Shown piece by piece: positions 1 to 32,000 of a DNA stretch of 32,000 nucleotides. Positions within the stretch are counted from its first letter, which is position 1. Each line of letters opens with the position of its first letter. The notes beneath the pieces are model-generated. The model was not told where the DNA came from, did no database searches, and saw nothing but the letters and a program-made list of their open reading frames with translations. The translations under genes were made by a program, and so were the position numbers. Source of the DNA: Haloferax volcanii DS2 (GTDB lineage: Archaea > Halobacteriota > Halobacteria > Halobacteriales > Haloferacaceae); assembly GCF_000025685.1 (NCBI RefSeq), contig NC_013967.1, positions 2,130,001 to 2,162,000 of the forward strand, in the 5' to 3' direction.

Positions 1-371
1 CATTCCAACCCTACACCAACGTTGCAACTAACGTTATATTCTTTGAAAAGGGCGATTCAACCGAGAAAGTGTGGTTCTATGACCTCCGAACAGAGATGGA
101 AAAAATCAAGAAAAGTAACCCTCTTACGGAAGAGCACTTTGAGGATTTCCTTGAGAATTTTGACTCTCGTGAAGAAAGCGAACATTATTTCTCTGTTTCA
201 ATAGAAGAAATTGAGGAGAACGAGCACACGCTCAGTTACAAGCAGTATAAGGAATTTGATGATGGTGATGAAGTTGCGCCTCCAGAGGAGCTTCTCACTG
301 AACTGCAATCTCTACAAGATACTGTTCGAGAGAATACAGAAGCGATTATGGATGAGCTGGAGGACGAATAA
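1..371 (+). CDS. hsdM: Type I R-M methyltransferase subunit HsdM, C-terminal fragment (5' end outside window)
   Basis: The frame is open from base 3. Translation FQPYTNVATNVIFFEKGDSTEKVWFYDLRTEMEKIKKSNPLTEEHFEDF... carries the conserved HsdM C-terminal block (TNV.FF.KG...VWFYDLR). The listed 69..371 ORF is only its GTG-initiated tail. Stop TAA 369-371 overlaps the hsdS ATG (TAATG). Confidence 0.8.
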   Translation, partial: FQPYTNVATNVIFFEKGDSTEKVWFYDLRTEMEKIKKSNPLTEEHFEDFLENFDSREESEHYFSVSIEEIEENEHTLSYKQYKEFDDGDEVAPPEELLTELQSLQDTVRENTEAIMDELEDE

Positions 372-1603
372 TGGATAGAGAGGATTTGCCTAAAGGATGG
401 AGACAATACGAATTAGGTGAGATATGCGAAATCATCATGGGTAACTCACCCCCTGGGGAGAGTTATAACGATGAGGGAGAGGGGGTACGTTTCTTGCAGG
501 GCCAAAATGAATTCGGGGAGAATACCCCTGATAGCGATAGATTCACTACCGAACCTTCGAGGATGAGTAAGAATGGGGATATATTGGTAGCTATCAGAGC
601 TACACCCTTAGGGATAGTAAACCAAGCAGATGATGAATATTGTGTAGGGCGTGGTGTAGCTGCATTAAGACCGAAGAAGAAGAAGCTTGATGGAAGATAT
701 CTCTACCACTACATGAAATACTGCAAAGAGAGCGAGTACTGGAGAAAGGTGAGTACTGGCAGTACCTATCCATCAATAACTAAGACAAACCTGCAGAATT
801 TGTCTGTCCCGCTTCCACCCTTGTCCGAACAGCAGAAAATTGCCGACAAGCTGAACTCCGTAATTAGGGGAGTGGACGAGACACGCGAAGTGAGTTCTGA
901 CGCTAAAGTAATTGAAGAGAATCTACTTCGGTCCTGCATTTCGGGGTTGATGCCAGAAAAGGAGGGTTCAACGTGTGAAACAGTCAAACTCGATACTGTC
1001 TGCGAAGTAATCCTTGGTAATTCACCCCCAGGAGAGAGTTACAACGAGGAGGGTGAGGGAATGCGTTTCTTGCAGGGGCAAAAAGAATTTGGAGAAAAGA
1101 CCCCTGTCAGCGATAGATACACTACTGACCCTTCGAAAGTAGGTAAGGAAGGGGACATTCTGATAGCTATCAGAGCAACGCCCTTGGGAATCATAAACCG
1201 TTCAGACGATACGTATTGTCTTGGGAGAGGTGTAGCAGGGCTAAGACCTGAAAAGAATCTCGATGGTGGATACCTCTATTACTATATGAAGATACAACAC
1301 GGATATTGGGAGAAAATCAGCAAAGGGAGCACATACCCCTCCATAACTAAGACAAATCTTCAAAATCTACCCATTCCACTTCCAAAGATTTCTAAACAGC
1401 AGGAAATAGCTGAACGTCTTGAATACATTGAAGCCAGAATAGACGATATTCATGAAGCATCGGAGCGAATGTCCGACATAATCGACGTACTCCCTGAGTC
1501 GGTTCTTTCAAAAGCATTTCAGGGAGAACTCATAGACGACGAATCCATAGAAGAGCGGGTCGTAGCGGTGCAGAGTGGGTTGGAGGAGTTTGAGCCCAAT
1601 TAA
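371..1603 (+). CDS. hsdS: Type I R-M specificity subunit HsdS with two near-identical target-recognition halves
   Basis: 410 aa. Each half ends in the conserved HsdS spacer helix: TKTNLQNLSVPLPPLSEQQKIADKL (nt ~778-852) and TKTNLQNLPIPLPKISKQQEIAERL (nt ~1348-1422). An SD-like GGAGGA sits at 358-363. The gene is coupled to hsdM by a 1-nt overlap. Confidence 0.9.
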   Translation: MDREDLPKGWRQYELGEICEIIMGNSPPGESYNDEGEGVRFLQGQNEFGENTPDSDRFTTEPSRMSKNGDILVAIRATPLGIVNQADDEYCVGRGVAALRPKKKKLDGRYLYHYMKYCKESEYWRKVSTGSTYPSITKTNLQNLSVPLPPLSEQQKIADKLNSVIRGVDETREVSSDAKVIEENLLRSCISGLMPEKEGSTCETVKLDTVCEVILGNSPPGESYNEEGEGMRFLQGQKEFGEKTPVSDRYTTDPSKVGKEGDILIAIRATPLGIINRSDDTYCLGRGVAGLRPEKNLDGGYLYYYMKIQHGYWEKISKGSTYPSITKTNLQNLPIPLPKISKQQEIAERLEYIEARIDDIHEASERMSDIIDVLPESVLSKAFQGELIDDESIEERVVAVQSGLEEFEPN

Positions 1604-1640
1604 TAATCTCACCTATTCACAAAGAGAGGAATGGCCCTTC

Positions 1641-1667
1641 AGTAATAGGTTGGCTTCGGCCTCACAC
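1641..1667. repeat. Motif copy R1: AATAGGTTG-GC-TTCGGCCTC
   Basis: 1644-1663 is AATAGGTTGGCTTCGGCCTC. Apart from a 2-nt GC insertion it is identical to 27348-27365 (AATAGGTTGTTCGGCCTC). It contains a GGC-TTCG-GCC mini-hairpin. Confidence 0.6.
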
Positions 1668-1724
1668 TATGCGCTGCATTCTGCAATCTATTATTCTCTA
1701 TGTGTGGGTCAGAAATGAAGAGTC

Positions 1725-1757
1725 GGTAATAGGTCGGCCTCGGCACTCATCGAAAGG
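1725..1757. repeat. Motif copy R2: AATAGGT-CGGCCTC-GGCACTCA-TCGAA
   Basis: 1728-1755 shares GTAATAGGT and CGGCCTC with R1 (84 bp upstream). It shares AATAGGT, CGGCCTC and the trailing TCGAA with the copy at 27348. Confidence 0.55.
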
Positions 1758-1771
1758 CGAACTGGAGTTAG

Positions 1772-1784
1772 TTATAAAAATAAT
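1772..1784 (+). promoter_or_regulatory. TATA-box-like element upstream of the RHH/integrase operon
   Basis: TTATAAAAATAAT lies ~50 nt upstream of ATG 1833. It is followed by SD GGGAGGTG (1818-1825), which sits 7 nt before the ATG. Confidence 0.4.
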
Positions 1785-1832
1785 TACAGTTAATCTGGCT
1801 AGCGTGATGAATGTGTTGGGAGGTGTCGAAAA

Positions 1833-2333
1833 ATGACAGGCAGCGGCTGGAAAGACTCAGTCAATATTCCAGAGTCGACCACGAAGGCCACCCTGTACTG
1901 TTCAGAAGATGATAAAGAAGAATGGGATCAAGAAGTGGAGGAGCAAGGCTACAGAAGCAGAAGCGCCTACCTCTACGAACTGATCCAAGAGGCACGCGCC
2001 TACAGAGAACAAGGGTTCCTCGCACACCACGAAAGCGAAGAACGGATCGAGGAACTCAAGCAGGAAATCGAACACCTAGAAAACCGGTTAGAGAACCAAG
2101 AACAGCAGAGCAGCGGCCGGACAAAGGTCGACGACGTCGACTTCCTCGAAAAATTCCTCGAAGAGACTTACAAGCCCCTCGACCAGATTCTCCGCGAAAT
2201 CGTAGAGAGCGGAGCCCTGGATGACTTGATCCGCAAACGAGTAGAGGATCAACTGTACTTCCTCGCGCAGCAAGATCGGGTAGAGTTCGAGCGGGGCCAC
2301 GGCTGGAAGCTGAAGAACAAGGGTGATTGGTGA
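1833..2333 (+). CDS. DNA-binding protein: N-terminal ribbon-helix-helix (CopG/Arc-like), central coiled coil, C-terminal winged-helix-like segment; possible excisionase/regulator
   Basis: 166 aa with a strong SD. ATLYCSEDDKEEWDQEVEEQGYRSRSAYLYELIQEA fits a strand-helix-helix RHH pattern. EERIEELKQEIEHLENRLENQEQQ is coiled coil. The C-terminus (QLYFLAQQDRVEFERGHGWKLK) is wing-like. Stop TGA 2331-2333 overlaps the integrase ATG (TGATG). Confidence 0.7.
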   Translation: MTGSGWKDSVNIPESTTKATLYCSEDDKEEWDQEVEEQGYRSRSAYLYELIQEARAYREQGFLAHHESEERIEELKQEIEHLENRLENQEQQSSGRTKVDDVDFLEKFLEETYKPLDQILREIVESGALDDLIRKRVEDQLYFLAQQDRVEFERGHGWKLKNKGDW

Positions 2334-3265
2334 TGGCGGATGACTGGTACGAGACGGTCTATGAGAACAAGCACGAATCGATTAACGAGTTCATCAAGAG
2401 GAAGCAGGTTACAGGCCGCAGTGAACGCACTCTCAACGCCTACAGCCGCATCCTCAAGAAATTCTACCACGAAGAATTTCCCGAATTAAGGCCTGAGGAC
2501 ACGGAGGTATTCCACATCGAGGATTACGTGATGAGATTGGCCCAGAGGGATCTAAGCCAGAACACGAAACGCCGTTACCTCGAATCACTCAGTGCGTTCT
2601 TCAGCTACGCGATGAAACGCCCCAGGTTCGAGAAAATAACAGGAAACCCGGCAGCAGTCGTCCTCGAAGAAATCCCCAAACAAGTACGAGACCGGCCGGA
2701 CTGCGCCACCTGGGAAAACGGCCGACAGATCATCCACAACATCTCCGACCCCAGAGACAAAACAGTCGCTACAGTACTCGCCAAAACCGGATGCAGACTG
2801 ACGGAGGCCCTCGAAATCCAGGTGGACGACCTAATGCTGGAAGAAGGATTCATCCGCCTCCGCAAAAGGAAAGGCGGGAAACAGACCGTCGTCCCCATCG
2901 ACCAAGAAACTATCAAGGCCATTCAGCGGTTCCAGTTCATCCGGAACGGACGCGGCACCGACTACCTCTTCGTCTCCATACGGGGAGAACGCGTCTCCAA
3001 AACCTCAGTACAGAGAGCAGTGAAGAAAGCTGCAGAAGAGGCCGGAATAATGGAGCCGGGAGAAGACAGGTTTCACAAGAAGTTCACGCCACACACCTAC
3101 AGAACCGTCTTCACCACCCTAATGCGAAACCAAGGAATGCCCGATCACATCCTACGCTACATCCGCGGAGACAGCAACGACGAAACAATGGACATCTACA
3201 CACGCGTAGACCGCAGCCAAGCCCGCCAACAATACCTCAACTGCATCAAAACCCTCGAACTCTAA
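2333..3265 (+). CDS. Tyrosine recombinase / phage-type integrase (XerC/D-like)
   Basis: Catalytic signature is present: box I R (AKTGCRLTEALEI), HTYRTVFTTLM (H-x-x-R), and GDSNDETMDIYTRV (nucleophile Y). The N-terminal SAM-like core-binding region is RSERTLNAYSRILKKF. The track ORF begins at TTG 2327, but ATG 2333 sits exactly 5 nt after GGTGAT (2322-2327). Confidence 0.9.
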   Translation: MADDWYETVYENKHESINEFIKRKQVTGRSERTLNAYSRILKKFYHEEFPELRPEDTEVFHIEDYVMRLAQRDLSQNTKRRYLESLSAFFSYAMKRPRFEKITGNPAAVVLEEIPKQVRDRPDCATWENGRQIIHNISDPRDKTVATVLAKTGCRLTEALEIQVDDLMLEEGFIRLRKRKGGKQTVVPIDQETIKAIQRFQFIRNGRGTDYLFVSIRGERVSKTSVQRAVKKAAEEAGIMEPGEDRFHKKFTPHTYRTVFTTLMRNQGMPDHILRYIRGDSNDETMDIYTRVDRSQARQQYLNCIKTLEL

Positions 3266-3276
3266 ACACAACGGAG

Positions 3277-3417
3277 GTGAACCCAACGATAGAACACGAA
3301 ATCAACGAATGGACCAACAAAAACGGCCAACTGCTCGGAGCCTCAATCTTTCTGAGCCCAGAAGAAGTACGTCAGCTTCGCAACGGTGAACCAATACAGA
3401 TCACCGAACTCTCCTAA
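3277..3417 (+). CDS. Possible small protein (46 aa from GTG 3277, or 42 aa from ATA 3289)
   Basis: This is the acidic, protein-like tail (..NPTIEHEINEWTNKNGQLLGASIFLSPEEVRQLRNGEPIQITELS) of the otherwise R/P-rich artefact ORF 2791..3417. SD GGAGGTGA (3273-3280) lies 8 nt before ATA 3289, and an in-frame GTG is at 3277. Weak support. Confidence 0.3.
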   Translation: MNPTIEHEINEWTNKNGQLLGASIFLSPEEVRQLRNGEPIQITELS

Positions 3418-3441
3418 GCATTGGCAGAGTAAATTGTGAGG

Positions 3442-3837
3442 TTAGCTGAGAAGATCGTCAAGCCCTGACTTCTCAACGAATAACAAGGCCATCCCCACCA
3501 GAAACACGAGTACGAGGATCTGGCCGAGAACTCCAAACACAGGGTGAACAAGCTCCGAGATAACACTCGGTGCTATAGAAAACAGAATGAATCCCGATAC
3601 GACGAACCCCGCAGTATAGGGAATATTCCAGTTAATCGCCGCCGTGTAGATCCCAAGAAGAATTCCCCCGGTTAACAAGAGGTAAAGAATGCCGGCCATC
3701 ACAGGCCCCAGAAACTCCTTAGTAAAAGCTACAGCAACAATAACGCCGACAGAAGGAGCCAATAACTCACCAACAGCCCTCTCAACTCCGTGCGAACCTG
3801 AAGGCGGTGCCATAATGATTCTCACATAATCCTTCAC
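3442..3837 (-). CDS. Small integral membrane protein (about 4 TM helices)
   Basis: 131 aa from GTG 3837. Hydrophobic stretches include VGVIVAVAF, VMAGILYLLLTGGILLGIY, GFVVSGFILFSIA and LGQILVLVFLVGMALLF. A TTTTATAG element on the minus strand (~3850-3857) fits better with initiation at the internal ATG 3813 (MAPPSG...). Confidence 0.65.
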   Translation of the reverse strand: MKDYVRIIMAPPSGSHGVERAVGELLAPSVGVIVAVAFTKEFLGPVMAGILYLLLTGGILLGIYTAAINWNIPYTAGFVVSGFILFSIAPSVISELVHPVFGVLGQILVLVFLVGMALLFVEKSGLDDLLS

Positions 3838-3898
3838 AGCGAACCTATAAAATCCTTAACCGCCGTTGCACATCAGGCCCACCATCATCTGCGAAAAA

Positions 3899-4122
3899 CC
3901 ACAGTACAGTAGTTAGTTGCTACCCGTTCCAGACCTGACCCAGAGCTACTGTTCGGGGCTGGATAACCTGATCAGGCCTGTTTCCAGACTGATTTTCAGG
4001 ACTGCCGATCCAGATCTGTACTGTTTCTAGGTTGATTTTCGGAGCCGAACTCTAATGAGAGTTGATGGTAATATCTGTCGTAGAGTATGTCCCGCGGTCA
4101 CTATCCGGATCTAGATCTGTAT
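3899..4122. repeat. Cluster of direct and inverted short repeats upstream of and into the MTase-HEPN gene
   Basis: CCTGTTTCCAGACTGATTTTCAGGA (3977-4001) matches ACTGTTTCTAGGTTGATTTTCGGAG (4020-4044) at 19/25 positions, with a 43-bp period. A partial third copy GTTCCAGACCTGA is at 3926-3938. ACAGTACAG (3901-3909) is inverted at CTGTACTGT (4016-4024). GATC.AGATCTGTA occurs at 4007-4020 and 4108-4121. Confidence 0.5.
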
Positions 4123-6648
4123 ATGATTTCTGAGGACTTGGAAGAGCTCTCTGAAGTAGAGTCGACAGATTTGCGGGACGATGGGGTAGTTATTGAAACT
4201 GAGGGACCGTCCTTCTATATCTTCCTCCCTGGCGGACCTTGTGAACAAACAAAACAGATTCCTGAAGTTGCAGATCGACTGTTGGTAGCCGTTCAAACTG
4301 GATTCTTGGAATTCCACGGAGAAGATATCCTGCTCTATGAGTTGGGAGAGGACCACGACTACGGAGAACTTATCAGACAAGTCTTGACCGGGGAGGCCGT
4401 ACACGTAGAATTAGAGAGCGAGGAGGCCTCAGAAACGCTGTCCGAAGCCGGTTACGTACACGGCTATACACCACAAGCTATTGCGGAAATCCTCACAGGA
4501 TGGGCAATAACATCAGAAAACGACTCCGTCCTTGACTTCGCTACAGGATCGGGAACTCTACTCAAACAAGCTGCGACCTACCTCGACAAAGAAGGCCGCT
4601 TGACCGGAGTCGAGATACATCCCTTTATCGCTAAACTGGTAAAAAGCAGAGTAAGAGGCATAGACAACGCGGAAATATTCAATGAGGACTTCTTCGATTG
4701 GAGAACACCCGAACAGCTAGAGCTGGGCGAAGAAACTCAGGGAGAACACTCTTCCGAGAAATACGATGCAGTCGTCGGAAACCCGCCGATAACGGGCTTC
4801 CTTCCGCCAGAGCAACGAGAGAAAATCAGTGAGTGGACTCAAGGTAGAAGGCCTTCGCTTGCTGCTGCTTTCGTCGCTAAGGCGGTAACTCATCTCAAAG
4901 ACGGTGGGCGTGGTGCATTCGTACTACCGAAGAAGGCCTTGAAAGACGGCCTCTTGGAACAACTCACTGAATCATGCAGCATCCATAGAATTGTAGAGCT
5001 TCCGTTGGGAGTCTTTGCAGATGCTCACTCAGTAGAATTAGTCGTTCTGACCATGGTCAAGGAGGAGCGTGATCCTCAAGTCAAGGAGACCGGGATCGGC
5101 CGATTCAACCAGATGGAACTCCCCGAAAACGCACGAGGCCTTTTCCAACAACCGCTAGACGCCATACTCGAAAACAGGTACAATCCATACGATGCTGAAT
5201 TGGCGAAGGCCTCTCACGCGGACTTGGAAGGAAGAAATGTCTTGAGGATACTTTCTAACCCGTCAATCTATGACATCATCACGTCTGAAGGCTTCACTAA
5301 GCTTGGTGAGCTCTCCGGAGTCGAGATTGGGAGCGGCGTGTCTACAGGCAATAACGATTTCTTCTACTTTGATCCAAGTGAGAAAGAGGAATCAGGTATT
5401 GATGAACGGTTCTTCCGTCCTGTCATCAAGAATCCTCCCAGCGATATACGTTCTATATCTGAGGAAGTGATCGATCTGTATCTGCTGGATCTTACTCAGT
5501 ACGTGGAAGAGTTGAGGAGTGACGGCGTAGAGGTTACAGAAGAGAGAGTGCTTGAAGAGCTGGAGAATGACGGCTACACAGAACTGGTCGAATATATTGA
5601 GGACAGTCCTCTTCATCATCAAGGAAATGGACTCTCGTTTACTCCGAACTATCTTGGCAAGTTCCAGAATCCGGACTTGATTATACCTGAGTTTTTCGAT
5701 GAGCCTGTCTGCTATACTGTTGAGTTAGATGATGCAGTGTTTGATTCGACGGTGATCGGAGTCCAAGTTGATAGGGAACAACGCAGGGATGCTTTAGCGC
5801 GGCTACTGAATACTCCTCTCTACAGAGAATTCTTCCAAACATACGCTGAATCAATGGACTTGAACTGGTACCGTATCAACATCACCCAGCTAAAAGAAAT
5901 CCCGATTATTGAGCAGGCATTGAATGAGGATACATTCGAGAGACTGGAGCCTTTCTTCCCTCCAGAAGACGACAACGACCTCGTCAACCTGAACCATCTT
6001 CTGATTGAAAGCTGTGAGACAGAAGAGGAGAAGCAGGCCTTACGACGGTACTTAGCTTCAAGAGACAACTTTGCCTGGTCCTGGTTCTTGACTCTGCCTG
6101 AGTTTGAGGAGTTCCAAGAGCTTCTTGAATCTGATCGTGACCAGGCTCAAGAGTTCGTGGTCGACCGGTTTGATCAAGAGCTTCTAGACCAAGCACGTCA
6201 GACCTTCCGGAACGTCGAATTCTTTGAAGGCAGACGAGAGCTTCTAGACGACCTTCTTATGGAGTTCGAAGAAGGCCATTACAGAGGTTTTCTCGCCGGA
6301 ATTGTACTACAGTTTGAAGGAGTCCTCGGCGACCTGGTGGAGGAGGCTGGTGGTGACATCGTCGAGGAGGACGGTAAGACCGAATTCAAGATGCCAGGAA
6401 AGAACCGGTCACAGAAGCGAAAGAACCTGGATAACCTGATTTCACAGTTCTTCGATGGCGTATTCAGCGAATACCTGCATCAAACGGTTAGACAACGCCG
6501 AAACAAGATAGCACATGGAGATGTGATCGAAGACAGCCGCACACTGTCAATACACTTCTTCGTCTCCTTCTACGCTCTCTGCAATGCCTGCTTGAACGAA
6601 TACGTACGAATAGCACAGCAACAAGATTCAGAAGCAGCAGCAATCTAA
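4087..6648 (+). CDS. N6-adenine DNA methyltransferase (gamma-class, Eco57I/PglX-type with TaqI_C-like specificity region) fused to a C-terminal HEPN domain
   Basis: 853 aa. The AdoMet motif I is VLDFATGSGTLL (nt ~4544-4573). Catalytic motif IV is VVGNPPITGF (4771-4800). A TaqI_C-like segment reads GVEIGSGVSTGNNDFFYF. The C-terminal HEPN Rx4H motif RNKIAHGD has R at 6499 and H at 6514, preceded by helix HYRGFLAGIVLQFEGVLGDLVEE. The start could instead be ATG 4123 (MISEDLEEL). Confidence 0.85.
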   Translation: MSRGHYPDLDLYMISEDLEELSEVESTDLRDDGVVIETEGPSFYIFLPGGPCEQTKQIPEVADRLLVAVQTGFLEFHGEDILLYELGEDHDYGELIRQVLTGEAVHVELESEEASETLSEAGYVHGYTPQAIAEILTGWAITSENDSVLDFATGSGTLLKQAATYLDKEGRLTGVEIHPFIAKLVKSRVRGIDNAEIFNEDFFDWRTPEQLELGEETQGEHSSEKYDAVVGNPPITGFLPPEQREKISEWTQGRRPSLAAAFVAKAVTHLKDGGRGAFVLPKKALKDGLLEQLTESCSIHRIVELPLGVFADAHSVELVVLTMVKEERDPQVKETGIGRFNQMELPENARGLFQQPLDAILENRYNPYDAELAKASHADLEGRNVLRILSNPSIYDIITSEGFTKLGELSGVEIGSGVSTGNNDFFYFDPSEKEESGIDERFFRPVIKNPPSDIRSISEEVIDLYLLDLTQYVEELRSDGVEVTEERVLEELENDGYTELVEYIEDSPLHHQGNGLSFTPNYLGKFQNPDLIIPEFFDEPVCYTVELDDAVFDSTVIGVQVDREQRRDALARLLNTPLYREFFQTYAESMDLNWYRINITQLKEIPIIEQALNEDTFERLEPFFPPEDDNDLVNLNHLLIESCETEEEKQALRRYLASRDNFAWSWFLTLPEFEEFQELLESDRDQAQEFVVDRFDQELLDQARQTFRNVEFFEGRRELLDDLLMEFEEGHYRGFLAGIVLQFEGVLGDLVEEAGGDIVEEDGKTEFKMPGKNRSQKRKNLDNLISQFFDGVFSEYLHQTVRQRRNKIAHGDVIEDSRTLSIHFFVSFYALCNACLNEYVRIAQQQDSEAAAI

Positions 6649-6662
6649 CTCCGATTTACGGC

Positions 6663-6690
6663 TATCGCCGGCGAATTTTTGCCGAAGCGA
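6663..6690 (+). terminator. Hairpin with T5 tract after the MTase-HEPN gene
   Basis: ATCGC-CGGC-gaattttt-GCCG-aa-GCGAT forms a 9-bp interrupted stem. The T5 run (6675-6679) lies in the loop rather than downstream. It begins 15 nt after the stop codon. Confidence 0.35.
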
Positions 6691-6759
6691 TGTAACCGGT
6701 GTTTTCATACCCCATAGATAAGAAAAGGTTGCTCAAGAAGACTACACACAGGATCGACA

Positions 6760-9700
6760 ATGAGTGTATCTGTTGACTTTGATAATATCAGACCTGTTGA
6801 AGACTCTCGGAGAAAGGGCTTTGAGGAGTTATGTAGTCAAGTTGCCCACGAATTCGAAGACGTACCCGATACCTGGAAATATACACGCATAGGTGATCCT
6901 GATGCAGGAATTGAATGTAAATGGGAGTCCACTGATGGATCTGTATGGGGCTGGCAGGCCAAGTATGTCGATAATATAGACAACAGTAGCTTGTCTCAAG
7001 TTGATCGCTCTGTAAAACAAGCTTTAGAAAACTACCCTAATCTGAGCCGATACTTCGTCTGTGTTCCCTGCGATAGGCCACACAGCCCCCGTGAAGGTGT
7101 TAAAACTGCTCTTGAGAAATGGAATGATCGAAAAGAGAAGTGGGAAGGATGGGCCGAGGACGAGGGGATGGACGTGGAGTTTGTTTTCTGGGGACAGTCT
7201 GAGCTTTTGGAGTTTCTCAGCCAGGACAAGCATAAAGGAAGGATATATTTCTGGTTTGATTCAGAGCAGCTCACCGATGCCAAGCTTCAGGATGAGATGG
7301 ATGTGTCTATTTCTAATGCAAAGGACCGTTACAGTCCGGAACTGCACGTAGATACGGGTAATGCAGATATTTTTGAGCCGTTAGGCCGGACGCCTACTTT
7401 TGAAGAAGAGGTGGAAGAGCTTCTTGAGGAATTAGACGAGAAAGCAGGTAAACTGTTCACGGAAAAGCGGGTTGAAGTCCTAGAAGAGGCCGACGAAGAT
7501 GCTACCCTAGATCTCCGCGAGTCAATAGACAACCTTCCTAATCTGCTTGAGGATGTTGAGCGAATCCCTGAGGATATCCCCTTATCAGAACTACGTGATA
7601 CCTGTGAGAAAGCAGAGGAGGCAATTCGGGAATTAGAACCCCAGCTTCGAACGCTCAAGGAAGAAGCGGATGCAGAAAAAGACGAAGTAGAAACCCTTGA
7701 GAAGTCCACTCTCTATGATTTCCGTCAACTTCGGAAAGCCGTTACTGGTTTGAAAAATCATATCGATAGTAATGATTTCCAGGCTGCTGAAGACGCCGCG
7801 TTGAAAGTACTTGGGGATGCGGGAGTGGGTAAAACCCATCTGCTCTGTAACGTTGCTAAGAATAGAACCGAGAAGGGTTATCCAACGGTTCTCCTCCTCG
7901 GTGAGAACTTCAGGGACAGAGATATCTGGACGCAGATTATGGAGCGACTGGGCTTAGATTGCACCACTGAAGAATTCCTAGGGGCCTTGGATTCATTCGG
8001 CGAATCCCGCGGTGTTCGATCTCTATTGATGATCGATGCCCTGAATGAAAGTTCAAATCCTCGAATGTGGAACCGGCAGTTGCCAGGCATTCTAAGCAAG
8101 TTAGAAAATTATCCTCATATCAGCTTGTGCGTCAGCTGCCGGACTGGTTACGAGGAACTCATATTCCCTGATAGTACAGAAGAACAGTTTGTTGAGACCC
8201 AGCACTACGGGTTCAATAACGTAGAATACGAGGCTGTAAGAAAATTCTTTAATGAGCATGGTATTGAGCACCAGTCGATACCAGTTCTACGACGAGAATT
8301 CCAGATACCCTTGTTTTTGAAATTGTTCTGCGAAAACTTGGAGAACCGCGGTCAAAGCCGGATATCCCACGGTCCAGAAGGCATCAGCGAGATCTTTGAA
8401 GGATACATAGATGCGGTACATGACCGGCTATATCGCCGGTTGGATTACGATCCGAGCGATAATAAGGTGAGAAAAGCAGTAGAGGCCTTGGCACGTGAGA
8501 TGGCTAAGAAGGGAGAAGGCATGAAGAGGCTTCCTCGGAGTGAAGCAAAGGAAATCGTAGACGACCTATTACCGGGAAGAACCTACTCAGAAAGCCTTTA
8601 CAAAAATATTCTGAGTGAAGGGGTTATCTCAGAGGTAGTCCCCTTTGAGGAGGATGCAGAGGAGGCCGTCCGGTTCTCCTACGATAAATTTGCAGACCAC
8701 AAAATAGCTCAACAGTACTTAGAGCTCTACGTGGATGACGATATTGAGGAAGCTCTTTCAGAGACAGAGGAGCTACAGGAGATCTTTGAGAACCCAGAAC
8801 TGTACGCTGGGCTCATACAGGCCTTGTCTATCCATCTCCCTGAGAAGAAGGATGCAGAAATATTTGATTTTGTAGATTCAGAAGATATACTCAATCCATT
8901 CATTAAGAGCTTAGCTTGGCGGAATCCGGATACGTTGACAGATAGTGATGGAGAATTTAGTGAGGAGGTTGAAGATTATCTCTGGGAAGAGCTGGAGCTT
9001 CTTGATGACCTGCATGAGCTTTGGAGAGTCTTCCTTACATTGTCTACAAGCTCTGATCACCCGCTGAATGCTGAGTACCTTGATGAGGTTCTCAAAGACA
9101 AGGAAGTATTTAGGCGCGATTTCAATTGGTCCAAGTTCCTGCATGAAGAGTGGAGAGAAGATACGTCTGAGGTGTACCGATTAGTCAACTGGGGATTCTC
9201 TTTAGAAAATCGGCCTGTGGAGTCGTACGAACTGAAGCGGTTAATGTCGATTACTCTCTCCTGGTTCTTTTGCTGTCCAAACAGACATGTTAGAGACCGG
9301 TCGACAAAGGCTATAGTCAATGTCGTAGACTCTGATCTTGAACTCTACAGTGAGTTGGTTGAGCGTTTCCAAGATGTTACTGATCCATATATTTTGGAAC
9401 GGGTCTATGCAGCAGCTTATGGCGGAGTTCTCCGACATAAACAGGATGAAGCAGTTACTGACGTTGCCGAGACCGTGTACGAATTAGAATTTGAGGACAA
9501 CGACCCGACTCCTCACCAGCTCTCAAGAGATTATACGAGAGGGATAATCGAGGTGGCTAACCGTTTGAATGACGGGTTCGACGTTGAGATGGAGAATGTG
9601 AGGCCTCCTTATGACAGTTCTTTCTCTATCGATGTTCCTTCGTCTGATGAGCTTCGTGAGCAAGTTGAAAGCGTCTTAGAGGACTCTGATACTGATTTGA

Positions 9701-10953
9701 ACTCGCGGTTTTGGTGGGGGCTTGTAGGTTCTGACTTTGAAGGACGTGGACACAGTGATTTTGCTCGGTACATTGTTGGAACGAATCATAGTCCTTCTGA
9801 CGTCCATGGTTACGATTTCTCCGGAGAGAAGGCGCTTCGTTGGATTACCAAGCGAGTATTTGACTTGGGCTGGAGACCTGATCTTTTCGGATCGTTCGAT
9901 GACTTTGTCAACCGGAGCTATATGGGTAGGATGGAGAATCGAAAACCGGAGCGGTTCAGTAAAAAATACCAGTGGATAGCCTATCACGAATTGGTGTCTT
10001 GGGTTACGGATAACTGTGATTTCACAGGTTCAATTACAGAACGGCCGTATAATGGGCCTTGGATGCAATTTGACCGGGATATTGACCCTTCGGTACTAGA
10101 TCCTCAAGCTGATTCCGACGTTTCGTTAGATGAGGTTGTAGAATATGATTGCCGTATAGATGAGACTGATTTAGAGGAATGGATTTCAGACCACGAGGAG
10201 TTCCCTGACTTGGTTTCCTTGTTAGATATTTCCGTGGATGGTGAGAGATGGATACCTCTGCATGGTATTTATAAGTGGAGAGCAGACGAGGGCGAAGACT
10301 CCAGACTTGAGAGAGACGTTTTTGCCCGGATAGATACTGTTACAGTAGCTACTGAGAAGAAGGACGAATTGGTGTCTTGGTTAAAGGAGGACTGGGTTGA
10401 TAGCGATGAGCTTGAGAGCACTCCGTTCCACTTGGCTACATTTACTCAGACTTTCTGGGCGGAATATCCCTGGCACCCTTCGATAGAGGAGGGCTGGGAA
10501 GAAGACGTAGATTCTATCCGAGGAGCACCGGTTTCTACGACAGACACCACTGTTGATTTACTCTGGGAGTCAGAGTATGACTGTTCCGTGGACGAGAATT
10601 ATGGGATGTATGCTCCGTCCCCCCCACTTGCGAAATCGCTCGATCTCGAATGGGTAGTTGATTCAAAGGAATTCGTGCAAAAAGGTTCTAACCCTGTTCG
10701 TGTAGCCGATGTGTCTACTTCCGAAGGGTTGTACGACAGAGTGAACTCGCTTTCAATGTTAGCAGCAAGTGAAGGGATAATCGAAGAGTTAGAGGAAGAA
10801 GAGCTTTCCTTGGTTTGGATTATACAAGGAGAGAAACGGCTACTTACTGATGATGCTGCAGGAACCGGAATGGGTCTTAGTCAGATTAGAGCAGTCTACT
10901 ATCTAGACGAAGGAGAGTGGACGGGAGAAATGGACAGCGGTTACTACAACTGA
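6760..10953 (+). CDS. Giant STAND/NACHT-like P-loop NTPase with N-terminal PD-(D/E)xK-type nuclease-like domain and ~900-aa C-terminal putative sensor region (Avs/NLR-like architecture)
   Basis: 1397 aa. The N-terminus reads GFEELCSQVAHEF...GDPDAGIECKWES..WGWQAKY (nt ~6891-6965), giving an E...D...E-x-K / Q-x-K pattern. An acidic coiled coil follows. Walker A is LGDAGVGKTHLL (nt ~7811-7846), Walker B is LLMIDALNES (~8024-8053), and ISLCVSCRTGY is sensor-1-like, as in NACHT hhhTSR. Confidence 0.85.
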   Translation: MSVSVDFDNIRPVEDSRRKGFEELCSQVAHEFEDVPDTWKYTRIGDPDAGIECKWESTDGSVWGWQAKYVDNIDNSSLSQVDRSVKQALENYPNLSRYFVCVPCDRPHSPREGVKTALEKWNDRKEKWEGWAEDEGMDVEFVFWGQSELLEFLSQDKHKGRIYFWFDSEQLTDAKLQDEMDVSISNAKDRYSPELHVDTGNADIFEPLGRTPTFEEEVEELLEELDEKAGKLFTEKRVEVLEEADEDATLDLRESIDNLPNLLEDVERIPEDIPLSELRDTCEKAEEAIRELEPQLRTLKEEADAEKDEVETLEKSTLYDFRQLRKAVTGLKNHIDSNDFQAAEDAALKVLGDAGVGKTHLLCNVAKNRTEKGYPTVLLLGENFRDRDIWTQIMERLGLDCTTEEFLGALDSFGESRGVRSLLMIDALNESSNPRMWNRQLPGILSKLENYPHISLCVSCRTGYEELIFPDSTEEQFVETQHYGFNNVEYEAVRKFFNEHGIEHQSIPVLRREFQIPLFLKLFCENLENRGQSRISHGPEGISEIFEGYIDAVHDRLYRRLDYDPSDNKVRKAVEALAREMAKKGEGMKRLPRSEAKEIVDDLLPGRTYSESLYKNILSEGVISEVVPFEEDAEEAVRFSYDKFADHKIAQQYLELYVDDDIEEALSETEELQEIFENPELYAGLIQALSIHLPEKKDAEIFDFVDSEDILNPFIKSLAWRNPDTLTDSDGEFSEEVEDYLWEELELLDDLHELWRVFLTLSTSSDHPLNAEYLDEVLKDKEVFRRDFNWSKFLHEEWREDTSEVYRLVNWGFSLENRPVESYELKRLMSITLSWFFCCPNRHVRDRSTKAIVNVVDSDLELYSELVERFQDVTDPYILERVYAAAYGGVLRHKQDEAVTDVAETVYELEFEDNDPTPHQLSRDYTRGIIEVANRLNDGFDVEMENVRPPYDSSFSIDVPSSDELREQVESVLEDSDTDLNSRFWWGLVGSDFEGRGHSDFARYIVGTNHSPSDVHGYDFSGEKALRWITKRVFDLGWRPDLFGSFDDFVNRSYMGRMENRKPERFSKKYQWIAYHELVSWVTDNCDFTGSITERPYNGPWMQFDRDIDPSVLDPQADSDVSLDEVVEYDCRIDETDLEEWISDHEEFPDLVSLLDISVDGERWIPLHGIYKWRADEGEDSRLERDVFARIDTVTVATEKKDELVSWLKEDWVDSDELESTPFHLATFTQTFWAEYPWHPSIEEGWEEDVDSIRGAPVSTTDTTVDLLWESEYDCSVDENYGMYAPSPPLAKSLDLEWVVDSKEFVQKGSNPVRVADVSTSEGLYDRVNSLSMLAASEGIIEELEEEELSLVWIIQGEKRLLTDDAAGTGMGLSQIRAVYYLDEGEWTGEMDSGYYN

Positions 10954-10966
10954 AACAGGGCGGCAG

Positions 10967-11383
10967 TTAGATCTTCTTCTGAATCTGCTTCTTAAACAAC
11001 CTGAATGATCCCTTTAGTTCCTCTAACTCATCTTCAACAGTCTTCACCCGCTCGACAACCTCACGGTGACTCAAATCCTCGTACTCAGTCATACTCTCTG
11101 GCTCCGACTGCTCCAAGTACCGGTGGGCTTTCCCCGTGAGCTTTGCTTCTTTGGGGTGTTGGAAGACTCTTTTTTGGCCGTCGATAACCCGCTCTACCAT
11201 CTTATCTGGTTTCTCTACGGTGATTAGGCCTAGATCTTCCAGTTTTTCGAAGCAGTAGGAGACGTGGTGGTTTTCGAGTGTGGTTTCTGCGGTGATTTTC
11301 TGGACGTCGTCGAGGCCTTTTTCGATGTGTTTCAGGACGACGTGGTCCTTGTCCCGTATCTCCTCGAATTCTTCTTCAGTCAT
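10967..11383 (-). CDS. Winged-helix (MarR/ArsR-like) DNA-binding protein with C-terminal coiled coil; last gene of the T4SS-like operon
   Basis: 138 aa. VLKHIEKGLDDVQKITAETTLENHHVSYCFEKLEDLGLITVEK...KLTGKAHRYLE fits a wHTH pattern. ATGA overlap with the upstream ATPase gene. Confidence 0.75.
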   Translation of the reverse strand: MTEEEFEEIRDKDHVVLKHIEKGLDDVQKITAETTLENHHVSYCFEKLEDLGLITVEKPDKMVERVIDGQKRVFQHPKEAKLTGKAHRYLEQSEPESMTEYEDLSHREVVERVKTVEDELEELKGSFRLFKKQIQKKI

Positions 11384-13299
11384 TCTCCTTCAAGTAGGAC
11401 GCATTGCTGTTCGAGTTCGGTGCAGAATCCTTCTTCGTCGCGGTGTAGGCAGAAGGCCTCTAAGTCGTCACGGCTGTTTGCATCGAGTTCTGGGCATTCT
11501 GGTTCGACAGCTTCGTTGTGTACTTCCAAGTTGTCTTCTTTGACTTCGATTACCCGGTATTCTGCTTCTTCTAGTTCTTCGAATTGGGTGAAGGCCTCGC
11601 TGTTTTCGTCGGTGTAGTAGCTGTAGCTGCCTTGTTCGTCGTTGTATTCGTTGCCGCGGCGGTTTTTGGGGTCGTCGACGATGTTCTGAAGTTTCGCTGC
11701 TTTCCCCTGCTGGACGACGTAGAAGACTTCGCGGTCTTCTTCGACGGCTCGTTTGAGGTTGCGTAGGACTTTGACGGGCCGGGAGAGTGTGCTGTGTTCT
11801 GCTTCGAGGTGTGCGATCTCTCCGTTGGGGAGGTGTACGTGGCCGTCTGGTTTGTTGTCGCCTGTGTCTTGGTACAGTAGGTTGACTTGGAAGCCGCGTT
11901 CCTCCAGTTGTTTCTTGGCTTGTGCGAGGAGTTCTCGGTGTTTGTCTCCGCCGGCGTTGTTTCCTTTTCCGAGGCTTTGGGAGGCCTTGATTTGGGCTTT
12001 TGTTTGGGTGGTTGCGGCGGTGCCCTGTTTTTTGAGTTTGTCGATGTCGGTGTTTTCGGGTTTCCAGGGTGGGTAGGTGTTGAAGAGTACGGCGGAGTTG
12101 TGGCTTTGTTTGCTGGGTTTCTGGACTGCTGCCCGGAACTTGCCTAAGGCTTTGAGCTGGTTTTTGGAGAGGCCTTGGAACATTCCGGCGATCTGGGTTT
12201 CGTTTTCGCTGCCACTGGGGTTGAAGGTGATTTTGGTGCGGCAGTTGTTGACGACTGCTCTCCGCATGTCGGTTGCGAGTTGTTGGAGGTATTGTGTGGC
12301 GAGCCAGCACCCTAAGCGGTATTCTCTGGCTTCGCTGAGTATTTTGGTGAAGTTGCTGCCTTCGCCGCCGAAGTTCTGGAGTTCGTCGACGTAGAGGAAG
12401 AAGGGTGTGCGTTGTTCGACGGGCTGGGTGACCCGGCTTTGTGTTGCGGCCCAGATTTTGGTGGTGACGATGCTTCCGACGAGTTGGGAGACTGTTTCTC
12501 CGACTTCGCCTTTTTGGATGTCGACGAGGAGGATTTTCCCTTGGTTGACGACGTCGCGGAAGTTGACTCCGGATTGTTCTGGGCCGATCACTTTCCGGAT
12601 GGTGGGGTTCATCACGAAGTCGTTTAGCCGGCGCTGGAGAGGTTCCATCTCATACGAGGTCATGTCCTCTTTGACGCGGACGAGTTGCTCTCGGATGATC
12701 TGGTCGTCGGTGTCGTCGATCAGCTCGGTGAGCTGGTCTTGGTTGACGACGCATCGGAAGACGTCGAGCAAGCTGTTTCCCTGATTCTTCTGGATGTTGA
12801 GGTCGAGGTGGGCCCGCAGGAGGGTTTCGAGGACTCTTCCGAACTGGTCACCCCAGTTCTCCGACTGGCGTTTGAACAGGTCGATGAGGTCGGAGACGAT
12901 GATCTCTTTCTGGTTCTCTCGCTGGGCCTCCGACATTTCCTCGGTGATGTGAGGTTCGAGGACGTTGATCGGTGTAACCGGGTCTCTAGCTGGATTGATG
13001 TAGACGACGTCGTCTCTCCTGTTTTCGGGTAGTTTGGAGAGGAATTCGTCTATTAGGTCGCCTTTCGGATTGATGATTGCGAGGCCGTGGTCTTTCTCTG
13101 CGTCCTGTAATGCGACGTGTATCAGTAGCTGCGTTTTGCCGTATCCGGTGGGGCCGACGTTGAGGACGTGAGTGAGGCGTTTTTCGTCGTCTACTCCGAT
13201 GTTTTCTTCGACGCCGAGGTTGCTTTCACGGCTGCCGAGATAGGTGGTGTTCAGGTTGCCTGTGCTCTGTATCAGGTTCTGGGTTTCTTCGGGGTTCAT
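11380..13299 (-). CDS. Conjugative coupling-protein-like ATPase (FtsK/HerA superfamily; VirD4/TraG/TcpA-like) with C-terminal restriction-endonuclease-fold-like domain
   Basis: 639 aa. Walker A is NVGPTGYGKTQL, followed by LAIINPKGD. Walker B is FFLYVDELQNF, and WLATQYLQQL is also present. The C-terminus reads GGDKHRELL...DGHVHLPNGEIAHLEAEHS...LRNLKRA. No N-terminal TM segment. 4-nt overlaps on both sides. Confidence 0.8.
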   Translation of the reverse strand: MNPEETQNLIQSTGNLNTTYLGSRESNLGVEENIGVDDEKRLTHVLNVGPTGYGKTQLLIHVALQDAEKDHGLAIINPKGDLIDEFLSKLPENRRDDVVYINPARDPVTPINVLEPHITEEMSEAQRENQKEIIVSDLIDLFKRQSENWGDQFGRVLETLLRAHLDLNIQKNQGNSLLDVFRCVVNQDQLTELIDDTDDQIIREQLVRVKEDMTSYEMEPLQRRLNDFVMNPTIRKVIGPEQSGVNFRDVVNQGKILLVDIQKGEVGETVSQLVGSIVTTKIWAATQSRVTQPVEQRTPFFLYVDELQNFGGEGSNFTKILSEAREYRLGCWLATQYLQQLATDMRRAVVNNCRTKITFNPSGSENETQIAGMFQGLSKNQLKALGKFRAAVQKPSKQSHNSAVLFNTYPPWKPENTDIDKLKKQGTAATTQTKAQIKASQSLGKGNNAGGDKHRELLAQAKKQLEERGFQVNLLYQDTGDNKPDGHVHLPNGEIAHLEAEHSTLSRPVKVLRNLKRAVEEDREVFYVVQQGKAAKLQNIVDDPKNRRGNEYNDEQGSYSYYTDENSEAFTQFEELEEAEYRVIEVKEDNLEVHNEAVEPECPELDANSRDDLEAFCLHRDEEGFCTELEQQCVLLEGE

Positions 13300-14267
13300 G
13301 GCTGAGCGTTTTGGATGTTGTCCTGTTTCCGATTCGGGAGTGAGAGAAGAGCTGAGAGCTCGTCCTTGGTAGCCTGGAATTTCTGGCTCCAGCCCTGGAA
13401 CTCTCTACGTTGGACTGCCTGTGCGAAGGAAAGAATCTGGCTGCGGCGGAACGGTGTTACCGTGGTCGCGTTCAGGTACTGGCCTGTTTCCGGGTTTTCG
13501 TAGGTGTTGAACGCTCCGGAGATCTCTTTAACTCTGCTAGGCGTGTACTCGGCTGCATTGATGATGAGCAGCCTGATCGAGACGTGGAATCGGGGGCTGC
13601 CAGCCTTGTTCTCGATTGCGTCTGCCTGTTTCTTTTCCCGCGGTGTTGGAGGCCTTGACCCCCAGAGTTTCTCTTTCTCTCTCCGCAGGTGGCCGATTCG
13701 CTGGTAGGCCCGTTTCCGCCAGTAGTAGCGACGTAGAGGTTGGCCGATAACCGGTCGGAAGAGGATCTGGATTACGAACCGGGTGTTCTGCATTGCGTGG
13801 CGGTGGAGTGCTGCGACTACCGAGTCCACCGGTGGTTGGTCGAAGCTGGTCTTCAGTGGGTACCAGTCGGTTCTTCCCGCGGTGAGCAGGCCGCCGCCTA
13901 CAGTATCCTCTTCACGGATTGGTAGGCCGTTGACTCCTTCTTTGAGTTCGACGTGTGGTGTGTCGTTTGTGAGGTGTGTCCGGATTTTTCGTTCGAGGCG
14001 TTTAGTCGGGGCTGCGTACTGGAACTGGAGTTTTCCGGGTGTGGTGCGGCGGATTTCGTACGCTATGGTCGGTGACGTGTTTTTCAGGCCGAGGTACTTG
14101 GTCTGGTATTCGAGTACTCCATCTGCCAGGTTTTGCAGCTTGCTCGGTGTGTCTTCGTCTCTCGGTGGCCGGGCTTCGACGGTGTACGGCAGTTTGGTTA
14201 CCCCCGTAGCCAAGTTCTCTGCCGTGTCTTCGTCGAGCTCGGCGTGGTTGTACCGGAGAACGGTCAC
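13296..14267 (-). CDS. Hypothetical protein of the T4SS-like operon (basic central segment)
   Basis: 323 aa. GTGA and ATGA overlaps with both neighbours. No motif I can name. Confidence 0.7.
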   Translation of the reverse strand: MTVLRYNHAELDEDTAENLATGVTKLPYTVEARPPRDEDTPSKLQNLADGVLEYQTKYLGLKNTSPTIAYEIRRTTPGKLQFQYAAPTKRLERKIRTHLTNDTPHVELKEGVNGLPIREEDTVGGGLLTAGRTDWYPLKTSFDQPPVDSVVAALHRHAMQNTRFVIQILFRPVIGQPLRRYYWRKRAYQRIGHLRREKEKLWGSRPPTPREKKQADAIENKAGSPRFHVSIRLLIINAAEYTPSRVKEISGAFNTYENPETGQYLNATTVTPFRRSQILSFAQAVQRREFQGWSQKFQATKDELSALLSLPNRKQDNIQNAQP

Positions 14268-14617
14268 GGTTCTAGGGCGAGTATTTCTTCGTTCTCGTGA
14301 TTGTTCTCCAGTTCTTGGACCTGTTGCTGCATGGCTTGGGCCATCATCTGGTTCTGACCTTCCAGGGATTGGGCGAGCTCCTGCATTTTCTGCATAAGGG
14401 CCTGTGTTTCCTGGAATTCGGCCTTCATTTTCTGCATCCGTTTCTGGGCGAGAGCTTGGAAGAGCTGTTCTAGGTTTTGGGATTGGACTTGTTGCGGGGT
14501 GCTGTGTTGGAGTTCGTTGATGTCGATTTGGATGTCTCCGCTTCCTTGGGAGACGACTGTGACGTCGGTGTTTCCGTTCTGGTTCGAGATCTGGATTCGG
14601 GTTTTCTGGTGGTTCAT
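14264..14617 (-). CDS. Gln-rich coiled-coil protein
   Basis: 117 aa with a Q/M-rich heptad-like C-terminal half (QALMQKMQELAQSLEGQNQMMAQAMQQQVQELE). 4-nt overlaps with both neighbours. Confidence 0.65.
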   Translation of the reverse strand: MNHQKTRIQISNQNGNTDVTVVSQGSGDIQIDINELQHSTPQQVQSQNLEQLFQALAQKRMQKMKAEFQETQALMQKMQELAQSLEGQNQMMAQAMQQQVQELENNHENEEILALEP

Positions 14618-16380
14618 TGTTCGATGAGTCTGTGTTCGGTCGGGGTTGCGTGTACGCGGATTTTGGCGTCGAGGCGTCCGCTGACTTTCATTACGGCTTC
14701 TGAGTACTGTGCGTCGGTTCCTGTTTTGAGGTCGTAGAGATCGATCTCCTCCTGTTCTGAGAGCTGGAAGTGGTCGATCATTTCTTGGCTGACGCGTTCG
14801 TGGCGGAAGAACAGCTTTCCGGGCATCTGGTCGAGCAGGGTTCTCCCCTCTGTGTACTGGGTGAAGTCGTTGGCCGACTGGCTGACCAGTGTGATTGCGG
14901 TAGAAGTGTCTCGTGCTTCTCTCACCCAGCGGGTCAGGATTTCTCGGCCTCGGCCCACACCTGACACGTTGTGGGCTTCATCGGCCACTACCAGGGTCCG
15001 CCGATCATTTTGGCTGGTAACCTGGTAGAGGTGTTCGATCAGGTCGATGATCTCCGGGATGTTCTCTGATTGGCCTCTTGAGGTGACTTGGAAGCAGGAG
15101 GCCTTACCTAGTTTTTCTGGCCGGTCTTGTACGGTGTAGGTTTGGCCGTTGAGGGCTTTGATGAGGTTGTGGTACTCGTTTTTCGGGTCGATGACGATTA
15201 TCTGGATGTCGGGGTATGCGAGGATGGCTCGGAGGAGTTCGATTTTGGTGTGGAAGGTTTTTCCTGAGCCGGTGGCTCCGAATCTTGCGAGGTGGGGTGC
15301 GTGCCACTGGAAGCGATCTTGAAGTATGGGTGTGCCGTCGTATTGATCTTCTCCGTAGATGATTCCGGATGACTGGTTGATTGTCCGGGTGGCGAATGGG
15401 AATCCAGCAGCGGCGGAGTCACTGAGCTGTAGCTGGGTCTCCTGTAACGGGTCGAGTTGAAGCGGGTTGCAGGCCTTCTGTGCTTGATCGGTTCTGAAGA
15501 CAGGTTCCTCAAATCCGATGCCCATCCGCTTTAACCGTGATTTGAGTTGTTGGAAGGCTTGGTTGCAGTCTTCCTTGTTGTCTGCGTGGGTGGAGATGTA
15601 GACGGCGTAGTCGAAGGCCTGTTGCTCCCTGTTGGCAAGTTTGTCGAGCATCCAGTCAACGGCGTCGAGTTTGGATTCGAGTTCGTTGGTGTCAAGGAAG
15701 CCGGATGCAAGCCGGGAGTTGATCTCGGCGTTCAGCTTCTCTTTCAAACGGTTGAGTGTGGAGACGGTGTTAGCGGAGTCTCTTGGTTTGATGAGTTGAG
15801 CTACGTCGATTTTGCCATCGACGCGGAGAAGTTCCAAGGGCCAGGCCAGTTCCAGCTGACTAGGGTATTCAGTGATTATGAGTGCCCGCCGGTATTCCTG
15901 TCCGGTGGAGACGTACCGAGGTGTTGGGTTGCTGTGAGAGGTTTCGAGTTCTTCGGCAGGGATTTCCGTTGCGGAGAGGTTAGCGGTGTTGAGTGAGTCG
16001 GTAATCTGTTGGGTTCTCCGCTGTACCTCACTCTCTAGATCCTCCCTGGTTTCAGAATCCAGTACCGAGGCGAGGAATCCTCGGCCTGATGCGGTGACTG
16101 GTGTAGTGATGTAGTGTTCAGTGGTGACGAGTGATTCGTCGTTGAGACGGCTGCAGTACCTGAGATAATCCTCCCAGAGCTCCCTACGGATGGAGAACCG
16201 GTCTTTCAGGTATTCGGCGTAGGGCTGAAGCTCTAAATCGCGTTGCAGCGAGTAGATGTTGATTGGGTAGTCGGCCTGATTCAGAACCTGTTTGAAGTTC
16301 TGATGGACTCCTAAAGCCTCCTTCTCAGTCATCAGCTCCAAGTTTGTCGGCGTAACTTGGATCGCTCCGTACTGTGTCAT
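14614..16380 (-). CDS. VirB4/TrbE/PrgJ-like type IV secretion ATPase
   Basis: 588 aa. Walker A is RFGATGSGKTF, followed by IIVIDPKNEY. Walker B is TLVVADEAHNV, and ITLVSQSANDF is present. The N-terminal domain (GAIQVTPTNLELMTEKEA..) resembles VirB4 N-termini. Confidence 0.85.
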   Translation of the reverse strand: MTQYGAIQVTPTNLELMTEKEALGVHQNFKQVLNQADYPINIYSLQRDLELQPYAEYLKDRFSIRRELWEDYLRYCSRLNDESLVTTEHYITTPVTASGRGFLASVLDSETREDLESEVQRRTQQITDSLNTANLSATEIPAEELETSHSNPTPRYVSTGQEYRRALIITEYPSQLELAWPLELLRVDGKIDVAQLIKPRDSANTVSTLNRLKEKLNAEINSRLASGFLDTNELESKLDAVDWMLDKLANREQQAFDYAVYISTHADNKEDCNQAFQQLKSRLKRMGIGFEEPVFRTDQAQKACNPLQLDPLQETQLQLSDSAAAGFPFATRTINQSSGIIYGEDQYDGTPILQDRFQWHAPHLARFGATGSGKTFHTKIELLRAILAYPDIQIIVIDPKNEYHNLIKALNGQTYTVQDRPEKLGKASCFQVTSRGQSENIPEIIDLIEHLYQVTSQNDRRTLVVADEAHNVSGVGRGREILTRWVREARDTSTAITLVSQSANDFTQYTEGRTLLDQMPGKLFFRHERVSQEMIDHFQLSEQEEIDLYDLKTGTDAQYSEAVMKVSGRLDAKIRVHATPTEHRLIEQ

Positions 16381-16628
16381 AGGTACCTCCCGGCGAGGAA
16401 CCGGATACTGCGGATGATGTGGTGGTCCAGCGGCTGGCTAAACGGCCTTACAGCGTAGAGAATGGCCCCGAGCAACAGAGCCAGAACGAGGTAGATGTAG
16501 GCGTCTGTGAGAACCGCTGCTGTTGCTACGGGCAGAGCAAGTCGGAGTACATCCTTCCAAGTGAACCGGCCGAAGAACTGCATAGAGACGTCTTCAACCG
16601 TTCCAGGGAACTGGAAGCGAGGTTTCAT
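16377..16628 (-). CDS. Small 2-TM membrane protein, VirB3/PrgI-like by position and topology
   Basis: 83 aa. FFGRFTWKDVLRLALPVATAAVL and YLVLALLLGAILYAV are hydrophobic segments. It lies immediately upstream of and overlaps the VirB4-like gene. Confidence 0.6.
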   Translation of the reverse strand: MKPRFQFPGTVEDVSMQFFGRFTWKDVLRLALPVATAAVLTDAYIYLVLALLLGAILYAVRPFSQPLDHHIIRSIRFLAGRYL

Positions 16629-17704
16629 CGTAGCCGCCTCCGGAAGTCCTCAACTCGGCCTGTGGTCTCACTGTTCGCTCTCTTCCTCTGATTTTCTCGG
16701 AGACGCTGACGTTGATCAGCCGTGAGACCAGGGCCGTTCTCTGAGGAATCGCCGCCGCTATCCATGCTATTGGAGATGGTGTGTGCCTGGCCTACGGCTG
16801 TCTGTGAGGCCGTCCAGATCTGGTATGGAACGAGAAGTAGGAGTGTGAAGGATGCGACTCCGAACATCCAGTTAGACACGCTTTGAAGACCGCTGTTGCC
16901 TGCTCCTCGAAGTAGTGAGAGCGAGAATTTGAGGACGAGGACGTCCGCTGGCCCGATCAGTAGGGCGGCGAACCAGCCAGCTATGAATGTGTCTGCGTAC
17001 CGCCTGGCTTTGGGCAGGCTCCACATTACGGCCAGCAAGGGACTGACTGCGGCTCCGAACAAGATGTAGACGTTGCGGATGAGGAATAGGGCGACGACTG
17101 CGAGTAGGAGAACTGATTCGACTACCCATGCGATGACTAGGCCTGTTGAGAGGCCTGCTACTTGCTGGATGTTCTGGATTTCAGGTGTGAATGCGTGGGT
17201 GAAGGCGTTGGAAAGGTCGACTGCGTACTGTAGGAGGGGGAGTGAGAGTGTGGCGAATATGAGTGCGGCGACGAGCCGGGGCAGTGTTTTCCGGGCTTGG
17301 TTGTAGGAGATGTTGAGGATCGGGCCGATGATGTAGAGTATGCCGGTGGCTGCGAATCCGAGGCCTGCTATAACGTATGATATGATGAGTGTGTCCTGAT
17401 GGACGTCGGATACAGCAGGGTTCGGATGGACAGTTGGCGTAGTGGTGAGGACGGTGATGAGTACGCCGAGTAGGACTTCTGCGAGTTTTCGGAACGGCCA
17501 GAAGATTATGTCCGTGATTGTCTCTCCGAGAGTCTTGCCCTGGGTGAAGTCTTGGATTGTGTCGATTAGGTTTTGAATCCCGTTTAGAATCCCACTGTTG
17601 TCCTCGTCTTCAGTAGGAGTTGTAGTCGTGTTTTCTTGTGCGGAGACGGGTGTAGCTACTAAGGTGAGGGCGATCAGGCCGACAAAGATGATTCTCCGGT
17701 TCAT
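16625..17704 (-). CDS. Polytopic membrane protein with signal peptide, VirB6/TrbL/PrgH-like by topology
   Basis: 359 aa. The signal sequence is MNRRIIFVGLIALTLVATPVSAQE. It has at least 6 hydrophobic helices and a charged R-rich C-terminal tail. Confidence 0.65.
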   Translation of the reverse strand: MNRRIIFVGLIALTLVATPVSAQENTTTTPTEDEDNSGILNGIQNLIDTIQDFTQGKTLGETITDIIFWPFRKLAEVLLGVLITVLTTTPTVHPNPAVSDVHQDTLIISYVIAGLGFAATGILYIIGPILNISYNQARKTLPRLVAALIFATLSLPLLQYAVDLSNAFTHAFTPEIQNIQQVAGLSTGLVIAWVVESVLLLAVVALFLIRNVYILFGAAVSPLLAVMWSLPKARRYADTFIAGWFAALLIGPADVLVLKFSLSLLRGAGNSGLQSVSNWMFGVASFTLLLLVPYQIWTASQTAVGQAHTISNSMDSGGDSSENGPGLTADQRQRLRENQRKRANSETTGRVEDFRRRLR

Positions 17705-17710
17705 TATTCT

Positions 17711-18052
17711 CTAGGTGCAGATCGTGGTTCCGAGTTCCGAAGTGAGGAACTGGATTACCATGTTGGAGGACAGCAGCAGGATCGTGCCGATCACCGTGTT
17801 CTTGGCAACCTGCTTACCTCTACGAGTGTTGTCTTCGCCTGGAAGCAAGACGAACAAGGAGGCGGTTAACAGGCCCAGCGTTCCAAGCGCGATTCCACCG
17901 ATGAACGCTAACTGTGTTAGCGAGTTCAGCAGATCAAACAGTGGCTGGAAGGCCTCTGGGGGGTTGCAGGGAAGGTTGGTGTTTGCTGCTGACAATACTG
18001 TAAGTCTTAGGCTGGTTTTGGGTTTCGAGCGTTGGAGTGGTTTCCTCTGCAT
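17711..18052 (-). CDS. Small membrane protein with two hydrophobic helices, candidate pilin/VirB2-TrbC-like; first gene of the operon
   Basis: 113 aa. Hydrophobic segments are LAFIGGIALGTLGLLTASLFVLL and VIGTILLLSSNMVIQFL. A 6-nt gap separates it from the next gene. Confidence 0.5.
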   Translation of the reverse strand: MQRKPLQRSKPKTSLRLTVLSAANTNLPCNPPEAFQPLFDLLNSLTQLAFIGGIALGTLGLLTASLFVLLPGEDNTRRGKQVAKNTVIGTILLLSSNMVIQFLTSELGTTICT

Positions 18053-18185
18053 TGCAGTGGCTCGTTTAGCTGGAACGAAGGAAATAGTATCATATTTCTT
18101 GATTTATAGAGGGCACATCGTTTTGAGAGGATTCAGAATACAGAATCTTTTTCTAAAATATGAACTACCTTGCTAACAGGTAGCG
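18053..18185. promoter_or_regulatory. Divergent promoter region (T4SS-like operon leftwards, 18186 ORF rightwards)
   Basis: TAAAATAT (18154-18161) is centred ~27 nt before ATG 18186, which suggests a leaderless transcript. On the minus strand, TATAAA (18093-18098) and AAATAT (~18078-18083) lie upstream of ATG 18052. A CTACCT-n7-AGGTAG palindrome is at 18165-18183. Confidence 0.45.
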
Positions 18186-18617
18186 ATGAACCAGAATGCT
18201 TCCCCAGAGTATGCAGATGAATGGGAGCTCTTCCGTTCTGTAAGTGTCCTTGACAACCATAAGATCAATCTGATTGATGAGCTCCGTCATCTGGTCTTTG
18301 ACGATCCCCTTCAGGGGGAAAGCGTCCTCTGGAATTATGACCGCCTTGAACAAGCCGCAGTTATATCTAATGACTCGATTGGAGGAGGCCGCTATGTGGA
18401 GTATGGGAAGTCTACGTATCAGCTGCCATCTGGCCACATTACTCCTCCAGCAGAAATCAGAAAAAAGGTAGATGGAGATATGGAACTTGGAAGTACTGTG
18501 TATCTCCTCGCGAGCGAAAACATGCTGAAAAGCAAGGTCGCTTGTGCCTTTCTGCTAACCACAGAACAGGCTACGAGAGGGATCGATATCGAGCCTATCG
18601 AGTATGTGTTCAGTTGA
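18186..18617 (+). CDS. Hypothetical acidic protein; C-terminal part faintly AbrB/SpoVT-like
   Basis: 143 aa with a well-placed TATA. GHITPPAEIRKKVDGDMELGSTVYLL resembles the (v)tIP.eiR..l....Gd.v motif. Preferred over the antisense ORF 18165..18437. Confidence 0.55.
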   Translation: MNQNASPEYADEWELFRSVSVLDNHKINLIDELRHLVFDDPLQGESVLWNYDRLEQAAVISNDSIGGGRYVEYGKSTYQLPSGHITPPAEIRKKVDGDMELGSTVYLLASENMLKSKVACAFLLTTEQATRGIDIEPIEYVFS

Positions 18618-19242
18618 CCGCGTCATCCACAAACCTATGGAAGCTTTCAGCCCCTGTCTCCTCAGAGATCCTGCTGTTGAAAAACCTAGACAGTTCAATA
18701 GCTATGTCAAGCGTTTCTTCAACCACCTCTAAATCTGAGTCGCGCGGTATCTCTAGAGTGATGGCCAGCTGTTTGGGTTTAGGTTTCATATATTCTGTCC
18801 CGACAGCCTTAATCAAAGACTGGAATTCGTCTTCAGAGTAAAGAAGATTAAGCACATCTGGATTAAAATCAATCTGTCCATTGTACTGTTCAGCAGTTCC
18901 TCGCCACAGGTCGTCGTCGTAGAAGAACTGGATTGCTCCAAGTATGGTTTTCTTGAGCTCATAATCCACAGCGTAGTTGGGTTCCTTTTCAATGCCTGCA
19001 TCATCAGTGACAGTGTCCTCAGTTTTGGAATACACATAATAGTCCGATTTCTCGCGATGCATAGAATAGAGGTAATAGAGGACCTCTCCGTCGGAGCTTT
19101 CTTTCGCCTCGAATAATTCAGTGAGTTCGCAGTTATGGTGTGGCTCAACTAGGTTTGAGTCTTCAAATGCTTGTAAGAGGTTTATGAACTCTTGGTCTGC
19201 GAACTCGCCAATAGGGTCATTAGAGAGACCGTCTCGGTCCAT
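18610..19242 (-). CDS. Hypothetical acidic protein
   Basis: 210 aa with halophile-like acidic composition. No recognisable motif. Confidence 0.6.
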   Translation of the reverse strand: MDRDGLSNDPIGEFADQEFINLLQAFEDSNLVEPHHNCELTELFEAKESSDGEVLYYLYSMHREKSDYYVYSKTEDTVTDDAGIEKEPNYAVDYELKKTILGAIQFFYDDDLWRGTAEQYNGQIDFNPDVLNLLYSEDEFQSLIKAVGTEYMKPKPKQLAITLEIPRDSDLEVVEETLDIAIELSRFFNSRISEETGAESFHRFVDDAVN

Positions 19243-19316
19243 AGGATGGGGTTCTTGTGCTTAGCTAGGGTGTGTTCAGGTGAAAAAGGTTCTGTGGGGT
19301 ATTGTTTGCTTCTGGG

Positions 19317-19847
19317 TTATATTGATTTGAGGTGTTTTTCTGAGGCTGTATGAAGGGCTTTGTGGTATTCTTCGAGATCTTGGCTGATGGCGATGAAGGC
19401 ATCAACTGTTTTTTCCCAGTCGTTTTGATCGTAGTCGAGGGGAAGGCTGAATTCGATTTCTAGTTCGTTTCCGTCATCTTGCCTGTGAGTGGTTGTATCG
19501 AAGTAGGGTGCAGAGTGTTGGCCAGCTATCTCTTTCTCGGCTTCAGCTACTTTATCTCCTTGGAAGTCGCCGGAGTAGTTGAAGTATCCGTCAGCCATAA
19601 TTCCGTCGTCTACTTTTTCCAGTCCCCAGTTGGTAGTTATGGAGGCGTTTCCATCTGTGGTATAGAAGATGGAAGTGTTTTCTCTTTCGTTCCAGAAATC
19701 ATCGACATTATCGAGTCTGCCGTTCTGACGTTGCTCTATGTAGTTTTGAAGGCTTATGTTTGCATGCCGTTCTAAATTATCGTTATCTTCCAGTAGATTT
19801 AGTACAGATATCCAGTCCTCAAGCCGGTTATTTGGTCCAGATGTAAT
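19317..19847 (-). CDS. Hypothetical acidic protein, probably initiated at ATT (176 aa); the ATG-initiated version is 19317..19598
   Basis: The frame stays open and protein-like for 85 codons upstream of ATG 19598, back to an in-frame TGA at 19854-19856, with no ATG/GTG/TTG. On the minus strand, GGTGAT (19858-19853) + 5 nt + ATT (19847-19845). An AT-rich TATA-like element (~19872-19890) lies upstream. Confidence 0.5.
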   Translation of the reverse strand: MTSGPNNRLEDWISVLNLLEDNDNLERHANISLQNYIEQRQNGRLDNVDDFWNERENTSIFYTTDGNASITTNWGLEKVDDGIMADGYFNYSGDFQGDKVAEAEKEIAGQHSAPYFDTTTHRQDDGNELEIEFSLPLDYDQNDWEKTVDAFIAISQDLEEYHKALHTASEKHLKSI

Positions 19848-20002
19848 CTCACATCACCTACAGTTACTATCATGTAGTAAAAATTATATTGTTTACATTC
19901 CTGAGGTCCCTCTAGTGTCCTAGCTAGTTCTCTACTTCAGCTGTAACGGAGCAAGTGGATAAGTGAGAGAATACCCGAGAGACAAAGCTACTGTCGGAAT
20001 CT

Positions 20003-21682
20003 CTAGGCTCCGGCCAGTACTTGCTGGCTGAAGTCATCCATTTCTTCTCCTTCCAGTGATGTATCAACATCATCCATGCTCATGCTGTATTCTGGGTTGT
20101 CTCTGAGGAACTGGTTGAAGTCGTCGTATTCTCCGTTTCTGTCTTCCCATACGTCTTCAATTAGGGAGTCGTCTTCTACAACTGCGTACTGAGGATTCTC
20201 TGTTGTACCATAGATTACATGGTTGGTGTCTTCATCCATGACCATCTTTTCAAGTACTTTCGACTGGTTGTACAGTGTCTCGAATTTTATGTCATTCTGA
20301 TTGAAATTTCTAAGTTTTTCTGTGAAGTCGACGACATATTCGGTTGTCGGAGCAACTGTATCCGAAGCTCCTGGTACAGGATTGTTTTCTGCGTGGAGCG
20401 AGTTAGACATTCCACCGAATGCGCTCACTGCGCTCCTCTTTTTTTCTTCGAATCCCCACGAAGACGTGTCTTCGTCTTTTTCCCAGCCGAATCTTAGTGG
20501 GTGCCAGTATTCTTGGAATCCGTCATTTTCTGGGTCTAGGTATCCTGAATCCTCGATTAGTGGGTGTAGTTGTTGGTCATCTGCAGTCGCTGTAACAGGG
20601 GTTGCCACAGTCTCCATGAATCTGAGTTCTTCTGAGCCATCTGCGTTTTTACCGTAGATAAGGCCTGTACCGTGGCCTAAGGTTTCTACGTCCCAGGCAT
20701 GGACTTCGAGACCTTGGTTAGTATTCTGTTCTATTGCTCTTTCTAGGGCGGGAGCATATAGTGCATCTTCAGTAGAAACGGGGCCTTCATCAGTTCTAAT
20801 TATTTGCCAGTTGAACAAGTAAGGATGTACCCAGTCGAGTGCCTCTCCTACGGTTTCTGCATTCTGGAATTCATCTAGCTGGAATGAGCCTCCGTCTCTA
20901 CGGCCACTAGCATTTGGATATTTGCTGATACCCTGTTCTCCGTTCTTTATTGCTTCAATTTCGGGGTTTCCGGTGTCTGTTCCGATGCTGTCTACGAAGT
21001 TTTTTACTTCTGTGGGTTGGGCTTCTGCTAAATCGGTGTAGTCGTTGTCGTGTCGCCATTCGTATGCTGCTAGGTCTATTCCGAATTTGTTGAATTCTAG
21101 TTGTTCGTGGCTGTTGTAGTTATCTATTACTGGGTCTGATGTAATGAATCCGCCGCGTTTCTCCAGGTAGTTGTCTTCTAGGGAGTTCTGGCTGATCTGG
21201 TTTCTTAGTTCTTCGTTTCTTTGAGGGACTACGTCGACTTTGTAGTTGTTTGGTGTGGATTTAACAGCTGGTGCTGTATCCTGGGCCTCAGCGCTGCCTG
21301 AAGATGCTGTTGCTGTGAATTCCTGTTCTCCCTTCTTCATCTGACCTGGTTGCACGGTAACTGTATTATCATTCCACTGGCTAGAATCCGGGCCTATCTG
21401 TACTTTCTCGTTGGATACATTGACTGATTCCACGTTGCCTGAAGTTTCTACCTGAAACTGCGCCTGAAAGTCCTCTATACTATGATTTCTCCATATAGGC
21501 GGTAGCTGACCTGGCTGCGAAGAAGTAGATATATCGACCGAAATATCTGCACTGTTGGTAGGGGTTGTTTCGGTGGTGTTGTTGGGGCTATCTGTGTCTT
21601 TGTTGTTTCCAGTAATGGTGTTGCAGCCGGCGAGTGCGGTGAGGAGTCCGGTGGTTCCGAGGAGAAGTTTTCGTCGTTTCAA
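20003..21682 (-). CDS. Secreted lipoprotein (RR-containing signal plus lipobox), function unknown
   Basis: 559 aa from TTG 21682, which follows SD GGTGG by 8 nt. MKRRKLLLGTTGLLTALAGC is a signal peptide with a lipobox Cys. A T/S/N-rich linker is followed by a large acidic domain. Confidence 0.8.
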   Translation of the reverse strand: MKRRKLLLGTTGLLTALAGCNTITGNNKDTDSPNNTTETTPTNSADISVDISTSSQPGQLPPIWRNHSIEDFQAQFQVETSGNVESVNVSNEKVQIGPDSSQWNDNTVTVQPGQMKKGEQEFTATASSGSAEAQDTAPAVKSTPNNYKVDVVPQRNEELRNQISQNSLEDNYLEKRGGFITSDPVIDNYNSHEQLEFNKFGIDLAAYEWRHDNDYTDLAEAQPTEVKNFVDSIGTDTGNPEIEAIKNGEQGISKYPNASGRRDGGSFQLDEFQNAETVGEALDWVHPYLFNWQIIRTDEGPVSTEDALYAPALERAIEQNTNQGLEVHAWDVETLGHGTGLIYGKNADGSEELRFMETVATPVTATADDQQLHPLIEDSGYLDPENDGFQEYWHPLRFGWEKDEDTSSWGFEEKKRSAVSAFGGMSNSLHAENNPVPGASDTVAPTTEYVVDFTEKLRNFNQNDIKFETLYNQSKVLEKMVMDEDTNHVIYGTTENPQYAVVEDDSLIEDVWEDRNGEYDDFNQFLRDNPEYSMSMDDVDTSLEGEEMDDFSQQVLAGA

Positions 21683-21826
21683 AGAGAGATGCCACCTGGT
21701 TGTTGTGTCTACTTAGTAGTGTCACTGTTTTATAGGTTAAGGGAGAGCGAAGAGCTCATCTGAAATTGGGTGTATGGTCAGGTACCTACTCTTTCCCCGG
21801 CAACTATCTGGTAGAAGAGGTGGTAC

Positions 21827-22816
21827 TTGATTCAAGCACAAGACTATGTTTTCGACGATTTAGACGAATTGTATGAAACCGCGGAAAGAGTTCCTGAGGT
21901 GGATAGGCACGACGTATACGCTCATAACGAAGGATCGGATGAGTGGGAGCAGATTCCGTATCGTGACTCGTTGTGGACTGATGATGGGAGAGCGACGGGC
22001 GTAGTCTCCAGCAGCCAAGATTTCTACAACGTTATTCAGTACGGCGATATCTTGGAGACAGTAGGTGACGCCGTCGAAAGGCACGGTATCGAGCCCTCCG
22101 GCAGGGTTTCGATCTCTCCGACAGCCCACAAGATGAGCGCCAAACTCGACTTCGATCAAGAGGTCTACGCAAACCAAGACGATCCTATCGATCTCGGATT
22201 ACAGATTCAAAGCGGACACAGCGGGTTCCACGGACTGAAGTACGATATCGGAGCCGAACGCCAAGTCTGTTCAAATGGGATGACGGCCTTCATCTCCGAA
22301 CTCGGCTTCGACCAGACACACGGCGAACCATTCCAACCCGGCCTAGCATACAACGCCGTCGACGCAGTGGTCGAATCCCCAGCAGAGATCGAACAGAGAC
22401 TAGCACAGGCCCAGAACCGTGAATTGATGAATCAAGACGAGGCCCTGCTCGTGTTGATGGAGTCCGGAGTCGGCCGATACCTGGAAGACCCTGTTCCAGA
22501 CCTGCTTAACGCGTTATACGATGAGGTAGATGATCCGGAGGCCCCGACACTCTGGGAGACGTATAACGCGGCTACACGCGCACTAACACACTACACCCAG
22601 GACGTCCCAGACTATGAGCTAGCGAACGGCTTTGAGCAAGCAGCCCAACTCTTGGAAACCGGGGGTAATGAGATTCCGGAGCCAGAGCAACTGGGTCGTA
22701 GAGCTGTAGACAGCCGTAGCCGCCAGTTAATCGAACAGGGAGATACGGAGCCGTACTGGCCGGATGAAGAGCAAACCCTGAGAGAACTGATGGAAGCCCA
22801 CGAGCTCCAAGCATAG
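21827..22816 (+). CDS. DUF932-like (phage/plasmid-like) protein
   Basis: 329 aa. FYNVIQYGDILETVGDAVERHG ... LGLQIQSGHSGFHGLKYDIGAERQVCSNGM matches the DUF932 pattern (Y..vqn.e.......; sHDGs......R.vC.N) as I recall it. The start is TTG 21827 or ATT 21830, with GGTGGT at 21819-21824. Confidence 0.75.
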   Translation: MIQAQDYVFDDLDELYETAERVPEVDRHDVYAHNEGSDEWEQIPYRDSLWTDDGRATGVVSSSQDFYNVIQYGDILETVGDAVERHGIEPSGRVSISPTAHKMSAKLDFDQEVYANQDDPIDLGLQIQSGHSGFHGLKYDIGAERQVCSNGMTAFISELGFDQTHGEPFQPGLAYNAVDAVVESPAEIEQRLAQAQNRELMNQDEALLVLMESGVGRYLEDPVPDLLNALYDEVDDPEAPTLWETYNAATRALTHYTQDVPDYELANGFEQAAQLLETGGNEIPEPEQLGRRAVDSRSRQLIEQGDTEPYWPDEEQTLRELMEAHELQA

Positions 22817-22836
22817 AAACGAAGGGTGGTTCAACG

Positions 22837-23160
22837 ATTACTGATTTCGATGACGAGGAACCGATAGCCGAATGGGAGGCGGCTTTCCTTCCGGACTGGG
22901 AGTGGGAGGCCTACGACAAAGAAGAAGACGGCGTCTACTTCGGCCGAGTCAAATCCCCAAACACGTACGGACGGTGGGAATACGGCTACTTCACCCAAGA
23001 CCAGTTAGAGAAAGCGGGAGCCTACCGTACTGACCTAGATCCGGACGACGAGACCCCACTGTTCCCTGACGGTGGAAACATCGAAGACGTCGTTGGAGTC
23101 TACGAAACCGAGCTAGAGGCCTTGCTCGAACAACGAGGTGATACACGATACAAGAGATAG
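22837..23160 (+). CDS. DUF2958-like small acidic protein, apparently initiated at ATT
   Basis: 107 codons, absent from the ORF track because the only canonical start is a TTG 12 codons before the stop. WEWEAYDKEEDGVYFGRVKSPNTYGRWEYGYFTQDQLEKAG resembles the DUF2958 core (W..E.D....fFG.V.g...E.GyfsL.EL). GGTGGT (22825-22830) + 6 nt + ATT 22837. Confidence 0.6.
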   Translation: MTDFDDEEPIAEWEAAFLPDWEWEAYDKEEDGVYFGRVKSPNTYGRWEYGYFTQDQLEKAGAYRTDLDPDDETPLFPDGGNIEDVVGVYETELEALLEQRGDTRYKR

Positions 23161-23417
23161 ATGAACTCCTCGACGAATACACCCAGGAGAAACAGTACGC
23201 GGAAGAGGAGAAGCCGTACTGGATGAACCTCACCGGCGGCACCTCTTTCTCAGGCCCTCTCCGCTACGAACTAGAGAACTACTTCCCGGAGGCCCACTAC
23301 AAGAATGCGATTGACCAGGCCTTCAGAGAAGAAGCAGAAGAGGAATTGAGGCCAGATGGAGGTAGCAGGACTCTGTCCTACTGGAGTGATTTGCTGGGTT
23401 TTCCGGCTGATCGTTGA
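23148..23417 (+). CDS. Hypothetical acidic protein; start ATA 23148 (89 aa) or ATG 23223 (64 aa)
   Basis: The frame is open from 23142. GGTGAT (23137-23142) + 5 nt + ATA 23148. The upstream segment IQEIDELLDEYTQEKQYAEEEKPYW looks coding. It would overlap the previous ORF by 13 nt. Confidence 0.45.
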   Translation: MQEIDELLDEYTQEKQYAEEEKPYWMNLTGGTSFSGPLRYELENYFPEAHYKNAIDQAFREEAEEELRPDGGSRTLSYWSDLLGFPADR

Positions 23418-23453
23418 TCCTGTCCATCGAGAAGTGACTTCAGGGAGTCTTCT

Positions 23454-23476
23454 CCCATCCTTTTTCTCCAGAACTT
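23454..23476 (+). terminator. Hairpin plus T5 tract
   Basis: GGGAG-tctt-CTCCC (23454-23467) is followed by TTTTT (23472-23476), 37 nt after stop 23417. Confidence 0.4.
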
Positions 23477-23550
23477 GCTTAAGATTCGGGTCGAGGTGTA
23501 TAGTTACAGCTCCTTTCAAGAAGGTGGGACTGCGTATTGGTTGATATAGT

Positions 23551-25278
23551 ATGAATTACTCTTTAGATGAGGTTAGGCGGTTTGTTGGCGGGATTCCGCG
23601 TCTACTTGTTTTAGCTACTATCGTATTTCCACTGTCTGGTGTCTTAATCGGCTATTTCACTGGTTTTGGTGCTTCTCCAGCGAATACAAGATTATTCTTG
23701 AGTGGGTTGGCAGGTGCTCAAGCAGGAGTTCTTGCTATCGTTTTCTCCGTGGCAGTTATTGGGATTCAGCTGATTTCGACCCGCTATTCACCGCGAATGA
23801 TTTCACTTTTCACGGACTCACCGATATTCATCTACACCTTCTGTCTCTTCGTGCTATCCGTTGCCCTTGATCTCGGTCTCCTCTACAATGTCCCCCTGAA
23901 CTCAACACGTGTATTTTCAGCTGGTATTGGTGCGGCCTCTGGTCTTGCGACAACCGCGGCGGTCGGATTGTTTGTCTTCGTGAGAACCGCTATACGTCAG
24001 AGTACACCGGATGGTGCAATTGATGCGTTTGTATCGGGAATGACTTCCACGAAATACTTGGAACGGGTGAGAGAGTCTGTAGAAAGCGAGTCTGAGGTTG
24101 CTCATCCGATGCATCCGCTGTACAATTTGGCGATGAATGCACTGTCCAGTGGGGAGCGCGTTACCGCCGAGAAGGCAGTTCAAGAATACGGTGATTTGGT
24201 CCGGTCTATAATCTTGGAGTTGGAAGAACGGAACACGTTCGAGGACGAAGAAAATCAGGTTCGGAGGAAATTGTTCAAGCCTGTATTCAAGGAGCATCTA
24301 CACGATATTGCCTTACACGCTGAAGAGCAGAATGAAAACCAGATAGTTAGCAACGCCATCGAATGGCAGTATGAGCTCGGAAAGGAAGGACTCGATCTTG
24401 AGATCGATAGAATAGCGCGTCAGGCCCAGTTTGGAATGTCAGACGTACTTCGAGATGCACCTCTCGAAACAGGCTCATACATTTCAAGCAACAACGCTTG
24501 GGAACAGATCGGTCAGTTCCTCGTCGACGCTTCAGACAAGCCTGCTCCCAGAATCGCTCGAAACACTGCTTCCTCCATTGAGACGAATATCAGCTCCTAT
24601 CAGCTCCATAAAATCAGTGACGCACGCTGGTATAGCCACTCAATGATGCGGCTCTACAGCAAAATGGAGGATGCTCAAGAAGCACTCCTTGACCACTATG
24701 CCGAAGACGTCGCCAACGTCGATATGGAATGGCAGTATGAACACGTCCCTGACGACATCCACAATCGAGAAGAGGTCTATTCCGTATTCGAGTGGAGAAA
24801 CACTCTGCTAAGCACTACAGCGTCTTTCCTCCAATACGCAATTGAAGAAGGCCAGTACCCGATTACAGACGGGAATTTCAAAGACAGTTGGCAGAACATC
24901 TGCGTTGAAGCATCGAAAACACCTGCCGAGGACTACGCAGTCACACTCTGTCAGGCCCTAATTGAGATAGCTGTAATTGACCGGAATCACGTCGAAGAGA
25001 CAGGTATCCCTTGGAGCTCCAGTATCGGCCGAGTCAAATACAACGGCAACCCAGACATCGTTGACAAAGCCTTCGAACGAATCCTCCAATACGACTACGT
25101 CGAAGAAGAACCAGGCCCTCTCTTCGCCGGAGAAATGGAAGAACACCGTCAAACATACTATGAAAGTCAACTGAACGTCCAAGGCACACCAACACTGAAC
25201 AATAGGTCTGATTTCCCCGAAGAGATAGAAGAGATTCGAAGAGAGGCCGATGAGAGATGGGAGAAGCTCGAAGACTAG
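23551..25278 (+). CDS. DUF2254-like membrane protein (4 N-terminal TM helices plus ~400-aa soluble domain)
   Basis: 575 aa. TM segments are LLVLATIVFPLSGVLIGYF, GVLAIVFSVAVIGIQLI, IFIYTFCLFVLSVALDLGLLY and GIGAASGLATTAAVGLFVFV. IQLISTRYSPRMISLFTDS resembles the DUF2254 Q..S.q.SPR motif as I recall it. Confidence 0.75.
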   Translation: MNYSLDEVRRFVGGIPRLLVLATIVFPLSGVLIGYFTGFGASPANTRLFLSGLAGAQAGVLAIVFSVAVIGIQLISTRYSPRMISLFTDSPIFIYTFCLFVLSVALDLGLLYNVPLNSTRVFSAGIGAASGLATTAAVGLFVFVRTAIRQSTPDGAIDAFVSGMTSTKYLERVRESVESESEVAHPMHPLYNLAMNALSSGERVTAEKAVQEYGDLVRSIILELEERNTFEDEENQVRRKLFKPVFKEHLHDIALHAEEQNENQIVSNAIEWQYELGKEGLDLEIDRIARQAQFGMSDVLRDAPLETGSYISSNNAWEQIGQFLVDASDKPAPRIARNTASSIETNISSYQLHKISDARWYSHSMMRLYSKMEDAQEALLDHYAEDVANVDMEWQYEHVPDDIHNREEVYSVFEWRNTLLSTTASFLQYAIEEGQYPITDGNFKDSWQNICVEASKTPAEDYAVTLCQALIEIAVIDRNHVEETGIPWSSSIGRVKYNGNPDIVDKAFERILQYDYVEEEPGPLFAGEMEEHRQTYYESQLNVQGTPTLNNRSDFPEEIEEIRREADERWEKLED

Positions 25279-27352
25279 CCCGTACGACTATCTAATTCAA
25301 CTGAAGTTAGGTCTGTCAAAGTGTTGTAGCCTGTTAGTTGCGTATGAGTGTTTTGTGAGTCCGCCTGATTCGAAGAGACTTATAGATCTTGCATCGCAGT
25401 ATGACGTTCTTGATGAAGAGGAGGTACGGAAGCTGGTTCTGGCTTCTGGTCTGTCTCGGAGTGAGGTATTGCAGGAAGTTGCATCCCGAGTAGTTGCAGC
25501 GAGAGCAGTTGAGAACTCAGAGTATCCTTTTGCATCGAGATCCTTCACGGGAGGGATCACGCTGGGGTATACCTTCGATGGCCGGTCCTTCCGGTTTTCT
25601 GAGAGCAATCTAACGAGGCATTTGTTGGCTGTGGGTCAGTCGGGTTCGGGGAAGACTACGTTGTTCTATAATTTGCTTGATCAGGTTGGTGTTCCGTTCT
25701 GGGTTTTTGATTTGAAGCGGGATTACAGGCCCCTGGCTCGTGAAGATGATTTGCTGGTGTTGCCGTGGTCGGAGTTGAAGTTGAATCCGTTGAGGCCTCC
25801 GAGTGGTGTGTCTCCTCGTAGGTGGGCTCAGGTCTTCTCCGAAATTTTTGGGCACGCTACTTCGCTGCTTTCGGGGTCGAAGAACTACTTGCTGAAGAAG
25901 ATCATCGAGCTCTACAAGTTGTACGGCTTGTTTGAGGAGGTTTCAGGGCCGTATCCAGGCCTTCACGAACTACAATTACTGGTTGAGAATGACTCGATGA
26001 GCTATGTTCGTACTGCTGCGGATTACAGGGATCGATTGTTGAATCGATTGGAGGCGATGAACCTTACAGCAGGTACCGTCTTCGAATGCAGTCAAGGCCC
26101 TACAATAGAGGAGATGCTGAACAGGAGGGTGGTTTTCGAGTTTGACGGTCTCAGCAGGGATGTTCAGAACTTTTTGATGGAGATTTTGTTTGCTGGTGTC
26201 TACGAGTATCGTTTGAGTCAGGGAATGCGTGGTGACGAGTTACGGCACTTGTTTCTCTTGGATGAGGGGAAGCAGGTTTTCTCGGTGTATAAGGAGCGTC
26301 AGGATGCGGCTGGTATCCCAGAGATTGATCAGTTGACGGCGAAAATGCGGGAGTTCGGCGAAGGTCTCATCGTAGGTGATCAGGAGGCAAGCAAGTTGAC
26401 GGATTCTATCAAGGCTAATACGTACACCAAGTTCTTGCTGCCTACGGGCGACCGAAAGCAGTTCCAAGCAGTCACCAACTCGATGAACCTGTCTGAGAGA
26501 CAGACGGAGTTTGCCTCTGAGCTTGAGGTGGGAGAGGCAGTAGTTCAGGTCGGTAACCGTGGCCCAGTACCGGTCAAACTCGACAACTACGAAGTTGACA
26601 AGCAAATCTCTGATAGCGAACTTCAGAAACTCCAGGCCGAGAACTGGAACAACCTGTCTCACGAACCAAGGAATACAACACCTGAGTTCGAAGTTGAGAT
26701 ATTGGAAGGTCGTTCTGGTGAAGTACCTGAGCCTGATACGCCTGAAGATCCTACAAGAGAAGTCAACGTCTCAAGCGAAGCAGACCGCCTACTCAAGGAC
26801 GTGGTCGATAATCCGTTTAGACCCTTGACTGAACGATACGGGGAATTTCCTAGCCGGTACAAGGGAAACAAGGCCAAGGATGAGCTCGTCGACGAAGGAG
26901 TACTAATCGAGAGGCAGGTCCGTACAAAGAGTGGACGTCGAAAGTTGCTGGAATTGACGAAGAAAGGCCGCCAGTACGTCGAAGATGAACTAGATCTGGA
27001 AGCGAAACACAGGGGGCGAGGCGGAGTCGTTCACAGGTACTGGCAAACTCGAATCAAGGAAGCATTCGAACAAGCCGGCTGGTACGCTGAGACGGAAGTA
27101 TTCGATGCCGACGTCTACGTGAATATGGACACTTCCGAACTTGTGGTCGAGGTAGCGATGGGAGACAACCCAAGAGAAATAGAACACATCGAGAAGCATC
27201 TGGAGAAAGACTTCATCGTCTGGATCGCAGCCCGCAACCAGGAAATCCTCCAGGGACTGCAGCAAAGAATGGAGGAGAAAGGCCTACAGACAGATAACGT
27301 AGTATTTCGACTAGTTCGGGACTTCAACGAGATCGAGAACCTTCCCGAATAG
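25250..27352 (+). CDS. HerA/FtsK-superfamily (DUF87-like) ATPase with C-terminal winged-helix and restriction-endonuclease-fold-like domains
   Basis: Walker A is AVGQSGSGKTT (25634-25660), followed by FWVFDLKRDY. Walker B is HLFLLDEGKQVF. The wHTH-like segment is SGRRKLLELTKKGRQYVE. The C-terminus reads GGVVHRYWQTRIKEAFEQAGWYAETEVFDADVYV...LVVEVAMGDN...HIEKHLEK. The first 35 codons are Cys-rich and non-acidic, so GTG 25355 may be the true start. Confidence 0.8.
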   Translation: MRDGRSSKTSPYDYLIQLKLGLSKCCSLLVAYECFVSPPDSKRLIDLASQYDVLDEEEVRKLVLASGLSRSEVLQEVASRVVAARAVENSEYPFASRSFTGGITLGYTFDGRSFRFSESNLTRHLLAVGQSGSGKTTLFYNLLDQVGVPFWVFDLKRDYRPLAREDDLLVLPWSELKLNPLRPPSGVSPRRWAQVFSEIFGHATSLLSGSKNYLLKKIIELYKLYGLFEEVSGPYPGLHELQLLVENDSMSYVRTAADYRDRLLNRLEAMNLTAGTVFECSQGPTIEEMLNRRVVFEFDGLSRDVQNFLMEILFAGVYEYRLSQGMRGDELRHLFLLDEGKQVFSVYKERQDAAGIPEIDQLTAKMREFGEGLIVGDQEASKLTDSIKANTYTKFLLPTGDRKQFQAVTNSMNLSERQTEFASELEVGEAVVQVGNRGPVPVKLDNYEVDKQISDSELQKLQAENWNNLSHEPRNTTPEFEVEILEGRSGEVPEPDTPEDPTREVNVSSEADRLLKDVVDNPFRPLTERYGEFPSRYKGNKAKDELVDEGVLIERQVRTKSGRRKLLELTKKGRQYVEDELDLEAKHRGRGGVVHRYWQTRIKEAFEQAGWYAETEVFDADVYVNMDTSELVVEVAMGDNPREIEHIEKHLEKDFIVWIAARNQEILQGLQQRMEEKGLQTDNVVFRLVRDFNEIENLPE

Positions 27353-27376
27353 GTTGTTCGGCCTCTTCGAACGACC
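27347..27376. repeat. Motif copy R3 (AATAGGTTGTTCGGCCTCTTCGAA), also a 9-bp hairpin
   Basis: 27348-27365 equals R1 minus the GC dinucleotide. GGTTGTTCG (27352-27360) pairs with CGAACGACC (27368-27376) with one G-U pair and a 7-nt loop. The motif overlaps stop TAG 27350-27352. Confidence 0.6.
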
Positions 27377-27382
27377 GGAAAG

Positions 27383-27390
27383 ATATAAAA
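27383..27390 (+). promoter_or_regulatory. TATA box for a leaderless small membrane-protein gene
   Basis: ATATAAAA is centred ~25 nt upstream of ATG 27411. Confidence 0.45.
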
Positions 27391-27410
27391 GTAAATGAAA
27401 TCTTATATGT

Positions 27411-27662
27411 ATGGGATTTATCGACGTATTTGATAATCACTGGACATCTGCTCTTGGTGCTCTTCTTGTAGTACTAGGATTAGTTCCAGTAACTGAAGCG
27501 CTGTTTCAGATCAATATCGTTGGCGGCACTCTCCCATTTAAGCAGGGATGGGTAATGGGGCTGTTCACGATAGGAGTAGGTGTGCTCCTCGCTACAAGGG
27601 GCGCAACTAAGGCTGCTGATTATATCAAAGAGATTATTTGGGGATGGAGACTCGCCAACTGA
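27411..27662 (+). CDS. Small 2-3 TM membrane protein
   Basis: 83 aa. Hydrophobic segments are ALGALLVVLGLVPV and WVMGLFTIGVGVLLA. It has its own TATA box and a terminator hairpin. Confidence 0.6.
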   Translation: MGFIDVFDNHWTSALGALLVVLGLVPVTEALFQINIVGGTLPFKQGWVMGLFTIGVGVLLATRGATKAADYIKEIIWGWRLAN

Positions 27663-27684
27663 AGGCGGGCCCCTTCATTTTTTA
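27661..27684 (+). terminator. Hairpin plus T6 tract
   Basis: GAAGG-cgggcc-CCTTC (27661-27676) is followed by TTTTTT (27679-27684). It overlaps the stop of the 27411 gene. Confidence 0.55.
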
Positions 27685-27894
27685 ATCTCATTTACAAATA
27701 ATCAGTTGAAAACCAACAGAAGGAAGGAGTATAGTAAGACACGACAGGCAGAGAGTTTGTATGGCTAATATCTAGCTCTCTCGGGGCTTACCACTAAGCG
27801 TTCGAAGCCCTTCATCCGAAGGCTTGTGTTCAAGCTCAAGGGAAAACGTGTCTCTCCCCACACTCCTTCTGACTTCAAGTGTGAAAATTACGGT

Positions 27895-29139
27895 ATGAGC
27901 TCAACACAATACGTCGACATCAACAGAACCCTTCAAAACCTGAAAGACAGCCAAATACAGCCAGAAAACGTCGAAGCAATACGCGACTTCGTAAACCACT
28001 GTGCAGCAGAGGGAATCAGCGAAGTACGGCAAGCACGTCTCACATCCGCACTAAAATCATTGCTCAACAACTTCGGACCAGAAGATTTCCTTCTCAGAGA
28101 AGCAAGCGAACAAGAACTCAAACAGGTGATCGCAGGCCTGAATCGCAGCGACTACGCAGATAGCACGAAGCACACGTTCAAATCTGCTGTAAAGAAGTTC
28201 TACAAGGTCGATAACGGCGGCCACGAGCATCCTGATAAAGTCCAGTTCTTCTCTGTTTCCTCGGGAGAGAAATCCACCTCAGTCACCCGCGAAGACCTAT
28301 TCACAGAAGACGAGCTAAAACGCCTGTTCCAATCTTTCACGAGTACACGTGATCGTGCCCTTACGATGGTTCTCTACGAATCAGGAGCCAGGCCAGGAGA
28401 ACTCTTAGCCTGCAATATCGCAGACTTCACCTCAAACGGCAAAGGCGACTTCATCTTCCTTCAAGGCCTGAAGAACACACCCGACAGAACAAACCAACTG
28501 GTCCGGTCAGGCCGAGTTGTACGTGAGTGGCTTGCTCAGCATCCTTGTGGCGGAGAACTAGGAGATATCAAAGACCCCAGCGCTCCTCTCTGGGTGAAAA
28601 CTCAACAACAAACCTGTCGTCACTGCGGAGAAATACCTCACAACCATGATGACGAGAGTTGTAACTATGAGGCAGATCCACAGGATCGATTGAACCACGG
28701 AGGATTCTACAGAAGGTTCAAACAGGCCTGCCGGAAGGCCGATATCCCGGAGAACAAGACTCGGCCCTACAACCTTCGGCACACCCGTCTAACTGAAGTT
28801 GCCAAGTTTATGGGATACGAGCAGTTGAACAAGTTTGCTGGTTGGAAGCCAGGAAGCGACCGTGCCAAAGTCTACGTCCACCTGAACAACGACGACGTCA
28901 ACCAAGCGATCAGAGACAAATACGGATTAGAATCCTCAGACGAGGAAGAGAAAAGCGTTCGATGCTCGTACTGCGGTACTGAGAACCAGTCAGACCATAG
29001 CGAATGCAGGACGTGTGGCCGTATTCTCAGCTTAGAACAGCAGACAAAGAAAGAGGAGAAACAACAGGTGATCGAGAGACTGGCCGAGCTCGACAAGAAA
29101 GGAATACTGGAGAAGCTGGAAAAGCTGGAGGAAAGATAA
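27895..29139 (+). CDS. Tyrosine recombinase/integrase with an inserted Cys cluster and a C-terminal zinc ribbon plus coiled-coil tail
   Basis: Box I is RDRALTMVLYESGARPGELL, followed by YNLRHTRLTEVA (H-x-x-R) and RAKVYVHL (Y). Cys clusters are CRHCGEIPHNHDDESC and CSYCGTENQSDHSECRTCG. The track ORF begins at GTG 27826. I prefer ATG 27895 (MSSTQYVDINRT...), but the start is uncertain. Confidence 0.85.
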   Translation: MSSTQYVDINRTLQNLKDSQIQPENVEAIRDFVNHCAAEGISEVRQARLTSALKSLLNNFGPEDFLLREASEQELKQVIAGLNRSDYADSTKHTFKSAVKKFYKVDNGGHEHPDKVQFFSVSSGEKSTSVTREDLFTEDELKRLFQSFTSTRDRALTMVLYESGARPGELLACNIADFTSNGKGDFIFLQGLKNTPDRTNQLVRSGRVVREWLAQHPCGGELGDIKDPSAPLWVKTQQQTCRHCGEIPHNHDDESCNYEADPQDRLNHGGFYRRFKQACRKADIPENKTRPYNLRHTRLTEVAKFMGYEQLNKFAGWKPGSDRAKVYVHLNNDDVNQAIRDKYGLESSDEEEKSVRCSYCGTENQSDHSECRTCGRILSLEQQTKKEEKQQVIERLAELDKKGILEKLEKLEER

Positions 29140-29178
29140 CGGGGTAAAAATATCAATCCTTGACTCGGTGTTCGATAT

Positions 29179-30219
29179 ATGAGCGAGGATCAATCGTCAG
29201 AGACGGAAGAGTCAGAACAAGATGTTGATGAGTCTGATTTTGGGACTCAGTCATCTGATTTACGAAAATCTCTGGTTGTGGGACAGGACTTGAGAGCTGC
29301 TTTACAGAGCATCAATCAGATGCAGAGGGAGGTTGCGGAGGCTGCTAGACCGATTCGTGAACTCCAGGATTCGTTGGAATCTGCTACCCAGCCACTTCGT
29401 GATGTCCAGCAGACAATGGATGCAGTAACTCAGCCATATGCGGAACTCCAGCAAACGATCAGTGCTGTTCAGAGTGCGAGAGCCATTGCTGAGGCATATA
29501 ACCAGCAATGGGAGTCGATTCGTGAGCCACTGAGGGAGCTTCGAAGTCAGATACAGGTTGCGGTTGAGGAGCAGATTACTCTGGAGATGCCGTGGGAATA
29601 TGATTCGGTTGAGCCGACACCTGCTGCTAAATCAACTGCAGAGAGTTGGGTTGAACATTTTATTGAGGACTTCGAAGATGTCGAAGATGAGTATTTTGAG
29701 CTGATGATTGACCGTGTTGAAGATGGTCTGGAAGATTTCCGGAATGAGCCTGATCGGCCTTATGCTGCTATTCATATTTTCATCTCAATGCAGGATGCCT
29801 TGCTTTGGTGGCTTTGCTATCAAGACGATGAGATTTCTACAGAGGCAACGAATGAAATTGGGCTTCCAAAGTACGGAACTGATGAAAAGCAGGACGCACT
29901 GAGAAAGTACTATGCGGCATATTTCAACGTAGAGGGAGGAGACTCAGGCACATTCACGGACTACAAATGGGACTGCTTCTGGGCTCACCGACACGCGATA
30001 ATGCACGGTGATCTGTATGCTACCTATGATATGAATATCGCTACAACAGCAATGTTGTTCTTCGCTCTAACAGCACACTCTGTTCTTCAGGTGATTGCTG
30101 ATAAAGACGAAGCAGGAGAAGATATTCCCTCAATTATGGAAGAGATCAGAGAAGCGAATGAGGAGATTGAGGCAGAGGATGTTGATGCCGGTGAGGCACT
30201 GGGCGCATTCTTATCATAA
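29179..30219 (+). CDS. HEPN-domain protein with N-terminal 13-14-aa tandem repeats
   Basis: 346 aa. AAAAATAT (29147-29154) lies ~27 nt upstream. The Rx4H motif WAHRHAIMHGD has R at 29989 and H at 30004. It resembles the HEPN C-terminus of the 4087 gene (RRNKIAHGD). Repeats ARPIRELQDSLES / ATQPLRDVQQTMDA / VTQPYAELQQTISA span 29344-29466. Confidence 0.75.
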   Translation: MSEDQSSETEESEQDVDESDFGTQSSDLRKSLVVGQDLRAALQSINQMQREVAEAARPIRELQDSLESATQPLRDVQQTMDAVTQPYAELQQTISAVQSARAIAEAYNQQWESIREPLRELRSQIQVAVEEQITLEMPWEYDSVEPTPAAKSTAESWVEHFIEDFEDVEDEYFELMIDRVEDGLEDFRNEPDRPYAAIHIFISMQDALLWWLCYQDDEISTEATNEIGLPKYGTDEKQDALRKYYAAYFNVEGGDSGTFTDYKWDCFWAHRHAIMHGDLYATYDMNIATTAMLFFALTAHSVLQVIADKDEAGEDIPSIMEEIREANEEIEAEDVDAGEALGAFLS

Positions 30220-30277
30220 AGCAACTGAAAGGAGGCGTCACGGCACTAATTCCTTTTTCGCTATTCAATCTCATATC

Positions 30278-30430
30278 GTGGGGAAGATTAGATCTAAACA
30301 GTATTTTGAAGCTGAGCAGTTGCTAGAGGAGATCAGTTCCTGGACGGAGGATGAGGTCGAGGGTTTGCCGCGTTTGTATCGTGAGAAGGCAAGGGAATTT
30401 CGGCGGCTAGCGAACACGGGCCAGGAGTAA
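30278..30430 (+). CDS. Possible small protein (50 aa from GTG)
   Basis: The protein-like tail (KQYFEAEQLLEEISSWTEDEVEGLPRLYREKAREFRRLANTGQE) of ORF 30095..30430 lies downstream of the HEPN gene stop. No clear SD or TATA. Confidence 0.3.
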   Translation: MGKIRSKQYFEAEQLLEEISSWTEDEVEGLPRLYREKAREFRRLANTGQE

Positions 30431-30463
30431 CTGGTTTCCTGTTCTTTCTTTCTATTACTTGGT

Positions 30464-30859
30464 GTGGATTACTACGAAGACTCGTCGGGTTTTGATGTGG
30501 AAGATTTTCTGGAGGATTCGGGTCGTCGGCAGGAGCAGCGGTTAGAGGAGGAGCTAGAGAGGATTGAAGAGCAGCTGGATCAGCGGTATCAGTTGTTTCA
30601 GGAGTCCTTGGAGGAGTTGACGTCAAGCCTTGAGCAGGCCGTCGATGAGTTGAATGAAGAGTATCAGAGCTTCTTTTCAGGCCAATCTGAGGAACGTATA
30701 CAGAATTTGAAGGGGGAGATCGAGGAGTTCTATCGTTTGATCCGGGAGGAGAGGCAGAGTCATTGGAGTGATCGACAGCGTTTGGAAAAGGAGAGAAGAG
30801 AGATACTACGTGAGCTGGAGGAGTTGGAGGAGCTTGATTCGGTTTCTGACCTACTGTAG
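30464..30859 (+). CDS. Acidic coiled-coil protein
   Basis: 131 aa from GTG. It is E/L/Q-rich and heptad-like throughout (RLEEELERIEEQLDQRYQLFQESLEELTSSLEQAVDELNEE...). Confidence 0.55.
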   Translation: MDYYEDSSGFDVEDFLEDSGRRQEQRLEEELERIEEQLDQRYQLFQESLEELTSSLEQAVDELNEEYQSFFSGQSEERIQNLKGEIEEFYRLIREERQSHWSDRQRLEKERREILRELEELEELDSVSDLL

Positions 30860-31873
30860 GCCGGTAAGCCGGATCTCCCGTGTCTTCCCTTTCTCTCCTC
30901 CGTAATGGTAGTCAGCTGAGATCAGATTGAGCTGTTCAAGCTGTTTCAGGTAGTCGCTGATCCGACGGCCAGACAACGGTGTACTGCCTCTTTCATCCAC
31001 GATTATCTCGTATCGATTGTAGATGCTTCCAGTGTTGACGACCGGCCCGGACTCCTGGGAGATCTCGGCGATTGCCTGGTAGAGGATTTTGTGGTGCTGA
31101 GATAGTGGTGATAACTGATTTTCGACGTAGAGACTGTATGCCTTCTCCTGAAGCCTTTTGACTAATTCTTCGGTGACGACATCGTCGGCGTTGTTGACTG
31201 CAGTTCTGAACCAAGTAAGCGCATACCCGGTGTTCTGTGTTGAGGAGGCGATGTAGGTTAACGCGGCTCGGTGTACTGTCCGGGGTTTCAGGCTTTTCGA
31301 GGCCCTGTCAGCAAGGATTTCATACGTCTGTTCTCCGGTGTAGGGTTCGAATCCGATTCTCTGTGGTTGCAGGGTGCTGTATGTCCGTGGTTCGACTTGT
31401 TCTTCGAGATCCTGGTGATTGGCCGTGATCAGAACTAATCCGAGGTTGCCGTTTGTCTCTAGACGGGATAGAAAGTACAGTAGGTCGTCGCCATCGTTGA
31501 GAAGCAGGAAGTCTAACTCATCTAGTACGATGATGGTTTCGACAGCTCCTGTTCCCTCCTTGATCTTTCTTTGTAGCTCGGAGGTGTGGTGGCCGGTTCC
31601 GATTGATTCTCCGGTTAGCTCTGAGTAGATTTTCCGTAGGGCCTTGTACTGAGTGTCGTATTCGATGCAGGAAAGATAGCAGACCTTTGCTTCAGCTTCC
31701 TCTAGAGTTTTCTTGGTGAGATGTGTTTTCCCGGTGCCACGAGGCCCGTGTAGATGTATATTGTGTAGCTGTTTTGCAGCCTGGGTGAGCTGTTGGGTTT
31801 CAGAGTCTCTATTGACTACTTTTTCAGGGACGTGGCCTTGTTCAAGTGGTATTTCATCGTTGGCGAGTTCCAT
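30851..31873 (-). CDS. orc1: Orc1/Cdc6-type replication initiator
   Basis: 340 aa. Walker A is LHGPRGTGKTHL and Walker B is IIVLDELDFLL. The C-terminal winged helix reads RRISDYLKQLEQLNLISADYHYGGEKGKTREIRL. Confidence 0.9.
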   Translation of the reverse strand: MELANDEIPLEQGHVPEKVVNRDSETQQLTQAAKQLHNIHLHGPRGTGKTHLTKKTLEEAEAKVCYLSCIEYDTQYKALRKIYSELTGESIGTGHHTSELQRKIKEGTGAVETIIVLDELDFLLLNDGDDLLYFLSRLETNGNLGLVLITANHQDLEEQVEPRTYSTLQPQRIGFEPYTGEQTYEILADRASKSLKPRTVHRAALTYIASSTQNTGYALTWFRTAVNNADDVVTEELVKRLQEKAYSLYVENQLSPLSQHHKILYQAIAEISQESGPVVNTGSIYNRYEIIVDERGSTPLSGRRISDYLKQLEQLNLISADYHYGGEKGKTREIRLTGLQ

Positions 31874-31924
31874 ACTGGTTTAGGAAAGGTGGAGTGTTAC
31901 GGGGGTTGAGCTTCACCAGGTTTC

Positions 31925-31990
31925 GTATGAGAAAATTGAGTGTAACTGATTTTGATATAGCCTTGGTTCCAAGCGAAACGTGGTCCGGGG
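31925..31990. other. Possible replication-origin elements next to orc1 (AT-rich stretch plus ORB-like box with G-string)
   Basis: An AT-rich stretch spans 31925-31960. GTTCCAAGCGAAAC (31966-31979) matches the ORB core GTTCCAGTGGAAAC, as I recall it, at 11/14 positions and is followed by GGGG (31987-31990). The window ends here. Confidence 0.3.
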
Positions 31991-32000
31991 AAGCAATATT

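Follow-up and report, generated by a model that had tools for sequence, protein, structure and literature searches.

HVO_2275 of Haloferax volcanii carries a HEPN-type module on a methyltransferase-like scaffold in a defense island

HVO_2275, a gene of the Halfvol4 island of Haloferax volcanii DS2, encodes a protein in which an N6-adenine methyltransferase (MTase)-type domain and a target-recognition domain (TRD) are covalently fused to a C-terminal helical domain, an architecture conserved in about 60 relatives. Does this protein mark DNA, cut RNA, or do both? A preliminary description of the locus, which had already recognized the fusion, favored the last. The open reading frame is uninterrupted (4087..6648, + strand, 853 aa) within the window, i.e. 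the whole stretch of 32,000 nt that was analyzed and that represents Halfvol4. Its product is identical to ADE03738.1 of H. volcanii, and the locus tag was taken from PMC12091111. Both the reading frame and the motif strings quoted in that description are real and lie where it placed them.

Domain architecture and the methyltransferase-like body

The protein can be divided into five parts, all encoded on the + strand. It starts with a beta-rich domain (aa 1-115, 4087..4431), modeled by AF2 with strands between residues 24 and 85 at a pLDDT of about 80-88 and showing no match in a Pfam scan. This is followed by a class I SAM-MTase-like core (aa 116-330, 4432..5076), recognized by Pfam and Foldseek, in which motifs I-III are kept and motif IV is degraded, and by a target-recognition-type domain (aa 331-640, 5077..6006), across much of which AF2 confidence is low. 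A conserved helical linker or adaptor (aa 641-715, 6007..6231, 'FAWSWFLTLPEFEEFQ') then leads to the HEPN-type core (aa 716-853, 6232..6648), delineated by AF2 secondary structure, invariant residues and Foldseek. Mean pairwise identity in the family climbs from the N to the C terminus, from 0.30 in the first domain, the fastest-evolving part, through 0.53, 0.60 (TRD) and 0.69 (linker), to 0.73 in the HEPN core. Judged by these values, the conservation of the TRD appears unusual for a fast-evolving sensor of invaders.

The MTase-like part, previously assigned to the PglX/Eco57I type, instead matches monomeric gamma-class MTases that have their own TRD. Pfam detects N6_Mtase (aa 115-330, E 6e-17) and Eco57I (E 2e-8), the latter covering the catalytic core only, and Foldseek with aa ~115-640 returns CamA, M.BseCI, M.TaqI and HsdM, with E-values from 2e-15 (CamA) to 1e-10 for the first three. 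An HMM match of the same region to the CamA/M.BseCI/M.TaqI class has an E-value of 5e-10, and about 600 columns align to CamA and BseCI. As expected for a gamma-class enzyme, the TRD comes after the catalytic domain, and its T-G-x-N-x-F-F-Y-F motif is kept over most of the superfamily. The TaqI_C-like segment noted earlier is present as a hallmark string (GSGVSTGNNDFFYF, aa 415-428, nt 5329-5370), but TaqI_C itself reaches only a sub-threshold E-value in Pfam (0.006, with the isolated middle segment). By sequence and fold matching, residues 115-640 are a gamma-class adenine MTase with TRD, of the CamA/M.BseCI/M.TaqI type. A PglX/BREX and type IIG assignment was rejected, the PADLOC match to PglX being partial (15.5 bits, E 7.6e-4). 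Neither BREX genes (PglZ, BrxC, BrxL) nor a fused nuclease were found in the window or in related loci, and Pfam finds no nuclease domain in HVO_2275, as the preliminary description had stated.

The motifs of this body suggest that, across the family, catalysis is being lost while the fold persists. Motif I (LDFATGSGTLL, aa 149-159, nt 4531-4563) is intact in HVO_2275, and D150, G154, G156, E/D176, D/N201 and F202, which belong to motifs I-III of the SAM-MTase fold, are conserved in the close clade. The catalytic motif IV, (D/N)-P-P-(Y/F/W), is N-P-P-I in HVO_2275 (GNPPI, aa 231-235, nt 4777-4791). Its fourth position is I, M, A, V or S in 24/24 close homologues and never Y/F/W across the family, and in the alignment both the Y of NPPY in BseCI and the F of NPPF in HsdM fall exactly on this aliphatic position. 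Family-wide, the motif consists of [N/D/H/V/A/S]PP plus one aliphatic or small residue, with the N/D swapped for V/A/S in 5/24 close homologues and for H in a remoter clade. Five distant relatives (P0068, P0069, P0071, P0072 and P0073) lack motifs I and IV altogether and keep the HEPN site; in the two of these scanned with Pfam (P0068 and P0072) an MTase is no longer detected. The family thereby forms an evolutionary series, from a near-intact MTase to one without SAM/catalytic motifs and on to proteins in which the whole body is gone, and illustrates the conversion of a modification enzyme into a sensor or scaffold. With motifs I, II and III conserved, SAM binding by the close clade is plausible, and weak, conditional or non-DNA methylation is possible for HVO_2275, which retains these motifs and N-P-P. 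The labels "N-6 DNA methylase", "HsdM family" and "TrmN6" carried by HVO_2275 and its homologues are probably misleading.

Published methylome data make self-marking by HVO_2275 doubtful. A multi-RM deletion strain of H. volcanii has no SMRT-detectable methylation under laboratory conditions, which bears on HVO_2275 only if it is expressed there (Ouellette et al. 2018, PMC5867850). The gene is neither listed as an RM gene nor among those deleted in that strain, and it is absent from the REBASE-based lists of the same study (PMC5867850). As evidence of expression, published proteomics was rejected, the only MS record having 4 spectra in the wild type vs 3 in the deletion control (PMC12091111). 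The preliminary description had proposed active self-marking methylation. Against this stand the missing aromatic of motif IV, the loss of motifs I and IV in some relatives and the lack of detectable methylation in the deletion strain. An inactive MTase is an outcome that this description had itself named as contrary to its model.

The C-terminal HEPN-type module

The last ~210 aa of HVO_2275 are predicted by AF2 (model pLDDT 72, pTM 0.70) to be helical, with helices at residues 711-728, 732-753, 792-809 and 817-852 and a single beta-hairpin insert at 757-779. Within the core, the order is a helix, a helix with QFEG (nt 6310-6321), the insert, a helix ending in RRNKIAHG (aa 804-811, nt 6496-6519) and a long last helix. 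Such a topology, in which the second and third of four long helices flank an insert, is compatible, at moderate model confidence, with published HEPN criteria, which ask for an Rx4-6H motif with N/D/H after the R and for an upstream acidic residue, typically in Ex3[KR] (Anantharaman et al. 2013, PMC3710099). R805-N806-K-I-A-H810 has the spacing and the polar residue right after R. The candidate acidic residue is E744 in Q-F-E-G, which is E or D in 21/21 remote sequences and whose context is not Ex3[KR].

An Rx4H string by itself is at chance level, as shuffled versions of HVO_2275 average 0.98 such motifs and contain at least one in 64% of cases. The signal above chance lies in conservation. 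None of 24 full-length homologues (49-93% identity) varies at R805, N806, H810 or G811, and the R, H and G are also invariant in a 21-sequence set extending down to 21% identity. Homologue alignments add R716, Q742 and G745 to the invariant residues of the module. All remote and stand-alone relatives retain R-[N/D/S]-x3-H-G, and QFEG together with R-[N/D]-x3-H-G, kept in the 24 close and 21 remote homologues, represents the strictest constraint in the protein. Conservation of the R and H had been set beforehand as a test of the preliminary description, whose reading of the C terminus as a domain with a HEPN active-site signature and a HEPN-compatible topology holds.

Searches of structure and domain databases agree in part. 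The best PDB fold matches of the module are HEPN proteins, although weak: Foldseek returns Csm6 (prob 0.92) and the AF_0298 HEPN (prob 0.84), the fold match having an E-value of 0.036 for a model of pLDDT 72, and the fold matches also include AbiV. In contrast, no Pfam HEPN model reaches threshold (E 0.07-0.25), and with E-values of up to 10 allowed the isolated C terminus yields only a sub-threshold HEPN_RiboL-PSP. When PDB sequences were searched by HMM with narrow and wide C-terminal profiles, chance matches alone were obtained (Afp9, PAP4, PPAT). The C-terminal module probably belongs to a HEPN-type family that no Pfam model covers.

The window encodes another HEPN-like motif in a separate 346-aa protein (29179..30219, + strand), with a coiled-coil N terminus and a HEPN-like C terminus bearing an invariant W-A-H-R-H-x-I-M-H-G. 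The earlier suggestion that a similar HEPN domain recurs there stands at the level of the motif, R-H-x3-H-G being invariant, but not at the level of profiles. Aligned to the HVO_2275 module by hhalign (profile vs sequence and profile vs profile), this protein falls in the same register with a probability of only 8-9%, on which recurrence of the same domain was rejected.

Genomic neighborhoods and STAND genes

Every neighborhood examined is a mobile/defense island, with integrases, type I R-M, McrB-like, CARF, SMODS, GmrSD, pAgo and Avs genes, in agreement with the defense context proposed earlier. In the window, an active type I R-M operon lies 2.5 kb from HVO_2275, and type I genes are also nearby in two other loci (L001, L011). 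The specificity subunit of this operon, rmeS (HVO_2271, 371..1603, + strand), is a full-length PADLOC match, and its function and that of the system are known from Ouellette 2018 (PMC5867850). Upstream of HVO_2275 is a tyrosine integrase gene (2327..3265, + strand; Pfam Phage_integrase, E 1.5e-27), which is syntenic with the HVO_2275 homologue in L011 and L012. A single conserved operon partner for the whole family was rejected, as neighborhoods differ. A megablast search against plasmids found nothing.

The HEPN module also occurs by itself, in haloarchaea (223 aa) and in non-halophiles, and on this sequence evidence it is autonomous. The linker (aa 641-715) accompanies the HEPN core in the 223-aa protein and in bacterial relatives of 300-520 aa. 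In the haloarchaeal lineage that has lost the whole MTase, the HEPN-only gene is under purifying selection (pN/pS 0.12, gapped codon alignment) and is found solely beside STAND genes.

Immediately downstream of HVO_2275 (111 nt) and co-oriented with it is HVO_2276 (6760..10953, + strand), an Avs2-type STAND NTPase (PADLOC Avs2, 1459 bits) annotated as Avast type 2 (PMC12091111). The preliminary description overlooked this gene and the recurrent pairing with STAND genes. In 6 of ~19 locus types, the gene that follows in the same orientation, at a distance of 65-250 nt, encodes a STAND NTPase. Four STAND lineages are represented: HVO_2276; a 1234-aa Avs2 type in L002, L014 and L019; a 1502-aa nSTAND with a Dsr1/Avs7-like sensor in L013/L024; and a 1369-aa AAA_16 STAND with the same sensor type in L027-L030. 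Two of the four have no N-terminal effector and begin at a helical extension or at the NTPase. Other large proteins scanned in these neighborhoods include no STAND, save one AAA_16 protein 2.5 kb away in L009. The window and L014 are collinear, with 91-96% DNA identity on both sides, and the STAND gene is swapped with a breakpoint at the stop codon of HVO_2275; in L014 the position of HVO_2276 is taken by a non-homologous Avs2 type without effector domain. HVO_2276 itself bears an extra N-terminal domain of ~180 aa. The candidate assignment of its N-terminal 187 aa to a known nuclease was rejected, there being no Pfam or PDB sequence match; a D...E-x-K pattern in this domain was seen by eye only.

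Proposed function and rival explanations

From the architecture, the conservation pattern, the motif decay and the defense-island context observed here, together with the published lack of residual methylation, we infer an RNase activity, a role in defense, a sensor role for the MTase-like body and activation by dimerization. Probably, HVO_2275 does not mark DNA but acts against viruses as an effector that cuts RNA. In our reading, to which we give an even chance, it is a defense-island protein whose selected catalytic part is the C-terminal HEPN module, carried on a non-marking MTase-like regulatory body. The predicted metal-independent RNase would use R805, N806, H810 and E744. The MTase-like/TRD body would no longer mark DNA. 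As a regulatory or sensor module it would bind a ligand, namely DNA and, in the HVO_2275 clade, probably SAM as before, and would hold the HEPN module inactive. HEPN RNases generally need two modules paired. An infection cue might let two such modules pair and cut RNA. As in abortive infection, the outcome would be either an arrested cell or a block to viral gene expression.

The STAND genes suggest a different division of labor, which is possible, if somewhat unlikely. HVO_2275 would be an exchangeable trans-acting effector or co-effector of the downstream STAND protein, and HVO_2276 would sense a viral protein, oligomerize and recruit or activate the HEPN protein, with the MTase-like body as an accessory. 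The position-specific pairing with four lineages, the near absence of other STANDs among the large proteins scanned in these neighborhoods, the swap at the stop codon and the HEPN-only gene confined to STAND loci all speak for it, as do the two lineages without N-terminal effector, since a portable trans effector would explain STANDs that have none of their own. Avs7 homologues are reported with an N-terminal effector, and one protein of Streptomyces joins the same sensor to a HEPN-like RNase. However, no STAND adjoins the gene in about 13 of the 19 locus types, HVO_2276 has its own additional N-terminal domain and Avs2 proteins tested elsewhere act as single genes (PMC13601566). In addition, the gaps upstream of the STAND genes hold TATA-like sequences, so that co-transcription is not implied, and adjacency may reflect shared hot spots, several of the loci being of shared ancestry. 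A bolder form of this idea, which we consider rather improbable, is a split two-signal Avs system: the HEPN module would be a portable effector in trans for Avs2-type and Avs7-like STANDs, the pseudo-MTase/TRD would add a DNA (e.g. methylation state) or SAM input, and RNA would be cut only when this input coincides with a viral protein signal. If true, an archaeon would possess a split Avs system with two signals, and for the first time a methyltransferase fold would be seen to serve an RNase as its immune sensor. The pairing with four STAND lineages, two of them without an N-terminal effector domain, suggests that the effector of some Avs-type receptors is encoded by a gene of its own.

That the protein is an active m6A DNA MTase marking self DNA and covalently joined to an RNase, i.e. 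the R-M/abortive-infection hybrid of the preliminary description, is unlikely. Conservation of motifs I, II (E176) and III (D201, F202) in the 24 close homologues, the N232-P-P of HVO_2275, the fold match to active MTases (E 2e-15) and the neighboring type I R-M are in its favor, but no member has the aromatic of motif IV, many have lost the catalytic N/D, the deletion strain shows no detectable methylation with the gene outside its deletion list, REBASE-based lists do not include it (PMC5867850), and a lineage without any MTase keeps the HEPN gene under selection. A role outside defense is more improbable still. HVO_2275 could then be an addiction or stabilization module of Halfvol4, whose MTase-like body keeps a HEPN toxin in check in cis, or a non-catalytic RNA-binding HEPN on an RNA-modifying enzyme. 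Integrases lie beside the gene in several loci, the bacterial relative P0083 lies between PIN/RHH toxin-antitoxin pairs, HVO_2275 cross-matches RrnaAD in Pfam (29 bits) and catalysis-free HEPN domains are known; the latter, however, typically lose the R/H (PMC3710099) that is invariant here. The patchy, island-bound distribution is ill-suited to a housekeeping RNA enzyme, and Halfvol4 was deleted without reported loss of viability (PMC12091111). The preferred reading of an antiviral HEPN effector makes predictions directly testable in H. volcanii, a model archaeon that is amenable to gene deletion and infected by at least one virus, and of which a methylation-free strain and deletion strains for proviruses and Halfvol4 exist, at a time when archaeal immunity beyond CRISPR is little explored.

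Among known systems, HVO_2275 resembles in logic the PrrC anticodon nuclease, on which the type Ic R-M complex EcoprrI acts as a restraint (reviewed in Anantharaman et al. 2013, PMC3710099). In both, a HEPN RNase would be tied to recognition machinery of the DNA-methyltransferase type and set free upon infection, and HVO_2275 lies close to an active type I R-M operon. However, its link is covalent, its partner is a monomeric gamma-class MTase-like body in place of HsdM/S/R, an ABC-ATPase domain is lacking, and the MTase-like part is seemingly catalytically decayed. CamA, M.BseCI and M.TaqI agree with aa ~115-640 in fold and domain order and have motifs I-III and the TRD hallmark in common with it, but have NPPY where HVO_2275 has NPPI and lack its N-terminal beta-rich domain and 210-aa C-terminal HEPN module; in addition, no in vivo methylation is attributable to HVO_2275 (PMC5867850). 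Avs systems (Avs2 and the Avs7/Dsr1 sensor family) are related through the genes directly downstream, with the difference that the HEPN is here a separate gene, usually with its own large MTase-like body, and that most family members have no STAND neighbor. The motif decay resembles that of METTL14, a pseudo-methyltransferase with EPPL instead of DPPW. There, an MTase fold is likewise kept, the aromatic of motif IV has become aliphatic and the role has moved to nucleic-acid binding or scaffolding. METTL14 is a subunit of a eukaryotic RNA m6A writer, with no HEPN and no defense role, and the analogy is limited to the logic of motif decay.

Sensor-coupled HEPN effectors, i.e. Csm6/Csx1 (CARF), RloC/PrrC (ABC ATPase), ApeA, Tha, AbiV and HEPN-DUF499 ATPase (Hma/BREX-related), similarly have an Rx4H module at one end of a larger regulatory protein and occur in defense islands. 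They differ in that the regulatory body of HVO_2275 is an MTase/TRD scaffold and its module lies outside the Pfam HEPN families. No described MTase-HEPN fusion or inactive-MTase defense sensor was found in the literature searched, which covered only a minority of subscription journals. A HEPN effector family on a pseudo-methyltransferase scaffold, as proposed here, would be new. HEPN RNases are a main class of suicide/dormancy effectors in prokaryotic immunity, and the family would fill a gap in their catalogue. The 2013 survey explicitly lists nucleases, helicases and ATPases as fusion partners of the HEPN domains in R-M systems, adding 'but not to the methylases', and describes only HEPN-M/DUF86 as 'occasionally fused to nucleic acid methylase domains' (PMC3710099). 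The HVO_2275 family is a conserved exception to the former rule, and the paradox would be resolved because the methylase appears to have ceased to be an enzyme.

The HVO_2275 gene and its island

The window is a stretch of the main chromosome of Haloferax volcanii DS2. The 853-aa product of the gene at 4087-6648 (+) is identical to ADE03738.1 (HVO_2275), and all the sequence strings quoted in the preliminary description were found where it had placed them. The 1397-aa protein encoded downstream is identical to ADE03084.1, and the specificity subunit encoded upstream is identical to RmeS/HVO_2271. The GC content of the window is low (44-56%), and the island is compositionally mosaic. A conjugation/T4SS-like block at 11380-17704 (-), which includes a TraG/TrwB-type coupling protein (11380-13299, -) and an AAA_10/HerA-like ATPase (14614-16380, -), has a GC content of 52-56%, vs 44-50% in its flanks, and a strongly negative AT skew. 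The window also encodes a DUF932 protein (21827-22816, +), a DUF2254 membrane protein (23551-25278, +), and a second, weakly matching HerA/DUF87-like ATPase (25250-27352, +). Upstream of HVO_2275 and divergent from it is a strongly hydrophobic 131-aa ORF (3442-3837, -), a homologue of which (59% identity) is found in Haloarcula amylolytica (L001:10580-10957, -) at the 3' side of the HVO_2275 homologue. In published mass spectrometry data, HVO_2275 is listed with 4 spectra in a wild-type fraction and 3 in a Halfvol4-deleted strain (PMC12091111, Table 5). The latter should be impossible, unless the peptides were misassigned or represent carry-over.

The HEPN-type module

Because an Rx4H string is expected by chance about once in a protein with the composition of HVO_2275, the case for a C-terminal HEPN domain stands on conservation and structure. 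In an alignment of 24 sequences, no variation is seen at R804, R805, N806, A809, H810, and G811 or within L-Q-F-E-G (741-745). When the alignment takes in stand-alone proteins from non-halophiles (21 sequences, down to 21% identity), only R716, Q742, G745, R805, H810, and G811 are invariant, with E744 and N806 near-invariant. The R and H of the Rx4H motif singled out in the preliminary description are thus invariant among homologues in both alignments. The Rx4H site fits the published definition of the HEPN motif, an Rx4-6H whose R is followed by N, D, or H; the definition adds a conserved acidic residue further upstream (PMC3710099), for which E744 is a candidate, although outside the typical Ex3[KR] context. 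An AF2 model of aa 640-853, of moderate confidence (pLDDT 72, pTM 0.70), displays four long helices, with a beta-hairpin between helices 2 and 3 at the canonical site of HEPN inserts. A Foldseek search of the PDB with this model returned nothing below E 1e-3, and the best matches are HEPN proteins: Csm6 (E 0.036, prob 0.92), AF_0298 (prob 0.84, TMt 0.63), and, weakly, AbiV. Likewise, none of the Pfam models scored above threshold in the C-terminal third of HVO_2275, with sub-threshold matches to HEPN_RiboL-PSP (E 0.25, HVO_2275) and HEPN_MAE_28990 (E 0.07, the relative P0077) both falling at the R-x4-H site. From the alignments and the model, we conclude that the C-terminal module very probably belongs to an unclassified family of HEPN domains and has kept its active-site signature.

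A similar HEPN domain had also been proposed at 29179, where a gene (29179-30219, +) encodes a 346-aa protein that combines a coiled coil with a HEPN-like domain. Its family, which is restricted to haloarchaea, displays an invariant W-A-H-R-H-x-I-M-H-G and an "ISMQDALL" helix, with a preceding coiled coil. The spacing between ISMQDALL and WAHRHxIMHG resembles that between QFEG and RNxxxHG in HVO_2275. Profile comparisons place the motifs of the two proteins in register, but with a probability of only 8-9%; we read the 29179 protein as plausibly another HEPN-type protein rather than as a recurrence of the HVO_2275 module. Its gene directly follows a second tyrosine integrase gene (27826-29139, +), whose product has a zinc ribbon, and precedes an Orc1/Cdc6 gene (30851-31873, -).

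The MTase-like body

In HVO_2275, the Pfam N6_Mtase model covers aa 115-330 (E 6e-17), and the Eco57I and generic MTase models match more weakly. Searched against the PDB, a profile built from 24 homologues matches M.BseCI (E 5e-10) and an HsdM. The full-length AlphaFold model (overall pLDDT 64.5, good for aa 10-330) matches CamA (E 2e-15, ~600 columns), M.BseCI, M.TaqI, and HsdM proteins. By these profile and model matches, aa ~115-640 are of the monomeric gamma-class adenine MTase type, with their own TRD. A beta-rich extra domain (aa 1-115) is N-terminal to the MTase core. The earlier assignment to the PglX/Eco57I type (PglX, type IIG) does not hold, as the PglX match is 15.5 bits and BREX genes are absent. 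As for the TaqI_C-like segment, the quoted string is present, but the Pfam TaqI_C match is sub-threshold only.

The close clade of HVO_2275 keeps motifs I (D150, G154, G156), II (E/D176), and III (D/N201, F202), which makes SAM binding plausible. On the other hand, motif IV of HVO_2275 is a non-canonical N-P-P-I. Among 24 close homologues, position 4 of this motif is I, M, A, V, or S, and Y/F/W in none, whereas position 1 is V, A, or S in five. In HMM alignments, the Y of the BseCI NPPY and the F of the HsdM NPPF land on the aliphatic position of the family. Remoter relatives, found by exhaustive profile search, have HPP followed by A, T, S, or V, or DPP followed by I or V. Five relatives of ~900 aa have no recognizable motif I or motif IV; most of them keep the "GGRGAFVLP" fold scaffold and the TRD hallmark, and a Pfam scan of two of the five (P0068 and P0072) did not find an MTase. 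Moreover, the multi-RM deletion strain of H. volcanii shows no modified motif under laboratory conditions, and HVO_2275 is absent both from the list of RM genes and from the genes deleted (PMC5867850). Provided that HVO_2275 is expressed in that strain, the published methylome points, indirectly, to an inactive MTase, an outcome that the preliminary description had itself named as contrary to its reading. We therefore consider its model, an active methylase joined to an RNase, to be unlikely.

Conservation in the family increases along the protein towards the C terminus. Mean pairwise identity is 0.30 in the N-terminal domain, 0.53 in the MTase core, 0.60 in the TRD, 0.69 in the helical linker, and 0.73 in the HEPN core, and the HEPN signature is kept wherever MTase motifs are lost. 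Four metagenomic contigs (L027-L030) contain a 223-aa HEPN-only gene (linker and HEPN core), with no MTase remnant upstream. Its product is 93% identical to the C terminus of the clade of P0031, and pN/pS relative to the full-length gene of L013 is 0.12 at a pS of 0.51. One lineage at least can therefore do without the MTase-like body, and what stays constant is the HEPN module. P0031 itself (865 aa, 1.27-Mb contig, motif IV VPPA) is a second family member attributed to H. volcanii, with 51% identity, presumably from another strain. The Haloarcula amylolytica homologue (L001:8001-10555) is split near residue 52 into two frames (754 aa for the database protein), and is probably frameshifted or decaying.

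Neighborhoods, interpretation, and known systems

Across ~19 distinct genomic and metagenomic locus types, there is no single conserved partner gene, and in every case a mobile or defence island surrounds the gene. Integrases immediately precede it in the window, L011/L012, L013, and L016, and type I R-M genes are nearby in the window, L001, and L011. Other loci have McrB-like and UvrD/PD-(D/E)XK genes (L006), a PLD nuclease and pAgo (L007, L011), CARF (L008), SMODS, SLATT, and Nmad3 (L015, L016, L018), or GmrSD (L002). The +1 slot of three contigs is occupied by a 360-aa protein with a TPR-like C terminus (68% identity between L011:7978-9060 and L007:10585-11694), and a 762-aa Piwi-domain (pAgo) protein is encoded a few genes beyond (L011:13480-15768 and L007:15669-17957). 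P0083, a bacterial 523-aa relative of the HEPN module (L033:2539-4110), has a PIN/RHH toxin-antitoxin pair on either side and no STAND in its vicinity.

A pattern does emerge downstream: in 6 of the ~19 locus types, the gene is followed in the same orientation, after 65-250 nt, by one for a STAND NTPase from one of four lineages. These are the 1397-aa Avs2 HVO_2276 (6760-10953, +); a 1234-aa Avs2 type (L002:10683-14387, L014:4582-8286, and L019); a 1502-aa nSTAND (L013/L024), which has four TM helices at its N terminus, is Dsr1-like at its C terminus, and is paired with the P0031 clade; and a 1369-aa AAA_16 STAND, with its NTPase from residue 17 and the same sensor type as the 1502-aa protein (L027-L030). 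The 1234-aa type is 26% identical to HVO_2276, and its match to the Avs2 profile starts no earlier than position ~175. It lacks the first ~180 aa and hence an N-terminal effector domain. The HEPN-only gene (L027:2714-3385) is followed by the Avs7-like 1369-aa STAND (L027:3483-7592), also in L028, L029, and L030. According to a 2026 preprint, Avs7 proteins (STAND plus Dsr1-type sensor) usually have an N-terminal effector, drawn from a set of at least 20, and a Streptomyces protein joins the same sensor to a HEPN-like RNase. Both flanks of the STAND gene are collinear between the window and L014, with 91-96% DNA identity, but the STAND itself is replaced by a non-homologous one, and the breakpoint coincides with the stop codon of HVO_2275. 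No STAND was found among the other large proteins scanned in the neighborhoods, except for one AAA_16 protein 2.5 kb away in L009.

In the best-supported reading, to which we give roughly even chances, HVO_2275 is a HEPN RNase effector on a decayed MTase/TRD scaffold that now serves as a regulatory or sensing body. Infection would activate the protein, leading to RNA cleavage and growth arrest; the RNase activity, the antiviral role, and the kind of trigger are inferences for the whole family. The main alternative, which the STAND pairing makes possible but which we hold more tentatively, is that the HEPN protein is a separately encoded effector of the adjacent STAND sensor; it is compatible with the scaffold-effector reading. 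An addiction or non-catalytic role seems very improbable.

As an effector on a scaffold, HVO_2275 would functionally resemble PrrC, which is held by the EcoprrI R-M complex, and the sensor-coupled HEPN effectors Csm6, RloC, ApeA, and Tha. It differs from all of these in that its HEPN module is covalently joined to an MTase fold. A survey of HEPN domains states that, in R-M systems, they are found joined to nucleases, helicases, and ATPases "but not to the methylases," with occasional methylase fusions for the DUF86 family only (PMC3710099), and later work found HEPN on the DUF499 ATPase of BREX-related systems, not on the MTase. In the literature searched, we found no description of the HVO_2275 family or of its HEPN tail. 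HVO_2275 is therefore classed as a putative HEPN defence effector, which is a known kind, with a novel pseudo-enzyme partner domain.

Follow-up and report, generated by a model that had tools for sequence, protein, structure and literature searches.

The window analysed here is a stretch of 32,000 nucleotides of the Haloferax volcanii DS2 chromosome, and the gene under study occupies positions 6760..10953 of its forward strand. The open reading frame (ORF) list gives a frame of 1397 aa with an ATG start, as the initial annotation had it, and a chance origin is excluded since a frame of such length cannot arise randomly at ~47% GC. An exact-sequence look-up identified the protein as D4GVZ2/ADE03084.1, that is, HVO_2276 of the H. 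volcanii DS2 chromosome; in the assembly collection, 186 blocks contain the identical protein, and among these blocks is the 2.85-Mb chromosome of H. volcanii. At NCBI the product is named just “NACHT domain-containing protein.” In the literature, HVO_2276 has already been named Avs2, and its protein was seen by mass spectrometry in H. volcanii and was missing from a Halfvol1–4 deletion strain (PMC12091111). The gene and its parts, with the TPR and sensor domains named after PMC13601566, are as follows.

6760..10953, + strand: complete Avs2 gene HVO_2276 (UniProt D4GVZ2), 1397 aa plus stop codon (ORF list, exact-sequence look-up, PADLOC)
6760..7269, + strand: predicted PD-(D/E)xK (Mrr-like) nuclease effector domain, aa 1–170 (AF2, Foldseek, alignment, profile search)
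7270..7779, + strand: acidic helical extension between effector and NTPase, aa ~171–340 (9o4e alignment; boundaries approximate)
7780..8439, + strand: STAND NTPase module, aa ~341–560 (motifs, 9o4e ATPase alignment; C-terminal boundary approximate)
7813–7836, + strand: Walker A, GDAGVGKT, aa 352–359
8023–8052, + strand: Walker B, LLMIDALNES, aa 422–431
8440..9789, + strand: alpha-helical TPR-like sensor arm, aa ~561–1010 (unbroken alignment with 9o4e as far as residue 1034)
9790..10950, + strand: C-terminal sensor domain, aa ~1011–1397 (phmmer against 9o4e, residue mapping, conservation, full-length coverage of PDLC02162)

HVO_2276 sits on Halfvol4, an integrated low-GC element of H. volcanii (50% GC, where the genome has 66.7%) that carries integrases and T4SS genes; this is the archaeal mobile element on which the initial annotation had placed the gene. 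A megablast search of a plasmid collection with the HVO_2276 gene gave no match, and Halfvol4 is therefore regarded as chromosomal rather than as a catalogued plasmid. The element has been termed a defective provirus, and circularisation went undetected (PMC12091111). Adjoining HVO_2276 are a type I restriction–modification system and the methyltransferase HVO_2275, which together constitute a defence-island context. A conserved pairing of HVO_2275 with Avs2 was considered and rejected, as none of the three other haloarchaeal loci examined has a methyltransferase gene directly upstream of Avs2; in one of them, L005, a methyltransferase lies ~7 kb from Avs2 on the opposite strand. Because the pairing is not conserved, the two genes are treated as defence-island neighbours and not as one system. 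PADLOC matched HVO_2275 to mad2 and a 700-aa ATPase at 25250..27352 to mad8; a single MADS-like system was likewise rejected, given that these genes are 19 kb apart with the T4SS block between them and that the likenesses (a methyltransferase and a HerA-like ATPase) are generic. The Avs2 gene is carried by T4SS-type elements in two genera and, in other haloarchaea, by islands without T4SS genes. Look-ups of genomic context by exact sequence returned nothing for the homologs from Haloferax massiliensis and Natrialba taiwanensis.

The motifs originally quoted from the N-terminal region, and read as restriction-endonuclease-like, are all in place (FEEL at aa 21, PDAG of GDPDAGIECKW at aa 47, and WQAKY at aa 65), and aa 1–170, a boundary set at the point where HNH-type relatives diverge, can confidently be predicted to form a nuclease of the PD-(D/E)xK fold. 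Pfam gave no match to the N-terminal part, Mrr_cat included, and phmmer with the N-terminal 180 aa found nothing meaningful among PDB sequences, so that this assignment needed a structure model, Foldseek, and a profile search. The AF2 model (pLDDT 89.1, pTM 0.83) has an alpha-beta-beta-beta-alpha-beta core, with helices at 17–30 and 75–91 and strands at 40–43, 53–56, 62–67, and 95–101. Candidate catalytic residues are E22/E23 on helix 1, D48 (of P47-D48) and E52 before or at strand 2, and Q66-A-K68 on strand 3, of which E22/E23, D48, E52, Q66, and K68 are invariant in a 35-sequence alignment. The best Foldseek match for aa 1–180 is the nuclease domain of EcAvs4 (8dgf; E 2.4e-5, probability 1.0, TM 0.61), followed by the restriction endonuclease-fold nucleases EcoO109I, NucS/EndoMS, Card1, and LmuA, and the profile alignment places E22, E52, and Q66/K68 opposite E22, E49, and Q63/K65 of EcAvs4. 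This nuclease domain is common to nearly all bacterial Avs2 matches. The typical Avs2 effector is an Mrr-like dsDNA nuclease (PMC13601566), and the predicted fold and catalytic residues of HVO_2276 are of this kind.

The segment that follows the nuclease had been described as an acidic coiled coil. Its Pfam coiled-coil matches are sub-threshold, and aa ~171–340 correspond to the large helical extension that lies between effector and ATPase, near the terminase, in EcAvs2 (PMC13601566), to which they align starting at residue 165 of 9o4e. This is the least conserved segment of the protein, with a median identity of 22% to bacterial Avs2. The succeeding module is a STAND P-loop NTPase, as had been proposed: GDAGVGKT (352–359), LLMIDALNES (422–431), and VSCR (458–461) occur where they had been reported, and K358 of Walker A, D426 of Walker B, N429, E430, and R461 of VSCR do not vary across 119 homologs. 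The narrower label of NACHT was not borne out. Pfam searches with the whole protein and three sub-regions gave sub-threshold matches to AAA_22, NB-ARC, and NACHT, and a weak, generic one to IstB; NACHT (PF05729) reached 15.1 bits where the cut-off is 26.7, over aa 350–376 (the P-loop) only, NB-ARC, likewise limited to the P-loop region, reached 19.2 against 23.5, and the PADLOC bNACHT models did not match HVO_2276. Filing of the NTPase under NACHT was rejected on these thresholds. With sub-threshold matches here and none in the N- and C-terminal parts, Pfam alone would leave the protein “uncharacterised.”

The remaining ~900 aa, in which the initial annotation found no nameable motif, are indeed empty in Pfam but have homologous counterparts in 9o4e, namely its TPR domain and C-terminal sensor. 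The C-terminal sensor aligns to residues 1099–1478 of that structure (phmmer, E 1.8e-23). Of nine EcAvs2 residues in contact with the terminase or the bridging ATP, HVO_2276 keeps five: D1000 in the TPR arm, equivalent to the bridging-ATP/Mg contact D981 of EcAvs2 and invariant in the 119 homologs, and, in the sensor, R1057, E1270, E1272, and E1358 (EcAvs2 R1132, E1362, E1364, and E1444). The other four differ, with T1128 replaced by R1052, R1130 by M1055, and E1462 by Q1375, and with W1266 falling in a deletion.

The earlier assignment of the protein as Avs-like can be narrowed to Avs2. All six PADLOC Avs2 models match HVO_2276, PDLC02164 with 1459 bits (E=0, aa 3–1011) and PDLC02162 with 867 bits over its full length (aa 4–1384 on model positions 2–1360 of 1379). 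The EcAvs2 structure 9o4e_A is matched with E 1.5e-129 in two stretches (aa 171–1050 and 1021–1391), such that homology to a characterised Avs2 extends over the ATPase, TPR, and C-terminal sensor, and the STAND motifs (Walker A Lys, Walker B Asp, and sensor Arg) are intact. The NCBIfam Avs2 model NF041813 scored 921.3 bits (E 1.2e-276), narrowly short of its equivalog cut-off of 1000, from aa 184–1014 on model positions 1–831 of 1317, with the divergent C-terminal sensor unscored. The bare NCBI product name is consistent with this narrow miss. Full-length relatives with 58–94% identity are found in Haloferax, Natrialbaceae, Halococcus, Halogeometricum, and Natrialba, a pattern that points to purifying selection, and an identity gap (at least 58% within the haloarchaeal clade and at most 38% to bacteria) sets this clade apart. 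Median identity to bacterial Avs2 is 45% for the nuclease, 45% for the NTPase, 35% for the TPR arm, and 30% for the C-terminal sensor.

Judged by its sequence, HVO_2276 is an NLR-like antiviral sensor of the Avs2 family with a DNA-cutting head, the nuclease and defence activities being predicted. We favour, with a probability of roughly 0.75, the reading that it is an Avs2 antiviral STAND NTPase carried as defence cargo by Halfvol4, sensing the large terminase of haloviruses and bringing about nuclease-driven abortive infection. The sensor's target had been left open in the initial annotation; given that HVO_2276 belongs to Avs2, the predicted target is the ATPase domain of the large terminase. 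The TPR arm would combine with the C-terminal sensor into a pocket for this domain of a tailed halovirus terminase, with a bridging ATP probably taking part in binding. Once terminase is bound, the STAND NTPase would be freed and would assemble, with ATP bound, into a tetramer that gathers four N-terminal PD-(D/E)xK (Mrr-like) nuclease domains, and the activated nuclease would then degrade DNA, leading to cell death or arrest before virus release. The family membership, the domain homology, the nuclease fold, and the intact catalytic, Walker, and sensor residues are seen in HVO_2276 itself; its trigger, oligomeric state, nuclease activation, and defence phenotype are modelled on bacterial Avs2, Avs3, and Avs4 and are likely to follow them.

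An alternative that we regard as unlikely is that HVO_2276 is a retargeted Avs2 homolog, its haloarchaeal sensor reading a protein other than terminase, such as a Ksap-like protein, one encoded by pleomorphic or other archaea-specific viruses, or one from a competing plasmid or conjugative element, with oligomerisation and nuclease activation unchanged. Avs2 proteins do answer non-terminase activators, KpAvs2 and EcAvs2 both being activated by Ksap1/2, and the presence of the gene on T4SS-type elements in two genera makes inter-element competition plausible there. The sensor specificity could also differ because four of the nine mapped contacts are changed, including the deleted W1266, and the C-terminal sensor is just ~30% identical to its bacterial counterparts. 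Against this, the pocket residues that are most conserved across the family (D1000, R1057, E1270, and E1358) are kept and are fixed in the clade, and the Avs2 sensor type is reported to be clade-specific. Moreover, tailed haloviruses encode canonical TerL ATPases. Slightly less probable again is the more particular proposal that the diverged haloarchaeal sensor, working in a multi-molar-salt cytoplasm, might recognise an archaeal-virus-specific or mobile-element protein instead of terminase.

A point against the preferred reading, in which a halovirus terminase is the trigger, comes from the host's known viruses. Pleolipoviruses, to our knowledge, lack a terminase. H. volcanii has a single known infecting virus, the pleolipovirus HFPV-1 (PMC12091111), and there is thus no natural test case yet for terminase sensing.

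That the gene persists as a decaying relic within a defective element, its ORF intact and its defence function lost, is very improbable. The description of Halfvol4 as a defective provirus without detected circularisation (PMC12091111) would suit such a history, as would the generic NCBI label, but the frame is unbroken over 1397 codons, the catalytic and nucleotide-binding residues are all intact, the protein is detected by mass spectrometry (PMC12091111), and full-length orthologs of 58–94% identity persist in several genera. A non-defence STAND/AAA+ protein, such as a regulator or maintenance factor of a conjugative element, would accord with the weak, generic Pfam matches (AAA_22, NB-ARC, and IstB) and the adjoining T4SS genes, but is strongly disfavoured by the end-to-end homology to Avs2 models and the EcAvs2 structure, the nuclease effector in common with Avs4, and the occurrence of the gene in islands without T4SS genes in other haloarchaea.

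The Avs2 identity of HVO_2276 was previously known, and its architecture is standard for the family; with the annotation already given by PADLOC-type tools and by publications on H. volcanii, it carries little weight as a discovery. In the literature searched, that annotation was the sole find; neither HVO_2276 nor any other archaeal Avs turned up in a functional study, and it appears that no archaeal Avs protein has been characterised so far. The practical value of HVO_2276 is as a test case, in that H. volcanii genetics are mature, a Halfvol4-free strain is available, and the protein is expressed. Challenge of HVO_2276 with terminases of tailed haloviruses would show if NLR-like terminase sensing reaches archaeal viruses and a high-salt cytoplasm, and the protein might help to account for the refractoriness of H. 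volcanii to tailed viruses. Were the sensor retargeted, HVO_2276 would give archaea their first NLR-like pattern-recognition receptor for a distinct ligand.

Among known systems, bNACHT proteins and the NACHT modules of eukaryotic NLRs share with HVO_2276 a P-loop STAND NTPase (Walker A GxxxxGK[ST]; conserved N/E after Walker B) and the tripartite layout of effector, NTPase, and sensor; HVO_2276 differs from them in that its NACHT and NB-ARC matches are sub-threshold and confined to the P-loop and in having no PADLOC bNACHT match. The likeness to EcAvs4 (8dgf) is restricted to the N-terminal nuclease domain, where there is also a weak NCBIfam Avs4 match (aa 16–103) and where D48 aligns to a non-acidic residue of EcAvs4. 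In its remaining part, made up of an ATPase and a portal-sensing TPR, EcAvs4 is not the nearest relative (whole-protein Avs4 score of 15.6 bits against a cut-off of 1500). EcAvs2 (PDB 9o4e; Evans et al., 2026, PMC13601566) shows homology from the helical extension through the STAND ATPase and TPR arm to the beta-rich C-terminal sensor, and its Walker motifs match those of HVO_2276. Its N-terminal effector is uncharacterised (PMC13601566) and does not align to aa 1–170, whereas HVO_2276 has a predicted Mrr-like nuclease; HVO_2276 is also 87 aa shorter, is of acidic halophile composition, and has W1266 in a deletion. Bacterial Avs2 proteins with an Mrr-like nuclease (PDLC02162/02164; NF041813) differ from HVO_2276 in that the latter is archaeal and belongs to a clade separated by an identity gap, but they have the identical five-part architecture end to end and share its invariant E/D/E/QxK set.

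HVO_2276 is a genuine reading frame of 1397 aa that opens with the ATG at window position 6760 and closes with a stop codon ending at 10953 on the forward strand (ORF list), and each motif quoted for it in the initial annotation lies where that annotation placed it: FEEL at aa 21, GDPDAGIECKW around aa 45-55, WQAKY at aa 65, the P-loop GDAGVGKT at aa 352-359, LLMIDALNES at aa 422-431, and VSCR at aa 458-461. The very acidic protein was identified by exact-sequence look-up as D4GVZ2/ADE03084.1 of the 2,847,757-bp main chromosome of Haloferax volcanii, and 186 blocks of the assembly collection carry the same protein. The one paper found by literature search to name it reports its detection by mass spectrometry: a CsCl-gradient fraction of a provirus-containing delta-oapA control strain gave 14 spectral counts for it, and a strain without Halfvol1-4 gave zero (PMC12091111). 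The identification as Avs2 is therefore already annotated and published, as annotation only; the same search found no functional study of HVO_2276 or of any archaeal Avs, and the protein, being expressed and open to genetic work, would be a convenient subject for a first one.

The gene is carried by Halfvol4, a 53.7-kb integrated element with a GC content of 50.1% against 66.7% for the genome (PMC12091111). Its neighbours in the window include:

4087..6648, + strand: HVO_2275, N6_Mtase/Eco57I-like (PADLOC MTase_II and mad2)
11380..17704, - strand, and 21827..22816, + strand: conjugation-type gene block
23551..25278, + strand: 575-aa protein with an N-terminal DUF2254-like membrane domain
25250..27352, + strand: 700-aa HerA/DUF87-type ATPase (PADLOC mad8, E 4.8e-23; HerA; DndH)

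HVO_2276 is preceded by HVO_2275, an 853-aa N6-adenine methyltransferase, and further upstream by HsdS/RmeS, a 166-aa ORF, and the gene of a tyrosine integrase. Downstream, the opposite strand encodes a small wHTH protein and carries a T4SS-like block comprising a VirD4/TrwB-like coupling protein, DUF8128, a TraC/VirB4-like ATPase, a TrbL-like protein, and a pilin-like gene (called in locus L001), with a DUF932 protein nearby. Since the integrase and the T4SS-like block lie near HVO_2276, on a low-GC element, its earlier placement on an archaeal mobile element is correct. No Halfvol4 protein resembles viral proteins (PMC12091111), and this, together with the conjugation-type genes, suggests an integrated conjugative element more than a provirus. 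HVO_2275 ends 111 bp upstream of HVO_2276 on the same strand and has a weak TaqI_C specificity domain (aa 562-607) and a ~240-aa C-terminal region without an assigned domain; no cognate nuclease for it is evident, and it could be an orphan methyltransferase, the remnant of a type IIG-like enzyme, or one component of a system not yet recognised. The genes for the 575-aa and 700-aa proteins overlap as a pair that may constitute a further defence or DNA-translocation module of two genes. GC content is mosaic, with ~44-46% in the stretches 1-2 kb and 18-21 kb, ~46-48% over HVO_2276, and ~52-56% across the T4SS block (11-18 kb), which suggests that modules of different origin came together in Halfvol4.

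The six PADLOC Avs2 models all match HVO_2276; the best scores 1459 bits across aa 3-1011, and a second aligns aa 4-1384 with positions 2-1360 of its 1379. The NCBIfam Avs2 equivalog model gives 921 bits (E 1.2e-276), narrowly missing the curated cut-off of 1000 because model positions 1-831 alone match, and this probably accounts for the NCBI name, 'NACHT domain-containing protein' and nothing more. The one solved Avs2 structure, that of E. coli EcAvs2 (PDB 9o4e), aligns with aa 171-1050 and 1021-1391 (E 1.5e-129). EcAvs2 starts with an effector at the N-terminus, continues through a large helical extension into a STAND ATPase that assembles as a flat C4 tetramer, and ends in an elaborate TPR domain and a beta-rich 'C-terminal sensor', the last two jointly binding a bridging ATP and the ATPase domain of the terminase (PMC13601566). 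These comparisons bear out the Avs/NLR-like reading of the initial annotation and sharpen it to Avs2, but its NACHT label for the NTPase falls short of Pfam thresholds. By the 9o4e alignment, the segment described as an acidic coiled coil is the helical extension, and the ~900 aa said to lack a motif are the TPR arm and C-terminal sensor. The C-terminal ligand sensor that had been proposed fits the family; its target had been called unknown, but membership of Avs2 already predicts the probable class of ligand. None of the domains is novel and none is missing.

The N-terminal domain (aa 1-170) matches no PDB sequence and no Pfam family, because EcAvs2 carries a different effector, itself uncharacterised. 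Nearly all recovered bacterial Avs2 proteins have the HVO_2276-type domain (E 1e-38 to 1e-60), and E22, E23, D48, E52, Q66, and K68 are invariant in a 35-sequence alignment. A confident AlphaFold2 model built from that alignment (pLDDT 89.1, pTM 0.83) has the alpha-beta-beta-beta-alpha-beta element order of the PD-(D/E)xK core. Foldseek against the PDB ranks the EcAvs4 nuclease domain (8dgf) first (E 2.4e-5, probability 1.0, TM 0.61), followed by EcoO109I, NucS/EndoMS, SfsA, Card1, and LmuA, all restriction-endonuclease-fold nucleases. A profile search also recovers 8dgf (E 0.012), aligning E22, E52, and Q66-x-K68 with E22, E49, and Q63-x-K65 of EcAvs4; Gao and colleagues reportedly mutated Q63/K65 in 2022 to inactivate EcAvs4. 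The restriction-endonuclease-like reading of the N-terminus had been made to depend on a PD-(D/E)xK fold, and because both fold and residue alignment match one, with model, Foldseek, and profile alignment in agreement, that reading stands. Most Avs2 homologs use an Mrr-like nuclease (PMC13601566), and, as modelled, the N-terminal domain of HVO_2276 is this same nuclease.

HVO_2276 belongs to a compact haloarchaeal clade sharing 58-94% identity with it (Haloferax massiliensis, a Natrialbaceae isolate, Halococcus, Halogeometricum, Natrialba, and several MAGs), outside which identity is at most 38% and the relatives are bacterial Avs2 proteins and one 'Helarchaeota' MAG protein. Against the bacterial proteins, median identity is 45% in the nuclease, 22% in the helical extension, 45% in the NTPase, 35% in the TPR arm, and 30% in the C-terminal sensor. 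Eleven haloarchaeal Avs2 clusters (P0014-P0022, P0025, P0026; including Halococcus sp. AFM35 and Natrialba taiwanensis) have an HNH_2 (PF13391) endonuclease domain in place of the Mrr-like nuclease, with NTPase, TPR, and C-terminal sensor 59-76% and helical extension 47-58% identical to HVO_2276. The junction is clean, directly before the conserved 'QLTD.KL...SISNAKDRY.PELHVDT' segment at aa ~170 (window ~7260-7270), and what these alignments indicate is effector swapping inside one tight archaeal Avs2 clade. Two further haloarchaeal proteins (P0012, P0013) are 70% identical in NTPase and TPR, 54-60% in the rest of the body, and 48-49% in a nuclease resembling the bacterial type ('ECYWKLPSG'), which suggests replacement by a same-fold domain of distant source. 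Halogeometricum borinquense C499_09072 (P0023, 1263 aa) starts at the equivalent of aa ~137, without the nuclease domain, possibly through truncation or a mis-called start. P0024, at 1486 aa, exceeds HVO_2276 by 89 aa and has a precomputed HHH_5 (PF14520) match and a C-terminal sensor only 41% identical.

Other haloarchaeal orthologs also occupy mobile or defence islands, of varied kind. In Halococcus sp. AFM35 (L003, contig JBNTJU010000021.1), an HNH-type Avs2 at 8001-12044, with neighbouring genes at 1-7699, directly adjoins T4SS-like genes as in Halfvol4 (TrbL_3, a 1572-aa TraC-like+HHH_5 protein, DUF8128). Two loci (L004, L005) have no T4SS genes, their neighbours being integrase, resolvase, MmeI-like methyltransferase, helicase, and Orc/Cdc6. 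Avs2 seems to be carried as cargo by haloarchaeal mobile islands of several kinds.

Walker A K358, Walker B D426, N429, E430, and R461 of VSCR are invariant among 119 aligned homologs, upholding the proposed P-loop, Walker B, and sensor-like motifs. Of the EcAvs2 contact residues, D981, R1132, E1362, E1364, and E1444 are conserved as D1000, R1057, E1270, E1272, and E1358; T1128, R1130, and E1462 are changed to R1052, M1055, and Q1375, and W1266 is lost in a deletion. Conservation is family-wide at D1000, R1057, E1270, and E1358 in the 119-homolog alignment, and all five retained contacts are fixed in the haloarchaeal clade. At the level of sequence, this supports a conserved binding pocket, the ligand itself not being thereby proven.

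HVO_2276 has the folds and motifs of an Avs2 member and is expressed. The explanation with most support, at a confidence of about 0.75, is that it follows the canonical Avs2 cycle. Its sensor would bind the large terminase ATPase of a tailed virus and the protein would then form an ATP-bound tetramer; four nuclease domains would be brought together and activated, and the resulting DNA degradation would abort infection. In favour of a retargeted sensor stand the four contact residues that differ from EcAvs2 and the known non-terminase activators of Avs2, but this alternative is unlikely. That the protein is an inactive relic is considerably less probable still, given its intact motifs, its detection by mass spectrometry, and the conservation of its clade, and a STAND protein with a role outside defence is scarcely credible. 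Under the canonical Avs2 cycle, the trigger, oligomeric state, nuclease activity, and phenotype of HVO_2276 would, by analogy, be those of bacterial Avs2, Avs3, and Avs4.

What the first reader, a model, noticed from the sequence alone, without database searches (positions are those of the whole stretch)
10967..18052. Nine-gene T4SS/conjugation-like operon, seven genes of which are linked by six consecutive 4-nt overlaps
The order on the minus strand is: 2-TM pilin-like (113 aa), signal-peptide polytopic VirB6-like (359 aa), 2-TM VirB3/PrgI-like (83 aa), VirB4 ATPase (588 aa), Q-rich coiled coil (117 aa), unknown 323 aa, coupling-protein-like ATPase (639 aa), wHTH (138 aa). From 16628 down to 11380 every junction is an ATGA or GTGA overlap. 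The VirB6-VirB3-VirB4 order mirrors the Gram-positive/archaeal (FATA-type) mating-pair-formation layout. No relaxase is recognisable anywhere in the window, and the coupling protein lacks a membrane anchor. DNA processing and recruitment in this archaeal system are therefore unexplained, and the 323-aa and Q-rich proteins are candidates for those roles.
Basis: partly seen in the sequence, partly recalled or inferred. Interest (0 to 1): 0.65.

Follow-up and report, generated by a model that had tools for sequence, protein, structure and literature searches.

The report
Archaeal conjugation operon with nuclease-fused coupling ATPase
This is a real DNA-transfer (type IV secretion) operon on a mobile element of a salt-loving archaeon. 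Its coupling motor has no membrane anchor but has a detached VirB4-like front domain and a built-in nuclease-like domain, a testable candidate for the relaxase that archaeal conjugation seems to lack.

Summary
Eight (not nine) minus-strand genes occupy 10967-18052, and seven are joined by six consecutive 4-nt overlaps (ATGA five times, GTGA once). The type IV secretion reading is supported: T4SS-type pilin, VirB6/TrbL-like, VirB3-like, VirB4, VirD4/TraG-like coupling ATPase and a winged-helix protein.

The core operon is syntenic in 25 haloarchaeal genomes. It belongs to the integrated elements already reported to carry VirB4/TraG next to archaeal fusexins (Moi 2022), so the operon itself is a known kind.

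Three points appear to be new:
- The 323-aa protein (DUF8128) is the detached N-terminal module of the coupling ATPase. In 26 distant relatives the two are one polypeptide. Its model matches only R388 VirB4/TrwK.
- The last 200 residues of the coupling ATPase form a PD-(D/E)xK nuclease-like domain with invariant D485/E499/E501 and four invariant cysteines. No Pfam model detects it.
- The Q-rich gene is not conserved.

No relaxase appears in the scanned ORFs of the window or in the shared gene families of the related loci. The fused nuclease is my best, still unproven, candidate for DNA processing.

The parts
17711..18052 (-). T4SS pilin-like protein (113 aa; leader plus two hydrophobic helices)
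   Evidence: Pfam PF18895 T4SS_pilin, E 6.8e-6, 26.5 bits against a cut-off of 26.6. Same family on record as 'weak'. Two TM-like segments. Homologue at this position in 20 of 25 related loci.
16625..17704 (-). VirB6/TrbL-like polytopic membrane protein (359 aa) with a signal-like N-terminus
   Evidence: PF19590 TrbL_3 on record for this protein and for its Haloplanus natans homologue. The local hmmscan did not reproduce this hit. Multiple TM segments. Present in 23 of 25 loci.
16377..16628 (-). VirB3-like small membrane protein (83 aa)
   Evidence: Aligns to residues 6-72 of the 729-aa fused VirB3-VirB4 of L015 (32% identity, E 2e-9). The FGxFTxxD motif is in the N-terminal consensus of the fused VirB4 alignment A4. 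One long hydrophobic stretch at residues 30-65.
14614..16380 (-). VirB4-family ATPase (588 aa)
   Evidence: NCBIfam VirB4_plasma 3.1e-37, conju_CD1110 5e-37, VirB4_CagE 1.2e-14, against HerA_antiphage 5e-4. Pfam AAA_10 at 49 bits, above the 27.5 cut-off. The family profile hits the solved VirB4 domain 4ag5 at 2e-18.
14264..14617 (-). Q-rich (22% Gln) coiled-coil-like 117-aa protein; a lineage-specific accessory gene in a variable slot
   Evidence: No family hit. The slot between VirB4 and DUF8128 is absent in most relatives. It holds unrelated 110-132 aa ORFs in L010, L011 and L014, or a TM tail on VirB4 in L021, L023, L025 and L029.
13296..14267 (-). DUF8128 protein (323 aa): detached N-terminal, VirB4-like module of the coupling ATPase; basic, with no TM segment
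   Evidence: PF26449 on record. AF2 model pLDDT 89.4. The only significant Foldseek PDB hits are six chains of R388 TrwK/VirB4: E 8e-6 to 2e-3, probability 0.99-1.00. DUF8128-like domains are fused N-terminally to this ATPase family in 26 distant proteins. K+R 15.2% against D+E 10.8%.
12010..13299 (-). VirD4/TraG-type coupling ATPase domain (residues 1 to about 430 of the 639-aa protein), with no membrane anchor
   Evidence: Pfam TrwB_AAD_bind at 33.8 bits (cut-off 20.5) and TraG-D_C at 29.3 bits (cut-off 22). NCBIfam conju_CD1115 1.5e-7 and SXT_TraD 2e-6. No TM segment. Homologues are 53-92% identical across haloarchaeal genera.
11665..11952 (-). PD-(D/E)xK nuclease-like core in the C-terminus of the coupling ATPase (residues about 450-545; E466, P484-D485, E499-A-E501, K510, N514)
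   Evidence: D485, E499, E501, K510, N514 and R517 are invariant in 28 sequences. AF2 pLDDT is 75-93 over this core. Foldseek hits: VRR_NUC 4qbn_A at probability 1.00, 3dnx at 0.99, EndoMS 5gke at 0.90, and restriction enzymes including OkrAI. No Pfam hit. The domain recurs in 14 distant fused relatives and on a Natrinema plasmid.
11401..11496 (-). Four-cysteine tail of the coupling ATPase (C602, C617, C626, C633); a putative metal-binding module
   Evidence: All four Cys are invariant or nearly so in the alignments. Model confidence is low, pLDDT about 50-63. In the two homologues P0227 and P0232 this tail is replaced by a fused wHTH.
10967..11383 (-). Winged-helix DNA-binding protein (138 aa), translationally coupled to the coupling ATPase
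   Evidence: Weak Pfam HTH_27 and DUF2250 hits. Conserved downstream of the ATPase in most of the complete loci. Fused to the C-terminus of the ATPase in P0227: 62% identity over 89 residues, E 4e-32.
21827..22816 (+). DUF932 protein (329 aa): conserved companion gene of the operon, function unknown
   Evidence: Pfam DUF932 at 37 bits, above the 23 cut-off. Present 2-4 kb upstream on the opposite strand in 18 of 25 loci, mostly 55-84% identical (31% in one locus). Equals arCOG12186, which Moi et al. list in 8 of their elements. No solved relative by sequence.
18186..18617 (+). 143-aa protein transcribed divergently from the pilin gene; semi-conserved companion
   Evidence: Homologues in the same divergent position in about 10 loci, 25-34% identical. 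No family hit.

Best explanation
The operon encodes the mating apparatus of an integrated, self-transmissible element of a haloarchaeon.

**Envelope conduit.** The pilin, the VirB6-like channel protein and VirB3 plus VirB4 build it, as in the minimal Gram-positive/archaeal T4SS.

**Substrate side.** This part is built differently from bacterial systems. The VirD4/TraG-type coupling ATPase has no transmembrane anchor. Its N-terminal module has been split off as a separate, translationally coupled protein, DUF8128. That module has a VirB4-like fold, by inference the N-terminal domain. I infer that it docks the soluble motor onto the VirB3/VirB4/VirB6 membrane complex. It is unusually basic for a halophile protein, so it may also contact DNA.

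**DNA processing.** The C-terminus of the motor carries a PD-(D/E)xK nuclease-like domain with a BamHI-like D...ExE site, followed by a four-cysteine tail. The winged-helix protein, encoded by the next gene and fused to the motor in two genomes, would select the DNA site. I propose that the fused nuclease makes the initiating cut in the excised element and that the same polypeptide pumps the DNA out. On this view it replaces the separate HUH relaxase of bacteria.

**Shown:** gene identities, synteny, the domain fusions, the fold matches and the residue conservation.

**Inferred:** the docking role, nuclease activity, its role in transfer, and export rather than import.
For: - T4SS identities.
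- The core operon pilin, VirB6, VirB3/4, DUF8128, ATPase, wHTH is syntenic in 25 haloarchaeal genomes.
- The trio VirB4, DUF8128-like, ATPase-nuclease also lies on a 90-kb Natrinema plasmid.
- Mobile context: two integrases, Orc1/Cdc6, RM and Avs2 cargo, and a GC jump.
- The ATPase is 83-85% identical between different haloarchaeal families, which implies recent horizontal transfer.
- DUF8128 as the ATPase N-module: 26 distant DUF8128-like proteins have the same ATPase fused behind it, with Walker A at residues about 370-600, in Halobacteria and a Thermoplasmatota MAG.
- DUF8128 model: pLDDT 89. Its only significant PDB matches are TrwK/VirB4 chains. The VirB4 C-domain-only entry 4ag5 and other RecA-type ATPases are absent from the 50 listed hits, which points to the N-domain.
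- Nuclease domain: invariant E466, D485, E499, E501 and K510. Secondary structure is alpha-beta-beta-beta-alpha-beta. Foldseek hits are VRR_NUC, EndoMS/NucS and restriction enzymes. The PD and ExE motifs are kept in distant fused relatives where the region aligns.
- The wHTH-ATPase fusion.
- No relaxase-like family in the scanned ORFs of the window or the shared gene families of the related loci.
- Reviews state that no relaxase is known for any archaeal conjugative element (PMC9905601, PMC12857230, PMC6563490).
Against: - No transfer has been shown for this family. Nuclease activity is untested.
- PD-(D/E)xK enzymes hydrolyse DNA without the covalent 5' attachment that lets relaxases pilot and religate the strand, so a different, unexplained termination step would be needed.
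- The Foldseek E-values for the nuclease domain are modest (best 6e-3). The third catalytic position is Glu, not Lys. K510 is not conserved in distant relatives.
- DUF8128 has no sequence similarity to this family's own VirB4 (hhalign probability 0.05). The tool did not show which part of TrwK aligned. TM-scores are below 0.5.
- The ATPase also matches a generic defence ATPase model, mad8, at 1e-15.
- DUF932, which is better conserved than the membrane and VirB4 genes of the operon, is an equally unexplored candidate for DNA processing.
- The VirB6 Pfam hit on record was not reproduced by my own scan.
Confidence: 0.55

Rival explanations
1. It is a DNA-uptake or exchange machine like the crenarchaeal Ced/Ted systems. 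The pilus and VirB4/VirB6 apparatus would import DNA into the cell that carries it. The nuclease-ATPase would process incoming DNA rather than export the element.
For: The only archaeal T4SS-like systems with a known direction, Ced and probably Ted, are importers built from a VirB2-like pilin, a VirB6-like protein and a VirB4-like ATPase (PMC9905601). The window's VirB4 and ATPase give weak hits to CedB and CedD models. No relaxase is present.
Against: The CedB/CedD scores are far below the curated cut-offs (31-38 bits against 600-700) and weaker than the conjugative VirB4 hits. The four named Ced components (CedA, CedA1, CedA2, CedB) include no VirD4-type ATPase (abstract of PMC11868833). This operon has one. 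It sits with integrases and replication genes on horizontally moving elements and plasmids, and is 83-88% identical across genera.
Confidence: 0.12
2. It is an ordinary conjugation system whose DNA processing is done by something else: DUF932, a host or element-encoded HerA-type helicase-nuclease, or the integrase. The C-terminal PD-(D/E)xK-like domain would be only a DNA-binding or regulatory module, or would act in another process such as resolving or trimming DNA ends.
For: DUF932 accompanies the operon in 18 of 25 loci at mostly 55-84% identity, has many invariant His/Asp/Cys/Arg residues, and has no known function. A HerA-like ATPase lies in the window at 25250-27352, and HerA is a signature gene of the fusexin elements. 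HerA-NurA has been proposed to make ssDNA for archaeal transfer (PMC9905601). Many PD-(D/E)xK domains are inactive binders.
Against: All acidic active-site residues are invariant across 28 sequences at 53-85% identity and are kept in distant fused relatives, which argues for catalysis. The nuclease domain is physically part of the motor in chromosomal elements, plasmids and a Thermoplasmatota relative. HerA-like genes are seen near the operon in only two of the 25 loci.
Confidence: 0.23
3. The DUF8128, ATPase-nuclease and wHTH trio is a defence or addiction module (ATPase plus nuclease) that merely travels with the T4SS genes.
For: ATPase plus PD-(D/E)xK nuclease is a common defence architecture. 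The ATPase hits the PADLOC mad8 and DndH models. The neighbourhood is rich in defence genes: Avs2, type I RM and a methylase.
Against: In every locus complete on that side, the DUF8128-ATPase pair sits immediately downstream of VirB4 in the same orientation, usually with overlapping reading frames; the wHTH follows in most. The ATPase passes the Pfam cut-offs for T4CP families. DUF8128 matches only VirB4 structurally and no PADLOC family.
Confidence: 0.05

Closest known systems
VirB4/TraG-bearing integrated mobile elements of haloarchaea described around the fusexin gene fsx1 (Moi et al. 2022, PMC9259645)
   Same: Same element family. The operon is found in three of their fsx1-positive genomes: Haloplanus natans (operon about 10 kb from fsx1), Natrinema altunense AJ2 and Haloferax sp. 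Q22. The gene set is shared: XerC/D-type integrase, HerA-like ATPase, VirB4, TraG/VirD4, Cdc6 and DUF932 (= arCOG12186).
   Different: No fsx1 lies in the window or within 10 kb of the operon in the fetched loci. That paper lists the membrane proteins and other core genes as 'uncharacterized'. As far as I could search, it does not describe the pilin/VirB6/VirB3 assignments, the split ATPase N-module or the nuclease domain.
Minimal Gram-positive/archaeal (MPF-FATA-type) conjugative T4SS, e.g. CD1110/CD1115 of Clostridioides ICEs and Mycoplasma ICE VirB4
   Same: Gene order VirB6-like, VirB3-like, VirB4. There are no outer-membrane core genes. The best VirB4 model hits are to these families, and the T4CP hits conju_CD1115.
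   Different: No relaxase. The coupling protein lacks its TM anchor, has a separate VirB4-like N-module and carries a fused nuclease-like domain. A VirB2/T4SS-type pilin is present. Scores are far below the equivalog cut-offs (127 bits against 325-590).
Archaeal conjugative plasmids pNOB8/pING (Sulfolobus) and pT33-3 (Thermococcus), and thaumarchaeal ICEs
   Same: Archaeal elements with paired VirB4- and VirD4-like ATPases and no recognisable relaxase (PMC12857230, PMC6563490). The thaumarchaeal ICEs also have VirB6 and VirB3 homologues.
   Different: I did not compare sequences with these plasmids. The reviews I read report no nuclease fusion or DUF8128-like module for them.
Ced/Ted DNA-import systems of Crenarchaeota
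   Same: VirB2-like pilin, VirB6-like protein and VirB4-like ATPase in an archaeal envelope, with no relaxase (PMC9905601).
   Different: Ced is a chromosomal system that imports DNA and, in its named components, has no VirD4-type ATPase. Hits to CedB and CedD here are marginal.
VRR-NUC / NucS(EndoMS) / BamHI-type PD-(D/E)xK nucleases
   Same: The fold of residues about 450-545 of the ATPase, and an acidic D...ExE constellation like that of BamHI (recalled from memory, not tested here). OkrAI, recalled as a BamHI isoschizomer, is among the hits.
   Different: No detectable sequence-family membership. The domain is fused to a T4CP motor and followed by a Cys4 tail. Activity is unknown.

Membership tests
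Conjugative type IV secretion system (minimal Gram-positive/archaeal type) | VirB4-family ATPase | tested here: met
   NCBIfam VirB4_plasma 3e-37 and CD1110 5e-37. These are below the equivalog cut-offs, so it is a distant member. Pfam AAA_10 is above its cut-off. The profile hits the solved VirB4 domain 4ag5 at 2e-18.
Conjugative type IV secretion system (minimal Gram-positive/archaeal type) | VirB6/TrbL-like polytopic membrane protein encoded next to VirB3/VirB4 | tested here: met
   PF19590 TrbL_3 on record for the window protein and the H. natans homologue, plus multiple TM segments. Caveat: my own hmmscan returned no hit.
Conjugative type IV secretion system (minimal Gram-positive/archaeal type) | VirB3-like small membrane protein associated with VirB4 | tested here: met
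   The 83-aa protein is homologous to the N-terminus of fused VirB3-VirB4 proteins in relatives (E 2e-9; alignment A4). It has no profile-library hit of its own.
Conjugative type IV secretion system (minimal Gram-positive/archaeal type) | VirB2/T4SS-type pilin | tested here: inconclusive
   PF18895 at 26.5 bits against a cut-off of 26.6. Two-helix hairpin topology. Conserved position.
Conjugative type IV secretion system (minimal Gram-positive/archaeal type) | Relaxase (MOB family) and oriT | tested here: not met
   No relaxase or HUH family among the Pfam and NCBIfam hits of 27 window ORFs, or among representatives of 10 recurrent flanking gene families of the 25 related loci. PLSDB types the related plasmids as 'non-mobilizable'. 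I did not search for an oriT beyond a scan for inverted repeats, which found nothing.
Conjugative type IV secretion system (minimal Gram-positive/archaeal type) | Demonstrated cell-to-cell DNA transfer | not testable with these tools
   There is only indirect evidence of mobility: 83-88% identity of the ATPase across genera and families.
VirD4/TraG type IV coupling proteins | FtsK/HerA-type nucleotide-binding domain with an all-alpha domain, matching T4CP profiles | tested here: met
   TrwB_AAD_bind at 33.8 bits (cut-off 20.5) over residues 42-374. TraG-D_C at 29.3 bits (cut-off 22). CD1115 and TraD hits.
VirD4/TraG type IV coupling proteins | N-terminal transmembrane anchor | tested here: not met
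   No TM-like segment. Walker A lies at about residue 50. A soluble DUF8128 module takes the N-terminal position in fused relatives.
VirB4 N-terminal domain (for DUF8128) | Fold similar to the VirB4 N-domain and located N-terminal to a VirB4/VirD4-type ATPase | tested here: inconclusive
   Foldseek: only TrwK/VirB4 chains are significant (E 8e-6 to 2e-3, TM 0.43-0.49), but the aligned range is not shown. The N-terminal position before the ATPase is met in 26 fused relatives. There is no sequence similarity to VirB4 or to any solved protein.
PD-(D/E)xK nuclease superfamily (for ATPase residues about 450-545) | alpha-beta-beta-beta-alpha-beta core with Asp at beta2 and (D/E)xK at beta3 | tested here: inconclusive
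   The fold is met: VRR_NUC at probability 1.00, and NucS and restriction enzymes. The motif is the variant PD...ExE, invariant in 28 sequences. There is no sequence-family hit.
PD-(D/E)xK nuclease superfamily (for ATPase residues about 450-545) | Metal-dependent DNA cleavage | not testable with these tools
   This needs biochemistry.
Ced/Ted archaeal DNA-import systems | CedB-type VirB4 ATPase, no coupling protein, chromosomal non-mobile locus | tested here: not met
   CedB at 31 bits against a cut-off of 700. A T4CP is present. The locus lies on a mobile element.
fsx1 (fusexin) integrated mobile elements | Shared backbone genes: integrase, HerA, VirB4, TraG, DUF932/arCOG12186, Cdc6 | tested here: met
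   All are present in the window. The operon is present in three of the published fsx1-positive genomes.
fsx1 (fusexin) integrated mobile elements | fsx1 fusogen gene | tested here: not met
   tblastn with the H. natans Fsx1 sequence found nothing in the window. The 559-aa ORF has no solved-structure relative. The element may extend beyond the window.

The most novel reading that the evidence does not exclude
Haloarchaeal conjugative elements, and relatives in Thermoplasmatota, may dispense with a relaxase altogether. On this reading a single motor polypeptide recognises the element through its wHTH partner, cuts it with a built-in PD-(D/E)xK nuclease, and pumps the DNA out. The motor would be docked to the VirB3/VirB4/VirB6 complex by a VirB4-N-domain mimic instead of a membrane anchor. 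That would be a mechanistically distinct, pilot-protein-free mode of conjugative DNA processing, possibly transferring double-stranded or end-processed DNA.
Probability: 0.3. Interest if true: 0.85.

Novelty: new variant of a known kind. Interest (0 to 1): 0.6.

Why it matters
How archaeal conjugative elements prepare their DNA for transfer has been open since the Sulfolobus plasmids were sequenced. Reviews up to the end of 2025 still state that no relaxase has been found.

This family offers a concrete candidate that can be tested by mutation: a nuclease domain fused to the coupling motor, together with its DNA-binding partner and a dedicated docking module. It occurs in cultivable relatives of genetically tractable haloarchaea, namely Haloferax, Natrinema and Haloplanus.

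It also gives identities to several 'uncharacterized' core genes of the fusexin-carrying elements. That bears on whether those elements move by pilus-mediated conjugation, by cell fusion, or by both.

Finally, it shows a T4CP architecture of a VirB4-like N-domain, an ATPase and a nuclease. Current T4CP classifications, which are built around TM-anchored proteins, do not cover it.

Tried and rejected
- **Fusexin in the window.** The 559-aa ORF has no PDB sequence relative, and tblastn with H. natans Fsx1 found nothing. Rejected for this window.
- **DUF8128 as a paralogue of this family's VirB4 by sequence.** hhalign probability 0.05. The profile against PDB sequences found nothing. The link is by fold and by domain fusion only.
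- **Haloarchaeal megaplasmid VirB4 loci as close relatives.** In pHOS300 and pCBA1220-01 the VirB4 is about 25-30% identical, but the neighbours do not match the DUF8128, ATPase or nuclease profiles. This is a different system.
- **Q-rich protein as a core component.** Rejected on lack of conservation.
- **DUF932 function.** Nothing in the literature and no solved relative. Structure-prediction jobs were exhausted.
- **att sites or oriT.** Direct-repeat and inverted-repeat scans gave only short, chance-level matches. No tRNA gene is present. The element's ends are probably outside the window.
- **Pfam rescans at E up to 10.** These did not reproduce the recorded PF26449 and PF19590 hits and found nothing for the nuclease domain.
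- **Known defence families.** A PADLOC scan found only generic ATPase matches for the ATPase.
- **Literature.** Searches for DUF8128 or for nuclease-fused archaeal coupling proteins found no paper.

Full report
**1. Observation**

A script confirmed the junctions. The pilin and VirB6-like genes are separated by 6 nt. The next six junctions are 4-nt overlaps: ATGA, ATGA, ATGA, GTGA, ATGA, ATGA. The title says nine genes, but only eight exist.

Hydropathy gives two hydrophobic helices in the 113-aa protein. It gives a signal-like N-terminus plus several TM segments in the 359-aa protein, and one long hydrophobic stretch in the 83-aa protein. There are none in the 588-, 117-, 323-, 639- and 138-aa proteins.

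The operon is a compositional island: GC 0.52-0.56 against 0.44-0.48 in the adjacent flanks. Overlapping start and stop codons are common in operons, so the run signals tight translational coupling and nothing stranger.

**2. Gene identities**

- **VirB4.** The 588-aa protein hits the Mycoplasma-ICE and CD1110 VirB4 models at 3e-37 and 5e-37, and VirB4_CagE at 1e-14, against 5e-4 for HerA. It exceeds the Pfam AAA_10 cut-off. A profile of the family finds the solved VirB4 domain 4ag5 at 2e-18.
- **Coupling ATPase.** The 639-aa protein exceeds the gathering cut-offs of TrwB_AAD_bind and TraG-D_C. NCBI already names its homologues 'type IV secretory system conjugative DNA transfer family protein'.
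- **Pilin.** The 113-aa protein scores 26.5 bits on T4SS_pilin against a cut-off of 26.6.
- **VirB6-like.** The 359-aa protein carries a TrbL_3 hit in the precomputed records. My own hmmscan did not reproduce it, possibly because of bias filtering of membrane proteins.
- **VirB3-like.** The 83-aa protein has no profile hit. In most relatives, however, VirB4 is 708-831 aa long and its N-terminus is homologous to this protein (E 2e-9; consensus FGxFTxxD). This is the VirB3-VirB4 fusion familiar from bacterial systems.

**3. Context and relatives**

The window is a mosaic of mobile-element and defence genes:

- a type I RM specificity gene next to an integrase
- a large methylase
- an Avs2 STAND NTPase (1459 bits)
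- DUF932
- a membrane protein plus HerA-like ATPase pair
- a second integrase with a zinc ribbon
- Orc1/Cdc6

A pattern scan of species-representative genomes with the 323-aa family returned 25 loci, nearly all from named Halobacteria. In these the order pilin, VirB6, VirB3/4, DUF8128, ATPase, wHTH is kept. DUF932 lies 2-4 kb upstream on the other strand in 18 loci.

The ATPase is 83-88% identical to those of Haloplanus, Natrinema, Halorubrum and Halalkalirubrum. That is much closer than their taxonomic distance would suggest, so the module moves horizontally.

Three of the loci are in genomes that Moi et al. 2022 used to define fusexin-carrying integrated mobile elements. In Haloplanus natans the fsx1 gene (KE386573:2594348-2596255) lies about 10 kb from the pilin gene of this operon. 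Their list of shared genes includes VirB4, TraG/VirD4, DUF932 (arCOG12186), integrases, HerA and Cdc6, plus several 'uncharacterized' proteins. The element family and its T4SS-like ATPases are therefore already in the literature. The window itself has no fsx1.

**4. The Q-rich protein**

It is not part of the conserved core. In most relatives VirB4 abuts DUF8128 directly. In L010, L011 and L014 the slot holds unrelated 110-132 aa ORFs. In four loci VirB4 instead has a hydrophobic C-terminal tail. I treat the gene as a lineage-specific accessory.

**5. The 323-aa protein**

It belongs to Pfam DUF8128. It is 45-69% identical across haloarchaea and in bins labelled Nanohaloarchaea. No searchable paper mentions it. 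It is basic (K+R 15.2%, D+E 10.8%), unlike most of its neighbours.

An AlphaFold model built on 25 sequences is confident (pLDDT 89.4, pTM 0.88). Against the PDB, the only significant Foldseek matches are six chains of R388 TrwK/VirB4 (E 8e-6 to 2e-3, probability 0.99-1.00, TM 0.43-0.49). Everything below is noise. Neither the VirB4 C-domain-only structure nor any other RecA-type ATPase is among the 50 listed matches, and DUF8128 has no P-loop. I therefore infer that the match is to the VirB4 N-terminal domain. The tool does not show the aligned range, and there is no sequence similarity to this family's VirB4.

Independent and stronger evidence comes from an exhaustive profile search of 1.84 billion representative proteins. 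Many distant DUF8128-like domains lie at residues about 20-350 of much longer proteins. Local profile searches show that 26 of these continue into the same coupling-ATPase family (E down to 1e-64, Walker A at residues about 370-600). Fourteen continue further into the C-terminal domain described below. Pfam confirms this on three of them. Named examples come from Halogranum amylolyticum, Halobaculum saliterrae and a Thermoplasmatota MAG.

On a 90-kb Natrinema thermotolerans plasmid the same three units are encoded as VirB4, then a DUF8128-like protein, then the ATPase-nuclease, with 8-nt overlaps. DUF8128 is therefore the N-terminal module of the coupling ATPase, split off as a separate gene in this family. 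This explains the missing membrane anchor. The protein pair has the two-part layout of VirB4 (N-domain plus ATPase) rather than that of a TM-anchored VirD4.

**6. The hidden nuclease-like domain**

Alignment of 28 ATPase homologues (53-85% identical) shows that the last 200 residues are as conserved as the motor. D485 (in KPDG), E499 and E501 (in LEAE), K510, N514, R517 and four cysteines are invariant.

A model of residues 440-639 has pLDDT 75-93 over the core, with the order helix, three strands, helix, strand. Asp lies at the start of strand 2 and ExE lies in strand 3. Foldseek returns the following:

- VRR_NUC (probability 1.00, 25% identity)
- the PD-(D/E)xK protein 3dnx (0.99)
- EndoMS/NucS (0.90)
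- SfsA
- several restriction enzymes, including OkrAI, which I recall to be a BamHI isoschizomer

From memory, not from a test run here, BamHI's active site also has Glu in place of the usual Lys.

No Pfam model detects the domain. The PD and ExE motifs persist in distant fused relatives where the region aligns, whereas K510 does not. The Cys4 tail is modelled poorly. In two genomes it is replaced by a direct fusion to the winged-helix protein that is otherwise encoded by the next, overlapping gene (62% identity, E 4e-32).

**7. Mechanism**

Shown: a complete minimal T4SS gene set on a horizontally moving element, and a coupling ATPase that is evolutionarily one unit with a VirB4-like N-module, a nuclease-like domain and a wHTH partner. 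No relaxase family appears among the 27 scanned window ORFs or among the 10 recurrent flanking gene families tested.

Inferred: after excision by the integrase, the wHTH targets the motor to a site on the element. The fused nuclease makes the initiating cut. The motor is held on the VirB3/VirB4/VirB6 platform by DUF8128 and translocates the DNA through the channel and pilus.

The main weakness is chemical. PD-(D/E)xK enzymes do not form the covalent intermediate that relaxases use to pilot and reseal the strand. Termination in the recipient would therefore need recombination, the integrase or host repair.

Alternatives are Ced-like import, processing by DUF932 or HerA-type enzymes, or a hitch-hiking defence module. 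They are listed with their evidence under rival explanations.

**8. Novelty and verdict**

The operon as a T4SS-like cluster in haloarchaeal integrated elements is a member of a known kind (PMC9259645). The same relaxase puzzle has been noted for Sulfolobus, Thermococcus and thaumarchaeal elements (PMC12857230, PMC6563490, PMC9905601).

Three things appear undescribed in the literature I could search: the architecture of the coupling protein, the identification of DUF8128, and the nuclease domain as a relaxase substitute. I file it as a new variant of a known kind. Interest is moderate to high because it turns a long-standing question into specific experiments.

Noticed in passing
window 6760-10953 (+): The 1397-aa protein directly downstream of the operon is an Avs2-type antiviral STAND NTPase (PADLOC Avs2, 1459 bits, E 0). 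A 67%-identical copy lies in the same position relative to the operon in Halorubrum sp. DTA46 (L019 16066-20103). It looks like defence cargo of the element.
   Followed up: partly
window 69-3265 (+): An HsdM C-terminal fragment and a type I RM specificity subunit lie immediately next to a tyrosine integrase and a 166-aa protein. The specificity subunit has two target-recognition halves sharing a 257-nt repeat at 77% identity (425-681 and 1001-1257). Homologues of the integrase (63% identical) and of the 166-aa protein are adjacent in Halosimplex salinum (L025), about 18 kb from a weak, partial hsdS-like hit. This may be a recombinase-switched (phase-variable) RM specificity system.
   Followed up: no
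window 23551-27352 (+): A 575-aa membrane protein (weak DUF2254) overlaps by 29 nt a 700-aa HerA/FtsK-like ATPase. The ATPase hits PADLOC mad8 at 5e-23 and NCBIfam CedD at 1.5e-6. A 58%-identical ATPase lies near DUF932 in L029. This is a second, uncharacterised membrane-plus-ATPase pair on the element. HerA is listed as a signature gene of the fusexin elements.
   Followed up: partly
window 21827-22816 (+) and related loci: DUF932 is among the most conserved genes of the element family, mostly 55-84% identical, which is higher than the pilin, VirB6 or VirB4. It has many invariant His, Asp, Cys and Arg residues (H101, D119, R145, C148, H165, E189). No function is known, no paper addresses it, and there is no solved relative.
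   Followed up: partly
(P0013, P0040, P0186; L026): Close homologues of DUF8128 and the ATPase, about 60% identical, are annotated in Nanohaloarchaea and 'Asbonarchaeum' MAGs. Either the element crosses between haloarchaea and their DPANN symbionts, or these contigs are mis-binned.
   Followed up: no
L001 (Halorientalis pHOS300) 7646-10938; L002 (Halarchaeum pCBA1220-01) 7826-10818: A different, widespread VirB4 system on haloarchaeal megaplasmids. The gene before VirB4 (340-348 aa) matches the N-terminal part of the VirB4 profile, so VirB4 itself appears split there. TFIIB genes lie nearby, and there is no DUF8128, ATPase or nuclease match.
   Followed up: partly
window 20003-21682 (-): A 559-aa ORF with no family or structure relative. 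In some otherwise identical metagenome contigs (L003, L005) gene callers give 445 aa, so the start or the sequence varies. A 549-aa M48-type peptidase (H. natans) and a 615-aa M48/M56-type peptidase (L013) occupy the equivalent region in relatives.
   Followed up: no
window 1-32000: GC mosaic. The T4SS operon (0.52-0.56), the DUF932 region (0.55) and the first integrase region (0.54) are GC-rich. The rest is 0.44-0.51. This suggests a conserved backbone recently imported from higher-GC haloarchaea into a low-GC host, with locally acquired cargo. The exact VirB4 protein occurs in 194 blocks of public assemblies, so the host is abundant.
   Followed up: partly
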